Positions 1-64,000 of a stretch of DNA of 64,000 nucleotides are shown in pieces. Location: positions 100,078-164,077 of the forward strand of contig CAZVPF010000002.1 in the NCBI GenBank assembly GCA_964628195.1, read 5' to 3'. Numbering within the stretch: position 1 is the stretch's first letter; each line of letters begins with the position of its first letter. The notes beneath the pieces are model-generated. The model was not told the origin of the DNA and made no database searches. It saw nothing but the letters and a program-made list of their open reading frames with translations. The position numbers were made by a program, and so were the translations under genes. Origin of the DNA: an uncultured Pirellulales bacterium. Lineage in GTDB: Bacteria > Planctomycetota > Phycisphaerae > Sedimentisphaerales > Anaerohalosphaeraceae.

Positions 1-56
1 CTCGTTAAAGAAATTCTTTCAAACAATTAAACTTCTTTTTTAGAAAGGGTAATACC

Positions 57-191
57 ATGAAAGCTAAAGCATTATTGGTCGTTTTGGTTCTTGCACTGTC
101 AGCAGTGGTCTTTTCCGGCTGCCAGGAAACAAACCGGAACATAAGTAACAAACATTGCGAAGATGTCATCAGGGCGGAAGCACAAATGTAA
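57..191 (+). CDS. small putative lipoprotein (44 aa)
   Basis: ATG 57-59, TAA 189-191, hand-translated: MKAKALLVVLVLALSAVVFSGCQETNRNISNKHCEDVIRAEAQM. It has a hydrophobic signal peptide followed by a lipobox-like FSGC. It is below the ORF-track length cutoff. Confidence 0.35.
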   Translation: MKAKALLVVLVLALSAVVFSGCQETNRNISNKHCEDVIRAEAQM

Positions 192-211
192 TTTCACGGA
201 GGTTATGATCT

Positions 212-709
212 ATGAAACTCGAAGCTAAACATAAGATTTGGATAGCAGGTTCTCTCGGACTTATCACAGGTTTCGTTATCTGCGGACTGGTTATTTTCAC
301 GGTAATGCCGTCACTGATGATAGTGACACACGAAACCACGATGGGTTTCGAAGAGACCGTATCGGGTTTGCAGGAGTCAATTAAAGAAAACGGGTGGCAG
401 GTTTCCCAGTTAGTTGATATGAATAAGTCACTTGCAAAGCACGGCAGACAATTCGAGCCTAAAGTTAAACTGGTGAAACTCTGTCACCCGGACTATGCGA
501 AACAAGTGCTTGCTTCGGACAGGTATGTATCTTGTCTAATGCCATGCACTTTCGCCGTTTGGCAGGGCGACGAAGGAAAGACTTATTTGTCGAAGATGAA
601 TCTTTCATTGATGGCAAAGATGTTCGGTGGTACAATAGCAGATGTCATGGGCGGCAAAGTGGTTGAAGACGAAAAGCGGATACTTGAGGGATTTATTAAA
701 ACCGAGTAG
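212..709 (+). CDS. DUF302-domain protein with N-terminal transmembrane helix
   Basis: 165-aa ORF with GGAGG 8 nt upstream of the ATG. The N-terminus has a hydrophobic helix (IWIAGSLGLITGFVICGLVIFTV). The body resembles DUF302 (KLVKLCHP...MPCTFAVW). Confidence 0.7.
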   Translation: MKLEAKHKIWIAGSLGLITGFVICGLVIFTVMPSLMIVTHETTMGFEETVSGLQESIKENGWQVSQLVDMNKSLAKHGRQFEPKVKLVKLCHPDYAKQVLASDRYVSCLMPCTFAVWQGDEGKTYLSKMNLSLMAKMFGGTIADVMGGKVVEDEKRILEGFIKTE

Positions 710-759
710 CCCGGTCTTCAGCCGGTTCATTCACACTTACAGAAAGGAGAGGTTTTACC

Positions 760-1437
760 ATGGAACAAGAAATTAACAGAATGCCGTTGATCGGTGAAAA
801 GGCGCCTTCGTTCGAGGCAGAGACCACACAGGGTCTTATCCGGTTTCCGAAAGACTATGAAGGCAAATGGGTTATCCTGTTTTCGCACCCAGCCGATTTC
901 ACGCCTGTCTGCACAACCGAATTTATGACATTCGCCAGCAGGGAAAAAGAGTTCAACGATCTCAACACGCAGCTCATCGGTTTATCTATCGACAGCACCT
1001 ACAGCCACATTGCATGGCTCAGGACAATAAAGGAAAAGATAGAGTACCGCGGCATGAAAGGCGTTGAGGTCAACTTCCCGGTTATAAGCGACCTTAAAAT
1101 GGACGTTGCGCGGAAGTTCGGCATGCTCCAGGGCGAAAGCGACACACAGGCTGTTCGCGCGGTTTTCATTATGGACCCCCAGGCTGTGGTAAGGGCGATA
1201 CTTTACTATCCGTTGTCAAATGGCAGAAGCATCGACGAGGTTAAACGCATACTGGTCGCCATGCAGCACTCTGATGAACACGGTATCGCAACACCTGCCA
1301 ACTGGGAGCTTGGTGACGATGTTATCGTACCCCCGCCGGGCTCTTGCGGTGTGGCTAAAGACAGGGTGGAAACCCCTGATGAGGACCTCCAGTGCCTTGA
1401 CTGGTTCATGTGTCTTAAGAAGTGTCCGCACAAATAA
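760..1437 (+). CDS. peroxiredoxin (1-Cys/Prx6-like thiol peroxidase)
   Basis: Carries the peroxidatic-Cys motif FSHPADFTPVCTTE and shows full-length AhpC/TSA-like similarity. An AGGAGAGG ribosome-binding site lies upstream. Confidence 0.92.
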   Translation: MEQEINRMPLIGEKAPSFEAETTQGLIRFPKDYEGKWVILFSHPADFTPVCTTEFMTFASREKEFNDLNTQLIGLSIDSTYSHIAWLRTIKEKIEYRGMKGVEVNFPVISDLKMDVARKFGMLQGESDTQAVRAVFIMDPQAVVRAILYYPLSNGRSIDEVKRILVAMQHSDEHGIATPANWELGDDVIVPPPGSCGVAKDRVETPDEDLQCLDWFMCLKKCPHK

Positions 1438-1498
1438 GACAGAACGCGAATTATAAATGTAATAAAACGACAACAAACGATGTCGCAGGAGTTTTTTT

Positions 1499-4366
1499 AT
1501 GAAAATCAAATCGTCGATAACTGAGTTCTCGCTGAAGCACTACAAAATGGTGACATGGATAATGGTGCTTGTAACCATCGTACTGGGAGCCCTGATACCG
1601 CTTATCAAGGTTGACACGGACCCGGAGAATATGCTCGCAGAGGACGAACCGGTGCGGGTTTTTCATAACGAGGTTAAAGACAGGTTCGATCTCAGCGACA
1701 TCGTTGTTGTCGGTGTTGTCAATGAGCAGCACCCGGAGGGGGTATTCAACCCCGAGTCGCTGCAGAGGATATATGAGATTACGCAGTTCGCCGAGGGACT
1801 TCGATGGGACGATCCGTCGGGGGAGAAAAAATTCGAGGGGGTGATAGAGGTTGACATGATAGCCCCGTCCCTGGTCGACCATATAGGCCAGGGCGGTGTC
1901 GGGGTTGTTAAGTTCGAGTGGCTGATGCCAAGCCCTCCGCAAACCGTTGAACAGGCCAAAGAAATACGCGAAAAGGCGATGAATAACCCGCTTTTGAAAG
2001 GGACAATGGTCTCGGAGGACGGCAAGGCTATAGCGATATATCTGCCTCTTACAAGCAAGGACCTGAGCTACAGGGTTTACCGCGAGCTGCAGAAGGAGAT
2101 CGAAACGTTCTCGGGCGATGACCAGTTCCATATAACGGGTCTGCCCGTCGCTGAGGACACCTTCGGCGTCGAAATGTTCATACAGATGGCGATATCAGCG
2201 CCGCTTGCGATGCTTACGATATTCATATTAATGCTGATATTCTTCCGCAAACTGGTGCTTGTAATTTCACCGATGATCGTGGCGATGGTTTCGGTTATTA
2301 CTACAATGGGCCTTATGATAGGGCTTGGTTACCCTGTGCATATTATGAGCTCGATGATACCGATCTTCCTTATGCCCATCGCGGTGGTGGACTCTGTGCA
2401 TATACTGTCGGAGTTTTTCGACCTTTACACAAAGCAAAAGGGCAGGCGCCAGAGCATACGCGAGGTAATGGACAACCTTTTCGTTCCTATGCTTTACACG
2501 TCGCTGACCTCTGCCGCTGGGTTTGCTTCGCTTTCTCTTACTCCTATTCCACCGGTGCAGGTCTTTGGGGTGTTCGTGGCAATAGGGATTATGGTCGCGT
2601 GGCTGTGCACCGTTACCTTTGTGCCCGCTTATATAATGATGATAAGCGATAAAAGGCTTGAGAACTTTGGAATGGCGGCGCACCATGAGGACAGCGATTC
2701 ACCGTTGTCGAAGCTGCTCCATGCCGCAGGCAGGTTGACCTACCGCTGGGCAAAACCGATACTTGCCGTTATTGTAGTGCTCACCGGCATTGCCGTTTAC
2801 GGCATTACACGTATTCAGATCAACGACAACCCGGTCAAATGGTTCGCGCAGGGGCACCCGATACGCGTGGCAGACAATGTTCTTAACGAGCATTTTGCCG
2901 GCACCTACATGGCATATCTTGTGCTTTCCGGCCCCGAGCAGCTCCAGGCCGACCAGCAGTATATCCAGCAGCTAAAGGAAAGTTTCGAGCAGTACGCAAA
3001 TGAGATTCGCGGTGATTATGACAACTTCGATAAGTATTCCGCAACCGTAAAAGGGTTTATAGAAGATGCCCAGTCTGAGGCTGATGCCGAGAAGTACCTT
3101 GACGGTATTATAAGTAAGATAGAAAAACAGATGCAGGGCGCGCCGGACGATAAATATTTCTCTATGGATGACATGATCGCCTTTTTCTCGGTCGAGAAGG
3201 AAAGGCTTAAAGTCTTCAAAAGGCCCGAGGTTTTGCGGTTTATGGACGACCTGCAGAATTACCTTGTCGATCTCGAAGTGGTCGGCAAGGTCAACTCCGT
3301 GGCGGACATTGTAAAAAAGGTTAACCAGGAACTCCGCAGCGGCGAAAAGAAAGATTATGAGATCCCCGACGAGCTTCGAGGCGTCGCAGAGACGCTGCTT
3401 CAGTTCCAGGGAAGTCACCGACCCGGCGACCTGTGGCATTTTGTTACGCCTGATTATAAAAACGCGAATTTGTGGCTGCAGCTCAGCAGCGGCGACAACA
3501 AGGATATGCAGAAAGTTACCGACGCGGTGGACGATTATTTTGCAAAGCACCAGCCGCCTGTTAATATCGAGCACGACTGGGCGGGGCTTACATATATAAA
3601 CGTTGTCTGGCAGGACAAGATGGTGTGGGGAATGCTGCAATCCTTTATCGGCAGCTTCCTTGTCGTATTCATTATGATGTCGATACTTTTCCGTTCACCC
3701 CTTTGGGGCATAATCTGCATGGTGCCGCTTACGATAACTATCGCCATGATATACGGTATCATCGGCCTGGTCGGCAAGGACTACGACATGCCGGTGGCGG
3801 TTTTGAGCGCGCTTACGCTCGGCATGGCAGTCGACTTTGCGATACATTTCCTGCAGCGGTCGAGGGACAGCTTCGCTAAAACCGACAGCTGGAAGGAAAG
3901 CTCCGCGGAGATGTTCGGCGAACCTGCCAGGGCGATAAGCAGAAACGTGCTTGTAATAGCGATAGGGTTTTTGCCCCTCCTGGCCGCGCCGCTGGTGCCT
4001 TATAAAACGGTGGGCATATTCCTTTGCGCTATAATGGGTCTTTCCGGCGCGGTAACGATAATAGCACTTCCTGCCATAATAAGGCTTGCGGAAAAGGCAC
4101 TGTTCAGGCATAAGGCAAAAGTGCAGTCACCGACATGCAACTGCGGGTTCTGTATAATAATCTCAATTGCGATAACCGTGCTTGTGCTGCTGAATCTTCA
4201 CCAGTACTGGCAAATGGGAGTAAGCACCCTTACATGGGTAAGCGCAGTCGCTATACCGGCAATGGCTCTCGGATGCGGTATAATATCGAGGCGTAAGGCG
4301 TGTAACCGTATGGAATCGACGCAAAAAAGTGAAAATCAAGAACAGGAAAAGGGAGACAAGCAATGA
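1499..4366 (+). CDS. RND-superfamily / MMPL-type (COG1033-like) membrane exporter
   Basis: 955 aa with two clusters of about 6 TM helices (res ~210-400 and ~700-860). Each cluster follows a large soluble loop, which is typical MMPL/HpnN-like architecture. A GCAGGAG ribosome-binding site lies upstream. Confidence 0.85.
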
Positions 4367-4551
4367 CAGTTGAAAGATATTTAAGAGCGATAGCGGGATT
4401 TTTTATCCTCGTCAGCGTACTCTTGGCGTATTATCATAGTATGTACTGGCTTTTCTTTACGGGCTTTGTCGGGCTGAATTTATTTCAGTCGGCGTTTACC
4501 AACTGGTGCCCGATGATGACAATACTGAGAAAAGCAGGCGTTAAAGACTGA
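4363..4551 (+). CDS. small membrane protein, DUF2892 / YgaP-like TM domain
   Basis: 62 aa with two hydrophobic helices and a C-terminal NWCPMMTIL motif typical of DUF2892. Its start overlaps the exporter stop (ATGA), suggesting translational coupling. Confidence 0.6.
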
Positions 4552-4572
4552 TAAATGAAAGGAAGGTGTATT

Positions 4573-5397
4573 ATGAAGCTCAGGAATTTGATTACGATTT
4601 TTATAACAGCCCTGCTTGTGTCTGCGGTTTTTGCACAGGAACAGTCCGGAAACAGCAGCGAAAAACTGACGTTGGATGAGATAGTCAAAAAGGCAAACAT
4701 CGCATCCTATTATCAGGGCGATGACGGCAAGGCACGCGTAAACATGGTCATCACCGACAAACAGGACCGCAAGCGCGAGCGTGAGTTTGTGATACTCCGC
4801 AGGGACGTTAAGGACGGCGGGGATCAAAAGTATTACGTTTATTTCCACCGCCCTGCGGACGTCAGGCGGATGGTGTTCATGGTGCACAAGCATGCCGGAC
4901 TTGACAAGGACGATGACAGGTGGCTTTACCTGCCCAATCTTGACCTTGTTAAGCGAATAGCCGCAAGCGACAAGCGGACAAGCTTTGTCGGGTCGGATTA
5001 CCTTTACGAAGATGTTTCCGGCAGGGGCGTCGAGCTTGACAGTCACGAGCTTAAAGAAGAGACGGACAGTCAGTATGTCTTGAAGCATACCCCAAAGAAT
5101 CCGGAGCTTGTCGAGTTCAAGTATTACCTGACCTATATCGATAAGGAAACTTTCCTGCCCATGAAGATCGAGTACTTCGACGACAAGGACCGGAGCTACC
5201 GCCTTATCGAGGCAATGAAGGTTGAAAAGATCGGCGACAAAGAGTATCCTACCGTTACGAAGTCCAAAGTTACGGACAAGAAACGCGAGAGCACGACAGA
5301 GATGGAATTCAGCGATATTCAATATAACATCGGTATAGAGGACGACATTTTTACCGAACGGTATCTTAGAAGACCGCCCAGAGAGGCAAGGAGGTAA
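4573..5397 (+). CDS. secreted LolA-like 'outer membrane lipoprotein-sorting' family protein
   Basis: Signal peptide MKLRNLITIFITALLVSAVFAQE. The body resembles the LolA-like family (DDRWLYLPNL..KRI..SDKRTSFVGSDYLYEDV). I prefer ATG 4573 over 4555 because GGAAGGTG lies 4 nt upstream. Confidence 0.7.
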   Translation: MKLRNLITIFITALLVSAVFAQEQSGNSSEKLTLDEIVKKANIASYYQGDDGKARVNMVITDKQDRKREREFVILRRDVKDGGDQKYYVYFHRPADVRRMVFMVHKHAGLDKDDDRWLYLPNLDLVKRIAASDKRTSFVGSDYLYEDVSGRGVELDSHELKEETDSQYVLKHTPKNPELVEFKYYLTYIDKETFLPMKIEYFDDKDRSYRLIEAMKVEKIGDKEYPTVTKSKVTDKKRESTTEMEFSDIQYNIGIEDDIFTERYLRRPPREARR

Positions 5398-5406
5398 AGA
5401 AAAGGT

Positions 5407-6714
5407 ATGCTCAAAGAAATAAGTTCCAAGGGATTGATCGTTTTGGGATTATTGACTGCGGCTTGCTGTGTTTCGACCGCAATGGCGCAGGATCAGGGAC
5501 AGGACGGTAAAAGCGAAACTTCGATGTTCGAAGATCTGCTGCCGCCCGTGCACGGCTTCTGGGAGATACGTTCAGGATACCGTGTAACCGAGGATGAAAA
5601 CGAAAAGGATATGTCCCTCATGGAAACCCGGCTGCAGCTCGACCTGCTTAAGTATCTCGAAGGTGCGGACCTGAAGTTCAAGGCCGACTTTTACGGCGAC
5701 CTCGTTACCGAGGAAGCGCAGATCGACATCCGCGAAGCTTACATCTTTTTGATGCCCGCTGATTTCATGGACCTGTGGGTAGGCCGGCAGATACTGACCT
5801 GGGGAACGGGTGATCTTATCTTTATTAATGACATGTTTCCGAAAGACTGGCAGTCATTTTTCATCGGCAGGGACAGCGAGTATCTAAAAGCCCCGTCTGA
5901 TGCGGTAAAGGCCAGCATTTTTAACGACCTTGCGAATATCGACATTGTATACACCCCGCAGTTCGACCCGGACAGGTACATCAGCGGCAAGAGAATCTCG
6001 TACTGGAACGGAAATATTCCAGGCATAGTCGGGCAAAACGTAATATCCGAGCCTTATATACCTAATGTGTGGTTCAGGGATGACGAGCTTGCATGGCGTA
6101 TTTACAAGAACATAAATAATAACGAGCTTGCCTTTTACGGGTATCGCGGTTACTGGAAAAGCCCAGGCGGCCAGACCCCAGCCGGCAGGGCGAGGTTCCC
6201 GAAACTGAATGTTTACGGTGCGAGCATTCGGGGCGATTTCGCCGAGGGTATCGCCAATTTCGAGTTCGGTTATTACCAGTCCGACGAGGATGAGGGGGGG
6301 ACCGACCCGCTTATCAATAATTCCGAAATCAGGCTGCTCGGCGGGTATACCAGGGAAATTGCCAAGAACCTTACTGCCGGTTTTCAGTATTATATTGAGT
6401 ATATGCTTGATTATGACAATTACAAGGCGAACTTCCCCGGCAATGCTGTAAACATGCGGGACGAGGACAGGCACCTGACAACATTCAGGCTGACAAAGAC
6501 CTCCGATGACCAGCGCTGGACCTATTCATTGTTTACATATTATTCGCCCACGGACAGCGATGTATACATGCGGCCTAACATTAAGTACAAGGCAAGCGAT
6601 AATATAGCATGGGAGCTCGGCGGAAATATATTTTTCGGTGATTACAACCATACATTCTTCGGCCAGTTCGAGGACAACACGAATATTTACACCGCTATAA
6701 GGTACAGTTTTTAA
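5407..6714 (+). CDS. outer-membrane beta-barrel protein (DUF1302-like)
   Basis: Signal peptide ending AMAQD and an alternating amphipathic pattern. The C-terminus ends ...TAIRYSF with a terminal Phe, typical of OM barrels. It sits directly downstream of the MMPL and LolA-like genes. Confidence 0.6.
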   Translation: MLKEISSKGLIVLGLLTAACCVSTAMAQDQGQDGKSETSMFEDLLPPVHGFWEIRSGYRVTEDENEKDMSLMETRLQLDLLKYLEGADLKFKADFYGDLVTEEAQIDIREAYIFLMPADFMDLWVGRQILTWGTGDLIFINDMFPKDWQSFFIGRDSEYLKAPSDAVKASIFNDLANIDIVYTPQFDPDRYISGKRISYWNGNIPGIVGQNVISEPYIPNVWFRDDELAWRIYKNINNNELAFYGYRGYWKSPGGQTPAGRARFPKLNVYGASIRGDFAEGIANFEFGYYQSDEDEGGTDPLINNSEIRLLGGYTREIAKNLTAGFQYYIEYMLDYDNYKANFPGNAVNMRDEDRHLTTFRLTKTSDDQRWTYSLFTYYSPTDSDVYMRPNIKYKASDNIAWELGGNIFFGDYNHTFFGQFEDNTNIYTAIRYSF

Positions 6715-6732
6715 TTAGTTTATGGAGTTTTT

Positions 6733-7293
6733 ATGATAAGGCTGATAATTGGTGCGGCAATCGGCGCCGCTTTGGGTGCGATGACGGGTTACTTCGGCAA
6801 ATGCACGGGTGGGGCTTGTCCTCTTACCGCCAACCCGATGCGCGGCAGTATGTACGGAATGTTCATTGGCATAATTATTAGCATGGCGTTTGGCCCTGGC
6901 AGCGTGGGAAGCGTCGACACCGAGAACATAAAACCGCTGACCGGCGGTGAACAGTTCGAGGCAAAAGTAAACTCCAGGGGCGTGGTTGTTGTGGACTTCT
7001 TCTCGCCAAGGTGCGGACCCTGCCTGAAGCTTATGCCCGTACTTGACGAAATTGCCGGCAGCTACGCAGGCAAAGCCGACATTTATAAACTCAACGTCAT
7101 CGAGAACAATGCAATTGCCGCCATGCACAATGTTTCAGCCGTCCCAACCGTCATTTTTTTCCATAACGGCAAAGAGGCAAGCAGGATAATTGGAAAAAAA
7201 CCCGCATCAAGATACATAGAGACAATTGATGAACTGTTGAACGAACAAACCGGCGAAAACGAACAAACCCAGGCACCCACAAATGAAACTTAG
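6733..7293 (+). CDS. membrane-anchored thioredoxin
   Basis: The N-terminus is a Gly-rich hydrophobic segment (IIGAAIGAALGAMTGYFG...). The C-terminus is a thioredoxin fold with active site FSPRCGPCLKLMP (CGPC) and a cis-Pro region SAVPTVIFF. Confidence 0.85.
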   Translation: MIRLIIGAAIGAALGAMTGYFGKCTGGACPLTANPMRGSMYGMFIGIIISMAFGPGSVGSVDTENIKPLTGGEQFEAKVNSRGVVVVDFFSPRCGPCLKLMPVLDEIAGSYAGKADIYKLNVIENNAIAAMHNVSAVPTVIFFHNGKEASRIIGKKPASRYIETIDELLNEQTGENEQTQAPTNET

Positions 7294-7335
7294 ACGCCTT
7301 TTCGATCACAAATTTTGTATTTCTCCCGGTATTTC

Positions 7336-7363
7336 TTGCAAATAGCCTTCAAAGTGCTACAAT
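7336..7363 (+). promoter_or_regulatory. candidate sigma70-type promoter (TTGCAA - 16 nt - TACAAT)
   Basis: TTGCAA at 7336-7341 and TACAAT at 7358-7363 with a 16-nt spacer, about 45 nt upstream of the 7408 ATG. Based on sequence pattern only. Confidence 0.3.
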
Positions 7364-7407
7364 ACGCTTCATTCCTTAGGGAAATGGGTTACCTTTTCTT
7401 CCTATAG

Positions 7408-8130
7408 ATGAACGCGGAGACTATGAGCGAAAAAGCGAATAACATGCTCCCACTGACAAGGATTCAGAAACTTATCGGTGGGTATATGCAGCACTCGAAA
7501 GAAACAATGCCCTGCAGCTACATGCTCGTGCGCGTTGATGTTACACAGATCGTCCGGATAAGAAAACCATACTGCAAGCGGGTAGGTTCCCGGGTGACAA
7601 CAAACGATTTTTTCTTTTGCGCTATAGCCCAGGCTATAAAAGATTTTCCGCTTATGGCAGGTGGAATTGACGAAGCGGGGGAGACGATCGATATTGCTTC
7701 ACAGGCTGGTATAGGCTTCGCCGTTGCGGCGCCTCAGGGGCTTGTGGTTCCGGTTATAAAGGATGTCACCGGCGACTCCCTGCCGGAGATGGCGAAAAAA
7801 AGTGACACGCTCGTCAAAAAGGCCCGTGCCAATAAGCTCATGCCTGACGACTTTGACGGTGCAAGCGTAGTGATCAGCAGCCTCGGCATGTATAATATTT
7901 ATTCTTTTTACGCTATTGCCCCACCGGGTTCAAGCGGCATTATTTCTATGGGTAAGATAGACGAGCACGTTGTACCGATAGACGGCAGCTTCGTCAGCCG
8001 TAAGTTCATGACTCTCGGAATCGCCGCGGACAGGCGGTTTATCAGCGATATCTATGCCGCAAGGTTCATGAACCGGGTTAAAGAGTTTCTCGAAATACCC
8101 GAAAAACTTACCGGCGAGGTTTTCGATTGA
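7408..8130 (+). CDS. 2-oxoacid dehydrogenase E2-type acyltransferase catalytic-domain protein (no lipoyl or E3-binding domains)
   Basis: 240 aa covering only the catalytic domain (…VVISSLGMYNIYSFYAIAPPGSSGIISMGKI…MTLGIAADRRFISDIYAARFMNRVKEFLEIPEKL). The position of the canonical DHRxxDG motif reads DRRFISD. Confidence 0.7.
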   Translation: MNAETMSEKANNMLPLTRIQKLIGGYMQHSKETMPCSYMLVRVDVTQIVRIRKPYCKRVGSRVTTNDFFFCAIAQAIKDFPLMAGGIDEAGETIDIASQAGIGFAVAAPQGLVVPVIKDVTGDSLPEMAKKSDTLVKKARANKLMPDDFDGASVVISSLGMYNIYSFYAIAPPGSSGIISMGKIDEHVVPIDGSFVSRKFMTLGIAADRRFISDIYAARFMNRVKEFLEIPEKLTGEVFD

Positions 8131-8153
8131 AACCCTTTCGCCCTGTTGCTTGC

Positions 8154-10493
8154 TCATTGCTCGTGGTAAAGAAGTTTCCATGAAATCACACCGTAAGGAT
8201 GTGCTGGCCCTTCCATATACACCGGAAAATAATTGTCGGATTCATGCCGCTGACGGTGCAGTATGCGTAGTTTGTGCATTCCTTCTTCAAGCGGAAGCTC
8301 TTTGCAGATAAGGTGATGGTTGTTGACAATATGCGCAGCAACCCTGCCGTCAATAAATATTTTTGTTTCCATCAGCTTGTTGTTCGAGTAGACCTGGAAA
8401 TTATATAGACCGCTCTTTTCGATTTTTACATAACCGTTCGCCTCGAAAGCCTGCTGAGGGTTCTTAACGGCATAGGATATCTGGGTGGTGCTGCCCACAG
8501 TGGTTTCGGCATCGGCCTTGAGCTTCGAAAAGTCCGGCAATTCGTCGAACACTCCCTCGACAGCCGACACTTTCAATCCCTTTTTAAGCTCACCTGCGGT
8601 CCTGGCGGCCTTTATCAGTTCATCGTCGCTTACCTTCCGGAAAAGGCATGAAACAACATCACTTTTTTCGTTACCTTTATAAGCGACGGCCTTGAACAGG
8701 CGGCTGTCGGAAACAGTAACAGGCCCGGAATATTTTTGCGAGTTCTTATCCGGCTCTGAACCGTCGGTTGTGAAGTAAATAACTTCCGCTTGTGAAATAG
8801 CAGCAAGCCTGACCTCCTGTGAACCAATGAAAGTGCCTCCGAATGGTTCAATAACCGGCGTCCATGCCTTTTTCGAGCCTGAACCGGGTTTTTCCACGAC
8901 CAGAACTCCCCACGGATCGAGCCCCGGCACTTTAAGCAGGTTCCCCCCGCCCCGCGCCAGAACATGCGTTTCCACAAGCAGCGAAAAGTCATTGCAAGCC
9001 TGCGACTGTTCATGAACTGCGGCATTATAAGGTTTCGGGGTCAGTAAAGTTACCTTTAAGTCATCGTTCCCTGAGAAAAACCGCTTCGGGTTGAGTATGA
9101 CCCCCGCTGGTCTCATGTCATCCGACCAGTTCACAAGGTGTATCACAACAGGCGCATCCGCTTTACCCGGCTGCGCCCGAACGACGGCGGTAACTTCGAT
9201 GTCCTGGTGAACAATAACAGGTGCTTTCTCGGCAGTTTCATGTATACCGTGCCCGTATGCCCCGACTATTTCATAATCGTCGAAGTACCATGCCGCGCCT
9301 CGAATAAAACCGCTCAGGTCCGCATATTGCGAGGGCTTCCCGTAATATCTTTTAGAGCCTTCCGGTGTCGAATAAAGGTAATTATCCCAGGGCATCATAG
9401 CCTGTCCCCCGCAAGCGTATACAAACGCGATAAACCTCCGAATATTCGGCTCATCCTCCGGAATGCGAAGAGTATGCCCCTTTATCATCGTAAAAACCTG
9501 TGCCTTTTTCAGCTCGATTATCTCAAGAAGTGTCTTATATATCTTTTCAGGCTGCAGATTGCGGACATTGAATTCCCCGATCCCGTAATCATACACATTC
9601 CGGTGATAGAAAGGCCATCGACCGCTGCCGTTGTTCATCGAAAGCGTAACTTTGCCGTATTTTTCTTCGAGCCTCTTTCTTACCTCCTCCATACAGTTCT
9701 GCACCGCCTCCTCCTGGAACCGTATAAACTGTTTTTTAAGCCCGTAGTTCCATTTCTTGTCCTGCATTGAGTGATCGCCCACCGCAGCCCCGAGTTTTTC
9801 CAGGTGTCCCTTTAAATTGAAACTTTCCAGGGTCTCGATTCCCATCGTTTTCAGTTCGGCTTCGGAAAACTTTTTCCGCCGAAGATAATCCGTAAACCCC
9901 TCAACGCAGTATTCGCAAAAACAACTGCCCCAGTTATAAGACACTGCATTCATATCCGGGTCGTCGATCTGTACGGAATTAACACCCATATCGAACCGCT
10001 GCGAAAGGATATTCACAAAACTGTCAACGGTTTTCGGGTGACTTGCGCATGTCGAGGTCGGCTGCGGCGTCCAAATACGCATCCAAGGCGGTGTTATGGG
10101 ATTACCCTTGAGGTCTTTAACCGTGTTGTCAAGGTTGTCATTGCTCGCGTCGATGGAGCATATCGCGTTGCCGAACTTACAGCCCTGCTCGCTGATTTTT
10201 TCTAAAAAGCTGCTGTCGGAGTCTTTCTTTACTTCCAGCCTGTCAAAATGAAAATAAGTCCACTCCAGCCGTGTTACATGAAAAGCCTTAACCATTTTCA
10301 CGGTGTCATAGGGGTCATCCGGACCTGATGGGTGAATGTGAAGGGATCGCATTAATACATCGCTGTATTTGGGTGCGCCTTGCGGCATGACTCTCTTTTG
10401 AGCGATCTCATGCACTTTCGACAATGTTTCGCCAAAGCACAAATAACCTGGAACAAGAAGGAACAATACATTTAACAACACTGACTTTCTCAT
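8154..10493 (-). CDS. secreted carbohydrate-active-like protein with CHB_HEX_C-type Fn3-like and PA14-like C-terminal domains
   Basis: Signal peptide MRKSVLLNVLFLLVPGYLCFG. It has a chitobiase/hexosaminidase C-terminal-type motif (VIYFTTDGSEPDKNSQKYSGPVTVSDSRLFKAVAY). The C-terminal region is PA14-like (GLKVSAVEGVF...GYVKIEKSGLYNFQVYSNN). I could not assign the ~520-aa N-terminal domain. ATG 10493 is preceded by GAGAGG, whereas the ORF-track start at 10523 is TTG. Confidence 0.6.
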   Translation of the reverse strand: MRKSVLLNVLFLLVPGYLCFGETLSKVHEIAQKRVMPQGAPKYSDVLMRSLHIHPSGPDDPYDTVKMVKAFHVTRLEWTYFHFDRLEVKKDSDSSFLEKISEQGCKFGNAICSIDASNDNLDNTVKDLKGNPITPPWMRIWTPQPTSTCASHPKTVDSFVNILSQRFDMGVNSVQIDDPDMNAVSYNWGSCFCEYCVEGFTDYLRRKKFSEAELKTMGIETLESFNLKGHLEKLGAAVGDHSMQDKKWNYGLKKQFIRFQEEAVQNCMEEVRKRLEEKYGKVTLSMNNGSGRWPFYHRNVYDYGIGEFNVRNLQPEKIYKTLLEIIELKKAQVFTMIKGHTLRIPEDEPNIRRFIAFVYACGGQAMMPWDNYLYSTPEGSKRYYGKPSQYADLSGFIRGAAWYFDDYEIVGAYGHGIHETAEKAPVIVHQDIEVTAVVRAQPGKADAPVVIHLVNWSDDMRPAGVILNPKRFFSGNDDLKVTLLTPKPYNAAVHEQSQACNDFSLLVETHVLARGGGNLLKVPGLDPWGVLVVEKPGSGSKKAWTPVIEPFGGTFIGSQEVRLAAISQAEVIYFTTDGSEPDKNSQKYSGPVTVSDSRLFKAVAYKGNEKSDVVSCLFRKVSDDELIKAARTAGELKKGLKVSAVEGVFDELPDFSKLKADAETTVGSTTQISYAVKNPQQAFEANGYVKIEKSGLYNFQVYSNNKLMETKIFIDGRVAAHIVNNHHLICKELPLEEGMHKLRILHRQRHESDNYFPVYMEGPAHPYGVISWKLLYHEQ

Positions 10494-10626
10494 GTTTAAG
10501 CCTCTCACTCTAATTGTTCTCAAAGAAAAACTTCCAGATACCCTGCGAATACTTTAAATTTTTATGGGGATTTTTCTTTATAATCAAATTTTTAATTGAC
10601 AAAGGCAAGTGAAGTGACGATAATTA

Positions 10627-11634
10627 TCAATGGTATTGATTTTCAATATCAGGCTGCCTTAAATTTTCATCCACAGGGCAGCCTTCTTTATTTTCATCTT
10701 CAAGTGTTTCAATGTCTTTTTGTTCAGCGGCATCCCGACCGGCGATTTCAGTTTCCGGTAAAGAAGTTTCTGTGTTTTCGCTCAGGGATTTACTGCTTTG
10801 TGTGTTATTCGCATTGCTATTGCTGTAAAAACCGGAATCTATAAATTTGGCGACCTGCATATAATCAGCTGCGCCGTTGCAGTTGGGTTCATACTCAAAA
10901 ATGGTCGTGCCGTGACTTGGCGCCTCGGCGAGCTTTATATTCCTGCGTACCTGCGTGGGAATTATTCTCGCGTTTGACCAGGGCAGGCCGGAATCTTTCG
11001 CGGAACCAAGAAATTTATCAATATCTGCAAGAACCTCGCCGGAAAGCGATGTCCTGCTGTCGTACATGCACATGAGTATCGCCGAAACTTTCAACTGCGG
11101 GTTAATACGTGATGAAACAAGAGAGATGGTCTGAAGCAGCTTGCCGAAACCCTGAAGCGCCAGAAAATGCGGCTGAACAGGAATAATAACATCCTCTACG
11201 CATGCAAGGGCATTCAGAGAAAGCAGCCCAAGCGAAGGCGGACAGTCGATAATTACATAATCAAGCTCAATCGAACTTTCCTTCAGCGCATAAGACAGGA
11301 TAGTCTCCCTGCCGACAACAGAAACAAGCTCACTTTCGGCACCGACAAGATCGATATTTGACCCCAAAAGCCATAGATTTTCCCTCACAGCCTTAAGCGA
11401 TTCGTCGAAATCCGCTGATTGGGTAAGAACATTATATGTCCCGTCACCGTTTTGCTCAGGGTCCACACCGAAATGTATCGTAAGGTGCGCCTGCGGGTCC
11501 ATGTCGATAACAGCCGTTTTTCTCCCCATTCCCGCCAAAGCAGCCGAAACATTCGCGACCGTGGTAGTCTTGCCAACTCCGCCTTTTTGATTTAGAACCG
11601 CTATTTTTTTCAAAACATCACCGCCCGCTGTCAC
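10627..11634 (-). CDS. ParA/Soj/MinD-family P-loop ATPase with acidic C-terminal tail
   Basis: Deviant Walker A KIAVLNQKGGVGKTTT and a full ParA-like body. The ~70-aa Ser/Glu/Asp-rich tail is extra. The start is uncertain: GTG 11634 overlaps nusB, while TTG 11613 would give MKKIAVLNQKGG. Confidence 0.88.
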   Translation of the reverse strand: MTAGGDVLKKIAVLNQKGGVGKTTTVANVSAALAGMGRKTAVIDMDPQAHLTIHFGVDPEQNGDGTYNVLTQSADFDESLKAVRENLWLLGSNIDLVGAESELVSVVGRETILSYALKESSIELDYVIIDCPPSLGLLSLNALACVEDVIIPVQPHFLALQGFGKLLQTISLVSSRINPQLKVSAILMCMYDSRTSLSGEVLADIDKFLGSAKDSGLPWSNARIIPTQVRRNIKLAEAPSHGTTIFEYEPNCNGAADYMQVAKFIDSGFYSNSNANNTQSSKSLSENTETSLPETEIAGRDAAEQKDIETLEDENKEGCPVDENLRQPDIENQYH

Positions 11635-12031
11635 TTCTTTTTAAAATCGCGTCCAGAACACCATTTACAAACCTCGACGACTGCTGGCTCGAATATTTTT
11701 TTGCAAGCTCAATAGCTTCGTTTATAACAACCTTGCCCGGAATATCCTCACAGAAAAGAAGCTGAAAAGCAGCCAGCCGTAAAATGCTTTTATCTACAAG
11801 CGAAAGTCTCGAAAGCTGCCATTTAATCGCGGCCTGCTGTATTATCTCGTCACACTTATCACGATTCCGCCAGCACTGCTGCGTCCAGTTTTTAGCCATG
11901 TCCACAACAAGTTTATCGTCCTCGTTCTCCCTGAAAAAGATGTCTATGGACCTCAAAAGGTCGTCGCCCTGTACGTCAAGCTGATACAAAGCCTGCATCA
12001 CAAGTTCTCTTGCACGCGTTCTTCTGTCCAC
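11618..12031 (-). CDS. nusB: transcription antitermination factor NusB
   Basis: 137 aa; RARELVMQALYQLD... and LSRLSLVDKSILRLAAFQL..INEAIELAKKY are typical NusB motifs. GTG start. It sits in the conserved ribH-nusB arrangement. Confidence 0.9.
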   Translation of the reverse strand: MDRRTRARELVMQALYQLDVQGDDLLRSIDIFFRENEDDKLVVDMAKNWTQQCWRNRDKCDEIIQQAAIKWQLSRLSLVDKSILRLAAFQLLFCEDIPGKVVINEAIELAKKYSSQQSSRFVNGVLDAILKRSDSGR

Positions 12032-12065
12032 AGAATCTTCCCTGAAAATCGGCTGATAAAGAGCG

Positions 12066-12530
12066 TTATATCTGAGCCATTAGGTTCGCCATTTCGATGG
12101 CGTTTATAGCTGCCGATGCGCCGGCGTTGCCGTGCTTAGTTCCGGCCCTCTCGACGGCCTGCTCGATTGTCTCACATGTAAGCACCCCGAAAACAGCGGG
12201 CACACCCGTGTCATAGTTTACCTGCGAAATACCCGATGAAACCTGCCTGCAAACGTAATCGTAATGTGAAGTGCTGCCCCGGATGACAGCCCCCAGGCAG
12301 ATAACGGCGTTGTATTTACCAGACTGCGCGAGCTTCTTGGCTGTCAGCGTTATCTCCACCGAACCGGGAACCCATACCACGGTAATCTGCTCGTCCGATG
12401 CACCATGCCTTTGCAGGGCGTCAATCGCGCCTCCGAGCAGTTTAGAGGTAATAAACTCGTTAAAACGGCTGACCACAATCGCGTATTTGAAATCGCCTGC
12501 GGTTAAATTAGCTTTAATCTCGTTGATCAT
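12066..12530 (-). CDS. ribH: 6,7-dimethyl-8-ribityllumazine synthase
   Basis: [22 protein letters not shown]...VWVPGSVEI...[19 protein letters not shown] matches RibH. I prefer ATG 12530, which has GGAG 7 nt upstream, over the GTG at 12554. Confidence 0.92.
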
Positions 12531-12823
12531 TTTATGACTCCGGTTCGACAACACCTGTTTCGCCAGGCCTTTATAAGACCTGAAACGACCAATCTATATT
12601 ATTGCTCAATAAAAAAATATTTCAATTCAATTAAACACCATATAAATACTGGTTTTCAGGTATTTTACGGACTTAAAAGACGAATTACCAGCATTTTTTT
12701 AATAAACACTAACACGAATCAAAAAGCGTCGAAGTCACCCCGTTTTAGTGCCGATATATTTTCCGTATGCGGGAGAAAAGTTCACCCTAAGGCAGAAAAG
12801 TTAAGTTTTTCAACGGGTACAGT

Positions 12824-14242
12824 ATGTTTGACGCAATGGATTTTAACGGATGGGACGAAGCAGAAGAAAAGGCAATGGCAGCCTATGAGCTCTATGAACA
12901 GGGCGAAATGGCACCTGCACTTGCCTATCTTGAGCAGGCTATACAAATTAACCCCGATAATAGCGCATGGCACTTCAATGCGGGACTCACACTTGATGCC
13001 CTTAACAGGTTTGAGGACGCCATAGAGTCTTATAAAAAGGCTCTGGTCCATACTCCTGACGATCCTGAAATTCTAAATTCTCTTGCCGTTGATTATACAC
13101 GTATAGGAATGTACGACCTGGCCCTTGATACTTTCGAGAATGTAGAAAAACTTTATCCAGATTTCGAGCCATGCTACTGCAACCGTATAATTACCTATAC
13201 CGAGCTTGAAAAGCATGATAAAGCCGAGGAAATGTTCTACCTGGCCCAGCAGATTAACCCGGACTGCCCGATATGCTTCTATAATATAGGTAATTCGCTT
13301 TTTTCACGGCAGCAATACGATAAGGCAATATGGTGCTGGCAAAAAACCTCCATCCTGGAGCCAACACATCCACAAATTAATTACAGAATAGCCCAGGCCC
13401 ACTGGGCAAACGGAAATTCAGAAAAGGCAAGAACGCATTTTTTGAACGAGCTAAGACAAAATCCGGGCGATACTGATGTGATACTTGATTATGGGATGTT
13501 CCTCCTCGAAAGCGGTGAAACTGACCAGGCCAAAGAGAAGTTTAACCGCATTCTTGAACTCAATCCTGAATCTGCAACAGCCTGTTTTTATCTGGCTGAA
13601 CTTGCCCTTAATGAAGGGGACACCGCTTGCAGCGAGAGACTTTACAGGGAGGCGATATCAAAAAATTTCAATCTGCCCGGCCCAAGATACAGGCTCGGAG
13701 AGATTGCTTATAAAAAGGGTAACCCGGAAAAAGCCATCGAATACCTCAAGTCCGAGTGCGAGCTTAATGTTGAAAACCCGGATGTCCTGCTCGCCATGGG
13801 CTCGCTTTTCCTCGAAATGGGAGAGAATGACTTTTCCACGGACTGCTTCTTGAGGGTTGTAGATGCCAATCCGCGAAACAGTGAAGCTTTTTATCATATA
13901 GGCACATCACTCGCAAGAAAAGGCGACCGGCAGGGGGCACTTCAGTTCTTTGAGCATGTTCTTTCACTTGATCCGCAAAACGCAAGGGCCTTAAAGGATG
14001 TGGCATGTCTTTATTATGACGAAAAACAGTTCGTTCTCGCCGCGAAAATGGTAAAGGACGCGATAAAAGCCAAACCCGAAGACGTCGAACTCAAAAAGCT
14101 CCTCAAGGCGATAAAGCTTAAGAGGCTTGCGAAGAAGATGCAAAACCTCGTCTATTCCATCCCGTTTTATAAATGCCGTTTGAGTTACGAAAAGCAGCGA
14201 TGCAGGGTCCTAAAGGCCATGAACAAGGCCAAAGACAAATAG
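12824..14242 (+). CDS. tetratricopeptide (TPR) repeat protein
   Basis: 472 aa with repeated 34-aa A..Y.kAl.l.P.n patterns throughout, for example AIESYKKALVHTPDDPE and ALQFFEHVLSLDPQNARA. Confidence 0.85.
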   Translation: MFDAMDFNGWDEAEEKAMAAYELYEQGEMAPALAYLEQAIQINPDNSAWHFNAGLTLDALNRFEDAIESYKKALVHTPDDPEILNSLAVDYTRIGMYDLALDTFENVEKLYPDFEPCYCNRIITYTELEKHDKAEEMFYLAQQINPDCPICFYNIGNSLFSRQQYDKAIWCWQKTSILEPTHPQINYRIAQAHWANGNSEKARTHFLNELRQNPGDTDVILDYGMFLLESGETDQAKEKFNRILELNPESATACFYLAELALNEGDTACSERLYREAISKNFNLPGPRYRLGEIAYKKGNPEKAIEYLKSECELNVENPDVLLAMGSLFLEMGENDFSTDCFLRVVDANPRNSEAFYHIGTSLARKGDRQGALQFFEHVLSLDPQNARALKDVACLYYDEKQFVLAAKMVKDAIKAKPEDVELKKLLKAIKLKRLAKKMQNLVYSIPFYKCRLSYEKQRCRVLKAMNKAKDK

Positions 14243-14580
14243 CCGTCGCAACAAAGCCTCTTTGCTCATTAATTCTCTGCTTTACCCTCATTTAATCATG
14301 TTGGCTGTAATCACTCCTGAAAAACGGTGTATTATAGGTCTTTTGTAATTTCTTTACCCATCTAAATTTGCCCACACCAGCCTTGATAAAGCTGATAATT
14401 CAAAAATTGTACTTGATAACAACCATATTATGAGATAAAAAAATGGTACTGACAAAAACCCATTAGGTTGACGGATTCGACAATCAGTGTGCACTGACAG
14501 GGACGGAGTCTAAAAACGGTGTTTCGCATCAAAAATCACCTCTTTATTTCCACCCAAGTTCCATTTTACATGGATAATTT

Positions 14581-15219
14581 GTGGCCTTTGCAGTTAATTT
14601 CAATATTTCGGCAAGATTCGGGTATGTTAGTATTCCAACAGGTATAGCTTTGTTAAGAATAAGATTTTTATTATTATCATTACTGCAGGCACTTACGGTT
14701 TTGTTTGTGATTTCGATCATTTTGTCCGCTTCCAAAGTTGACAATGTCTGGAGGAATTTATGGTCATCCAAATCCGATAAAGTGTTTCTCCGTACAAAGC
14801 ATGGTGACATTGCGGCCCATAGTCTTTTTCTTAAAGATAAACTATTCCAAAGTGTAAATGAAAGTGTTACACTTTTATACCCCGAGCAGGTCAAAGAATT
14901 GAAAACAAGTGGAGTTTTGAACCCCGGGGATTACTTAGGTAAGTTCTGGGCGCCGATACCACAGGTGTATCTTTACCCGGCTTCGGTTGTGCGTAAATAT
15001 TACAATTATAACTTGTCACCTGTTTTAGTAAAACAGTTGCTTAGCCGCGATCATTATGTTGAAAAGTTTAAGGACCGCAATTTTGTTGTGCTTAAAGAAT
15101 CAAATGAAAACCAAGGCGATAAGTGGGCTCTGTTTGTCGGAGCATTGCAGGATGAGCAATACATATTCACTCTCCCTATAGAAAAAGGTCTGGCCCTTAC
15201 TCGGGGTGACAGTAATTGA
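14581..15219 (+). CDS. hypothetical protein with N-terminal membrane anchor (start uncertain)
   Basis: The ORF contains no in-frame ATG; candidate starts are GTG 14581 or TTG 14650, the latter giving LRIRFLLLSLLQALTVLFVISIILSA. I recognised no family motif. It ends 4 nt into the next gene. Confidence 0.35.
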   Translation: MAFAVNFNISARFGYVSIPTGIALLRIRFLLLSLLQALTVLFVISIILSASKVDNVWRNLWSSKSDKVFLRTKHGDIAAHSLFLKDKLFQSVNESVTLLYPEQVKELKTSGVLNPGDYLGKFWAPIPQVYLYPASVVRKYYNYNLSPVLVKQLLSRDHYVEKFKDRNFVVLKESNENQGDKWALFVGALQDEQYIFTLPIEKGLALTRGDSN

Positions 15220-16772
15220 TTAAGGCACAAATATTATTAAATACAGCCATGCTTTTATACGGCAGCATTTTAGCAATGGCATATTCGGATAAATTCAGCT
15301 TTATGCTTATGCCGACAATATCATGGCTGAGTTCGTGGCTGGTACTGACATGTGCATATATTTTCCTCTCGATAACGGGATTGATAATTAGCCCGATTTT
15401 AGTCGTTGCCTTCCTTGTCGCAGCAGCAGCGTTATTTATTATAGTATCACGCCACAGATTGATTGCCAATCTGAAAGCCACTTTCGGCGACAGGGACAGG
15501 CTTAAAAGGCTTGTTATTTTATATTTTGTATGTTTGTTATTCATTTTTTTGATAACAATTAAGCTGCATTATGTTTTCGCAACACCAGACTCCCTTCAGT
15601 ATAATGCTTTCTCGAAAATCTTTCATTACTACGCACATTTTGAACGGGGCAATTCAAGAGTTTTTGTTTTTGCTCACAGCGTGCGTCTGCCTTTTATTTC
15701 TGCTGTTCAAAATTTTGCTTATTTACTTGGGATTGGTGCATATACTTCATTTTTTCCGGTGACATCTTTCTTTGTCATAATATTGGTCTTGTTTTTCCTG
15801 TTTGACAAAATCAGTATACGGGAAAAACCCGCCGCCGGGCTCACGTGGTTTTCCATATCAGCCCTTTTATTGCTCTTCAATCGAAACTATCTTCTTCACA
15901 GTTTTTACTATCACAGTAATTTGACCGTAGCGGCTTACTTTTCAGCAGGAGTTTTTCTTTCACTTCTTTATCTTCGCCGCGAAGAGCCGATTTATTTTTT
16001 TTTCTCTTCCGGCCTTCTTGCCTCGACCGTACTTATCCGCAAAGAAATGCTTATTTTCTCCTTGATACCGATTTTCCTCACATTGTATTTTTTCAAACCA
16101 TATCGAGCTAAAATACGTTTCTCGGCTTTAGCATTATTCCTTGTGATTGGTTATCCGTGGTTTTTATGGGGTATTTTTAAGTTGCTTGAGTGGGGAAGTT
16201 TTTCATTCAAGAATTTTTCTTCAGGGCATGGCTCATTCTATCTGCCTATATTGACTTTAGCCTGCACCTTTGCTGCTTTTTTACTGCCTGTTCCAAAGTT
16301 TTTTCGCAAGAACAGTATCAAACTATCTCTTGTTTCATCTGCACTTTTTTTTCTCATATTGTATTTTCTAAATGGTTCGAGATTAATCGGTTCATTGCGG
16401 GATTTGCTTTCACTTGCCCTTGCCGGCAAAGGCAGATGGCAGCTTTTCTGGTATTGCTTCACTTTTGCGACAGCCATATATATATTAATTATTTATTTAA
16501 AAAGCAAACCCAAAGCGTCACTTTTAGAACATGAGTACAAACCTCTATGCGGACTGAAGTTTGTATTGTCGGTAATCATTGTCTTTTTTGCTTTAAGAAT
16601 TGTTTTGTATTCGATTTTCACTGCCCCAAAAGCAAATGCTTATCTTGCCAGCGGAAACAGAATACTTCTGCATATTTTTCCAATCGCAGTATATTTTTGT
16701 GGATGCGTTGGGTATTCATTTTCATTAATCGCCTCCCGTTTGAGCAAACAGCAAATATTACAATCAAACTGA
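15216..16772 (+). CDS. polytopic membrane protein, GT-C-like (ArnT/PMT/GtrC-like) putative glycosyltransferase
   Basis: 518 aa with 12 or more predicted TM helices and no soluble domain. It lies immediately upstream of a GtrB/ArnC-like GT2. The start is TTG 15216 or ATG 15249. The call rests on topology and context, not a strong motif. Confidence 0.45.
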   Translation: MIKAQILLNTAMLLYGSILAMAYSDKFSFMLMPTISWLSSWLVLTCAYIFLSITGLIISPILVVAFLVAAAALFIIVSRHRLIANLKATFGDRDRLKRLVILYFVCLLFIFLITIKLHYVFATPDSLQYNAFSKIFHYYAHFERGNSRVFVFAHSVRLPFISAVQNFAYLLGIGAYTSFFPVTSFFVIILVLFFLFDKISIREKPAAGLTWFSISALLLLFNRNYLLHSFYYHSNLTVAAYFSAGVFLSLLYLRREEPIYFFFSSGLLASTVLIRKEMLIFSLIPIFLTLYFFKPYRAKIRFSALALFLVIGYPWFLWGIFKLLEWGSFSFKNFSSGHGSFYLPILTLACTFAAFLLPVPKFFRKNSIKLSLVSSALFFLILYFLNGSRLIGSLRDLLSLALAGKGRWQLFWYCFTFATAIYILIIYLKSKPKASLLEHEYKPLCGLKFVLSVIIVFFALRIVLYSIFTAPKANAYLASGNRILLHIFPIAVYFCGCVGYSFSLIASRLSKQQILQSN

Positions 16773-16785
16773 ACGGAAGATTATC

Positions 16786-17658
16786 TTGTCAAAAGCAACC
16801 ATAATAATACCGGCATATAACGAAGAGCATGGAATTGAGCGGACTATTGGGCGGCTTAATGAGCTGCTGAAAAAATCCAGCCACGAGTTCGAGGTAATCT
16901 TTGTCGATGACGGCTCCACAGACGAAACATATAAAAAACTTAAGGAGAGTGATTTCAAGTTCTTCAGGGTTATTCGTCACAAGGTCAACGCGGGCTACGG
17001 AGCCGCATTGAAAACCGGGGTCCAGGCTGCGGCTAATGAGATAATTGTCATAACCGACGCCGACGGCACCTATCCCGTTCAAAAGATCCCGGAACTTATC
17101 GACATTATGGTCGACCAGGAGCACGACATGGTCGTGGGCTCAAGGGAAGGACGAAAGCTTGAGTTTAACCCTGCCCGTGTTTTTGCAAAATATTTCCTGC
17201 ACTTACTTGCCAACTACCTGACCAGCCGTAAGATTCCCGACATAAACTCCGGGCTTAGAGTGATGAACAAAAAAGTTGTGGAACGTTTCATAAACATTCT
17301 CCCGGAAGGTTTTTCCTTCACTACGACTATTACCCTGGCAATGCTTTCGAATTCATACTCGGTGAAGTACGTACCCATCAATTATAAGTTCCGCAGGGGC
17401 AAATCAAAAATAAACCCCTTTGCCGACACCCTGAATTTCTTCGCTCTCGTGGTCAGGACGGTGATGTATTTTAATCCGCTCAAAATCTTCCTGCCGCTGA
17501 GCTTTTTCTTTCTGCTGCTCGGCTTTGCGGTGCTTGTCATGAGTTACATGTTTGCTGAAAAAATTATGGATGTCACCTGTGGAATAATTCTTATGACTTC
17601 GGTCCTGATTCTTTCCATAGGTATGCTGGCTGACTTAATAGATAAGAGGATGAAATAA
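16786..17658 (+). CDS. GT2 polyprenyl-phosphate glycosyltransferase (GtrB/ArnC/DPM1-like)
   Basis: N-terminal IIIPAYNEE...VIFVDDGSTDET...TDADG motifs plus two C-terminal TM helices, which is the GtrB/ArnC architecture. TTG start. Confidence 0.85.
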   Translation: MSKATIIIPAYNEEHGIERTIGRLNELLKKSSHEFEVIFVDDGSTDETYKKLKESDFKFFRVIRHKVNAGYGAALKTGVQAAANEIIVITDADGTYPVQKIPELIDIMVDQEHDMVVGSREGRKLEFNPARVFAKYFLHLLANYLTSRKIPDINSGLRVMNKKVVERFINILPEGFSFTTTITLAMLSNSYSVKYVPINYKFRRGKSKINPFADTLNFFALVVRTVMYFNPLKIFLPLSFFFLLLGFAVLVMSYMFAEKIMDVTCGIILMTSVLILSIGMLADLIDKRMK

Positions 17659-17695
17659 AGATAATTACAAATAGATTGGTTATGATGGAAATATA

Positions 17696-19114
17696 ATGAA
17701 AGTGATGCTAATCTCACAGCCGGGCAAAGAAACCATCAAAAGCGATCTGGCAAAGCTGATCCATGAAGAAAGAGGTGTGAACCCGCCCATCGGGCTTCTT
17801 TACGTTGCAGCTTCCATAAAACAATGGTCCGGGCATGAAGTAAAAGTAGTTGACGCAGCAGTGGATAATTTGTCGGTCGAACAGATTAAGAGCGAAGTTG
17901 AATCTTACTGGCCGGATGTGGTTGGTATGACGCTTACCACTTTCTCTTTGATTGAAAGTATAAGCATAGCCAAAGCAATTAAACAGTTAAACAGCGACAT
18001 AAAGATCATTGCAGGGGGCATACATATTTATATTTACCCCGAGGAAACGCTGAAACTGGGGTGTTTCGATTACGGCGTGCTCGGCGAAGCAGAAAATATA
18101 ATCTGCCCCTTGCTTGACTGCATAGAGAAAGGCATTGAGCCCTCGCAAGTAAAAGGTGTTGTATACAAAGCAGATGGCGGTGTTCATTACACAGGCGAGC
18201 CCAGACTGCTTGAAGACCTAGACAGCATACCTTTTCCGGATCGGACTATGCTGCCTTACAAAAAGTACAATTCGATAGTTGCAAAGCATAACCCTGTAAG
18301 TATTATGATTACCAGCCGGGGTTGTCCGTACGGCTGCATATTCTGCGATAGGCCGCATTTAGGCAAAAGGTTTCGCATGCGTTCTGCGGAAAACGTTGTT
18401 GACGAGTTCGAGGAATGCTACAAATTAGGAATCGGGGAGATTCTGGTGTATGATGACACTTTTACACTGAATTCTCAACGGGTGATTGACATCTGCGAAG
18501 GTCTGGTCGATAGGGGGATTAATATTTCATGGGGAATAAGAGCAAGGGTGGACACTGTAAACGAAAAGATGATAAAGGCTCTTAAAAAAGCCGGCTGTGT
18601 CAGGGTGAACTACGGTGTTGAATCCGGCAGCCCGGATATCTTAAAAACTCTTAACAAGGGGATAACCCTTGAACAGGTTGAAAAGGCCTTTGCAATGACC
18701 CGAAAGTTTGGAATAGACACACTTGCTTATTTCATGATTGGCTGCCCCGGAGACACACTTGAAACGATCGAACGTACTCAGGAGATTGCCAAAAAGATTA
18801 AGCCTTCATACGCGCACTTTACAATTTTGATGCCTTTCCCTGCTACCAAAATATACACCGATGCCGTTGATAACAAAATTATCAGCAGTGATGTTTGGAG
18901 GGAATTTGCAGAGAGCCCTCAAAGTGATTTTGAGATACCGGTTTATGAAGAAAGTTTCAAACGGGAGGAACTAATAGACCTGCTCACAAAATGTAATAAA
19001 TCTTTCTACCTGAGGCCGACCTTCGTAATTCGAGAATTATTCAAAAAAAAGCAGTTCGACCAGGTTTTCAAAGAGATAAAGGTTGCCTGGCGTCTTTTAT
19101 TCAAGGGAAAATAA
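17696..19114 (+). CDS. B12-binding-domain radical SAM enzyme (class B)
   Basis: The N-terminus is a Rossmann-like cobalamin-binding region (PPIGLLYVAASIK...VVGMT...IIAGGIH). It is followed by the radical SAM cluster motif SRGCPYGCIFC. Confidence 0.9.
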   Translation: MKVMLISQPGKETIKSDLAKLIHEERGVNPPIGLLYVAASIKQWSGHEVKVVDAAVDNLSVEQIKSEVESYWPDVVGMTLTTFSLIESISIAKAIKQLNSDIKIIAGGIHIYIYPEETLKLGCFDYGVLGEAENIICPLLDCIEKGIEPSQVKGVVYKADGGVHYTGEPRLLEDLDSIPFPDRTMLPYKKYNSIVAKHNPVSIMITSRGCPYGCIFCDRPHLGKRFRMRSAENVVDEFEECYKLGIGEILVYDDTFTLNSQRVIDICEGLVDRGINISWGIRARVDTVNEKMIKALKKAGCVRVNYGVESGSPDILKTLNKGITLEQVEKAFAMTRKFGIDTLAYFMIGCPGDTLETIERTQEIAKKIKPSYAHFTILMPFPATKIYTDAVDNKIISSDVWREFAESPQSDFEIPVYEESFKREELIDLLTKCNKSFYLRPTFVIRELFKKKQFDQVFKEIKVAWRLLFKGK

Positions 19115-19117
19115 GTC

Positions 19118-19696
19118 ATGTCCGAAAAAGTCAGGGATGGAGCTCTAAGTGGATTGCTGAGAACCTTAAGATTTAGAGAAGTTGTTCCACACATTAAGGG
19201 CAGAAGAATACTGGACATCGGCTGTGACCAGGGCTATATCATACCGCATCTTCCTGATGACATCGAATACATAGGCATAGATCAGGATGAGCATATGCTT
19301 GGCAAGGCAAGAATAAAATATCCGGATCACATTTTTTACAAAATCGAAATAAATGCAGATACTGTCGGAACAGTTGAACTCGGGACTTTTGATACTATAC
19401 TTATGGTTGCGGTAATAGAACATATGGACCAGCCGTTTGAGATACTGACAGGATTAAGCAGCTTCCTGAATGTAAACGGAAGGATAATCATAACTTCACC
19501 TGCAGAAAAAGGCCACGGTTTACTGAGCGGTTTGAGCTGTTTGGGCCTGACAAGAAATGACAAAGATGAACATGAATCATATATTGATAATGCAATGATG
19601 TCTGGATTTATTGCGGAAAGCAGCCTCGAAGGAATCTTGCATAAAACATTTGAATTTGGTTTGAATCAGTTATGGGTTTTGAAAAAGAATAACTAA
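19118..19696 (+). CDS. class I SAM-dependent methyltransferase
   Basis: Motif I ILDIGCDQG, followed by YIGIDQDEHML and ILMVAVIEHM. Confidence 0.8.
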   Translation: MSEKVRDGALSGLLRTLRFREVVPHIKGRRILDIGCDQGYIIPHLPDDIEYIGIDQDEHMLGKARIKYPDHIFYKIEINADTVGTVELGTFDTILMVAVIEHMDQPFEILTGLSSFLNVNGRIIITSPAEKGHGLLSGLSCLGLTRNDKDEHESYIDNAMMSGFIAESSLEGILHKTFEFGLNQLWVLKKNN

Positions 19697-19730
19697 CGGA
19701 AATACATGTTAGATTAACTTTTACTAAAGG

Positions 19731-20774
19731 ATGTTTTATATAGCTAAATCAAATCACAATATTTATACCGGCTTTTCAAATTACGAAGAATTCAACCAGC
19801 AAGACAGAAAAATTCGCGCAGAGTCAGAGTTAGAAAAGTGGGGACAAGAGGCTGATATTTTCAGAAAATATCGTCTAAAATGGAAAAAAGCCGCTGAAGA
19901 AGATTTTCTGCCTGAGCATCCTCTAAATGTGGACATTGAGCTTTCCGATATTTGCAACCTGAGATGCAAGATGTGTGCGCAGGGCATGGGAACAGTTCGA
20001 GGAGCGGGTTTTATGAGTAATGATATTGTTTGTAATATCATTGACCAATGTGCCCAAACAGGTGTTTATTCGATTAAGTTCAATTGGCGAGGTGAGGCTA
20101 CGCTAAATCCATTCCTGCCCGAAGCGATCAGCTATGCAAAGAAAAAGGGTATTCTTGAAGTGCAGATCAACACCAACGGACTTCCTTCACAAAAAGATAT
20201 TATCATTGAATGCGCTGAGAATGGGCTTGACAGGGTCATTTTCTCGGTTGACGGGTTCTCAAAACAGACCTATGAAAGTATCCGAATAAACGGCAGTTAT
20301 GAGCGGCTGCTTGAAAATATTCACAATCTTATTGACTGGAAAAAAAATTCTGCAGGTTCAAAGCCCCATGTAAGGGTTCAAATGGTACGTACCAAACAAA
20401 ATGCACATGAAGTGGAAGATTTTATCGAATACTGGCAGCAGCTGGTTGACGATGTGCGGATAAGTGATGTTATGGATCGCGGGCAAGGCGGAGATCTCAC
20501 CGTGGCAGACCAGGTCGTTACGGGAAGACGAAGGTGTCCACAACCTTTCCAGAGACTTACGATCGGCAGGGACTGCAGGGTTAGCCCCTGCTGCGCAGAC
20601 TGGGACCAGGAATTTATTCTTGGCGATATTCGTCAAAACACATTGATGGAGATGTGGCAGTGTGAGATGATCAATGATTTACGCGAAAAACTCAGAAATA
20701 TACAGCATCACAAGATTAAAATTTGCAGAAGCTGTCCTGTTAAAGAAAGTTACATTTGGCGAAAAATAAAGTAA
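19731..20774 (+). CDS. radical SAM / SPASM-domain enzyme
   Basis: CX3CX2C motif DICNLRCKMC. The C-terminal region is Cys-rich (RRRCPQPF...VSPCCADW...KICRSCP), as in SPASM/twitch auxiliary-cluster domains. Confidence 0.85.
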   Translation: MFYIAKSNHNIYTGFSNYEEFNQQDRKIRAESELEKWGQEADIFRKYRLKWKKAAEEDFLPEHPLNVDIELSDICNLRCKMCAQGMGTVRGAGFMSNDIVCNIIDQCAQTGVYSIKFNWRGEATLNPFLPEAISYAKKKGILEVQINTNGLPSQKDIIIECAENGLDRVIFSVDGFSKQTYESIRINGSYERLLENIHNLIDWKKNSAGSKPHVRVQMVRTKQNAHEVEDFIEYWQQLVDDVRISDVMDRGQGGDLTVADQVVTGRRRCPQPFQRLTIGRDCRVSPCCADWDQEFILGDIRQNTLMEMWQCEMINDLREKLRNIQHHKIKICRSCPVKESYIWRKIK

Positions 20775-23700
20775 AAATAATAGCCGAGATTGCTAATGCT
20801 CACCAGGGCAATCCTGAGTTGGCTTTGGAGTTAGCACGAGCAAGCATCGAGGCCGGTGCAGATGCTGTGAAGTTTCAGGTATATTTCGCTGAAGAGCTTT
20901 TGGTCGGCACGCATAGCCGTTTCGAACATTTCAAAAATCAGTCTTTTAGTGAAGATGACTGGGACAAAATTTTTGAAAAGGTATGCAAGTTTGGCTCAGA
21001 AGTGTATGCGGATGTTTTTGGAGCAAAAGCGATTGCTGTCGCTGCAAAATACGACCTGGATGGGTTGAAAATACATTCCTCTGATTTGACCAACACCAGC
21101 CTTCTCAATAAGGCGGCAAAGTATAAAAGAAAATTGTTTTTGGCTGTTGGGGGCAGCACAATTCTGGAAATTAAATACGCACTTGATCGGTTGGCCAATG
21201 CGGGCTGTTCCAGCCGGATTGTTCTAATGCATGGATTTCAGGCTTATCCCACCAAGGTCGAGCATGCAGCACTTTGCAGGCTCAAAATGCTTAAAGAATA
21301 CTTCGGAGATTCTGTTTCGCTCGGCTATTCGGATCATGCCGACGCGGAGACTGATTTTTCACTGTTTCTGCCGTTAATCTCGCTTCCATTCGAAGTTCGG
21401 TACATCGAAAAGCATGTTACGCTTGACCGTGCTTCCAGGGGGGTCGATTACTATTCTTCTTATGAGCCGGATGAGCTTGCAAATTTTATTGAATGTGTCA
21501 GGGTGGCTGAGAAAGCTATAGGTGATAAGCCTTTATGTTTTTCACAGTCCGAAAAAGTTTACAGGAAAACGGTAAAAAAACAGTGGGTCGCCGCCCGTGA
21601 CATGCAAAAAGGTGACGTTATAAATGAGTCGGACTTGGTCATGCTCCGTACCGAGGACTCTGTGAACGGCGCCGCTTATGAAAGTCTTATAGGCAGCAAA
21701 CTGGTTTGCGATGTCGCAAAAGAGCAGGTTATTTCCAGAAATGATATCAAAAACAGAATTTTAGCGGTAGTGGTAGCTCGTTCGGATTCGAGCAGGCTTC
21801 CCGGAAAGGCCGTCTGTCCGATCAACGGTGAGCCGGCCATAAGCCACTTGTTAAACCGCCTCGAAAGGGCCAAGGATAAAGGCTTTCTGGACACCATTGC
21901 ATTTTGCACCACAACAGAGCCCTCTGACGATAAACTTGTGACTATAGCCTCGAAGCACTCTTGTTTTGTGTACAGGGGTTCGGTCGAAGATGTGTTGGCA
22001 CGCATGATGCTGGCAATAGATGATCACCATGATCACAACATAGTGCTTCGCGTTACCGGCGACGACCTGTTGATTGATCCTGATTATCTGCATAAAACAA
22101 TTGAACATCACCTGAAAAGCAATGCACATTACACCGATGCAAAGCAGTTGCCAAGTGGAACGGAAGTTGAGGTTTTCGATTCTGAAATTCTCAAGCTTAT
22201 TTATGAATTATCACATGACAGCAGCGGTTCGGAATATTTGACAAATTACATAGTAAGTAACGCCGACCAGTTTCACCTGGCGAGTCTGCCTGTTCCAGGC
22301 AGGCATGCTAAAAACTACCGGTTGACCCTCGACACGAAACAGGACTACGAGGTCATAAAAAATATTCTGGAATATTTTGAATCGATCGGCCTGAAGTATG
22401 ATTACACACTGGATGACATTTGCGAGTATTTTGAGAATTACCCTAAGGCACAAGCCGCTAATCGAACCGTCAGGCAAAAAACAACGCCGTTGACAGTGGA
22501 TACGAGGATTAACTGGGGAAATTACACCCGTAGTCCGCTGGTCAGCGTATATATCGTGAACCATAACTACGGGAGCTATATAAAACAAGCCATCGATTCA
22601 ACGCTTAATCAAAAGTTCAGGGATTTTGAGGTAATTATTATTGACGATGGCTCGACCGATGATTCGAGGAAGGTCATTGAATGCTATCGGAATAACCCTC
22701 GGGTTTCGGTCGTTTACCAGGAAAATAAGGGCCTGAATGTAACCTGCAATATTGCCTTGAAGCTTTCAAAGGGAAAATACATCATGCGTCTCGACGCGGA
22801 TGATTACCTGGATGAAAACGCATTGCTTGTAATGGTCGAGAGGCTCGAACGACAGGAAAATGCGGCGATAATATTTCCGGATTATTATATTGTCGACCGG
22901 GACGGTAATATTCTTTCTCTCGAAAGAAGGCACGACTTCAGTCAAGTGGAACTCCTTGATCAGCCTGCCCATGGCGCATGTTCGTTGATAAGGAAATCCT
23001 GTCTGCTCGAAGCGGGTGGTTATAACGAGAAATATAATTGCCAGGATGGTTATGACCTCTGGTTTAAAATGACCAGGGATTATAGAGTCACAAATGTAAA
23101 TCTTCCGCTATTCTATTATCGCCGCCACGATAAAAACCTCACTTTGAAAGAGGACCGCCTTTTGTTCACCAGGCATGAACTTATAAAGGAGCACACAGCC
23201 GAATACAATATAAATAACAAAAAACACCTTTGTATTCTTCCAATCCGTGCTTTTCCCGATGGGAATTCACTTGCTGTCAGGCCTTTTGCAGGCTCGAGTC
23301 TTCTTGACTTAACGCTTGCGCAGATTCGGGAAAGTGAGAATGTAACTCAAACGGTAGTTACAAGCCCTGACAACAAAGTCCTCGATATTGCAGGAAAATA
23401 TGACTCAGACTTGGTTTTGACACTGGACCAAAGGCCGGTTGATTTGAGCGGATATAATACCCGTATAGAACAAACGGTGAATTATTTGCTTGAAAGGTAT
23501 TTTGCAGACATTGAATTTGACACGATAACGATTGTCAACTACGAGTACCCTTTTAGAAAGCCGATCTATATAGATAAGGCAATAAACACTCTCTATCTTT
23601 ATAACGTTGACGCTGTCATAGCAGTTGAACAGAAAAATGCGAATTATTATCAGCATTACGGCAATGGCCTCGTTCCCTTTAAGACAAACACGGAACTCAA

Positions 23701-23893
23701 TCTGGAAAGAGAGTTTATTTATGAAGAAGCTGGAGGAATTCACTGCATACGGTTTGATTCCTATCAGCGATACGGATCAATGCTGAGTGGCAAAATCGGA
23801 CATATAGTTATGGACCGTCTGAGCGTTAGAAAAGCCGAGTGTGAAATTGACTTTGAGATGCTTGAAATGTTATTTAAAAAGAGCGTTAAATGA
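20756..23893 (+). CDS. four-domain fusion: NeuB-family sugar-acid synthase (with SAF) + SpsF/PseF-like cytidylyltransferase + GT2 glycosyltransferase + NeuA-like (degenerate) cytidylyltransferase domain
   Basis: aa 5-330: IIAEIANAHQG...GADAVKFQ...LGYSDH plus a SAF-like tail. aa 334-560: ILAVVVARSDSSRLPGK...VTGDDLLIDP. aa 594-800: VSVYIVNHNY...IIIDDGSTDDS...RLDADD. aa 824-1040 is NeuA-like and ends ECEIDFEMLEMLF. TTG start, 19 nt overlapping the upstream gene; one uninterrupted ORF. Confidence 0.8.
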   Translation: MAKNKVKIIAEIANAHQGNPELALELARASIEAGADAVKFQVYFAEELLVGTHSRFEHFKNQSFSEDDWDKIFEKVCKFGSEVYADVFGAKAIAVAAKYDLDGLKIHSSDLTNTSLLNKAAKYKRKLFLAVGGSTILEIKYALDRLANAGCSSRIVLMHGFQAYPTKVEHAALCRLKMLKEYFGDSVSLGYSDHADAETDFSLFLPLISLPFEVRYIEKHVTLDRASRGVDYYSSYEPDELANFIECVRVAEKAIGDKPLCFSQSEKVYRKTVKKQWVAARDMQKGDVINESDLVMLRTEDSVNGAAYESLIGSKLVCDVAKEQVISRNDIKNRILAVVVARSDSSRLPGKAVCPINGEPAISHLLNRLERAKDKGFLDTIAFCTTTEPSDDKLVTIASKHSCFVYRGSVEDVLARMMLAIDDHHDHNIVLRVTGDDLLIDPDYLHKTIEHHLKSNAHYTDAKQLPSGTEVEVFDSEILKLIYELSHDSSGSEYLTNYIVSNADQFHLASLPVPGRHAKNYRLTLDTKQDYEVIKNILEYFESIGLKYDYTLDDICEYFENYPKAQAANRTVRQKTTPLTVDTRINWGNYTRSPLVSVYIVNHNYGSYIKQAIDSTLNQKFRDFEVIIIDDGSTDDSRKVIECYRNNPRVSVVYQENKGLNVTCNIALKLSKGKYIMRLDADDYLDENALLVMVERLERQENAAIIFPDYYIVDRDGNILSLERRHDFSQVELLDQPAHGACSLIRKSCLLEAGGYNEKYNCQDGYDLWFKMTRDYRVTNVNLPLFYYRRHDKNLTLKEDRLLFTRHELIKEHTAEYNINNKKHLCILPIRAFPDGNSLAVRPFAGSSLLDLTLAQIRESENVTQTVVTSPDNKVLDIAGKYDSDLVLTLDQRPVDLSGYNTRIEQTVNYLLERYFADIEFDTITIVNYEYPFRKPIYIDKAINTLYLYNVDAVIAVEQKNANYYQHYGNGLVPFKTNTELNLEREFIYEEAGGIHCIRFDSYQRYGSMLSGKIGHIVMDRLSVRKAECEIDFEMLEMLFKKSVK

Positions 23894-24903
23894 ACTGTTT
23901 TAAGGGAAAATACGGTCCTTATATTATTGCCGAGATAGGCGGCAATCATGAAGGAGATTTTGAGTATGCAAAACGGCTGACAGAGCTTGCCGTAAGGTCC
24001 GGTGCCGATGCGGTTAAATATCAGTTATACACCGGCGATTCCCTTGTCAACAGGCTTGAGGATTTGGATCGCAACAAACATTTTAAAAAATTTCAGTTGA
24101 GAGACGAGCAGTATATCGAACTTGCTGAGATTTGCAGCTCCTTTGGCGTCACGTTTATGGCTTCAGTATGGAACATCGATGCTTTTGATTTTATCGATCC
24201 TTACATGAAAGTATATAAGATCGGGTCGGGTGACTTGACCGCTTACAACGTTATTAAACGCACGGTCGAAACAGGAAAGCCGATAATTATGTCCACTGGC
24301 CTTTCCACAATGACTGAAGTTCTCGAAACTGTTAAGTTTATTACTGGGCTTGATAAAAGCTATATCACAGACAGGAAACTGGCACTGATGCAGTGTTCGG
24401 CTATGTATCCTATACCGGATGAAGATGCAAATTTGAATGTTATGCTCTCATTGAGAGAAAAGACTTCTCTGCCTGTAGGCTATTCCGATCACACTTTAGG
24501 AACTGATGCACTTGAGACGGCTGCTGCGATGGGGGCTGAAATCCTTGAGATGCATTTTACAGACACCAGGCAGCACAAAACTTTCAGGGACCATAAGATC
24601 GCATTAACAGCCCCTGAGATAGAAAACTTGATTGAAAAGATTAAAAAAATATATTTGCTCCAGGGAAACTACGATAAAAAGCCGGTAACTTCCGAAATTC
24701 AGGCAGGTCATGTCATTTCTTTTCGGCGTGGGGTTTATCCGCTGACAGATTTACCTGCGGGCCATAAGATTGATAAAACTGACCTTGTGACTTTAAGGCC
24801 TTGTCACGGGATCGGAGCAAATCACTTTTATGAAATTGTAGGCAAAACTTTGAAAATAGATGTAAAAAAGCTTCAGCTTTTAGGATGGAATATGTTTGAT
24901 TAA
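23890..24903 (+). CDS. NeuB-family nonulosonic-acid synthase (NeuB/PseI/LegI-like) with SAF domain
   Basis: Canonical YIIAEIGGNHEGDFEYAKRL...GADAVKYQ...VGYSDHTLG motifs and a C-terminal SAF-like region. ATGA overlap with the upstream fusion gene. Confidence 0.9.
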   Translation: MNCFKGKYGPYIIAEIGGNHEGDFEYAKRLTELAVRSGADAVKYQLYTGDSLVNRLEDLDRNKHFKKFQLRDEQYIELAEICSSFGVTFMASVWNIDAFDFIDPYMKVYKIGSGDLTAYNVIKRTVETGKPIIMSTGLSTMTEVLETVKFITGLDKSYITDRKLALMQCSAMYPIPDEDANLNVMLSLREKTSLPVGYSDHTLGTDALETAAAMGAEILEMHFTDTRQHKTFRDHKIALTAPEIENLIEKIKKIYLLQGNYDKKPVTSEIQAGHVISFRRGVYPLTDLPAGHKIDKTDLVTLRPCHGIGANHFYEIVGKTLKIDVKKLQLLGWNMFD

Positions 24904-24927
24904 TTTTTTTATGAGGATAGAAAGCCA

Positions 24928-25971
24928 ATGAAATGCCTCGACGAACTGATTAGTATTTCCGAATCATTTTATGAAAAGTGCGACAGCTTAGTCCAGAAGC
25001 ATCCATGGGCCGTATGTATCGCAATGCACGAGTATGCGAGAAATTTATATCCAGCGGACCCTTATATACCTTTTTCATCGGGACAAAGCTCTACCGAAAG
25101 AGTTTATCAGGTGACAGTCAACTTGATTGATTTTTTAAATAAGACTGCTGTGATTGGAAATTATGAAACGAGAGCGTATACTGATATCATTGATGCTGAA
25201 GTAAAAGAGAAGACCGGTGATGTATACGGTAGTTTTTGGGAAACTTTCTCATACGAAGATCTTACAGAAAATGCAATCAATATTTTAAAAGACCGATGGA
25301 TAAAAAATGGATTTGATTTAAAACTGATTGAGGGAAAAAAAGCCATCGATATTGGTTGCGGATCAGGACGATATACTTTCGCCCTGAGAAAGCTGGGCTG
25401 TAAACATGTAACAGGGGTTGACTACGGAGACCGGGGCCTGGAGGTTGCGAAAAAGATTATTAAGCAAAGTGGGATTGACAATATAGACTTTGAAAAAGCG
25501 AATATTCTGGATCTTCCCTTCGAAAATGCAGCTTTTGATTTTGTATTTTGCCACGGAGTTCTTCATCATACCGAAGATATGGAAAAAGGACTGTCCGAAA
25601 TGATCCGTGTTGCCGCACCCGGGGCAACAATATGGCTGTATATATACGGCGATGGCGGTATATTCTGGCATGCCCGCAAACGAATGCCTCAGGTTATGAA
25701 GAAAATACCTCAGCCTTACACAATGAAAGTTCTCAATTTGATCGGTATGCCGTCAAATCGCTTTATATTCGCCGACAACTGGTATGTTCCTATTGAAAGA
25801 CATACCACCGATAAGCAGGCAAGGGACATTCTGAAAAAGTTGGGAATAAAAAAGATCGAAAGAAAAGTTCATGGTCGCCCAACCGACCTCGATTATCTTT
25901 CTATGAATGGGGGTGAAGAAGGCAAAATTATGTGGGGCGATGGTGAGCTAAGTTATTTTTTGGAAAAATAA
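24928..25971 (+). CDS. class I SAM-dependent methyltransferase with ~130-aa N-terminal extension
   Basis: Motif I AIDIGCGSGRYT, VTGVDYGDRGLEVAKK and FDFVFCHGVLHHTED. Confidence 0.8.
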   Translation: MKCLDELISISESFYEKCDSLVQKHPWAVCIAMHEYARNLYPADPYIPFSSGQSSTERVYQVTVNLIDFLNKTAVIGNYETRAYTDIIDAEVKEKTGDVYGSFWETFSYEDLTENAINILKDRWIKNGFDLKLIEGKKAIDIGCGSGRYTFALRKLGCKHVTGVDYGDRGLEVAKKIIKQSGIDNIDFEKANILDLPFENAAFDFVFCHGVLHHTEDMEKGLSEMIRVAAPGATIWLYIYGDGGIFWHARKRMPQVMKKIPQPYTMKVLNLIGMPSNRFIFADNWYVPIERHTTDKQARDILKKLGIKKIERKVHGRPTDLDYLSMNGGEEGKIMWGDGELSYFLEK

Positions 25972-25976
25972 GATTT

Positions 25977-27050
25977 ATGCCGGAACAAATGACACAGAAT
26001 AAAATATCTGATTTCGGGTTTAAGGTTTTCCAAATAGAAATCAACAGTAGTTGCAACATGCAATGTTCCTTTTGCGCTTATCCTTTGCGTTCGGTGCCGA
26101 AAATGAACATGGATTTGGAGCAGATAAAACACATTATTGACCAAGCCGCCGAAGACGGTTCATTAAGATTTGTTGCTTTTCAGCATTATGGTGAGCCCCT
26201 GCTTCACAAGAGCCTCTTTGAAGCTATCGACTACGCCCGTGAAAAAGGCGTCAAATCCCAGGTTATCACAAATTGCCTTCTTTTGACAGATGATATTGTT
26301 GACAAATTGTTGACTCATTCGCCGGATATTCTGCGCCTCTCATTTCATACAACTGATCAAGAGCTTTATCAAAACACAAGAGGTTCAAATTTGCCTTTTC
26401 ATGAGTATCGTAACAGGATAGAGCGTTGTGCTGTTAAAATATTGACGCAGAGAAATAACATCAAAGAATGCCGGATTGATATAGCTTGCGCCCCTCGAAT
26501 AAAATCAGTAACTAAAAAAATAAAACAAAAATTCTTCAATCAAAATCCTGGTGTAATTATTACTAAACGCATTGAAGATATTGAGGGCTCTGTTCGATCA
26601 TTTGCTGCTGATATTGCAGCCCGGGCATGTTTGACTTTTGATGGCGACCAGTTTAAAAGAAATGTTAGCGATTACAAAAAAAGCTGCAAATCAGCCAGTG
26701 TGTTATATAAATTCAATGATATTATGTCGTTAACAGTGAAAAGACATATTGACGGCAGACGGATGTTTCATAACATACCTGTACAATATGGAAAGTGCAG
26801 TACCAATACAATCGGGATATTGCCGGACGGGAGAATAACACTTTGTTGCCTGGACTGCGACGGTTGGACCTCGATCGGCAACGCGTTTGAAGATAAAATT
26901 ATTAACCTTTTAAGGCAAAATAGCGACCTGATAAGTCAGATTCGTAAAGGACCACGAATCCCGTTCGAGCCTTGTCAGCGATGCCAGGGTTACTCAAAAA
27001 GACCAGCTTCCTTTGCTCACGATTTTTTAAAAAGAATTCATTTACGATGA
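25977..27050 (+). CDS. radical SAM enzyme with C-terminal Cys-rich (SPASM/twitch-like) region
   Basis: CX3CX2C motif NSSCNMQCSFC. C-terminal Cys-rich stretches: KCSTN...ITLCCLDCDGW...FEPCQRCQGY. Confidence 0.8.
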   Translation: MPEQMTQNKISDFGFKVFQIEINSSCNMQCSFCAYPLRSVPKMNMDLEQIKHIIDQAAEDGSLRFVAFQHYGEPLLHKSLFEAIDYAREKGVKSQVITNCLLLTDDIVDKLLTHSPDILRLSFHTTDQELYQNTRGSNLPFHEYRNRIERCAVKILTQRNNIKECRIDIACAPRIKSVTKKIKQKFFNQNPGVIITKRIEDIEGSVRSFAADIAARACLTFDGDQFKRNVSDYKKSCKSASVLYKFNDIMSLTVKRHIDGRRMFHNIPVQYGKCSTNTIGILPDGRITLCCLDCDGWTSIGNAFEDKIINLLRQNSDLISQIRKGPRIPFEPCQRCQGYSKRPASFAHDFLKRIHLR

Positions 27051-27100
27051 GTTAGGGTTATATCTCGACCTCCTTTAAAGTTACATAGAGTGAGTATTAA

Positions 27101-28087
27101 ATGTCAGTTTTCTTTCACATCGGCATGGGCAAAGCCGGGTCAACTTATTTGCAGCAGCAGGTCTTTCCTAATCTCAAAGGGATAACTTATGTCGATCATT
27201 TCCGATATGACAATCCAGTCAGCAGTATTTTGCTCAAACTGTATTATGAGCAAAACCCATGGAAGTCGAATTCGACAGAAGACAAAGAGAAAGCGAATTT
27301 ATTTTTAACTTCTGTTGAGAACAAGCTTTTCAGCTGGGAAAGCATTGTTGGAAACCCGTACGCTAATTTTCATAATCATTTTCTGCTTGCAGATGCGCTC
27401 AAGGAAATTTGCCCTGAGGGGAAGATTATACTTATAATTAGAAAGCAGGACGATTATATTCATTCTCAGTATATGCAGGCTGTTCAAATGGGTTCGGCAT
27501 TTAGCATACGTTATTTTATGAATTACAGCAGCGGTAATTTCGGCACATACACCCCGCCGCCCTGGAAGAAGGCAAATCTTGACGTAAGAATATTAAACTA
27601 TATGAATTTTCTTGACACTTACATTAAGAGATTTGGTAAAGAGAATGTCTTGGTTCTGCCATTTGAACTGATGAAAGAGAATCCGAAAACATTTATTAAA
27701 AAAATTGAAGCATTTACCGGCAGTACCTATAGTGAAGAAAGCTCACAGAAGTTATACGGCATACATAATAAAAGTTATTCTCTGCTTTCATATTATATCG
27801 CAATTATTACTAACGGAATAACCGACCCAACATGTCCTTCTGTGATAAGGTTTGTCAGGAACATCCTGTCTAAGCTGTTTTCAATATGTACTCAATGTTC
27901 CGGCAGAAAGAAGTCTTCTTTTGGCCTTCGTCATGTTCTTCAAAACGGTCTCGATAGAGTTTTTTATATCAGGCCCAATCTTTTAAGCTCCGAACAGCGA
28001 AAGGCAATACTGTCTTTTCATAAAGAATCCAATAAACAGTTGGATGCTTTATATGGTCTTGAACTCAAGAAATACGGTTATTACTGA
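27101..28087 (+). CDS. sulfotransferase-like protein
   Basis: N-terminal 5'-PSB-like loop FFHIGMGKAGSTYLQ and a 3'-PB-like LIIRKQDDYIHSQY, matching PAPS-dependent sulfotransferase motifs. Motif-level evidence only. Confidence 0.55.
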   Translation: MSVFFHIGMGKAGSTYLQQQVFPNLKGITYVDHFRYDNPVSSILLKLYYEQNPWKSNSTEDKEKANLFLTSVENKLFSWESIVGNPYANFHNHFLLADALKEICPEGKIILIIRKQDDYIHSQYMQAVQMGSAFSIRYFMNYSSGNFGTYTPPPWKKANLDVRILNYMNFLDTYIKRFGKENVLVLPFELMKENPKTFIKKIEAFTGSTYSEESSQKLYGIHNKSYSLLSYYIAIITNGITDPTCPSVIRFVRNILSKLFSICTQCSGRKKSSFGLRHVLQNGLDRVFYIRPNLLSSEQRKAILSFHKESNKQLDALYGLELKKYGYY

Positions 28088-28097
28088 AGTACTTTAA

Positions 28098-29945
28098 ATG
28101 TGCGGTTTTACGGGTATAGTTTACTCCGATTCATCCCGGACCATCGACCCTGACACCTACACTCGGTTGACGGAGATTCTTTCTCATCGTGGACCGGACA
28201 ATCTGGGCTGTTTCAGGGATGATAGAATCGACTTGATACACCATCGCCTTTCTATTATTGACCCGACCGACCAGGCCAATCAGCCAATGAAGGACCCGAA
28301 TACAGGAAATGTCGTAGTTTTTAACGGCGAAATATATAACTATAAAGAACTTAAGTCTCAGCATAATGACATTCACTGGCATACAAATTCTGACACAGAG
28401 GTTATACTTAAGTTATACCAACGACTGGGTAAAAGTTTTGTTAATAAGCTTAATGGGATTTTTGCTTTTGCAATTTATGATAATGTGCAAAAATGTGTTT
28501 TACTGTATCGCGACCGTTTCGGGATAAAACCCCTGCATTATATTAACACACAATCTGGGTTCGCGTTTTCTTCCGAAATCAAACCGCTGCTTCAGCTTAT
28601 TCGGCCTGAATATGACCGAACTGTTATTTTTGATTACCTTGAGTATGGACGCTTGGCACATGACCAGCGGACCTTCTTTAGAGGTGTCTGCAGTCTCAAA
28701 CCGGCCCATTATATGAAGTATGACTTTGAAAAAGGAAGTATCTCCACAGTCAGGTATTGGGACATAAAAGACGACAACTCTTTGAGTAACTTATCGAATG
28801 AGCAGATAGTGGAAAGGACGTATACGGAACTTCAAAAAGCTATACGCCTTAATATGGTAAGTGATGTCGAAGTGGCAGTCAGTTTAAGCAGTGGGGCCGA
28901 TTCAACGCTTATTCTGAGACTTGCTCAGCAGCAAACTGCACAAATAAAGGCTTTCACATTCGGCTTTGAAGAGGATGCCTACGACGAAGTGAGCCGTATA
29001 AAAGACCAAGATAGCCTAAAGGGTATCGAATTGCATCCGGTCTATCTCAGGCCCGGTCAAATGCTGGAGCTGCTGAAGCAGGCCGTCTACTACTTTGAAA
29101 CACCTTTAGGAGGACTAGGCACTTTATCGGCATACAATATGATGAAAGAGGTCCGGCGAAAGGGAATCAAGGTGATGTTGGCTGGTGAGGGTGCGGATGA
29201 GATATTCGGCGGATATCAATATTATTTCCCTGCATACTTTAAAGACCTGGAGTACGACAATGAGTTGCTGTATAGAGAAGTGGAAGATTATGCCAAAGCA
29301 CACGGGATCAAAATGAAACCTTTTTGCCAGGCTTATAATGAGTTGATCAAAACAGTCAACTCAAAAACTGTGCTGGCGCCTGATGGCACCGGTTCTTCAA
29401 ACAGCCATGCAAGTTCGGATTTAAGGGCTGAGTTTAAGCAAGACGCTTTAGTCTCTGGTCCGGCCATATTTAAAAGCTGTCTTATTTGTGAAATGTACCG
29501 GGACCTTACAGAAAAGAAGCTGCCGAAACTGTTGCATTTTCAGGACCGAGCAGGAATGGCCGGCGGCATTGAAACAAGGGTTCCTTATCTGGACCATAAC
29601 CTTGTAGAGTTTATTTATGCTTTGGGTAACCGTTGCAAAATATATCGGGGACAAAGCAAGTATTTATTGAAGGCCGTGCTTAAGCGTTATTTTGATTATA
29701 CAGAACCTAAAAAGACAAAACATTATGTGGCAACCCCTCAACGGGAATGGCTGAAAACTACGTCTCTTGCAAAGGAGATACTGGAAACATTGCGCTTTGG
29801 CTGGCTTGTTGAAGAGGGACTTATAGACTTTAAGTTGTTCGAAAGGGATTATAACGCATATATATCTCAGCCGGAACTTGGGAATTCCTTTTTTGTATGG
29901 AAGCTTATCAACCTTGAGTATCTTTTGGGACAAAAATGGAATTAG
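28098..29945 (+). CDS. asparagine synthase (glutamine-hydrolysing) family amidotransferase, glycan-locus paralog
   Basis: N-terminal nucleophile MCGFTGIV, Ntn-amidotransferase body, PP-loop VSLSSGADST, and a 615-aa length. Confidence 0.9.
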   Translation: MCGFTGIVYSDSSRTIDPDTYTRLTEILSHRGPDNLGCFRDDRIDLIHHRLSIIDPTDQANQPMKDPNTGNVVVFNGEIYNYKELKSQHNDIHWHTNSDTEVILKLYQRLGKSFVNKLNGIFAFAIYDNVQKCVLLYRDRFGIKPLHYINTQSGFAFSSEIKPLLQLIRPEYDRTVIFDYLEYGRLAHDQRTFFRGVCSLKPAHYMKYDFEKGSISTVRYWDIKDDNSLSNLSNEQIVERTYTELQKAIRLNMVSDVEVAVSLSSGADSTLILRLAQQQTAQIKAFTFGFEEDAYDEVSRIKDQDSLKGIELHPVYLRPGQMLELLKQAVYYFETPLGGLGTLSAYNMMKEVRRKGIKVMLAGEGADEIFGGYQYYFPAYFKDLEYDNELLYREVEDYAKAHGIKMKPFCQAYNELIKTVNSKTVLAPDGTGSSNSHASSDLRAEFKQDALVSGPAIFKSCLICEMYRDLTEKKLPKLLHFQDRAGMAGGIETRVPYLDHNLVEFIYALGNRCKIYRGQSKYLLKAVLKRYFDYTEPKKTKHYVATPQREWLKTTSLAKEILETLRFGWLVEEGLIDFKLFERDYNAYISQPELGNSFFVWKLINLEYLLGQKWN

Positions 29946-31273
29946 TTAAAACAGGTAATTACATAAAGGATATCGAGTCAAAACATTTTGACAAAATCAC
30001 CAAGCTGAATTTTGGAAAATTCAATGTTTGGCAAATTTACAGAAACTTTCTTATATATAGATTTATGAAAGCAAAAAACTCTTCACAAAAACCGGCTTCC
30101 AAAAGAACTGAAAGTTTGATTAGTTTCTTTTTTCAAATGTATAAAAAAAGGAAGTATCTGAAGAATAAACATATATTATATTCGACTTCTGCGAATTATG
30201 ATAAAAAGGAAGGCGAAAGACTTGCCTCAACGGTTCTTATGAGTTTAGCCAACGAGATCGGTGAGGATAAAGTTTATGTTATTGCAACTGATAAGTATGA
30301 TATTGAACAGCACGAATCCTTTCCAAAGATTGAATTTAATGACTTTACACTTAATAAAATGCGCTTTTCTCCTTTTATTTGTGTTTTTTTATTTCCCGCC
30401 ATATTCCGGCATTTCAGAGCGCTGAAAAACTTTTTAGATGTCAGTTTTTCCAAAGTTGCAATTCTGCTCGCCGGTTTTTTTGAAAAGCATCTTTATTATA
30501 ATATAATGTTGTGGATCATTAAGCCCGCAAGTCTGTTTTTTTACAGGTCTTCATATGGAAGCGAGGCGTTAATATCTGCTGCAAAGGCTCAAGGTATAAA
30601 AGTGTATGAATACCAGCACGGACAGTTGTACAAAGAGCATTATGGATATAATTTTTGCAGATCACTGCTTGGAATTAAAAACAAGATGATTCTTCCGGAC
30701 AAATTACTTTTATACGGGGAGTATTGGAAAGAAGTTTTGAAAGAAGAAGGTTTTTTCGATGATAAAGATGTGATTGTGTGTGGTCATCCGACCCTGCACG
30801 ATGCAGGCAAGATAGATTTTGATATAAATTATGAACAGATAGCGGTATTTTCCTCGCCTTATGCTGCCGAAAAGTTAATAAAATTTATCGATCGTTATAT
30901 AAATAATTCAGATTATGCCTGTGATTATCAGTGGATAATCAAATGCCATCCCCGCGAAAATAAGCAACTATGGCAGGAACTTGCTGATAAGCATCAACAA
31001 GTTCAGGTCATATCTAAAAGCACTTATGATATATTGAATTCGGTGAAAATTATTTTATCAGCTTCCCCTTCTATAATATATGAATCGACTTATTTTGGAA
31101 ATTCTGTATACGCTTTTTTTCCGGGTGTTGACCTTGATAATTCGCAAAGCTGGGCCTTTCCTGAATGTAACAGGATTGAAGAAGGCTTTCTGGGCCATTT
31201 TGAAAAAAACAAACAAGTGGATGTTTCCGAAAAATACTATAAGGGACTTGCTCTCCAACAAATATTTTCTTAA
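29936..31273 (+). CDS. hypothetical protein (possible GT-B-like transferase)
   Basis: 445-aa ORF coupled to its neighbours by a 10-nt overlap upstream. I recognised no confident family. It contains EEG (LKEEGFF) and two HP dipeptides (CGHPTL, IIKCHPRENK), reminiscent of bacterial sialyltransferase D/E-D/E-G and HP motifs. Confidence 0.5.
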   Translation: MELVKTGNYIKDIESKHFDKITKLNFGKFNVWQIYRNFLIYRFMKAKNSSQKPASKRTESLISFFFQMYKKRKYLKNKHILYSTSANYDKKEGERLASTVLMSLANEIGEDKVYVIATDKYDIEQHESFPKIEFNDFTLNKMRFSPFICVFLFPAIFRHFRALKNFLDVSFSKVAILLAGFFEKHLYYNIMLWIIKPASLFFYRSSYGSEALISAAKAQGIKVYEYQHGQLYKEHYGYNFCRSLLGIKNKMILPDKLLLYGEYWKEVLKEEGFFDDKDVIVCGHPTLHDAGKIDFDINYEQIAVFSSPYAAEKLIKFIDRYINNSDYACDYQWIIKCHPRENKQLWQELADKHQQVQVISKSTYDILNSVKIILSASPSIIYESTYFGNSVYAFFPGVDLDNSQSWAFPECNRIEEGFLGHFEKNKQVDVSEKYYKGLALQQIFS

Positions 31274-31297
31274 TAAAGCGTAAGCTGGTCTGAAACG

Positions 31298-32026
31298 ATG
31301 ATTTTCAAGAAACTAAAAAATCATATTTGCAATTACAACCTTAATCGTGCTTATTTCAAAAAATTTGACGCCTCTGTCAGCGGCAATTTTTTAAGAAAAA
31401 AAGATCTTGTAAAAGACAGCATAAATATCGGTAAAAAGTCGCTGGTCTATAAGAACAGGATATCCGGTAAAGTAAGTATTGGAAGTTATTGTTCCATATC
31501 CCACGCCATTATCAGGGCCTCTGATGAAACCGAGGTGAGGATTGGCTCTTACTCGATAATACAGGGAGGACAGTCTCAGATCGTCTCTAAAATTAATGAT
31601 ATAACAATAGGGAAATTTTGCACTATTGGCTTTGGAGCTGTAATTATTGGTTACAGCCATCGAACTGACACTTACACCTATTCACTGCTCGACAAGCGGA
31701 TTTTGGGTGGTAGAACTGCGAATTTCTGTTCATTTGGTGATATACAAATTGGCCATGACTGCACCATCGGCATGTATTCCTTTATCATGCCCGGAGTCTC
31801 TTTAGGTAACGGGTGTATCGTCCTGCCGAACAGCGTAGTGACTTCCTCTTTTGAGCCGTATACGATTATTGCCGGAAATCCAGCTGTTAAAGTCGGCATT
31901 CGTTTTAGTCAAAAGAAGATTGATTATTTGAACACAATTAACTGGTATGAATGGCCGCATGAAAAAATCGTTTCAAATATTTACAAACTCAATAAGAGAG
32001 TCAGAGAAAGTAATGAATTTGATTGA
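31298..32026 (+). CDS. left-handed beta-helix (hexapeptide-repeat) acyl/acetyltransferase
   Basis: Repeated [LIV]-G-x-x-x-x hexapeptides (IGSYCSI, IGSYSII, IGKFCTIGFGAVI, IGHDCTIGMYSFI, LGNGCIVLPNSVV). It also has a GNPAVKVGIRF...INWYEW tail like the Vat/CatB-type subfamily. Confidence 0.8.
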   Translation: MIFKKLKNHICNYNLNRAYFKKFDASVSGNFLRKKDLVKDSINIGKKSLVYKNRISGKVSIGSYCSISHAIIRASDETEVRIGSYSIIQGGQSQIVSKINDITIGKFCTIGFGAVIIGYSHRTDTYTYSLLDKRILGGRTANFCSFGDIQIGHDCTIGMYSFIMPGVSLGNGCIVLPNSVVTSSFEPYTIIAGNPAVKVGIRFSQKKIDYLNTINWYEWPHEKIVSNIYKLNKRVRESNEFD

Positions 32027-32038
32027 AAGAGCGGCCCT

Positions 32039-33460
32039 ATGATCCGGGTTGAAAAAAATTATTTGTTTACACATCAGGACCAGCTTTCATTTGCAGAGCT
32101 TTCAGGTGATTTTAATCCGGTTCATATTGACCCTCTTTATGCCCGCCGTACTTTGTTCGGCAAACAAATAGTTCACGGAATCAATCTTTTATTAAAAGCT
32201 TTGGATTATGCTGTTGAAACTTGCACAGCCGGCAAGTCTTTCAATATTATAAATGCTCAATTTCTTAAACCTGTTAAGATTAATGAAAATGTTGTATTCT
32301 CTTGTAATCTTGCTCAAGATACAATTCAGGTCGAAATATTACAGGCAAGTACAAAAGCAGCGTCTTTTAACATACTTTTGGCCGATTTCCAAGTCGATCT
32401 TGATATTCCGAACAAATCTGACGAAAGTATTGAGTGCAAGGCTATCGACAGTGATACGGCAGAGTATGCAAACGGAATACTAAGACTATACCTAAATAAG
32501 CATGCCGCTGAATTGCTTTTTCCTAATCTTTACCGAATAGCGCCATTAGTTCAGATTGCCGAGATTTTGGCAGCAACAAGGCTTGTAGGAATGAATTGTC
32601 CCGGTAAGAACTCTATATTTAATGGCCTTGACGTTCATTTCAACGGGAGTCCAAGTGACAGTGGTGAGCTTCGCTGGAATGTCTCTACCTGCAGCCGACG
32701 CTTCTCAAGATTAAATATAGAAATAGCCGGGCCAACCCTCAGGGGCAGAATTGATACCTTCTTAAGGCCCGAACCGTTAAAACAGCCGGACTTGAAGAAA
32801 CTTTGTAAAATGGTCAAGCCATTTGAGTTTGCCGGACAGAAGGCTCTTGTTATCGGCGGATCAAGAGGACTTGGTGAAGTGACCGCTAAGCTTCTAGCGG
32901 CTGGGGGTGCTGACGTAAAAATCACTTATTTCATGGGTGAAATGGAAGCTAATGAGATTGTTAAGGAAATATCAGACTGGGGCCAAGCTGCTGAATGCTT
33001 CAAGTTCGATGTTTTAACACCTGGTGCCTGTTCTACGGTGCTTCATAACTTTCGAAACACCACGACGCTTTACTACTTCGCCACACCGTTTATTTTCGAT
33101 GCCGTTAAAGGTGATTTTTCTGCCAAACTGTTTCAGCGTTTTTGCAATTATTACGTAAGCGGTTTCTTTAATACTGTCAAAATACTCATGGAAAATTGCC
33201 AAAACCTGCAGTATATTTTTTATCCGTCTTCGATCGCTGTCGAGGAATATCCATCAAATATGTGTGAGTATGCGGCTGCCAAATCATCAGGAGAGTTTAT
33301 TTGTAACTTTCTGGCGAAGAAGTTTACTAACCTTATTGTATATAAACCAAGGATCTCGAGGATGGCGACTGACCAGACAGCCAGCCTTTTGCCTGTTAAT
33401 AATCAGGACCCGGGTCCTGTCATTCTTGAGCATTTAAGATGCATGAAAAAATTAAAATGA
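32039..33460 (+). CDS. MaoC-like (hot-dog) dehydratase fused to short-chain dehydrogenase/reductase
   Basis: N-terminus: FAELSGDFNPVHIDPLYARRTLFGKQIVHG (MaoC motif). C-terminus: ALVIGGSRGLGEVTAKLLAAGGADV (SDR glycine motif) and the catalytic YAAAK. Confidence 0.8.
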   Translation: MIRVEKNYLFTHQDQLSFAELSGDFNPVHIDPLYARRTLFGKQIVHGINLLLKALDYAVETCTAGKSFNIINAQFLKPVKINENVVFSCNLAQDTIQVEILQASTKAASFNILLADFQVDLDIPNKSDESIECKAIDSDTAEYANGILRLYLNKHAAELLFPNLYRIAPLVQIAEILAATRLVGMNCPGKNSIFNGLDVHFNGSPSDSGELRWNVSTCSRRFSRLNIEIAGPTLRGRIDTFLRPEPLKQPDLKKLCKMVKPFEFAGQKALVIGGSRGLGEVTAKLLAAGGADVKITYFMGEMEANEIVKEISDWGQAAECFKFDVLTPGACSTVLHNFRNTTTLYYFATPFIFDAVKGDFSAKLFQRFCNYYVSGFFNTVKILMENCQNLQYIFYPSSIAVEEYPSNMCEYAAAKSSGEFICNFLAKKFTNLIVYKPRISRMATDQTASLLPVNNQDPGPVILEHLRCMKKLK

Positions 33461-34359
33461 GTGAAGCTGTAAGTTCACTTGTAGACCGGATAGTCTCAAA
33501 AAATAAGCTTCAGAAAAATATGATTTTAACCGGCTTAAAATCGCTTTCCGGAGATAATCTCTGTGACTTTGAAGCTTACATTAACTTTTGTTCCAAAAAA
33601 GGAATGAATCACAAATATCTATCAGATTGTTACGAACTGATAACCCGGGCGAGTTTTCGTGAACAAGTGTATTTTAAGCGCCATAAAAAATACAGGTACA
33701 GCAGCTATAGTGAAGTTTCTAATTCAGTGTATTTCAATGAAGACTATATGTTGCGTTATATGACAGGGCTGGCGTTAACATCTTTTTTATGGCCCAACCA
33801 TGTGGCAATGATGAACTATTTTCATGAGAATTTGCCGCGTGATAAAGCCGGACTGTACCTTGAAATCGGACCTGGACACGGGTTTTATATGATGAATGCT
33901 ATGCGGTTGACTTCTTTCTCCCATTTTCTTGCAGTTGATATAAGCCCCACAAGCGTTAATATGACTAAAAGCATACTCAGCGATTCATCTTTCGGTAAGT
34001 TTGACAGGTATGAGATAATACAGGGTGATTTCCTTGAATTCCCGTCCACTGATAAATTTGACGTCATTGTTATGGGAGAGGTTCTTGAACATGTCGAAAG
34101 CCCGGTTTCTTTTCTTAAAAAAGCTCACTGTTGCTGCAAAGAAAATGGTTTTATTTATATAACAACAGCAATCAACGCTCCAGCAGTGGACCATATATAC
34201 CTTTACCGGTCATCGGAGCAGATTGAGACTCAAGTTAAATCATGCGGTTTTGAGGTATTAAATAAACTTGTTTGCCCTTATTATGGAACTTCTTTAGAAG
34301 AAAGCATACAAAATGATCTGCCTGTTAATATAGCACTCGTTCTTCAAAAGAGTAACTAA
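33457..34359 (+). CDS. class I SAM-dependent methyltransferase
   Basis: Motif I YLEIGPGHGF, then LAVDISPTSVNM and FDVIVMGEVLEHVESP. ATG 33457 forms an ATGA overlap with the upstream stop; the ORF-track start is 33439. Confidence 0.75.
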   Translation: MSEAVSSLVDRIVSKNKLQKNMILTGLKSLSGDNLCDFEAYINFCSKKGMNHKYLSDCYELITRASFREQVYFKRHKKYRYSSYSEVSNSVYFNEDYMLRYMTGLALTSFLWPNHVAMMNYFHENLPRDKAGLYLEIGPGHGFYMMNAMRLTSFSHFLAVDISPTSVNMTKSILSDSSFGKFDRYEIIQGDFLEFPSTDKFDVIVMGEVLEHVESPVSFLKKAHCCCKENGFIYITTAINAPAVDHIYLYRSSEQIETQVKSCGFEVLNKLVCPYYGTSLEESIQNDLPVNIALVLQKSN

Positions 34360-36105
34360 ATGAAGGAAATGAAATACAGTGAAATTATAAAACAAAACGC
34401 TTCTCTTGGTCAACAGATGAACACTGACAAGTTCCCCATCAGTGTCCTGTCAAATATTATGGTGGACCAAATCAAGGATATTGGAGAATATTTTCTCAAA
34501 ACAAACGGCCTCAATGCGGAGTTGCTGGTCGGCGACTATGACAATATCCTGCAGGAATCACAAAAAACAGCGGATTGTAGAGTCGCGGTAATCTTTTGGG
34601 AAGCCGCCAATCTGCTCGATGGATTTCAATACCGGGCAGATTCCATGAAAAAAGAACAGCTCGAGGAACTTTTAAATAAAACTGTAAATGAAATTGATTT
34701 TGTTTTGAAATCTCTTGCCGATAAATCGCTTGTAATCTTCAATTCCTTCTCAAGTAATGTTTTTAATTCTACGCTGCTTGAAAGAAACAATTTTGATCAC
34801 TTCTGCGATTCACTTAATTCTTATCTTAAAAAATACAGTGCTGCAAATCTGCGAGTGATCGATATTGACCGGATCATATCAAATCTGTCTGTCGCCGAAA
34901 GTTCTGATATGAGATTTTATTACTCTTCAAAATCCCTGTACACGGTTGATTTCTTCAAAGCTTACGTGTCTGATGTCTTTCATTATATTTTGTCAGCATG
35001 TGGAAAGACCCGAAAGGCCTTGATATTCGACTGTGACAACACTCTTTGGAAGGGAATTCTGGGGGAGGACGGAATTGATAATATTGAAATGTCAGGGTAC
35101 ACCCCAGCCGGAGCTGTATATAAGGAAATACAGTATATCGCCCTTCAGCTTAAGCAAAAAGGGGTGATTTTAGGCATTTGCAGTAAGAATAATCCGCAAG
35201 ATGTCGATCAGGTGTTTGCCGAACATCCCTCCATGACTCTAAGAGAAGAAGATATTGCCATCAGGAAAGTGAACTGGAATGATAAAGTGTCTGGGTTGAA
35301 ACAGATTGCTGAGGAGCTTAACATAGGCCTTGACAGTCTTGTTTTTGTGGACGATTCAAAGTTCGAGATAGAGATGGTAAATGAAATGCTTCCACAAGTG
35401 CACACCATATTAGTGCCGAAAAAACTATCGGATTACCCTGCGGTTTTAAGAAGTTCATGCCGCCTGTTCTTAAGTGAATCACAGACGCATGAAGACAGGA
35501 TGAAAACGAAGATTTATAGTGTACAGGCTGTAAGAAAAAAAGAAAGCCTTAAATTTGAAAATGTTGAAGATTATTTAAAGTCGCTTGAACTTCGATTAAC
35601 TGTTAAAACGGACGATAAGAACTCTATTCAAAGGCTGGCACAGCTTACGCAAAAAACAAATCAGTTTAACTTGACCACAAAACGGTATACTGTTTCTGAT
35701 ATTTCAAAATTCATGAATTCTGACGACCACATAGTGTTTAGTTTTGAACTCTCGGACAAATACGGAAGTTACGGGATTACCGGTCTGAGCATAGTTCAGA
35801 TTGACCTTGAGAATTTGAATGCTGATATCGACACATTTTTAATGAGTTGCAGGGTAATAGGACGAAACGTCGAGTTTAGTTTTTTCCGTTTCATCGTTGA
35901 CCGCCTTAAAGAAAAAAAAATTCAGCAAGTTAAATCGCATTATATTCAAACCCTTAAAAATAAACAGGCAGAAAACTTCTTTGAGAATTGCGGGTGCGGA
36001 CTTGTTAATGAAACTGCGAAAGAAAAACATTACAAAATGTTTTTAGACCAACCGGTGCTGAACACTTTTGATTACATAGGAGTTGTAAATGGAAGACAGG
36101 ATTAA
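34360..36105 (+). CDS. FkbH-like HAD-IIIC family protein with C-terminal GNAT-like domain
   Basis: HAD motif I ALIFDCDNTLWKGILGEDG, then ICSKNN and VFVDDS, matching the FkbH-like subfamily. The C-terminal ~150 aa look acyltransferase-like (GSYGITGL...MSCRVIGRNVE). Confidence 0.85.
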   Translation: MKEMKYSEIIKQNASLGQQMNTDKFPISVLSNIMVDQIKDIGEYFLKTNGLNAELLVGDYDNILQESQKTADCRVAVIFWEAANLLDGFQYRADSMKKEQLEELLNKTVNEIDFVLKSLADKSLVIFNSFSSNVFNSTLLERNNFDHFCDSLNSYLKKYSAANLRVIDIDRIISNLSVAESSDMRFYYSSKSLYTVDFFKAYVSDVFHYILSACGKTRKALIFDCDNTLWKGILGEDGIDNIEMSGYTPAGAVYKEIQYIALQLKQKGVILGICSKNNPQDVDQVFAEHPSMTLREEDIAIRKVNWNDKVSGLKQIAEELNIGLDSLVFVDDSKFEIEMVNEMLPQVHTILVPKKLSDYPAVLRSSCRLFLSESQTHEDRMKTKIYSVQAVRKKESLKFENVEDYLKSLELRLTVKTDDKNSIQRLAQLTQKTNQFNLTTKRYTVSDISKFMNSDDHIVFSFELSDKYGSYGITGLSIVQIDLENLNADIDTFLMSCRVIGRNVEFSFFRFIVDRLKEKKIQQVKSHYIQTLKNKQAENFFENCGCGLVNETAKEKHYKMFLDQPVLNTFDYIGVVNGRQD

Positions 36106-36322
36106 AAAAGTTATGTCTGAAGTGCTTGGGCTTGACATTGCCAAAATTAATAAAGACACTTCGGTCGATACGGTAGATACATGGGATTCACTTAGGCAGA
36201 TGAATCTTATTGTCGCACTGGAAGATGAATTTGATTTCGAATTTGATGAAGATGAAATGACAGAATTAACCGGTTTTACAATTATTGTAAATTCGGTCTC
36301 AAAAAAAGTTGCTTGCCGATAA
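36089..36322 (+). CDS. acyl carrier protein
   Basis: 77 aa and acidic. The phosphopantetheine-attachment context is DTWDSLRQMNLIVALEDEF (DSL). It overlaps the FkbH-like gene by 17 nt. Confidence 0.8.
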   Translation: MEDRIKKVMSEVLGLDIAKINKDTSVDTVDTWDSLRQMNLIVALEDEFDFEFDEDEMTELTGFTIIVNSVSKKVACR

Positions 36323-36323
36323 G

Positions 36324-38105
36324 ATGCTCCATTCTTTTAAAAGATTTAACAGTTTCGCAGAAGTTTCAAAAGCTCATTTAGCAGTTGTTTTTTTGCTGAA
36401 TTTTGCAGAAGCTTTTTTCGCTGTGTCAGGCCTTGCGTTGCTTTATCCTTTGATCCGTTTTCTGCAGGTTGGAAAAGAAACTTTTGTAAACGACATAGGC
36501 CAAAGCAGCCTCAAATACATCGAAAAGTTGTCTGATTTTTTGGGGATCGAAATCTCTCTCGGCTTTCTTGTAATTTGCGCGGTTTTGCCTTTGCTTTTAC
36601 AGCAGATGTTCAGGTTCCTGAAAGAATATGTTGCAATACAAATTCAAAATAATTCTGTATGCCGTATGCAAAGGAAACTTATTAACTCAATGTTCAGTGT
36701 CGATGTCGAGTTTTTCTCACGCACACAGCTTGGTGAGCTGGGCAATGCCGCGACAACCGCCACCTTCAGGGCCGGTCTCACGATACAGCAAATAATTAAT
36801 TACTTCAGCAGCATCCTGATTGGCACGGTTTATTTTATCGTAATGTTGGTTATATCATGGAAGCTTACGCTTGTTTCAGTTTTAATCATAGGGTTGATTC
36901 CTCTGCTTACAAATAGGCAGTCTCACGCAATAAGACAGAGGAGCAGGCTTGTCGAGTCAATAAACCGTGACCTCCATGCTTACCTTATTGACAGGCTGCG
37001 TTCTATTAAGAGGATGCTTCTTTCTAACATGTCAGATGTTGAAATGGATTATTTCTCCAGGATGGCACAGAAAAGAGAAAAGACGATTGTACACACCCTG
37101 ACCCTGATTTCTCTTATAAATAATACTCTTGAGCCTGCCATGATGGCTGTGGCCCTGGCGATTATTTTTGTTGGGGTTAAAGTAATTCATATTGAATATG
37201 CTGTCCTGTTCCTGTTTTTGTATATCGTGACTAAAACCAAGCCTGCGATAAACAGCGTTGTAAAGTCTAAAAACCAGGCATTAATATACATGAGAAGTTT
37301 TGATGTAGTTGAGGATGTTTACCGTAGGATTTCAAGCGCAACGACAATCAAAAATGGGACCAAAGAACTTAATAAACTTGAAAAGTATATTAAAATTGAC
37401 AAATTAACTTTTGCTTATGATAAAAAAGATCCGCTTTTTGATAACTTATCTGTTTCTTTTATGGCCGATCAAACGACAGCGCTTGTTGGAAGGTCCGGCT
37501 CCGGCAAAACAACGCTGCTCGACCTTATTCTACGTTTCCGCGAGCCGCAAAGCGGCAGTATAATGTTTGATGACACCGAACTTAAAGAAATCAAGCTGGA
37601 AAGCTTGCGAAGCAGAATTGGCATGCTCTCGCAGGATATTATGCTTTTCCACGGAACCATCATCGATAATATTACTTACGGGCTTAAAAATTTAACAGAA
37701 GATCAGGTACGAAATGCATGTCGTATGGCCCATGTTGATGACTTTGTTGAGCACCTCCAGGAAGGCTATGAAAGTCATATCGGTGAGTGTGGCGCTAAAC
37801 TGTCAGGCGGCCAAAAACAGAGACTGGCACTGGCGCATATTTTTCTGAAGAACCCTGAGATCATTATTCTTGATGAACCGACCAGCGCGCTGGACGGTGA
37901 AACTGAGTTAATCATCAAAAATGCAATTGATAAGATGAAAGGCACAAAAACTATTATTATCGTAGCGCATAGGTTATCGACAATAAGGAATTCTGATGAT
38001 ATTATTGTGCTCGATAGTGGCCGTGTTTTATCTCGGGGTACATTTGACAAATTGATGGAGGAAAGTGAAGAATTTCGCAAAATGGTGAAATACCAACAGA
38101 TATAG
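36324..38105 (+). CDS. ABC exporter, fused TMD-NBD (MsbA/PglK-like type I exporter)
   Basis: Six N-terminal TM helices, Walker A GRSGSGKTT, signature LSGGQKQR and Walker B IIILDEPTSALD. I prefer ATG 36324, directly after the ACP stop (36320-36322). Confidence 0.9.
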   Translation: MLHSFKRFNSFAEVSKAHLAVVFLLNFAEAFFAVSGLALLYPLIRFLQVGKETFVNDIGQSSLKYIEKLSDFLGIEISLGFLVICAVLPLLLQQMFRFLKEYVAIQIQNNSVCRMQRKLINSMFSVDVEFFSRTQLGELGNAATTATFRAGLTIQQIINYFSSILIGTVYFIVMLVISWKLTLVSVLIIGLIPLLTNRQSHAIRQRSRLVESINRDLHAYLIDRLRSIKRMLLSNMSDVEMDYFSRMAQKREKTIVHTLTLISLINNTLEPAMMAVALAIIFVGVKVIHIEYAVLFLFLYIVTKTKPAINSVVKSKNQALIYMRSFDVVEDVYRRISSATTIKNGTKELNKLEKYIKIDKLTFAYDKKDPLFDNLSVSFMADQTTALVGRSGSGKTTLLDLILRFREPQSGSIMFDDTELKEIKLESLRSRIGMLSQDIMLFHGTIIDNITYGLKNLTEDQVRNACRMAHVDDFVEHLQEGYESHIGECGAKLSGGQKQRLALAHIFLKNPEIIILDEPTSALDGETELIIKNAIDKMKGTKTIIIVAHRLSTIRNSDDIIVLDSGRVLSRGTFDKLMEESEEFRKMVKYQQI

Positions 38106-38137
38106 TTGTCTTAAACAAAACTATGCATCAGTGATAC

Positions 38138-39064
38138 ATGGAAAATGATAAGAATAAAAATCCGCTTGTTTCTGTAGTCATACCGACTAAGAACAGAGCT
38201 AAGCTTCTTGAACGTGCAATTAAGAGCGTTCTTGTTCAGGGCATTGATGACTATGAAATAATTGTAGTTATAGACGGGGCTATGGACGAAACAGAGCAGA
38301 TAGTTAATGCATTTAATGATAAAAGGATAATTGTTTACAGACATGAAATTTCTAAAGGTGCTTCAGCCGCACGTAATACTGCAATGAGACATAGTCGTGG
38401 CAAATATATAGCATTTCTGGACGATGACGACGAATGGACACCAGATAAACTTGAAGTACAGTTGCCTGTCATTCAAAACTCGGGTGAAACAGTGGGGTTG
38501 GTATATGCCTGGATGGAATATGTTCAGGACGGCAAAATAACGGGGATACGCGCTCCGGAATTAAAGGGTGATGTCTTCGTGGAAATGCTCGATAAACAGG
38601 CCATAGGCGGCTGTCCGACAATTATTATAAAACGCTCTGTAATGGAAAAAGTGGGCTGCTTCGATGAGAATCTGCCTCGCGGAAACGATGGGGACTACTG
38701 GCGTAGGATATGCAGAAACTACAATGTAGATTATGTGCCTAAAGTATTAGCGAAAGTGTATATTGGCCACCAAGACAGAATAAGTACTAGGAAAACGCCG
38801 GAAAATATTGACGACGGGATACGAAGTAAAATGCATCGAATGAACATTTTCCGAGATGATTTTAAGAGACACTCTAAGCCATGCGCGAAGTTGTATGCAC
38901 GAATTTCCTATGACTATCTGTGCCGATTTTCTTTGTCTCGAAAATATTATGATTTTCTGAAATATTTGAAGTATAGTTTTTTTTCTTTTTTTCGTGCTCC
39001 TCTCAGTTTCTTCTGGTTCCGTTCTTGTCTTCGGTTTTTTTGCACAAAAAATACAAGGAAATAA
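38138..39064 (+). CDS. GT2 family glycosyltransferase
   Basis: VSVVIPTKNRAKLLERAIKSVLVQ...IIVVIDGAMDET...IAFLDDDDEW. Confidence 0.85.
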   Translation: MENDKNKNPLVSVVIPTKNRAKLLERAIKSVLVQGIDDYEIIVVIDGAMDETEQIVNAFNDKRIIVYRHEISKGASAARNTAMRHSRGKYIAFLDDDDEWTPDKLEVQLPVIQNSGETVGLVYAWMEYVQDGKITGIRAPELKGDVFVEMLDKQAIGGCPTIIIKRSVMEKVGCFDENLPRGNDGDYWRRICRNYNVDYVPKVLAKVYIGHQDRISTRKTPENIDDGIRSKMHRMNIFRDDFKRHSKPCAKLYARISYDYLCRFSLSRKYYDFLKYLKYSFFSFFRAPLSFFWFRSCLRFFCTKNTRK

Positions 39065-39069
39065 ATTAG

Positions 39070-40911
39070 ATGAATAAGACCGATAAAAGCCAGCCTGTTT
39101 TTATTTTTGGCTGTCCTAGGTCGGGCACTACTTTGCTTAGACTGATGCTGACCAGTCACTCCACAGTCTGTATACCCAGCGAAAGTGATTTTTGTATTAA
39201 GATGTTCAGCAAGTGGGGACAACTTATAATAACCGGACAACCGCAGTTGAGGGCGTTTTTAAATGAACTTTATTTAAATGACAAATTTAAAGAATGGGGT
39301 ATAAAAAGAGATGAGTTGCACGATTACCTTATAAAATTATTACCGCTGAATTATGCAAAATGTGTTGAGCAAATATACGTCTGCTATATGAAAAGCAAAG
39401 ACAAAAATGGCATCTGGGGGGACAAAAATCCGGGATACGTATATTCGGTCGATGTTATTTTAAAGCTTTTTCCGCAAGCCAAGTTAATTCATGTTGTACG
39501 GGACGGGCGGGCAGTATTCTTGTCAAATATGCAGGCTAACGCAGCTAAAGGCAGGCATGGACTCAAGGCTGTATTTCCATGTGATGCCTATGGAAGTGCA
39601 TTTAATTGGATTAGGGCTCTTCATGCTGCAAGGAAATTTATATCGTATGAGAATTTTAAAGAAATAAAATATGAGACACTGCTCGAACAACCAAAAGTGA
39701 CTCTTGAAAATTTATGCAGTTTTTTGGGGATTGAATTTGAGGATGCGATGCTCAAATATCATTACAGAAATAAGTCGCAACAGCTTGTTCCGCAACACAG
39801 GTCGGCATGGCACAAAAACACTTTCAAAGAAATTGATTCTACTAGGATAGATGCTTGGAAAAAAAGCCTCAAATCAAAAGACATTTATTTGTTTGAGCTT
39901 TTGGCAGGTAGGTATTTAAGAAAAAACGGGTACAATTGTAAGTTTTCTTTTAATCATCTATTCCAATTCAGGCCAATATTTTTCCGTCACCTTCTGAGGC
40001 TCTTTTATTTGAGTGCCCCATTACCTGAAGGATTTAAACAAAAAATTAAGGTCTTGCGCCATTGGTACTTCTGGCGCAAAGAGATTTCCATAAGAAGCAT
40101 TCGTGAATTTTTTGCAAGATATGGCGGAAATAAAAAACGTTTACCGGGCAATAAGGAACTGATTGTTTTTATGATAGGAATGCCCCGCACCGGAACAAGT
40201 TTAATGAAGAATTTCTTTGGAGACCATAAAGGTCTTGAGATTCAACCTTTTCAAAAAGATGGTTTTTTTGTGTCATGGGAAAAAACAAATAACTCCAATT
40301 CTATATTGATCGACAAGTCAACTCATTATATTCGAAACTTAAACTTGATCCGATCAGCAACTGGTGTCAATGCGGCATTTTGTTGTATTGTAAGAGATCC
40401 TCGTGACCAGCTTATAAGCCTTTTTGAATTTGACCGACATCCTGAGTTGCCAAGAACTAAACTGTTCTGGAATAAATGGGCTAAGCAATATTTAGGTTTT
40501 ATTGAATTTGCAAAAAAACATAGTAACATAAAATGCTTCTTGATCCGATATGAAGACCTTGTGAGCTACCCAGTCGAAAGTAAAAGAACCTTTCTAAAAT
40601 GGATTGGGGTTTTCGAAGGAAATGAAAATATTGAATCAAAATATGAAATTGCTGTTTTAAATGACAGGCAGGATCCTAAAGTGGCTCAACAGTCCTCTGT
40701 AAATAAATCTTCAATCGGCCGTTATAAGGCCACTAAATGCCCGGATCAGTTAGCTATGGTCAATGCGTTTCAGTACAACTCAAAAGCGAAAAAATTAATG
40801 AATCTTTTTGGCTATTCCGACAATGGTCTCGCCGATATAAAAATTATCGGAATACCTAATTTGTTTGTTTTTGAACCTAACTTAAAACCTTCAGAAAAAA
40901 ACGTAACTTAA
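39070..40911 (+). CDS. tandem di-domain sulfotransferase
   Basis: Two complete PAPS-binding motif sets. Domain 1: VFIFGCPRSGTTLLRLM plus IHVVRDGRAVFLS. Domain 2: VFMIGMPRTGTSLMKNF plus CCIVRDPRDQLISL. Confidence 0.75.
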   Translation: MNKTDKSQPVFIFGCPRSGTTLLRLMLTSHSTVCIPSESDFCIKMFSKWGQLIITGQPQLRAFLNELYLNDKFKEWGIKRDELHDYLIKLLPLNYAKCVEQIYVCYMKSKDKNGIWGDKNPGYVYSVDVILKLFPQAKLIHVVRDGRAVFLSNMQANAAKGRHGLKAVFPCDAYGSAFNWIRALHAARKFISYENFKEIKYETLLEQPKVTLENLCSFLGIEFEDAMLKYHYRNKSQQLVPQHRSAWHKNTFKEIDSTRIDAWKKSLKSKDIYLFELLAGRYLRKNGYNCKFSFNHLFQFRPIFFRHLLRLFYLSAPLPEGFKQKIKVLRHWYFWRKEISIRSIREFFARYGGNKKRLPGNKELIVFMIGMPRTGTSLMKNFFGDHKGLEIQPFQKDGFFVSWEKTNNSNSILIDKSTHYIRNLNLIRSATGVNAAFCCIVRDPRDQLISLFEFDRHPELPRTKLFWNKWAKQYLGFIEFAKKHSNIKCFLIRYEDLVSYPVESKRTFLKWIGVFEGNENIESKYEIAVLNDRQDPKVAQQSSVNKSSIGRYKATKCPDQLAMVNAFQYNSKAKKLMNLFGYSDNGLADIKIIGIPNLFVFEPNLKPSEKNVT

Positions 40912-41900
40912 TGCAAAAAACTGAAGTCTCTGTAATAATTACAACACACAACAGGCCAAAATTGTTAAAACGCGCAATAGATTCAGTTCTTGCACAAACT
41001 TACAGGTATTTCCTGTTATACATAATTGACGACGCGTCGAATGATGAAACTCGTAAATTGGTAAGTGAATATTTTGATAAATGCACAAGGGTCAATTACA
41101 TTAGGCTTGAACAAAATCAGGGTCTTGCTAAGGCTAGGAACAAGGGATTAGAAATTTCTGAAGGGCAATTCATCGCCTTTCTGGACGACGATGACTGGTG
41201 GAAGCCTCAGTGCCTTGAAAAACGAATGAATATACTCAACTCGCTTCCCGGGCGGGAACTAAAACGACTTGGCGTTGTCTACTGCGGCTGTGAGATCCAA
41301 CTAACTGATTCGGGCGAAATTACATATAATATGCCTCAGATCATTGGAAGTATTCGTGAAAATATCATCGCTAAGGACATATCGACAATCCCTTCCTCGT
41401 GCTTATTCTCCCGAGAGGCTCTTGAAAAAGCAGGCTTGTTTGACGAAAGCCTCGTCTCATCGATCGACCATGATATCTGGATGTCACTCGCGAAACAGGG
41501 TTTCAACGCTTATGCGGTAAATGAACCTCATGTCGTTACTTATGAATCGACAAAACGAAATGCGATGATGACCGATACAGAAAAACGCATAAGAGGTGTC
41601 GAACAATACCTTGAGAAGTGGAGTCCGGTTTATAGAGAATGGCTGGGCGATGCAAGTAGCTCAAAGTATATAAAAAAATATCGTAGAAGGGTCCTTGTCC
41701 GCATGGCTGCAACAAAGATACTCTCAGGTAAACCACGCGAAGTTAGGGCAATATTCAGGCACATTCTTTCAAAAGGGCACAACTTCATATTCGAAGCACT
41801 TTATGTTTCGCGGCTTATTTTTCTTCAAAAGATTAAAATGGTTTGCCCAAAGTGGTTTGCAAGATGGGTCAGGAAAAAGAAAAAATTGGAAATAGTTTGA
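40911..41900 (+). CDS. GT2 family glycosyltransferase
   Basis: VSVIITTHNRPKLLKRAIDSVLAQ...IIDDASNDET...IAFLDDDDWW. TAATG overlap with the upstream gene. Confidence 0.85.
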   Translation: MQKTEVSVIITTHNRPKLLKRAIDSVLAQTYRYFLLYIIDDASNDETRKLVSEYFDKCTRVNYIRLEQNQGLAKARNKGLEISEGQFIAFLDDDDWWKPQCLEKRMNILNSLPGRELKRLGVVYCGCEIQLTDSGEITYNMPQIIGSIRENIIAKDISTIPSSCLFSREALEKAGLFDESLVSSIDHDIWMSLAKQGFNAYAVNEPHVVTYESTKRNAMMTDTEKRIRGVEQYLEKWSPVYREWLGDASSSKYIKKYRRRVLVRMAATKILSGKPREVRAIFRHILSKGHNFIFEALYVSRLIFLQKIKMVCPKWFARWVRKKKKLEIV

Positions 41901-43234
41901 TGCAACAGCCAAAAGTTGGCAGTATGGCAATTTCAAAACAAAGTGTGTCGGACCATCCCGCCATTGATTACGCTATGGTGACACTGCTTGTTTGTATTTC
42001 CGGAAACAATCTGCTCTCTTCGATTACAAACATTCGAATTTTATTGATTTCAACACTTCTATCTTTTTGCGGTGTTTTATGCTTAAGGCAAGTCTTTTGC
42101 GTTTCAAAAAGACTCATAGTGGTTATGGTTGGATTCGGGATTTTGTTTCTTTTCCATTGGTATCAGTTTAACTTTCTGCCAATTCAAACAATTTGCGGCT
42201 TTTATGTTAAGTTGCTGATAGCTTTCATCGGCTGTTGTATAATAAAAGATTTTTGTAGAAAGCTTATAGATGTTTTTTTCTGCATTTGCATAGTCAGCCT
42301 GATATTTTTCTTTGGTGAGCAGTTATTTAACCTTTTTAACGTAGATCTTCGTGCTGTGTTTCAACCCGTTGCTGACTTTCTGGGGTCAGAAAGAGGATTA
42401 CATATTGGTATATACAATTTTTTTGCAGTCCGCCGAAACAGCGGCATATTCTGGGAACCGGGTGGATTTTCAGGATATCTGTTAATAAGTCTTATTCTAT
42501 TAAGTTTTGAAAAGGAGAGATACAACTCAAAAGGATTTTGGATTAGATTTTGGGTCCTGTTTACCGGGGTTCTTACAACTTATTCAACTACAGGATATAT
42601 TGTTTTGCCTTTCCTGGTCTTTCTTTATTACCAATTCCATGAAAATAAAGGGACTAAGAAAAATGCCTTTATCAATTTCTCAAAATTGCTTTTTTTGTGC
42701 ATATTGTTAGAGTCAGCTTTTTTTATTTCTTATTATCTTACATTTAATGAACCAGGTGACCCTGCATATAATACTGGAAAATATCATAAAGTGCATGGCG
42801 ACTTTGTGTTTGAGAAGATCAAACGGCAGTATAACTATGCTAAGAATACACAGAGGTCTTTAAAGCATCAAAGCCGTTTTGATGATATTATTGATGATTT
42901 AAGTTATATTGAACAGCGCCCATTCACCGGCTGGGGCATTCATAAAAAGACAAGATACCGGTTGCATCCAACAAATGTTTATGAAAGCGGTCATGGTTGT
43001 GGGTTAACCGATTTTTGGTGTAAATTCGGCATTTGGGGCATGACCATCCTGGTAATTTGCATGCTGGTTAGCTTTTTAAAGATATCGAATTGGTCTTATT
43101 TTACAGCTTGTTTTAGTGTATTTTTGATACTTTTGATTTCCGCAGGTGAAAATTTCATCCGGTTTCCTCTATATTATTCCTTATTCTTTTTAGGAATTTC
43201 GATTAGAAAATTCGAAAAAAAAAGTTTTGAATAA
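41900..43234 (+). CDS. O-antigen polymerase/ligase-family (Wzy-like) membrane protein
   Basis: 10 or more TM helices plus a Wzy_C-like loop, RRNSGIFWEPGGFSGYLLISL. ATG 41900 overlaps the upstream TGA (ATGA); the ORF-track start 41843 lies inside the upstream gene. Confidence 0.7.
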   Translation: MQQPKVGSMAISKQSVSDHPAIDYAMVTLLVCISGNNLLSSITNIRILLISTLLSFCGVLCLRQVFCVSKRLIVVMVGFGILFLFHWYQFNFLPIQTICGFYVKLLIAFIGCCIIKDFCRKLIDVFFCICIVSLIFFFGEQLFNLFNVDLRAVFQPVADFLGSERGLHIGIYNFFAVRRNSGIFWEPGGFSGYLLISLILLSFEKERYNSKGFWIRFWVLFTGVLTTYSTTGYIVLPFLVFLYYQFHENKGTKKNAFINFSKLLFLCILLESAFFISYYLTFNEPGDPAYNTGKYHKVHGDFVFEKIKRQYNYAKNTQRSLKHQSRFDDIIDDLSYIEQRPFTGWGIHKKTRYRLHPTNVYESGHGCGLTDFWCKFGIWGMTILVICMLVSFLKISNWSYFTACFSVFLILLISAGENFIRFPLYYSLFFLGISIRKFEKKSFE

Positions 43235-44102
43235 CAGGTTAATTACAAACATAGCTGTTCTTATGACTTGCCATAACCGCAGGAAGTTGACTGTTGAATG
43301 TCTGCAGAGGCTTTTTTCTCAGGACTGTATTAGGGATATCAACCTCAATGTTTATCTTGTAGACGCTGGAAGTACCGATGGAACCGTTGAGGCGATTCGG
43401 CAAAAATTCCCTGATGTAAAAGTGATTGAAAAAGACGATAAACTTTACTGGTGCGGCGGTATGCGGGTCGCTTTTGAGCATGCCTGTAAAGGTAATTATG
43501 ATTATTATTTATGGCTCAACGATGACTCCATGTTGTATGTAAACGCATTAGGACAAATGTTGACAACAGCAAGAAATACGGAACCAGAATTAACCGCAGG
43601 CCCAATTGTCGTTGGTTGTTTATGCGATCCGGTAACAGGTCAATATACCTATGGGGGCCATGTCAGACCCAACCCCCAAAAACCGGTCAAATTCGAGCCT
43701 GTAATACCGAACGGATGCTCACAAAAGTGTGACACTATAAATGGCAATTGCGTGCTTGTCCCGAGACATGCGATAAATATTTTAGGCAACCTTAGTTCGA
43801 AATTCTCACACAGAATGGGCGATACGGATTATGGGTTGCGGGCGATATCAAAGGGAATTGATATATTTACAACGCCGGAATATATCGGTACCTGTCCGCA
43901 AAACCCACCCGCTGAGTGGCTCGATCCTGAAGTTCCGATTTCAAAACGTTTAAAATTATTACGCCATCCCAAGGGACCAAATCCTCAAGAGTGGGCGGTT
44001 TTTACGAAGAGGCATGTCGGATGGAAATGGCCTTTTTATGTAATTAGTCTCTATTGCAGGATAATATTTCCCAACTTGCGCAAATCGGATAAAGACAAAT
44101 AA
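43227..44102 (+). CDS. GT2 family glycosyltransferase (rhamnosyltransferase-like)
   Basis: IAVLMTCHNRRKLTVECLQRL...VYLVDAGSTDGT...LWLNDDS. TTG start, 8 nt overlapping the Wzy-like gene. Confidence 0.75.
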   Translation: MNNRLITNIAVLMTCHNRRKLTVECLQRLFSQDCIRDINLNVYLVDAGSTDGTVEAIRQKFPDVKVIEKDDKLYWCGGMRVAFEHACKGNYDYYLWLNDDSMLYVNALGQMLTTARNTEPELTAGPIVVGCLCDPVTGQYTYGGHVRPNPQKPVKFEPVIPNGCSQKCDTINGNCVLVPRHAINILGNLSSKFSHRMGDTDYGLRAISKGIDIFTTPEYIGTCPQNPPAEWLDPEVPISKRLKLLRHPKGPNPQEWAVFTKRHVGWKWPFYVISLYCRIIFPNLRKSDKDK

Positions 44103-44103
44103 A

Positions 44104-45261
44104 ATGTCGGCTGACCGGAATAATTTGAGCAATACGAAAATAGCGGTTTTTTATACGCATCTTGGCCCTTATCATTCTGCGAGGTTAAACGCTTTAAACA
44201 AAATCTTCCCAAGAACTTGTGCTGTTGAAATCGCGTCCGGTGAAAAGATATACCCTTGGAAATATGATAGATCACTATACTCATTTAAGAGAAAAATCCT
44301 TTTTCCTGAAGATTCAATCGACGATGTTCCTGTAAAAGCTCAGTGTGAATCTGTGCAGGTTTTCCTTGATGAATTCAATCCGGATTTTATAGCGGTCGCA
44401 GGCTATGGGGAGCCTTCTATGCGCGCCGCCGCTGCCTGGGCAAGAAAAAATAATGTGCCGGTCATTCTTCTTTTCGCATCAACAATGAAGGGAAACCGCC
44501 GCCCTTTTTTAAAAGAAATAATAAAAAGATTCTGGATAAGACAATATTCAGCTGTCGCTGCTTTGGGAACCGCCGCTGAAGAGTACGCCCTTGCTCTGGG
44601 GGTTCCAAAGCATAAGATTTATAAGATCGGCAACGTGGTTGATAACCAATACTTCACCGGCACTGTGGAAAAGTTGAAAAATAAAGCTAATGAAATCAGA
44701 AGCCAATACGGCCTTCCAAAAAAATTCTTTGTGTGTGTATCAAGGTTTTCCGAAGAGAAAAATCTCTTTGGTCTTTTGGATGCCTTTGTTTTATACCGCC
44801 GTTCTGGTGGTGAATGGGACCTTGTACTGGTTGGCGGCGGACCCCTGCAGTCGGACATTCAAAAACACATCTCTGACAACAACATCAAAGGTGTTCATCT
44901 TTTCGGGTGGCATTCATATGATGAACTGCCGATTTTCTACATGCTCGGTTCCGGACTCATTCTTCCGAGTTTCAGGGAAACATGGGGGCTGGTTGTCAAC
45001 GAGGCTATGGCATGCGGCCTGCCGGTACTTGTAAGCAGAAACTGCGGCTGTGAGCCTGACCTCTGCCGTGAAGGTGTCAACGGTTATTCATTTGAACCTG
45101 AAAATTTAGAGGAAATTAAAAACACAATGCTAAAAATTTACAATTTGGAAATAAGTAATTCCGCCCGGCAAAGCCAAAGGATTATTTCCAATTTCACTCC
45201 GGAAACATGGGCGGATAAAATAAAAAAAATAATAGCAGATTTTTATGCACTTAAAAAATAA
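44104..45261 (+). CDS. GT4 (GT-B fold) glycosyltransferase
   Basis: C-terminal motifs SRFSEEKNLFGLLDAF...LVLVGGGP...ILPSFRETWGLVVNEAMACGLPVLVS (E-x7-E type). Confidence 0.85.
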   Translation: MSADRNNLSNTKIAVFYTHLGPYHSARLNALNKIFPRTCAVEIASGEKIYPWKYDRSLYSFKRKILFPEDSIDDVPVKAQCESVQVFLDEFNPDFIAVAGYGEPSMRAAAAWARKNNVPVILLFASTMKGNRRPFLKEIIKRFWIRQYSAVAALGTAAEEYALALGVPKHKIYKIGNVVDNQYFTGTVEKLKNKANEIRSQYGLPKKFFVCVSRFSEEKNLFGLLDAFVLYRRSGGEWDLVLVGGGPLQSDIQKHISDNNIKGVHLFGWHSYDELPIFYMLGSGLILPSFRETWGLVVNEAMACGLPVLVSRNCGCEPDLCREGVNGYSFEPENLEEIKNTMLKIYNLEISNSARQSQRIISNFTPETWADKIKKIIADFYALKK

Positions 45262-46078
45262 AACAGAAGAGCTTAATGAAATGGATCAGTATTTTTCGGG
45301 AAAAAAACTTTACGGAAATGATTTTGATTCTGAGCAAATAAAGCAATGGTTCAATGACGAAAAAGAAGCATACTCAAGTCTTGGGAAAGGCACAAAATCC
45401 AATGGAGGGTATGGATATCACCTCTTAAATCAACAAACTTTGCTGAAACATCTGCCGGATAAACATTTTGACCGTGTTCTCGGCTTCGGCAGCGCCCATG
45501 GGCAGGAGTTTGTTCCCATACTGGACAAAATAGGACATTTGACAATACTTGAACCTTCTGAAAAGTTTATTAGGAATCATATCGGCAACGTCCCTGTCGA
45601 ATATCACCAGCCGAGTGCAGATGGAACTTTTGAGTATGAAGAAAACACCTTTGACTTGATACTGTGTATTAGTGTCCTTCATCATATTCCAAATGTGAGT
45701 ACAATAATTAAAGAGTTTGCAAGGTGCTGCAGGCCCGGCGGATATGTGCTGATAAGAGAACCCATCACCTCAATGGGTGACTGGAGAAAGCCGCGAAGCG
45801 GACTCACAAAACATGAAAGAGGTATACCCCTGAATATACTTGAGCGAATGATATTGGATTGCGGCTTAAGAATTATAAACAGGCAAAAGTGCATGTTTTC
45901 ACTGACCAGCCGCTGGAGGTACCTGACCAAAAACGCACCTTACAACTCAGGCATTGCAATGTTTTTTGATCGCATACTATGCGCTGCCTTTTGCTGGAAC
46001 TCTGTTTATCATGCAAAAACCCCTTTTCAAAAATTCCGACCTACCTCGGCCTCTTATGTACTGCAGAAACCATCATAA
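45245..46078 (+). CDS. class I SAM-dependent methyltransferase
   Basis: RVLGFGSAHGQE motif I variant, FDLILCISVLHHIPN and GGYVLIREP. The start is either 45245 (17-nt overlap) or ATG 45281. Confidence 0.7.
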   Translation: MHLKNKTEELNEMDQYFSGKKLYGNDFDSEQIKQWFNDEKEAYSSLGKGTKSNGGYGYHLLNQQTLLKHLPDKHFDRVLGFGSAHGQEFVPILDKIGHLTILEPSEKFIRNHIGNVPVEYHQPSADGTFEYEENTFDLILCISVLHHIPNVSTIIKEFARCCRPGGYVLIREPITSMGDWRKPRSGLTKHERGIPLNILERMILDCGLRIINRQKCMFSLTSRWRYLTKNAPYNSGIAMFFDRILCAAFCWNSVYHAKTPFQKFRPTSASYVLQKPS

Positions 46079-46100
46079 GAACTAAATTGTTGGAGTATTT

Positions 46101-46883
46101 ATGAACATGCTTCACTGGCAGACAAGCAAAACTATTCGGGTTGATTCATATAAGGTGCCATGCGCAAGGGAACCAGAGGACTCCGCATTTCCGCATGCGA
46201 TCAGACGGGACTCAAAATTGAAGGGCTTTGCTAAAAGAATCTTTTGGCCGTTTTTGTCCTGTCGCAACCGCATATTTGTTGACGGTTTTATCGAACGGGT
46301 TATAAAACGATGGGCCGCAGAATTAATTTCACCCGAAACGGTTTTTCTTGAAGTCGGGTGCGGCAATATGGAAATGATAAAAATCTTGCCGCCGGAATTG
46401 TATTATAATGGTTTCGATATCTCGCTCTCCCAATTTCATATCAGTCGAATAATGGAAAAAGACGGGAAAGTGAACATCGCTGTCGCAAGCGCGACAGATA
46501 TACCGCTTGCCGATTCCAGTGTCAACCTTATCATTTCGTGCGAAGTTTTCGAGCATATTCTCGATCTGGATAAAGCTATAAGCGAGATTCTCCGTGTAGC
46601 GATGCCGGGTGCGTCTTTACTTTGCAGTATTCCCAACAATTTCTGTCATAAGTACAAGGTGAAAGGGCCACATCCGGACCATGTCAATAATTTCACATTT
46701 CAGGGTTTTATTGATTACATGGAGACAAGAGGGTTTGACTGCAAAAAAAAATTAATGAAAGGCTTTTGGATTCCTTTTCCAAAATGGCTGGTTAAAACAA
46801 GCTGCCATCTCCCTGTAAAACCTAAGACTGAATATTATTGCACAAATTTTTTCTACCATTTCAAGGTGACTAAACAAAGTTAA
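46101..46883 (+). CDS. class I SAM-dependent methyltransferase
   Basis: Motif I FLEVGCGNM, then YNGFDISLSQ and VNLIISCEVFEHILD. Confidence 0.75.
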   Translation: MNMLHWQTSKTIRVDSYKVPCAREPEDSAFPHAIRRDSKLKGFAKRIFWPFLSCRNRIFVDGFIERVIKRWAAELISPETVFLEVGCGNMEMIKILPPELYYNGFDISLSQFHISRIMEKDGKVNIAVASATDIPLADSSVNLIISCEVFEHILDLDKAISEILRVAMPGASLLCSIPNNFCHKYKVKGPHPDHVNNFTFQGFIDYMETRGFDCKKKLMKGFWIPFPKWLVKTSCHLPVKPKTEYYCTNFFYHFKVTKQS

Positions 46884-48094
46884 TGCCGAGTTACCACCCT
46901 CAGTTAAAAGTTGCACATGTCCTTGCTTACCTTGCAAGCAGGTACGGAGGTCCGCCCAGAGTCGCATTAGCATTGGGCAAAGAGATGGCAAGGCTTGGTT
47001 GTGAATTATCGTATTATGCCACCTCTAAACAGGATGAAAAGCGCGAATTTGAAGATTCTCAGAAAAAAATTAAACTTTTTGAAACCACCTTGCTCAAAAG
47101 TTGGTATTACAGCCCAAGCATTTCAAAAGCACTTTTAAATGTAATAACCAACCTCGACATTGTTCATATACACGAACTCTGGTCATACCCTCAACTTGTC
47201 GCTTCCCGACTTTCTCGACGATCACAAACTCCCTACATTATAACTCCCCATGGCCTGCTCGAACACTGGCGGTACAACAGCAAAGGCTTCAAAAAAAGAG
47301 CTTATATGGCAGCGGTATGCAGGAAAATGCTTAATAACTCGGCCTGCCTGCATGCCATAACCCCACTCGAGGTCGAAGGTTTTCGGCGCATCGGCTACAA
47401 AGGGCCCGTGACAGTTATACCCAACGGCATTGACCCGGACGACTTTGCCGATATGCCCGAACCCAGGCAAGCCCAACTGGATTGGCCGATATTGAAAAAC
47501 AAAAGAACCGTCCTGTTCTTGTCCCGTCTCAGCAAAGAAAAAGGCCTTGACCTGCTTATCCCTGCATGGGCCCGCATGAAAGAGAAAAATTCATACGACG
47601 ATTGCGTTCTCATAATTGCCGGCCCCGATTACCGAGGCTATGCGAACACAGTGCAAAAGCTTGTGGACAGCTATCAAATAAATGACAGCGTGCTTATGAC
47701 CGGTATTGTTACCGGCCGAAGAAAGCTTTCACTGGTTTCTTGTGCGGATATTTACACGCTTCCATCTTACAGTGAGGGGTTCAGTATATCCCTGCTTGAA
47801 AACATGGTTGCCGCAAATCCGGTGTTAGCTACTACAGGATGCAACTTCCCTGAAATTGCCGAATATGATGCAGGAATTTGTGTCGAACCCGACATCGACC
47901 AGGTTAAGACATCTCTTGAAAAGCTTCTGGACCTTTCCCGCGAACGTCGATTACAAATGGGGCAAAATGGCAAAACACTGGTGTTGCAAAATTATACTTG
48001 GTCGGCAGCATCTAAAAAGATGCTCTCGGTCTATAAAAATATTGTCAGTGGCAGAGAAATACCAATGTTCCCTCAGGCTGAAGTGACAGGGTAA
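46883..48094 (+). CDS. GT4 (GT-B fold) glycosyltransferase
   Basis: LFLSRLSKEKGLDLLI...LIIAGPD...TLPSYSEGFSISLLENMVAANPVLAT. TAATG overlap with the upstream gene. Confidence 0.85.
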   Translation: MPSYHPQLKVAHVLAYLASRYGGPPRVALALGKEMARLGCELSYYATSKQDEKREFEDSQKKIKLFETTLLKSWYYSPSISKALLNVITNLDIVHIHELWSYPQLVASRLSRRSQTPYIITPHGLLEHWRYNSKGFKKRAYMAAVCRKMLNNSACLHAITPLEVEGFRRIGYKGPVTVIPNGIDPDDFADMPEPRQAQLDWPILKNKRTVLFLSRLSKEKGLDLLIPAWARMKEKNSYDDCVLIIAGPDYRGYANTVQKLVDSYQINDSVLMTGIVTGRRKLSLVSCADIYTLPSYSEGFSISLLENMVAANPVLATTGCNFPEIAEYDAGICVEPDIDQVKTSLEKLLDLSRERRLQMGQNGKTLVLQNYTWSAASKKMLSVYKNIVSGREIPMFPQAEVTG

Positions 48095-48101
48095 TGAAAA
48101 C

Positions 48102-48848
48102 ATGATGATTTCTATAATTACTGTTTGTTACAACAGCGAAGCTACGATTAGACAAACTATCGAGAGCGTGATATCACAGGATTATGAAAAAATCCAGTAT
48201 ATCATTATCGATGGCGGCTCAACCGACCAAACTCTCAAAATTATTAAACAGTTTCCCGAAGCGGTGGACAAGTGTGTTTCCGAACCGGACCGGGGCGTCT
48301 ATGACGCCATGAACAAAGGAATTTCACAGGCAAACGGTGATTTAATAGCATTCCTAAATGCTGATGACATTTACGCCTATCCGCAAGCCGTCAGGGATAT
48401 GGTAAATTTAATAATTAACGATAAAGTTGATGCCGCCTATGCCGACCTCATGTATGTCGACAGATACAAAGACAACAAAATTGTAAGAAAATGGAAAACC
48501 GGGCCATATAAAACAGACGCTTTTCGTTACGGCTGGGTACCACCTCATCCGACATTTTTCTGTAAGAAAAGCGTATATAAGGAATTAGGTGTTTTTGACA
48601 CAAACTTTGAAGTTGCCGCTGATTTTGAGCTTATGCTTCGTTTTATCGAAAAGAACAGCCTGAAAACCGCCTACCTGCCTCGATACCTTGTAAAGATGCG
48701 AACAGGTGGAAAAGCCAACCAGGTTCCCGGCATTGCCAGGGGCAACCGCGACATTCTCAGGGCATTTTCAAAACATAAAATAAAACCATCCCCTTTATAC
48801 TTTTTAATTAAACCAGTGACAAAAGCCTTGCAATATATTCTTAAATAA
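48102..48848 (+). CDS. GT2 family glycosyltransferase
   Basis: ISIITVCYNSEATIRQTIESVISQ...IIIDGGSTDQT...IAFLNADD. Confidence 0.85.
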   Translation: MMISIITVCYNSEATIRQTIESVISQDYEKIQYIIIDGGSTDQTLKIIKQFPEAVDKCVSEPDRGVYDAMNKGISQANGDLIAFLNADDIYAYPQAVRDMVNLIINDKVDAAYADLMYVDRYKDNKIVRKWKTGPYKTDAFRYGWVPPHPTFFCKKSVYKELGVFDTNFEVAADFELMLRFIEKNSLKTAYLPRYLVKMRTGGKANQVPGIARGNRDILRAFSKHKIKPSPLYFLIKPVTKALQYILK

Positions 48849-48952
48849 CATACATTCCGCTGTTGAGGCCTAGTCATCGAGAGAGAATGACAGATACAGT
48901 CGAATTGTGGAATTTATCAAAAAAATGACCCCCGCTTCATTGGAGAAGCATT

Positions 48953-50227
48953 ATGAATACAAAGACAGCAATATGGATTCAGTTGCTTCTTTTTATATTT
49001 GATGTCTTTTTAATTAATGTTATTTTTCTTGGCAGTTTTGCACTGCGTTACGGGTTGCCGCTCCCTGGATATAATTTCCGGCCCTACAAAGAAAATTTCC
49101 TTTTTGTGACATTTCTTTATGCCCTTGCTTTCGCTATTTGTGGCTGCTTTCGACCGAGATACCAGTCCCGCTGGGCACTGTTTAAGTGTGTCTTCAAAGG
49201 GATTTTTGTGGGTACGCTGCTCGGCGTATCACTTGTGTATGTTAATAGGGAGCAATGGTCGGCTTTTCCCTCAAGCGTATTTCTTATCGCCTTCATATTC
49301 GGGCTTTTTGTAATTTTCCCCCTGCACTTGATTGTTCTAAGTATCGCTGACAGAATAAGAAAAAAAGTCTTGATTATAGGACAGGGAAGGATTGAAGATG
49401 TCCTTGATGAAAAAAGTAGAACTGACTGCAAGCAGATTGAAAAGATTGAAGATATCCTGCATCATGAAGATGCAGATGAAATTATTATCTGCAAAGAATT
49501 TCATGATGATGCCCAGATGAATCTTCTTATCTTTCTTTTGCTCAAACTTAATATCAATGTCATCTTCAGTCCTGCTTTATATGCCAAGTTGCTGTCGGAA
49601 AGTGTGATGGAGGAAAATGCCCTGAGATATGTTGCTACCTCGCTCGGTAGAAAATCCGACACGGAGGAATTTCTTATTCGCGCTCTTGACATCTTATTGA
49701 GTCTTGTCCTGTTGCTGGTCCTCTCGCCGGTTATGCTCCTCATCGCCTGCCTCGTTAAGTTAAGCTCTCCAGGACCGGTCATTTTCTGTCAGACAAGGCT
49801 TGCCAAAGATGGCGAGCCATTTATTTTGTACAAGTTTCGGACAATGGTGGATAACGCGGAAAGAGAATCCGGCCCCGTGTTAGCATCCGAAAACGATGAT
49901 CGTGTAACACCTATCGGGGCCTTTTTAAGGCAGACACGGCTTGACGAGATGCCGCAGTTGTTCAACGTTCTTCTCGGCCAGATGAGCCTCGTCGGTCCCC
50001 GCCCTGAACGGCTGCATTTTATCAGGCAGCATCGAGTTCTCAGAGAAATGCGGCTTGCGGTAAAGCCCGGCCTGACAGGTTTCGCTCAAATTCGCAATCT
50101 TTACGATCTTCACCCACGGCACAAGATTAAGTACGATTACCTTTACATACAAAAAAGGTCCTTGGCGCTGAACCTCTATATACTGTTAAAGACCCTGCCC
50201 GTAATTATAATGCGGAAGGGGCGTTGA
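48953..50227 (+). CDS. polyprenyl-phosphate glycosyl-1-phosphate transferase (WbaP/EpsB-type initiating enzyme)
   Basis: N-terminal TM helices and a central linker. The C-terminus is a 'bacterial sugar transferase' domain (ILYKFRTM...RLDEMPQLFNVLLGQMSLVGPRPE). Confidence 0.9.
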   Translation: MNTKTAIWIQLLLFIFDVFLINVIFLGSFALRYGLPLPGYNFRPYKENFLFVTFLYALAFAICGCFRPRYQSRWALFKCVFKGIFVGTLLGVSLVYVNREQWSAFPSSVFLIAFIFGLFVIFPLHLIVLSIADRIRKKVLIIGQGRIEDVLDEKSRTDCKQIEKIEDILHHEDADEIIICKEFHDDAQMNLLIFLLLKLNINVIFSPALYAKLLSESVMEENALRYVATSLGRKSDTEEFLIRALDILLSLVLLLVLSPVMLLIACLVKLSSPGPVIFCQTRLAKDGEPFILYKFRTMVDNAERESGPVLASENDDRVTPIGAFLRQTRLDEMPQLFNVLLGQMSLVGPRPERLHFIRQHRVLREMRLAVKPGLTGFAQIRNLYDLHPRHKIKYDYLYIQKRSLALNLYILLKTLPVIIMRKGR

Positions 50228-50230
50228 ATA

Positions 50231-51760
50231 TCACTCCCTGTTTTCATCACACTGGAAGATCTTTAGCAGTTTCTTTTTATCTTCATCCAGCCATAATGAA
50301 TTAACTAGCCAGCCATATTCTCCGGTCCCTTGTTGGCCATCCTTCTCATCAGTAATGTCCAAAATGTAATCATAGTTTTCAGGAATATACTTGTCGTTGT
50401 ATCGTAATCCCTCCCTGCCTGCATACAAGGGTATCCGCAAATCTTCCGCCGCAATAATATCTTCAGGGTCCGTATTGTCTTTTATCCATTCTGCAGCTGT
50501 AAGGAAACCCTTTTTGTCGCTGCCGATAGGAAAAAGATTAACCGCTTTGCCGGCATTTGCTGCAAATCCGAGAATAACAAGAATTCCGAACCAGCACATT
50601 TTGCTGTCTTTCTTCAGACCGAAAAAATCCTTATCCTTACCACCGCTTAAAAAGCCTGCCATTTTCTCAATCCCCGCGGGAACGTAAAAAAACGTCAGAA
50701 TAGCCATAGACAGGCAGTGCCTTCTGCTGATATATTGCCAATTTATATAAAGCAGGATCATCATCACCGCGTAAATCATCAGCATCAGTGAAACAATCAT
50801 CTCCTTACTGGAAGAATCGCTCCTGATCTTTCGCAAGCCGCAGAACAAACCAATGCCCCATGGAATGAAAAAGTAGTAGTTCAGATTTTCCGATAATCGG
50901 CTTATAAGCTTTCCAGTTCCCCGTACTGCATCGATTCCAGTTCCTGTCCTTTGGATAGATGGAACAGTGGTTTCTTTTAAGGGTGCACTCAAGTTATCCC
51001 TGCTGATTATCAGCCTGAATTTCGAAGGTAACTTTCTTTCAGACATACATATATGGGGCCCTGCGGTTACTGTAAAACCAGCCGCTAAATATAGACTAAA
51101 AGCTAATACTTTGGCTGGGAGCATTTTATGCTTTCTGGAAATAATTGTAGCTACAGCCCAGAAAAAACAAATTATAATTATTATACCGGATTCAGGTCGT
51201 ATCAAATAACCCAAACCGCAAAATAAACCGGATAGAAAAAATAGTCTTCTTAATCTATTTTCCATACCCAGTGCGAGAAACATAAACGACGTTGAGAAAA
51301 ATAAAAGGTAAGGCCATTCTCTAAGAATATCCGCACCCATCTCCGCAGGGTAGGGCAAAGTCAGCAAAATAAGCATACCCAAAAAACTGTAACCCCTGCA
51401 GACAAAGACCCTTCCCAGCAAATAAAGCGGAACCACGCAAAGAGTCCTGCAAACAAGCGAAGCGATCTGCCCTGACAAAATCCAGTTTCTTATGCCGAAA
51501 ACGCTCAGAAGCTTAAAATGGCCCCATATTAAAAACCCATACCCCGGGTGAGGCCGGCTAAAAGCATCGAACGGCTCGGAATCGACCTGTTTCGCCGACT
51601 CTATATAATACGGCCCGTCTTTTGTTATCAAAACAGTCGTTGCGATCAGCCATGCACCGATTGTAATACTCAGACCCGCAAGGACCAGCAAATATATTAA
51701 ATCAGACCGCCCGAACGAAAAAGAACTTTTTGAACCAACAGCCGAATCCTTATCTTTCAT
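50231..51760 (-). CDS. GT-C-like (ArnT/PMT_2, GT39/83-like) membrane glycosyltransferase with C-terminal soluble domain
   Basis: About 11 TM helices, a first-loop TKDGPYYIESA motif and GYLIRPE. The C-terminal ~130 aa are soluble. I prefer ATG 51760, preceded by GGAGA, over TTG 51817. It is convergent with the WbaP-like gene. Confidence 0.55.
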   Translation of the reverse strand: MKDKDSAVGSKSSFSFGRSDLIYLLVLAGLSITIGAWLIATTVLITKDGPYYIESAKQVDSEPFDAFSRPHPGYGFLIWGHFKLLSVFGIRNWILSGQIASLVCRTLCVVPLYLLGRVFVCRGYSFLGMLILLTLPYPAEMGADILREWPYLLFFSTSFMFLALGMENRLRRLFFLSGLFCGLGYLIRPESGIIIIICFFWAVATIISRKHKMLPAKVLAFSLYLAAGFTVTAGPHICMSERKLPSKFRLIISRDNLSAPLKETTVPSIQRTGTGIDAVRGTGKLISRLSENLNYYFFIPWGIGLFCGLRKIRSDSSSKEMIVSLMLMIYAVMMILLYINWQYISRRHCLSMAILTFFYVPAGIEKMAGFLSGGKDKDFFGLKKDSKMCWFGILVILGFAANAGKAVNLFPIGSDKKGFLTAAEWIKDNTDPEDIIAAEDLRIPLYAGREGLRYNDKYIPENYDYILDITDEKDGQQGTGEYGWLVNSLWLDEDKKKLLKIFQCDENRE

Positions 51761-51911
51761 GTCAAATATTCTCCATATTAACCCGAGAATTCTAACTGTT
51801 ACATTTGAGCATTTCAAGTTTATTAATCTTGCTCCAAATTTGCACTTGAGTTATTGCGCATTTGAGCTTAATTATAAATTATTCGCTTTTAATTAATTAA
51901 AAGAATTTACA

Positions 51912-52412
51912 ATGGATAATCCGCAAAACATAACTGATATTGAAAAACAGGACGAGCGTTTCATGAAGGTCGCCATCGACCAGGCATTCATCGCCGAGCA
52001 AAACGGCGATGTTCCGATAGGCTGCTGCATCGTCTACAACGGCATAGTCATTGCCAAGGCATACAACCAGCGCGAGCAGTTAAACGACCCCACCGCCCAC
52101 GCAGAGATAATCGCCCTCACCCAGGCCGCAGACTACCTTAAATCATGGCGGCTGCACGGCTGTACGATATACGTAACCCTCGAACCGTGCCCCATGTGCG
52201 CCGGAGCACTTGTCCTGGCAAGGCTCGACCGCCTCGTCTACGGGTGCGACGACCCGAAAACCGGGGCCGTCAAAAGCCTCTACAATATCCCCCAAGACCC
52301 CCGACTTAACCACCGCCTCGCAGTAAAATCCGCTGTCATGGCCGACACCTGTTCGGACATATTATCCAGCTTTTTTGCCCGCAAGCGAAAAACAGCCCCC
52401 AAAACCGACTGA
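51912..52412 (+). CDS. tadA: tRNA-specific adenosine(34) deaminase
   Basis: CDA-fold zinc motifs HAEIIAL and PCPMCAGAL, and a 166-aa length. Confidence 0.9.
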   Translation: MDNPQNITDIEKQDERFMKVAIDQAFIAEQNGDVPIGCCIVYNGIVIAKAYNQREQLNDPTAHAEIIALTQAADYLKSWRLHGCTIYVTLEPCPMCAGALVLARLDRLVYGCDDPKTGAVKSLYNIPQDPRLNHRLAVKSAVMADTCSDILSSFFARKRKTAPKTD

Positions 52413-52499
52413 CCACCATTTACATTTAGTATGAATTTTTATGAAAAATTTCTTGAATTGTTACCCCGACAACGATAAATTAAAAGTTTCGATTTTTTC

Positions 52500-52572
52500 G
52501 GGTGATTAGCTCAGCCGGTAGAGCAGCGGATTCTTAATCCGGAGGTCACAGGTTCGAATCCTGTATCACCCA
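52500..52572 (+). tRNA. tRNA-Lys (anticodon CTT)
   Basis: Hand-folded 73-nt cloverleaf. Acceptor GGGTGAT/ATCACCC, D stem GCTC/GAGC, anticodon loop TTCTTAA (CTT at 52533-52535), T arm ACAGG-TTCGAAT-CCTGT, discriminator A. No CCA is encoded. Confidence 0.9.
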
Positions 52573-52829
52573 TTCTGTGCCTTTTTACCTGTTCCCAAAA
52601 ATCCATGCAAGTCTCAGGTAAACCCTTTTGATGTAAGAACTTACAGTTTTCTTCCGCTTCGCGAATTCTTGCAGCCGCTTACAGGTCTCTTATCACCCGA
52701 GTGCACCCGTCCTAACATCATTATAATGTGATCATCTTCCAGTCCAAACAGGCTTGAATTCGTTTGTTTCCTGTTCAACACGTTCTTATTAAATAAATTT
52801 GTCTTGCTTTAACCGGTTTGAGCAGTAAA

Positions 52830-52855
52830 ATAATATAACGTGTACGATATATTAT
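52830..52855 (+). promoter_or_regulatory. 26-nt near-perfect palindrome overlapping a TATAAT box; candidate MarR operator
   Basis: ATAATATAACGTGTACGATATATTAT matches its own reverse complement at 22 of 26 positions, with perfect outer 8-bp arms. TATAAT lies at 52853-52858, and the marR ATG at 52874 follows an AAGGTGA ribosome-binding site. Confidence 0.4.
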
Positions 52856-52873
52856 AATTAAGGTGAATGCTTT

Positions 52874-53431
52874 ATGAAAGGATCAACGCCTACAAGTGCT
52901 GTGTTCGTCGCTTTAAGACGGATAATAAGGGCAATCGATTTGCGGTCCAGGTTTCTGGTCAACAAATTCGGCATTACGGGTCCGCAAATAGCTATTATGA
53001 ACGAGCTGTCAGCTCACGGCGGAATATCAATTTGCGACCTGAAAAGAAAAGTCCACCTCAGCCAGGCAACTGTAACCGGCATAATCGACAGGCTCGAAAA
53101 GAAGGGCTTTGTCGAGAGACGCCAATGTAGCAAGGATAAAAGACGCGTCGAAATATGGCTTACAGAACAGGGCACCGAGGTCTTAAACGAGGCTCCGCCG
53201 CTGCTTCAGGAAGAGTTTACGGAGCAGTTTCTGCGGCTCGAAGACTGGGAACAGACCCAGATATTGTCTTCCCTGCAGCGGGTCGTTTCAATGATGGAAG
53301 CACGCGACATCGAAGCAACCCCTATGCTCGCTACCGGCCCGATCTCGGCGACATTTGAAAATACAAAAGAATTTCTTCAAGAAAACTCTAACAATAACCT
53401 TAAAGGAGTATCCACAAACAATGTCAATTAA
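52874..53431 (+). CDS. MarR-family transcriptional regulator
   Basis: Winged-helix region ITGPQIAIMNELSAHGGISICDLKRKVHLSQATVTGIIDRLEKKGFVERR..DKRRV. Confidence 0.85.
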   Translation: MKGSTPTSAVFVALRRIIRAIDLRSRFLVNKFGITGPQIAIMNELSAHGGISICDLKRKVHLSQATVTGIIDRLEKKGFVERRQCSKDKRRVEIWLTEQGTEVLNEAPPLLQEEFTEQFLRLEDWEQTQILSSLQRVVSMMEARDIEATPMLATGPISATFENTKEFLQENSNNNLKGVSTNNVN

Positions 53432-54890
53432 AACAGCATCAGTTAATGAAAAAGTGGGTTTTCAGTCGTCTCTTTATCAGCCGTTAGACGAAACTGCCCT
53501 GCAAAAAACAGCGGCTTCAGCTTTCGAGGTCCTCGAAAAATCCGGCGTCGCCGTTTATTCCGATACCGCTTTTGAGGCCTTTAAAAAAGCCGGGGCAATT
53601 GTCGATACCCGGACAAGAACAGTCAAGCTGCCCAAAAGCCTGGTTGAAGATTCGATCGACTCTAACCCTTCTTCAATTACATTGTATTCAAGGGACAGAA
53701 AGACAGATATTCATCTTGAAAAAAACAGGGTCCACTACGGAACAGGCGGAACCGCAATATATGTTATTGACCCCGACACCAGACAGCGAAGGCAGTCTAC
53801 AAACAAAGATGTCGCTCTTAATGCCCGCCTGGTTGAAGACCTTGAAAATATCCATTTATTTACTATCAATGTCTTCCCCAATGACATACAGGATAATAAC
53901 TCGATAGACATAAATCGCTTTTTCCATGCCCTTGACAATACCCAGAAACATATAATGGGCGGAATATACTCGCTTCAGGGCTGTAAACAGGTCATCGAAA
54001 TGGCCGAGATGATCGCAGGTGGAGAGGAAGCCCTCAGGAAAGAACCCTTTGTCTCGTTTATCACCCTGCTTATAAGTCCCTTCAAGATCGACGACCACTA
54101 CGGCGAAATGACATGCCACATTGCCGAGAAAGGGTTGCCCGTTGTTGTGCCCACTGAGCCTATCTGCGGAACGACCTCGCCGATAACCCTTGCAGGAAAC
54201 GTCCTTACCCACATCGCTGAAACACTTGCAGGCATTGCTCTTGTTCAATGTGTCAACAAAGGCGCGCCCGGTATATGTGGAAGCGTAGGTTCAATTACCG
54301 ACCTTAGAACAATGAACCACCTCGGCGGAGCAATAGAACGGGCAATGATCAACTCAGCCGTCGCCCAGCTTGCACAGCATTTCAGTATTCCATTGTACTC
54401 CACCGCAGGAACCACCGATTCCAAGAACCTGGATATGCAAAGCGCCTATGAAAGCGGAATGTCAAACCTGCTTGTCGCGATGTCGGGCGCCAACTACATC
54501 CACGACTCAGCAGGTCTGATGGAATCCGATCTCACCGTTTCCTACGAAAAACTTGTAGTCGATAATGAAATTCTCGGCATGTGCCAGAGAGTCCTAAAGG
54601 GCATAGAGGTAAACGACGAAACCCTCGGCCTTGACATGATGGTAAACAAGGGCCCTGCAAAGGATTACCTTGCAGAAGAGCATACAATTAAATATATGCA
54701 CGACGAATTCTTCATGCCCGACCTTGCCAACAGGGACAAGCGTGAAGGCTGCGGCGAAAAAGACGACGCTCTCGGAAGGGCAAAACAGTTCGTTGACCGG
54801 GTAAGATCCGCCGCACCCCAGGGCTGCATTGACAGCGGCATAAGGGAAAAAATATTGAAAAAGTTTGCCAATATTCAAAAAGCCGACTGA
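53421..54890 (+). CDS. MttB-superfamily (trimethylamine methyltransferase family, non-pyrrolysine) methyltransferase, paralog 1
   Basis: About 490 aa with MttB-like similarity over its full length (..YGTGGTAIYV.., ..ISPFKIDDHYGE.., ..VVVPTEPICGTTSPITLAG..) and no in-frame stop. ATG 53421 is preceded by AAAGGAG. Confidence 0.8.
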   Translation: MSIKTASVNEKVGFQSSLYQPLDETALQKTAASAFEVLEKSGVAVYSDTAFEAFKKAGAIVDTRTRTVKLPKSLVEDSIDSNPSSITLYSRDRKTDIHLEKNRVHYGTGGTAIYVIDPDTRQRRQSTNKDVALNARLVEDLENIHLFTINVFPNDIQDNNSIDINRFFHALDNTQKHIMGGIYSLQGCKQVIEMAEMIAGGEEALRKEPFVSFITLLISPFKIDDHYGEMTCHIAEKGLPVVVPTEPICGTTSPITLAGNVLTHIAETLAGIALVQCVNKGAPGICGSVGSITDLRTMNHLGGAIERAMINSAVAQLAQHFSIPLYSTAGTTDSKNLDMQSAYESGMSNLLVAMSGANYIHDSAGLMESDLTVSYEKLVVDNEILGMCQRVLKGIEVNDETLGLDMMVNKGPAKDYLAEEHTIKYMHDEFFMPDLANRDKREGCGEKDDALGRAKQFVDRVRSAAPQGCIDSGIREKILKKFANIQKAD

Positions 54891-54936
54891 CACAACTTTT
54901 CCCAAAACGAACCTGAAAACTAAAACGGAGAACAAA

Positions 54937-56436
54937 ATGAGTTTGACAATAACTGAAGACAAAACCAACCAGAGACAGGGTATGCTCGTAAAACCCCAAT
55001 GCAGGCTTTCCGACGGGCAGGTAGCCGCCATAGATGAAACTTCGCGAAAACTTCTCGTAGACCCCGGCCTTTTGTGCTATAACAAACGTGCCGCCGAAAT
55101 ATTCAAACAAGCCGGCGCCGAAGTAACACCCGAAGCAGAATACGTCCATGTAAAATTAACCGACGAATTGATCGACAAGGCGCTCGCTTCGGCACCCTCG
55201 ACGGTCGTGCTCGGAGGCAGGGGCGAAGAAAACCGCCTTATACTCGACGCCGACGAACCGCGGGTAAGATTCGGCAGCGGCTCGGAAACCAACGTCTGGC
55301 TCGACGTGAACTTCGACACCGGCAAAGCGGTATTCGACCGTCAGCCCGGTTCGATAGAAAAACTCAAGAAAGCGGCCCATCTTTGCGACAACCTTGAACA
55401 TCTCGACTTCTTCATCCGCTGCGTAAACATCCAGGACCAGGGCGTTACCGCCGAAAACAAGGACGTCAACAAGTTCCTCGCCAGCCTCAACAACATAACT
55501 CGCCACGTTCAGGCCGGCCTTACCGACATCAACGCGCTCGATGACCTTGTAACGCTCGGTAAAATAATCGCAGGCGGCCCGGAAAGTTTCACCGCAGCCC
55601 CGCCGATATCGTTCATAACATGCGTAATAAAAAGCCCGCTCCAGGTCGTGGACGACACCGCCGAGAAACTTATCGAAATAAGCAAACGCGGCCTGCCCGT
55701 GGTTATTTCAAGCTGTCCGATGGGCGGGGCGACCGGACCCTTCGACGAGTTCGGCATGGTCGCGCTAATAAACGCAGAGCTGCTCGCCGGCGTCATCCTG
55801 ACCCAGCTGGTCAACCCCGGCACACCAGTAATCTACGGCGCTGTGCCCGTAAGAACCCGCCTCGACAACCTGAACGACATGTACGGAGCCCCGGAGTTCG
55901 TTCACTACAACGTTGACTGCGCACAGATGGCACGACATTACCACCTACCTTGCTACTCAACTTCAGGTGTCGCCGACACCAGCACCCCGGGCATACAGTC
56001 AACCGTCGAAAAGCTTATGACTTACTTAACAGTGCCCCGCGCTGGCGCACAATACATTCACTACGCATTCGGACTGCTCGAAAGAACAAATGTCTTCTGT
56101 CCCGAACAGGCCATAATGGACAACGCTCACATCGGCATCGCCAAGCGAATAATGGCAGAGCCCGACATTGACGAAAACAGCAGTGAGAATCTCATCAACA
56201 TGGTTAAAGACGTCATGGACTCCGACCACAAAACGTTCATATACAACCTGCCCATACCAACACGCGACGACGTTTACACATATTATCCGCTCGAGGACAA
56301 GGAAAACGGGGCGCTGTTCGCGGCACATAAAAAATACAAAGAACTGCTCGACCAGCCGCGAAACACACTTGACGACTCGACACTCGAAGAGATAAAGAAT
56401 AACGTCCCCAACATACTGGATGATACTGTTAAATAA
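54937..56436 (+). CDS. MttB-superfamily (non-pyrrolysine) methyltransferase, paralog 2
   Basis: About 500 aa, with blocks collinear to paralog 1 (..FGSGSETNVWL.., ..IKSPLQVVDDTAE.., ..VVISSCPMGGATGPFDEFG..) and no in-frame stop. ATG 54937 is preceded by ACGGAG. Confidence 0.8.
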   Translation: MSLTITEDKTNQRQGMLVKPQCRLSDGQVAAIDETSRKLLVDPGLLCYNKRAAEIFKQAGAEVTPEAEYVHVKLTDELIDKALASAPSTVVLGGRGEENRLILDADEPRVRFGSGSETNVWLDVNFDTGKAVFDRQPGSIEKLKKAAHLCDNLEHLDFFIRCVNIQDQGVTAENKDVNKFLASLNNITRHVQAGLTDINALDDLVTLGKIIAGGPESFTAAPPISFITCVIKSPLQVVDDTAEKLIEISKRGLPVVISSCPMGGATGPFDEFGMVALINAELLAGVILTQLVNPGTPVIYGAVPVRTRLDNLNDMYGAPEFVHYNVDCAQMARHYHLPCYSTSGVADTSTPGIQSTVEKLMTYLTVPRAGAQYIHYAFGLLERTNVFCPEQAIMDNAHIGIAKRIMAEPDIDENSSENLINMVKDVMDSDHKTFIYNLPIPTRDDVYTYYPLEDKENGALFAAHKKYKELLDQPRNTLDDSTLEEIKNNVPNILDDTVK

Positions 56437-56455
56437 ATAAAGAACGGAGCAAGCA

Positions 56456-57748
56456 ATGTCAGAACAACTATCGAATGACAAAACACAGCAGGCCTACGCC
56501 GAAGCCGTCAGCAGCGGACTCTATGCAAAAAAAAGCGGCCTGATCGGAAAATACGATAACGTCCGTAAGTACTGGGAAGACGAAATAACCCGTCACCATA
56601 TTTACCCGAACCTGAAAAAACTCATCCAGCGATGCCAGACAGAACCGCGCAGGCTTCGTATTATGGACCTCGGATGCGGAAGTGCCGACGGCCTTGAAAT
56701 GCTCATGGGCATCCGGGACCGCGATGCCGACCTGAGACAGGACGAAGTAGAGCTGCTCGGCTCCGACCTTCTGGGCCATTACAAAGGCGTGGATATAAGC
56801 GATGAACTTCTCGCCCAGGGCAGCGGTATATACGGCCACAACCCCAAGATAACCTTCCAGAACGCCGACTTCACAAAGGGACTGCCCCTCGAAAAAGACG
56901 AAGACCCCTACGACCTTTACTTCACCTCGTACGGTTCCTCGTCGCATCATAACAACCTCAAGACGCTCGTCAAGCTCCTCGCCGATATCGCCAAACGTAC
57001 GAAAGCATACTCGATCATCGTTTGCGACTGGCTTGGCAGGTATTCATACGAATGGCAGAGCCTCTGGACAAACGACCTCTCAAAAAACTGCAACATGGAT
57101 TACGTTGTTTCATATATATACGACAAGGAAGAACGCGAGCAGAAACGCGACGAACTCCAGCATATCCGCCTTAGGTTGATGTGCAGGCAGGAAGCCGAGA
57201 ATGTCATAAAAAAAGCAAGCGAAGAAGCCGGTATCAAAATTAACCCCGTAGACTTCTTCGACCGCTCAATCTTCACCGGCAGGCACATGGACACCGGGGA
57301 GTACAACATCCACGCCCAGCCGATCCGTTATGCGGTTAACTCCCTGCACGAACCCAACACGCGAACCGACCTTGGAACACTGATACTTGACTATGTTCCC
57401 AAAAAAGGCTTTGACACGCTGAACAAACATTTCGACTACCTCCAGTGCTGCTGGAACGCCCTCGTTCGTTACACAGAATCGCTTATCCATGCTTATGACG
57501 AAAAGCAGGGACGCTTCACTTCGGACCTGCCGCAAATTTCCGGTTCATACCCCCAGCACCTGCGTATCATGCTCGAACGAATGAAAATGGTCGTCGAAGG
57601 TGTCGGCTGGCTCAAGACAGGCCTGCCCCGTGAAAACATAATCGAACCGCAGCTCGCTTATTCGCTGCGTTACCTGATTATCAACCTCCAGCAGGGCCTC
57701 GGTTGCGCACACGGTTTCGGCGCGGTGCTCGAAGTGGACAAAACCTGA
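56456..57748 (+). CDS. class I SAM-dependent methyltransferase with large uncharacterised C-terminal region
   Basis: Motif I RIMDLGCGSADGLEML, then YKGVDISDELL and YDLYFTSYGSSSHH. I recognised no motif in residues ~230-430. Confidence 0.7.
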   Translation: MSEQLSNDKTQQAYAEAVSSGLYAKKSGLIGKYDNVRKYWEDEITRHHIYPNLKKLIQRCQTEPRRLRIMDLGCGSADGLEMLMGIRDRDADLRQDEVELLGSDLLGHYKGVDISDELLAQGSGIYGHNPKITFQNADFTKGLPLEKDEDPYDLYFTSYGSSSHHNNLKTLVKLLADIAKRTKAYSIIVCDWLGRYSYEWQSLWTNDLSKNCNMDYVVSYIYDKEEREQKRDELQHIRLRLMCRQEAENVIKKASEEAGIKINPVDFFDRSIFTGRHMDTGEYNIHAQPIRYAVNSLHEPNTRTDLGTLILDYVPKKGFDTLNKHFDYLQCCWNALVRYTESLIHAYDEKQGRFTSDLPQISGSYPQHLRIMLERMKMVVEGVGWLKTGLPRENIIEPQLAYSLRYLIINLQQGLGCAHGFGAVLEVDKT

Positions 57749-57757
57749 CCGGTCAAA

Positions 57758-58714
57758 ATGATTAAGTTTGAGAACGTTTCAAAAAAGTTCCCCGGCGGCG
57801 TTACCGCTGTCGACGACCTCACCCTCGAAGTCAAACAGGGCGAAACCCTCGTTCTGCTCGGAACAAGCGGAAGCGGAAAAACCACCACCATGAAAATGGT
57901 CAACCGCCTTATAGAGCCTACTTCCGGCACTATCCTGATCGACGGAAGCGACATAATGTCTCAAAACGTTATCGAACTGCGAAGGAGCATCGGCTATGCT
58001 ATCCAGCACATAGGCCTGTTCCCGCACATGACCGTCGCCGAGAACATCGCCGTTGTGCCCGCCTTGTTAAGCTGGACCGACAGCAAAATTTCACAAACAA
58101 TAGACGAGCTTCTCAACATGGTCGGTCTCGAACCAGAAAGTTTCCGCGACCGTTTCCCCACACAGCTCAGCGGCGGACAGAAACAGCGGATCGGCGTCGC
58201 CCGCGCACTCGCTGCCGACCCGCCCATCGTGCTGATGGACGAACCGTTCGGAGCCCTGGACCCGATAACCCGCGAGCAGCTTCAGGATGAATTTCTCGAA
58301 CTCGAATCCGAAATAAAAAAGACCATTATTTTCGTAACGCACGACATATTCGAAGCCGTCAAAATGGGCGACCGTGTCGCGCTGCTCGACGAAGGCAAAA
58401 TCCAGCAGCTTGACGAACCGGCCAAACTGGTCGACAACCCCGCAAACGAATTTGTCGAAAACTTCCTCGGACAAAGCAGGTTCCAGCTTTACCTGATGAC
58501 AAAAAGCATCCGGCCGATAGTAACTTCTTCAGATAGGCAAATGGTGCACGAAAAGAACACAAATCACCTTCACATAAAAAACAATTACATTCAGGCTCTT
58601 GATATGTTCAAACGCTCTTCAACTGAACAGCTTGCTGTTTTTGACGGACAGAAATTCGCCGGACTGCTTGAAAAGAAAAAACTGTTCGCCGCAATGTCGG
58701 AGATAATCAGCTAA
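57758..58714 (+). CDS. ABC transporter ATP-binding protein, OpuCA/ProV-like (quaternary-amine uptake type)
   Basis: Walker A GTSGSGKTT, signature LSGGQKQR, Walker B IVLMDEPFGALD and a short C-terminal CBS-like tail. Confidence 0.85.
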   Translation: MIKFENVSKKFPGGVTAVDDLTLEVKQGETLVLLGTSGSGKTTTMKMVNRLIEPTSGTILIDGSDIMSQNVIELRRSIGYAIQHIGLFPHMTVAENIAVVPALLSWTDSKISQTIDELLNMVGLEPESFRDRFPTQLSGGQKQRIGVARALAADPPIVLMDEPFGALDPITREQLQDEFLELESEIKKTIIFVTHDIFEAVKMGDRVALLDEGKIQQLDEPAKLVDNPANEFVENFLGQSRFQLYLMTKSIRPIVTSSDRQMVHEKNTNHLHIKNNYIQALDMFKRSSTEQLAVFDGQKFAGLLEKKKLFAAMSEIIS

Positions 58715-58726
58715 AAGAAAAAGAAA

Positions 58727-59386
58727 ATGGAACCTTTAAAAACATTTTACGAAAAACTCGGACCGGAAATATTCGCCAGGGCAAACGAACACTTATACCT
58801 CGTCTTCCTGTCGATAACCGCCGCTATTGCGATTGCTCTGCCACTCGGCATCTGTCTCGCCAAAAGCAGGTTCAAAACTTTCGTCTCGGTCGTCATGGGC
58901 TTTGCCGGCGTCATCCAGACCATCCCGAGCCTCGCACTTATCTCTTTCATCGTCGTAATATTCGCACTCGTCGCACTTCCAACTATCGGCGTTGTTCCCG
59001 CAATAGTCGCCCTTGTTCTCTACGCCTTGCTGCCGATTCTCCGCAACACCTACACCGGCATCAGGCAGGTTGACCCCTCCGTCATAGAAGTCGCCCGCGG
59101 AATGGGAATGAAATCCCGTCAGATACTCATGCAGATCGAACTTCCCCTTTCGCTTCCATTCATAATGGCCGGCATCCGCATCGCCGCCGTATGGACAATC
59201 GGCGTGGCGACCCTGTGCGGCCTTATCGGGGCAGGCGGGCTCGGCGACCTGATCATCAAAGGCCTGAGAAGCATCCAGCTTGACTATCTCCTCGCAGGAA
59301 CTATCCCAGCTGCGCTGCTTGCAGTCGCTTTCGACTGGCTGCTCTCAATGATTGAAAAATGGCTCACACCGGAAGGATTGAAATAA
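58727..59386 (+). CDS. ABC transporter permease, OpuCB/OpuBB-like
   Basis: 219 aa with 5-6 TM helices and an EAA-like loop, IEVARGMGMKSRQILMQIELPLSLP. Confidence 0.85.
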   Translation: MEPLKTFYEKLGPEIFARANEHLYLVFLSITAAIAIALPLGICLAKSRFKTFVSVVMGFAGVIQTIPSLALISFIVVIFALVALPTIGVVPAIVALVLYALLPILRNTYTGIRQVDPSVIEVARGMGMKSRQILMQIELPLSLPFIMAGIRIAAVWTIGVATLCGLIGAGGLGDLIIKGLRSIQLDYLLAGTIPAALLAVAFDWLLSMIEKWLTPEGLK

Positions 59387-59392
59387 CCGACC

Positions 59393-60346
59393 ATGAAAAG
59401 GATCAAGACAAAACACAAGGTTATGATAATCCTCACCGCTGTGGTCCTTATCTGCGCCGCCCTCATAACCTCGAGGATAGAAACAAAAACCAGCCGTCTA
59501 ACCGTCGCTTTCGGCGCCGAGTTCCTCACCAGGCCCGACGGCTACCAGGGCCTTGCAGAACATTACAACTTCCGCTTCGCCTCCGAACCTAAACAGATGA
59601 TGGACGGGCTTTTATACAAGGCCCTTGCAACCGGCTCCATAGATGTTATTAACGCCTTCTCAACCGACGGGCGAATACCGGCATATGATCTCGTCTGCCT
59701 CAAAGACGACAAGAACTTCTTCCCGCCATATTACGCAGCTCCTCTCGTAAGGCAAAGCACACTCGAAAAATATCCTGAGATCGAACAGGCCCTCAACCTG
59801 CTCGCCGGAAAGATAAACAACAAAACAATGCAGCAGCTTAACTTCCACGCCGACGAAAAAGGCATAAAGGCAAAGGACATCGCCGCCGATTTCCTTACCA
59901 AAAACGGGCTGGTTGACTCCGCTAATAAAAACTCAAGCACAACCGACGGCAGCATAACAGTCGCAAGCAAGGAATTCACCGAACAGGAAATACTCGGCGA
60001 GATACTCGTCCAGTTGCTCCGGGCAAAAACAGGCCTTGAGGTAAAAAAGAAGCTCAACCTCGGCGGTACTATTATATGCTTTAACGCACTCAAGGCAGGC
60101 GACATAGACCTCTACCCCGAATACACCGGCACCGGTCTTGTCAACATACTCAAAAAAGATGTTGTCAGCGACCCCGACAGCGTAATGAAAATAGTAAAAC
60201 AGCAATTCAAAAAGAAATACGAGCTGGTATGGCTCGAACCTTTCGGCTTCAACAACACCTACACGCTTACAATGCGAAACCGAACCGCCGAAAGACTCGA
60301 ACTCCAAACCATATCCGACCTCGCTGACTATGTTAATAATAAGTAA
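59393..60346 (+). CDS. glycine betaine/choline/carnitine-type (OpuCC/YehZ-like) substrate-binding protein, apparently circularly permuted
   Basis: Family hallmarks are present: STDGRIPAYDLVCLKDDKNFFPPYYAAPLVR and SKEFTEQEILGEILVQLL...GDIDLYPEYTGTG. Their order is swapped relative to what I recall for the family. An N-terminal TM/signal anchor is present. Confidence 0.8.
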   Translation: MKRIKTKHKVMIILTAVVLICAALITSRIETKTSRLTVAFGAEFLTRPDGYQGLAEHYNFRFASEPKQMMDGLLYKALATGSIDVINAFSTDGRIPAYDLVCLKDDKNFFPPYYAAPLVRQSTLEKYPEIEQALNLLAGKINNKTMQQLNFHADEKGIKAKDIAADFLTKNGLVDSANKNSSTTDGSITVASKEFTEQEILGEILVQLLRAKTGLEVKKKLNLGGTIICFNALKAGDIDLYPEYTGTGLVNILKKDVVSDPDSVMKIVKQQFKKKYELVWLEPFGFNNTYTLTMRNRTAERLELQTISDLADYVNNK

Positions 60347-60363
60347 ATGAAAAGGAAACCACC

Positions 60364-61863
60364 ATGTGCGGTATCGCGGGAATCTGGGGAAAACAAAACG
60401 AAGATATAGTCAAGGAAATGATGAGCAGAATGGTCCACCGCGGCCCCGACGCCAAAGGCATGTTCACCAGCCGGCACGGCTGTCTCGGCCACCGAAGGCT
60501 CTCGATCATGGACCCCACGGGCGGCGACCAGCCGATATACTCAGCAGACAACAGCCGCGCCATCATCGCAAACGGCGAAATATACAACTACCCGACCCTT
60601 CGCGAGGACCTCAAGAACAAGCACAAGTTCAAAACATCCAACGACAGCGAATCGGCCCTGCATCTTTACGACGACCTCGCCCACAATGCCGCCGAGCAGC
60701 TTGACGGAATGTTCGCTTTCGCAATATCCGACGGCGAAAACATCTATGCCGCCAGAGACGCTATAGGCATAAAACCCCTCTACTACGGAAAAAAAGACGG
60801 GGCGCTTATATTCGCCTCGGAGCTCAAAGCCCTCAGCGGCCTGGCAGAGGATGTAAAAGAATTCCCCCCCGGCACATGGTATCACTCGAAGCTCGGCTTC
60901 AACTCTTTCTACGTCGTCCCGCGCCACCAGCAGGGAAAATACAGCATCGAAGAAAGCTGCAAAATGATCCGCCAGAAACTCGAAAACGCCGTTCTCAAAC
61001 GTCTCATGAGTGACGTCCCCGTAGGTGCCTTCCTTTCAGGCGGTCTCGACAGCAGCCTCATCTGCGCACTTGCCCGCCGCCACTTAAAAGAGCTGCACAC
61101 ATTCTCCGTTGGCGTCGAAGGAAGTCGCGACATCCAAGCCGCCCGAATGGTCTCCAGGCACATCGACTCGATACACCATGAATACCTTTTCACCCAGCAG
61201 GAAGTAATAGACAAGCTGCCCGAAATAGTCTACTGGCTCGAATCATTCGACCAGGACCTCGTGCGAAGCGGAATACCATGCTATTTCACATCCCGCCTGG
61301 CTTCGCAGCACGTTAAAGTCATCCTCACAGGCGAAGGCGCAGACGAGCTGTTCGCCGGCTACACCTATTACAAGGACATCGACGACAATGACGACCTGCA
61401 CGACGAGCTCCGAAGAAGTGTCTGCTCACTGCATAATATCAACCTCCAGCGCGTGGACCGCCTGACAATGGCTCACTCAATCGAAGGTCGCGTCCCGTTC
61501 CTCGACACCGACCTGATAGACCTCGCCCAGAAGATACCCGCCGAATACAAACTCTACGACGACGGCAGCGGCGAGCCGGTCGAAAAGTGGATACTCAGAA
61601 AGGCATGCGACGACCTGCTCCCCCATGAAATAGTATGGCGCGACAAGGAACAGTTCGACGAAGGAAGCGGAACAGTTGATTTTATCTCACAAGGCGTTAA
61701 AGAAATAATCAAACAGAAAGAAGCCGCCGGTTATATAAAAGACAACAACGACAAAAATCTTCGCTCCACGGAAGAAGCCGCCTATTACAAACTTCTCGAT
61801 GAAGCATATTCCGGCTCCCAGGTCGTTCTCGGCAATGTCGCCCGCTGGGCCGACCGTCCCTGA
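60364..61863 (+). CDS. asnB: asparagine synthase (glutamine-hydrolysing)
   Basis: MCGIAGIWG N-terminal nucleophile, canonical PP-loop AFLSGGLDSS, and a 499-aa length. Confidence 0.9.
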   Translation: MCGIAGIWGKQNEDIVKEMMSRMVHRGPDAKGMFTSRHGCLGHRRLSIMDPTGGDQPIYSADNSRAIIANGEIYNYPTLREDLKNKHKFKTSNDSESALHLYDDLAHNAAEQLDGMFAFAISDGENIYAARDAIGIKPLYYGKKDGALIFASELKALSGLAEDVKEFPPGTWYHSKLGFNSFYVVPRHQQGKYSIEESCKMIRQKLENAVLKRLMSDVPVGAFLSGGLDSSLICALARRHLKELHTFSVGVEGSRDIQAARMVSRHIDSIHHEYLFTQQEVIDKLPEIVYWLESFDQDLVRSGIPCYFTSRLASQHVKVILTGEGADELFAGYTYYKDIDDNDDLHDELRRSVCSLHNINLQRVDRLTMAHSIEGRVPFLDTDLIDLAQKIPAEYKLYDDGSGEPVEKWILRKACDDLLPHEIVWRDKEQFDEGSGTVDFISQGVKEIIKQKEAAGYIKDNNDKNLRSTEEAAYYKLLDEAYSGSQVVLGNVARWADRP

Positions 61864-62098
61864 TTTCACAAATATATGCCTTTCTCAGAAAAACAGGCCG
61901 AATTTACCGCATTTTACCCATAAAACTATGGGAAAATATCTGTTTGCCGATTGCGTTAAAATAAGTTAATGTATTTTGAGTTTTTATCTCGGTTAAGGTA
62001 AAATACAATAAACAATCGGCTTTGCACAGCCGGGCGGTAATAAAACCGCTTGAATGCAAAGACATTTTCTTAGATGCTTTAACTTTGAAAGGCGTAAA

Positions 62099-63247
62099 AT
62101 GGAAGTTTCTTTCGATGTTCACAATAAAGTTTACCCCTCCGGTGATGGAGTTCTTCTGAGCATAACAGATATGCTCGGTTATTTCGAACGGCAGGGGGCC
62201 ATGAGGGTCTCCGATCTCCATATCAAAATAGGCGCCCAGCCCGCCTACCGCGTGGACGGCGACCTCGTTAAGATGAAAGGCGATATTGTAACAAAAGATA
62301 TGGCCGAAAAGCTGATCTACCCCCTCATAGGCCCCAGGATGCTCGAAAGGTTCGACTCGGATACAAGCGTTGACTGTTCCTATAAGCAGGGGACCATGCA
62401 GTTTCGCATAAATGTATTTCGTGAAAACGACGGAGTGGCAGCCGCGATAAGGGCGCTCGGAATAGAAATACCCGAACCGGAAAAGTTAGGCTTTCCAAAC
62501 GACATATGGAAAGACATTATCCGCAGAAACCACGGCCTTGTGCTTTTTACAGGCATAACCGGGGCAGGCAAGAGCACAACAATTTCCTCGCTCATCGAGC
62601 GGATAAACCAGAACAGGGCATCGCGGGTCATAACACTCGAGGACCCGATTGAGTATATCTTCAAACAGAAAAACTGTATGATATCTCAGCGCGAAGTCGG
62701 CAGGGACGTTCCCTCCTTCGCTTCGGGACTCCGCTCGATGATGCGGGAGGACCCGGACGTCATATTTGTCGGGGAAATGCGAGATGCAGAGACAGTATCC
62801 CTTGCCCTTACCGCCGCCGAAACGGGGCACCTTGTCTTCTCTACCCTGCATACCCGAAATGCGGTAGGCACGATAACGCGAATACTCGACTTTTTCCCGA
62901 CAGGCAAGCAGGACGAGGTTCGCAACCAGCTCTCGCTCGGGCTTGGTTACGTTATCAGCCAGAAACTTGTCCCCGCCAAGAACAAGCTCGGACGGATTGT
63001 GGCGATGGAGGTTCTCAACAACAACTACGCCGTCGCAAACCTTATCAGGACTGGCAAGACAGAGCAGATTTACACCCAGCTTCAGACAAAAACCAGGAAC
63101 GTGCCCGACGAAAAGATGGTCACGCTTGAGTCCCACCTGGCAAGGCTTGTAAAGACAGGCAAGGTCGAACTGCTGGCTGCTCAGAAATGGGCTAACGATT
63201 ATAAGAGCTTTATCGATGCAATGAACGCAGATGTCGAGGTCAGCTGA
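62099..63247 (+). CDS. pilT: type IV pilus retraction ATPase PilT/PilU family
   Basis: SDLHI, Walker A GITGAGKST, Asp box VITLEDPIEY, Walker B DVIFVGEMRD, His box TGHLVFSTLHT and a PilT-like AVANLIRTGK. I chose ATG 62099; the ORF-track start is 62054. Confidence 0.88.
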   Translation: MEVSFDVHNKVYPSGDGVLLSITDMLGYFERQGAMRVSDLHIKIGAQPAYRVDGDLVKMKGDIVTKDMAEKLIYPLIGPRMLERFDSDTSVDCSYKQGTMQFRINVFRENDGVAAAIRALGIEIPEPEKLGFPNDIWKDIIRRNHGLVLFTGITGAGKSTTISSLIERINQNRASRVITLEDPIEYIFKQKNCMISQREVGRDVPSFASGLRSMMREDPDVIFVGEMRDAETVSLALTAAETGHLVFSTLHTRNAVGTITRILDFFPTGKQDEVRNQLSLGLGYVISQKLVPAKNKLGRIVAMEVLNNNYAVANLIRTGKTEQIYTQLQTKTRNVPDEKMVTLESHLARLVKTGKVELLAAQKWANDYKSFIDAMNADVEVS

Positions 63248-63306
63248 CAGATAAGTAAAATTGTCCATAGTGTCCATATATTCTTTATAGTTTTTTTTTA
63301 ATATAT

Positions 63307-63355
63307 AATCGAAACCAGTTCGATTATTCATCTGTTTATGTAAAAAAATAAACAG
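63307..63355 (+). terminator. two tandem AT-rich stem-loops downstream of pilT (weak terminator candidates)
   Basis: Hairpin 1: AATCGAA-ACCAG-TTCGATT (63307-63325). Hairpin 2: CTGTTTAT-GTAAAAAA-ATAAACAG (63332-63355). Neither has a canonical trailing U-run. Confidence 0.25.
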
Positions 63356-63663
63356 ACTGTTGTTTAAAACACCGCAATTTCAATAAAAAAGGTGCTTTTT
63401 ATTATTATTTTACTTCGTTCCCTTGACACTTTTCGCAAAATTGATAAAATTATAATGTGGATGTGTGGAATGAAGTGTATCTTCATTTGTTTCCTTATCT
63501 CCAGATAAATCCTTAAATGTTTTTTTTAGGGTTTCAAATGGATAAACTGAAATTAATCGTGCGGGGGATTTCTTATCAGTCTCTTTTTATCTTTTCATTT
63601 ATGTATTTTGTGCCCTTGACGGCGGTTTTTAAATCTTAGTTTGACCACAGCGAGGTGAGAAAT

Positions 63664-64000
63664 ATGCGGGAAGATGTTACCATCCTTGTTGCCGAAGACG
63701 ACGAAGGACACTTTTCCCTTATCAGGAAAAATATTCAGCGGGCCGGCATTACCAACCCTGTCCTCCATTTCAAGGACGGCCAGGAGTTGCTGGACTTTCT
63801 CTTCCACGGCCCGGGCGTCGACGAACATATCCAGTTCGGCGTTGCCTACCTTTTGCTGCTCGACATACGCATGCCAAAGGTTGACGGCATCGAAGTGCTC
63901 TCACGCATTAAGCAGGATCCGGTCTTATGTAAAATTCCTGTTACGATAATAACAACAACAGACGACCCTAAAGAGATAGAAAAGTGTCATCTTCTCGGCT
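63664..64000 (+). CDS. CheY-like response regulator receiver domain (partial, runs off the window)
   Basis: Hand-translated from ATG 63664 (GAGGTGAGA upstream): MREDVTILVAEDDEGHFSLIRKNIQRAG...YLLLLDIRMPKVDGIEVLSRIKQD...IPVTIITTTDD. The acidic pocket DD, the phospho-acceptor D in LLLDIRMP and the conserved T are all present. It is missing from the ORF track because no stop lies within the window. Confidence 0.85.
   Translation, partial: MREDVTILVAEDDEGHFSLIRKNIQRAGITNPVLHFKDGQELLDFLFHGPGVDEHIQFGVAYLLLLDIRMPKVDGIEVLSRIKQDPVLCKIPVTIITTTDDPKEIEKCHLLG

What the first reader, a model, noticed from the sequence alone, without database searches (positions are those of the whole stretch)
53421..56436. 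Tandem non-pyrrolysine MttB-family methyltransferases with no corrinoid protein, coupled to a quaternary-amine importer
Two collinear MttB-superfamily paralogs (about 490 and 500 aa) contain no in-frame UAG or other stop. They follow a MarR gene and precede an OpuC-type ABC uptake system.

The characterised non-Pyl members are MtgB (glycine betaine), MtcB (carnitine), MtpB (proline betaine) and MtyB (gamma-butyrobetaine). Each hands a methyl group to a cognate corrinoid protein that is usually encoded alongside, together with a methyl-corrinoid:THF or CoM methyltransferase and a reductive activase.

None of those partners is present in the operon. The only cobalamin-binding domain in the window is the unrelated rSAM at 17696.

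So there are two readings. The partners may be encoded elsewhere, with the two paralogs targeting two different imported quaternary amines. Or these MttB proteins work by a different, undescribed mechanism.
Basis: partly seen in the sequence, partly recalled or inferred. Interest (0 to 1): 0.6.

Follow-up and report, generated by a model that had tools for sequence, protein, structure and literature searches.

The report
Paired MttB methyltransferases using unlinked B12 partners
The two MttB-type genes are real, and their missing vitamin-B12 partner proteins are encoded elsewhere in the genome; the open question is what this widespread, undescribed cassette (two MttB proteins plus a SAM methyltransferase) acts on, because neither MttB has the substrate pocket of the known betaine enzymes.

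Summary

The "no corrinoid partner" puzzle has an ordinary answer. The genome encodes an MtgC-type corrinoid protein, a RamA activase and an MtgA-like methyl-THF methyltransferase, all unlinked. The MtgA-like gene lies beside MTHFR, with FolD and Fhs on the same contig.

More distant versions of the same cassette carry these partner genes inside the cluster. In a 401-genome Planctomycetota sample, RamA occurs in 21 of 21 genomes with the SAM-methyltransferase homologue, against 146 of 401 overall. Eubacterium limosum and Ruegeria are published precedents for unlinked partners. A corrinoid-free mechanism is therefore unlikely.

What is unusual is the cassette itself:
- MttB1, MttB2 and the SAM methyltransferase travel and co-evolve together across at least seven phyla.
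- Both MttBs fall outside the MtgB and Pyl-MttB branches.
- Both replace the carboxylate-binding Arg312 with Tyr, and MttB1 adds two conserved Asp residues.

The substrate is probably a cationic, non-carboxylate methylated amine. Its identity and the direction of methyl flow are unresolved.

The parts
52830..52855 (.). Near-perfect inverted repeat just upstream of marR; candidate MarR operator
   Evidence: arms 52830-52841 and 52844-52855, 12 nt each, 92% complementary. Function not tested.
52874..53431 (+). MarR-family regulator, first gene of the operon
   Evidence: PF01047, E 1.5e-18. Its stop overlaps the MttB1 start by 11 nt. MarR homologues (33-55% identity) flank the cassette in L023, L031, L037, L048, L056 and L057.
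53421..54890 (+). MttB1: non-Pyl MttB-superfamily methyltransferase, 489 aa
   Evidence: PF06253, E 6e-95. No internal stop. More than 2000 homologues, the best 120 at 68-84% identity. Pocket differs from MtgB: Y326, D362 and D370 in place of R312, H348 and F356.
54937..56436 (+). MttB2: divergent non-Pyl MttB-superfamily paralog, 499 aa, about 30% identical to MttB1
   Evidence: PF06253, E 2e-54. No internal stop. AF2 model (pLDDT 84) matches full-length MttB 7xcl at TM 0.84 and MtgB 9yce at TM 0.82. Pocket residues Y/Y/T, and V at the Pyl position, are invariant in 26 of 26 orthologues.
56456..57748 (+). 430-aa class I SAM-methyltransferase-like protein with a unique C-terminal helical domain; constant third member of the cassette
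   Evidence: Weak PF13649 hit. About 1900 homologues, the best 120 at 62-98% identity, across many phyla. AF2 model pLDDT 88; only generic small-molecule methyltransferase folds match. SAM-binding motifs are invariant. All 14 homologues at 39% identity or more in the phylum sample share a contig with MttB genes, within about 8 kb.
57758..58714 (+). ABC transporter ATPase
   Evidence: PF00005, E 1.6e-36. Conserved in cassettes.
58727..59386 (+). ABC transporter permease
   Evidence: PF00528, E 5e-28.
59393..60346 (+). OpuBC/OpuCC-type (PF04069) substrate-binding protein, circularly permuted
   Evidence: PF04069, E 7.6e-68. Best PDB relatives are the OpuBC-derived sensor scaffolds, OpuCC and EgtUC. 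Query residues 184-312 align to target 15-147, and 41-174 to target 157-289.
60364..61863 (+). Canonical glutamine-dependent asparagine synthase B, last gene of the operon
   Evidence: NF006949 scores 574.7 bits against a cut-off of 499. N-terminus is MCGI. Orthologues at 55-67% identity sit beside the cassette in Spirochaetota and Planctomycetota loci.

Best explanation
The two genes are the paired substrate-side methyltransferases (MT1 components) of a conserved cassette: MttB1, MttB2 and a 430-aa SAM methyltransferase. The cassette appears to have spread by horizontal transfer.

This genome carries the streamlined version of the cassette. It has no corrinoid genes of its own and uses a resident, unlinked corrinoid system:
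- a 214-aa MtgC-type corrinoid protein (contig C71:9082-9726);
- a RamA-type reductive activase (C53:13464-15263);
- an MtgA-like methyl-THF:corrinoid methyltransferase (C30:13511-14464). It lies next to an MTHFR fusion, with FolD and formate-THF ligase on the same contig.

The chemistry is therefore the known MttB-superfamily chemistry: methyl exchange between an amine held in the TIM barrel and the Co(I)/methyl-Co(III) of a corrinoid protein, and then with tetrahydrofolate.

The most likely role (inferred) is this. The OpuBC-type ABC system imports a methylated amine under MarR control. MttB1 and MttB2 remove methyl groups from it, either in two successive steps or as one complex. The methyl groups leave as methyl-THF, which is oxidised to formate or used for methionine synthesis.

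The substrate is not one of the known carboxylate betaines. Both proteins have Tyr where MtgB has the carboxylate-binding Arg312, and MttB1 has two conserved Asp residues in the pocket. This points to a cationic, non-carboxylate amine of the choline, methylamine or amide type.

Shown: the gene content, the presence of partners in the genome, in-cluster partners in sister cassettes, the co-occurrence figures and the pocket differences.

Inferred: the pairing with the C71 protein, the direction of methyl flow, the substrate, and the roles of the SAM methyltransferase and AsnB.
For: Partners in the genome:
- The C71 protein carries GDLHDIGKN...SALLTTT...IIGGAP. Its best NCBIfam hits are MtgC at 202 bits and TIGR02370 at 197 bits.
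- RamA has Fer2, Raco_middle and RACo_C_ter domains.
- The MtgA-like protein and the MTHFR+DUF5981 fusion are on C30. Fhs and FolD lie on the same contig, and there is no CdhC/ACS.

Sister cassettes with partner genes in the cluster:
- L047 (Desulfobacteraceae) reads Met_synt_B12 protein, MttB1, MtgA, MttB2, corrinoid protein, SAM-MT, AsnB-like. L048 (Desulfobacterales) has the same order, though no corrinoid ORF was called there.
- L056 reads MttB2, corrinoid, SAM-MT, corrinoid, RamA, MetH-activation protein, MttB1.
- L057 and L058 are similar.
- The C71 protein is 46-49% identical to cluster-encoded corrinoid proteins.

Co-occurrence in 401 Planctomycetota genomes:
- SAM-MT homologue in 21; RamA in 146 overall but in 21 of those 21.
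- A small TIGR02370 protein occurs in 14 of 15 cassette genomes. It is unlinked in the streamlined ones, as here.

Precedents for unlinked, shared partners: E. limosum (PMC8604678) and Ruegeria pomeroyi (PMC12478193).

Fold: MttB2 matches MttB, the MttB-MttC complex and MtgB at TM 0.82-0.84.

Pocket (PMC13080624):
- R312 to Y in 69 of 69 MttB1 and 26 of 26 MttB2 sequences.
- H348 to D in 66 of 69 and F356 to D in 62 of 69 MttB1 sequences.
Against: - No experiment or expression data exist; only DNA runs from microbial mats hold the locus.
- Pairing of the MttBs with the C71 protein is inferred. That protein probably also serves a split methionine synthase and some of the 51 URO-D-family genes.
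- A simple demethylation pathway gives no role to the SAM methyltransferase that is always present. It also gives none to the recurrent AsnB, Cys-less AsnB-like, GCS2 and ProA-like genes, which look anabolic.
- Ignavibacteriales and Bacteroidetes loci have the SAM-MT with the importer, GCS2 and ProA-like genes but no MttB nearby.
- The two-plus-one count matches the three methyl groups of a trimethylammonium head, which favours the biosynthetic rival.
Confidence: 0.6

Rival explanations
1. Biosynthetic, SAM-sparing reading. The two MttB proteins run in the methylating direction. They pass methyl groups from methyl-THF through the corrinoid protein onto a primary and then a secondary amine. The SAM methyltransferase adds the last, energetically costly methyl to make a quaternary osmolyte. 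AsnB, the Cys-less AsnB-like protein, GCS2 and ProA-like enzymes build or amidate the carbon skeleton. The ABC system salvages the solute.
For: - Two MttBs plus one SAM-MT is constant and equals three methyl groups.
- ATP-dependent ligases and a SAM enzyme are anabolic in character. AsnB or a Cys-less AsnB-like gene sits beside most cassettes. This genome has the Cys-less type (MAGIAG) at C15:39019-40500, 58-62% identical to cassette-linked ones and next to AhcY.
- Ignavibacteriales loci have the SAM-MT, importer, GCS2 and ProA-like genes without MttB, as if the MttB pair were an optional add-on.
- The acidic MttB1 pocket would suit protonated primary or secondary amines.
- Sources are microbial mats and soda-lake sediments.
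Against: - No MttB-superfamily member is known to work as an N-methylase. Every characterised one demethylates its substrate (PMC8604678, PMC13080624).
- An importer and a MarR regulator in the operon fit catabolism at least as well.
- The host has a methyl-THF oxidation branch.
- No product is known.
- Earlier notes of this scan propose the same idea, but they are not independent evidence.
Confidence: 0.25
2. One reading: two independent catabolic MT1 enzymes, each specific for a different imported quaternary amine of the known kind (glycine betaine, carnitine, proline betaine, gamma-butyrobetaine). They share unlinked partners.
For: E. limosum uses several MttB paralogs with one MtqC/MtqA/RamQ set. 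The binding protein belongs to the promiscuous OpuBC/OpuCC/EgtUC group.
Against: - The two clades occur together, and their trees mirror each other: complete-cassette versions are basal in both.
- Arg312 is conserved in MtgB, MtcB, MtpB, MthB and MtyB according to PMC13080624. It is Tyr in every member of both clades.
- MtgB is at most 35% identical to any member and sits on a separate long branch.
Confidence: 0.07
3. One reading: a corrinoid-independent, undescribed mechanism. For example, direct methyl transfer to THF, or transfer to the SAM-methyltransferase-like protein.
For: No corrinoid gene lies in the operon. The streamlined clade, with its many hundreds of homologues, shows the same lack in the loci examined. 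The SAM-MT has an unassigned C-terminal domain.
Against: - 21 of 21 genomes have RamA, and 14 of 15 have a small corrinoid protein.
- Sister cassettes have these genes in the cluster.
- MttB2 superposes on MttB from the MttB-MttC complex.
- Complete cassettes carry the SAM-MT together with a corrinoid protein. L056 has all three of corrinoid, RamA and MetH-activation protein, L047 two of them and L048 and L058 the activation protein. So the SAM-MT does not replace them.
Confidence: 0.05

Closest known systems
MtgB-MtgC-MtgA (+RamA) glycine betaine:THF methyltransferase system of Desulfitobacterium hafniense (PDB 2qne, 9yce)
   Same: Non-Pyl MttB-superfamily TIM-barrel MT1; MtgC-type corrinoid protein with DxHxxG; pterin-binding MT2; RamA-type activase. 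All four kinds of gene are present in this genome.
   Different: - Sequence match to MtgB is weak (phmmer 211 bits for MttB1 and 119-120 for MttB2), and MtgB is at most 35% identical to any cassette member.
- The glycine-betaine contacts Y97, R312, H348 and F356 are replaced.
- There are two co-evolving MT1s instead of one.
- A SAM methyltransferase is always present.
- The partners are unlinked here.
Eubacterium limosum MtpB/MtcB/MtyB/MthB with shared MtqC, MtqA and RamQ
   Same: MT1 genes, the corrinoid protein and MT2/activase are encoded in separate clusters. MT2 sits with methyl-THF oxidation genes (PMC8604678). Here the MtgA-like gene sits beside MTHFR, with FolD and Fhs on the same contig.
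   Different: - Those MT1s keep Arg312 and act on carboxylate betaines or choline (PMC13080624). Here it is Tyr.
- The host lacks acetyl-CoA synthase.
- No SAM-MT partner is reported there.
Ruegeria pomeroyi MtgB with MtgC/MtgD/MtgE: glycine betaine demethylation sharing a split methionine synthase (PMC12478193)
   Same: MttB-family genes are unlinked from a single corrinoid protein and pterin methyltransferase that also serve methionine synthesis, with RamA. This genome has a stand-alone homocysteine-binding protein (C11, 297 aa) and no multidomain MetH.
   Different: Ruegeria is an aerobic alphaproteobacterium, and its MtgC is phylogenetically distinct according to the paper. The substrate there is glycine betaine. 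DUF1638 was not looked for here. A shared role of the C71 protein is inferred only.
Pyrrolysine-containing trimethylamine methyltransferase MttB-MttC (Methanosarcina barkeri, PDB 7xcl/7xcn)
   Same: Best structural match of MttB2 (TM 0.84). Both paralogs share the Tyr of the PSYVAGSO motif at the Arg312 position.
   Different: There is no UAG/Pyl: Thr (MttB1) or Val (MttB2) occupies that position. TIGR02369 scores are 409 and 242 bits against a cut-off of 525.

Membership tests
MttB superfamily (PF06253), non-pyrrolysine branch | PF06253 domain above the gathering score | tested here: met
   318.6 and 184.8 bits against a cut-off of 25.
MttB superfamily (PF06253), non-pyrrolysine branch | MttB/MtgB-type TIM-barrel fold over the full length | tested here: met
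   The MttB2 AF2 model matches 7xcl at TM 0.84 and 9yce at TM 0.82 over about 490 columns. MttB1 was tested by sequence alignment only, residues 14-443 against 2qne.
MttB superfamily (PF06253), non-pyrrolysine branch | No in-frame UAG at the pyrrolysine position | tested here: met
   There are no stops. Thr331 (MttB1) and Val (MttB2) align with Pyl334.
MttB superfamily (PF06253), non-pyrrolysine branch | Cognate corrinoid protein (DxHxxG), MT2 and ATP-dependent activase available in the genome | tested here: met
   C71 214-aa protein, C30 MtgA-like protein and C53 RamA. Physical pairing cannot be tested with these tools.
MttB superfamily (PF06253), non-pyrrolysine branch | Methylation of Co(I) corrinoid by the substrate | not testable with these tools
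   This needs an anoxic UV-visible assay.
MtgB (glycine betaine-specific) | Glycine-betaine contacts Y97, R312, H348 and F356 (PMC13080624) | tested here: not met
   MttB1 has T or G (depending on the alignment), Y, D, D. MttB2 has S, Y, Y, T. These are conserved across 69 and 26 orthologues.
MtgB (glycine betaine-specific) | Falls inside the MtgB clade | tested here: not met
   MtgB lies outside both cassette clades on a long branch, with at most 35% identity to any member. Only one MtgB sequence was available.
MtcB / MtpB / MtyB / MthB (E. limosum quaternary amine MT1s) | Conserved Arg at the MtgB-312 position (stated in PMC13080624) | tested here: not met
   Tyr in all members of both clades.
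MtcB / MtpB / MtyB / MthB (E. limosum quaternary amine MT1s) | Clade membership on a superfamily tree | not tested
   I could not obtain their sequences with the tools at hand.
Pyl-MttB (TIGR02369) | Score above the equivalog cut-off and a Pyl codon | tested here: not met
   408.7 and 242.1 bits against a cut-off of 525. There is no UAG.
Split methionine synthase / MtgBCDE-type shared hub (Ruegeria) | Separate corrinoid, pterin-binding and homocysteine-binding proteins plus RamA, with no multidomain MetH | tested here: met
   C71, C30, C11 (297-aa S-methyl_trans) and C53. No protein combines the PF02310, PF00809 and PF02574 domains. Whether they function together is not testable here.

The most novel reading that the evidence does not exclude
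The cassette is a cobalamin-plus-SAM N-methylation line. MttB1 and MttB2 run in reverse, using methyl-THF through the shared corrinoid protein to add the first two methyl groups to an amine that lacks a free carboxylate, possibly because it is amidated. The 430-aa SAM methyltransferase adds the third methyl. The product would be a still-unknown quaternary osmolyte of mat and sediment bacteria, made with one SAM instead of three. This would be the first anabolic role for the MttB superfamily.
Probability: 0.25. Interest if true: 0.85.

Novelty: new variant of a known kind. Interest (0 to 1): 0.55.

Why it matters
Non-Pyl MttB genes are routinely annotated in metagenomes as trimethylamine or glycine betaine demethylases and counted in methylated-amine and methane-precursor budgets.

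This cassette is very abundant: about 2000 homologues each for MttB1 and for the SAM methyltransferase. It occurs in at least seven phyla from mats, sediments and soda lakes.

It lacks the substrate-binding residues of every characterised member, and it is tied to a SAM enzyme with no known role. Identifying its substrate and direction would do one of two things. It would add a new methylated nitrogen compound to anaerobic C1 cycling, or it would reveal a cobalamin-dependent route of osmolyte synthesis.

The practical lesson for annotation is that a missing corrinoid gene next to an MttB gene is normal and does not indicate a new mechanism.

Tried and rejected
- Tree with MtcB, MtpB, MtyB and MthB: not possible, because I had no way to fetch those sequences. 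I used the Arg312 criterion from PMC13080624 and the two PDB sequences instead.
- Function of the SAM methyltransferase: the PDB sequence search gave nothing, NCBIfam gave nothing, and Foldseek gave only generic small-molecule methyltransferases at TM about 0.3. A role as a corrinoid reactivator was rejected, because one complete cassette (L056) carries it together with both RamA and a Met_synt_B12 protein, and three others (L047, L048, L058) with a Met_synt_B12 protein.
- Compositional sign of horizontal transfer: none. Operon GC is 51.2% against 49.1% for the genome, and 27% of 9-kb windows are as high. Transfer is inferred only from absence in the 20 listed relatives of the same family, order and class.
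- ProA-like, GCS2 and DUF362 genes of other cassettes: absent from this genome, apart from an ordinary ProA.
- Expression: no RNA runs hold the locus.
- Literature: three full-text searches found no description of the cassette.
- MetH-activation-domain protein: none found in this genome by tblastn.

Full report
**Observation**

The ORF list and translations confirm two collinear, stop-free genes at exactly the stated coordinates. MttB1 is 53421-54890 (489 aa) and MttB2 is 54937-56436 (499 aa).

Both match Pfam MTTB. MttB1 scores E 6e-95. MttB2 scores E 2e-54 and covers only profile positions 33-423. The two are about 30% identical to each other. They are the only MTTB genes in the 3.68-Mb, 97%-complete genome.

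- MarR (52874-53431) overlaps the MttB1 start by 11 nt.
- A 430-aa class I SAM-methyltransferase-like gene (56456-57748) sits between MttB2 and the ABC genes.
- A canonical AsnB with an MCGI N-terminus (60364-61863) ends the operon.
- Gaps between genes are 6-46 nt, followed by 190 nt after AsnB.
- A 12+12-nt inverted repeat lies just upstream of marR.

No corrinoid, MT2 or activase gene is in the operon. The only B12-binding domain in the window belongs to the radical SAM gene near 17.8 kb.

**Where the partners are**

Whole-genome searches found a full set of partners, all unlinked:
- A 214-aa corrinoid protein at C71:9082-9726 carries GDLHDIGKN, SALLTTT and IIGGAP. Its best NCBIfam matches are MtgC (202 bits) and TIGR02370 (197 bits).
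- One RamA-type activase is at C53:13464-15263, with Fer2, Raco_middle and RACo_C_ter domains.
- A 317-aa pterin-binding methyl-THF:corrinoid methyltransferase is at C30:13511-14464. It lies beside an 817-aa MTHFR+DUF5981 protein whose C-terminus is 35% identical to it.

Formate-THF ligase and FolD are on the same contig, and there is no acetyl-CoA synthase. The cell therefore has a route from methyl-THF to formate.

There is also a stand-alone homocysteine-binding protein (C11, 297 aa) and a Hcy-MT+MTHFR fusion, but no multidomain MetH. This recalls the split methionine synthase that Ruegeria shares with its MtgB enzymes (PMC12478193).

The premise that partners are usually encoded alongside is too strong. 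In E. limosum, the MtpB/MtcB/MtyB genes, MtqC and MtqA/RamQ lie in separate clusters, and MtqA/RamQ sit with methyl-THF oxidation genes (PMC8604678).

**The genes belong to a conserved cassette**

MttB1 has more than 2000 homologues, the best 120 at 68-84% identity. The SAM methyltransferase has about 1900, the best 120 at 62-98% identity and with no informative annotation.

I examined the neighbourhoods of 37 loci. The core is MttB1, MttB2 and the SAM methyltransferase. It occurs in Planctomycetota, Lentisphaerota, Spirochaetota (with a different gene order), Rhodothermota, Chloroflexota and Thermodesulfobacteriota.

Other genes commonly join the core: the OpuBC-type ABC importer, MarR, AsnB or a Cys-less AsnB-like gene, and in many loci a ProA-like aldehyde dehydrogenase, a GCS2 ligase and a DUF362/2x[4Fe-4S] protein.

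The more divergent cassettes carry the corrinoid machinery in the cluster:
- L047 (Desulfobacteraceae) has a Met_synt_B12 protein, MttB1, MtgA, MttB2, a corrinoid protein, the SAM-MT and an AsnB-like gene. L048 (Desulfobacterales) has the same order, but no corrinoid ORF was called there.
- L056 (a planctomycete) has MttB2, corrinoid, SAM-MT, corrinoid, RamA, MetH-activation protein and MttB1.
- L057 and L058 are similar.

On a maximum-likelihood tree, these complete versions are basal to the streamlined clade in both the MttB1 and the MttB2 subtrees. The pair therefore co-evolved, and the streamlined form lost its own partner genes.

**Co-occurrence**

I searched an even sample of 401 genomes of the phylum. 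The phylum is Planctomycetota, because two of the sampled loci are identical to named MAG loci.
- The SAM-MT homologue occurs in 21 genomes and in none of the 20 listed relatives of the same family, order or class.
- MTTB occurs in 50 genomes and likewise in none of those relatives.
- RamA occurs in 146 of 401 overall, but in all 21 genomes with the SAM-MT homologue. It also occurs in all six same-family genomes that lack the cassette.

The corrinoid hub therefore looks resident, and the cassette looks like an acquired add-on.

All 14 SAM-MT homologues at 39% identity or more share a contig with MttB genes, within about 8 kb. A small TIGR02370-type corrinoid protein is present in 14 of 15 cassette genomes, and the exception is only 69% complete. 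It is unlinked in the streamlined genomes, as here.

Together with the MttB-like fold of MttB2 (TM 0.84 to MttB, including the MttB-MttC complex entry), this makes a corrinoid-free mechanism unlikely.

**What differs from known enzymes**

The 2026 MtgB study shows that Y97 and F356 hold the trimethylammonium group, and that R312 and H348 hold the carboxylate. It also states that R312 is conserved in MtcB, MtpB, MthB and MtyB (PMC13080624).

By alignment to 9yce, 2qne and 7xcl and across orthologues:

| MtgB position | MttB1 (n = 69) | MttB2 (n = 26) |
|---|---|---|
| R312 | Tyr, 69/69 | Tyr, 26/26 |
| H348 | Asp, 66/69 | Tyr, 26/26 |
| F356 | Asp, 62/69 | Thr, 26/26 |
| Pyl334 (of MttB) | Thr, 57/69 | Val, 26/26 |

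The Tyr at the R312 position is what Pyl-MttB has (PSYVAGSO). MtgB and Pyl-MttB sit outside both clades on long branches, with at most 35% and 38% identity to any member.

The pocket has lost its basic residues, and in MttB1 it has become acidic. This argues for a cationic substrate without a free carboxylate. The binding protein belongs to the OpuBC/OpuCC/EgtUC group and is circularly permuted, which only says that the ligand is of the trimethylammonium type.

**The SAM methyltransferase and the AsnB genes**

The AF2 model of the SAM methyltransferase (pLDDT 88) has a class I fold plus a helical C-terminal domain. Foldseek finds only generic small-molecule methyltransferases, among them GNMT, GSMT, SDMT, PMT and TylM1. 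The SAM motifs and many aromatic and Arg residues are invariant.

This protein does not replace RamA or the MetH-type activator. In L056 all three occur together, and in L047, L048 and L058 it sits beside a MetH-type activation protein.

Following a lead from earlier notes of this scan, I checked the AsnB-like genes. Cassettes carry a canonical MCG type, an MAG type or an MSG/VSG type. This operon has the canonical type. The genome also has the Cys-less MAG type at C15:39019-40500. It is 58-62% identical to cassette-linked copies and lies near AhcY.

Ignavibacteriales and Bacteroidetes loci have the SAM-MT, importer, GCS2 and ProA-like genes but no MttB.

**Interpretation**

I hold the following as well supported, at about 0.6 for the whole statement and higher for corrinoid dependence alone. 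The pair is the MT1 half of a corrinoid-dependent cassette that uses unlinked host partners, and it acts on a substrate unlike the known betaines.

I lean towards demethylation of an imported amine, for four reasons. Every characterised family member demethylates its substrate. The operon has an importer and a MarR regulator. The host has a methyl-THF oxidation branch. The host also carries a very large set of other putative corrinoid methyltransferases (51 URO-D-family hits).

That reading leaves the SAM methyltransferase and the amide ligases without a role. The rival reading gives them one: two cobalamin-dependent methylations plus one SAM-dependent methylation build a quaternary, possibly amidated, osmolyte. 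It also explains the two-plus-one count. I give it about 0.25.

The reading of two independent betaine demethylases gets about 0.07, and a corrinoid-free mechanism about 0.05.

**Novelty**

Three full-text searches found no description of the cassette. Other agents of this scan have met the same cassette in other genomes and reached similar views. I treat those notes as leads, not as support.

The mechanism class is known. The paired MT1s, the constant SAM-MT partner and the non-carboxylate pocket make this a new variant of a known kind.

Noticed in passing
whole genome (for example C30:19606-21813, C47, C8, C6, C68): The URO-D (MtaA/MT-type) family is very large for a 3.7-Mb genome: 51 matches, 49 of them over the Pfam cut-off. 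Only one MtgC-type corrinoid protein and one RamA are present. This suggests one corrinoid hub serving many methyltransferases, perhaps for demethylating methylated sugars.
   Followed up: no
genome contig C30:1863-4564 and 13511-16973: C1 island: formate-THF ligase and FolD; then an 817-aa fusion of MTHFR, DUF5981 and a pterin-binding-like C-terminal domain; next to it a second 317-aa pterin-binding methyltransferase. The genome has no acetyl-CoA synthase.
   Followed up: partly
genome contig C71:5015-9726: The corrinoid protein gene is divergently transcribed from a fused EtfB-EtfA protein (697 aa) and, by my reading of its sequence only, a FixC/FixX-like ETF oxidoreductase (556 aa, not scanned against Pfam). 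This may be an electron outlet for methyl-THF oxidation.
   Followed up: partly
genome contig C15:35909-40500: A Cys-less AsnB-like amide synthetase (N-terminus MAGIAG) is 58-62% identical to copies that sit inside the cassette in other genomes. Here it is unlinked and lies near what I read from the sequence as S-adenosylhomocysteine hydrolase and RtcB (no family search run on those two).
   Followed up: partly
window 59393-60346: The OpuBC/OpuCC-type binding protein is circularly permuted relative to its PDB relatives. Its residues 184-312 align to target 15-147, and residues 41-174 to target 157-289.
   Followed up: partly
window 52830-52855: A 12+12-nt inverted repeat (92% complementary, 2-nt spacer) ends 19 nt before the marR start codon. 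It is a likely operator of the operon.
   Followed up: partly
MttB2 residues 303-317 (window about 55843-55887): The stretch VPVRTRLDNLNDMYG is nearly invariant across MttB2 orthologues, yet the AF2 model gives it pLDDT below 50. It may be a mobile lid or a partner-contact loop.
   Followed up: no
genome contig C70:315-1037: A second small B12-binding-domain protein (240 aa) has an atypical DEHSELG motif. It gives only weak matches to corrinoid proteins and CarH, so it is probably a regulator rather than a methyl carrier.
   Followed up: no
L027:7133-8395 and L032:4131-5363: In some cassettes a DUF362 protein with two [4Fe-4S] motifs sits between MttB1 and MttB2. This genome has none.
   Followed up: partly
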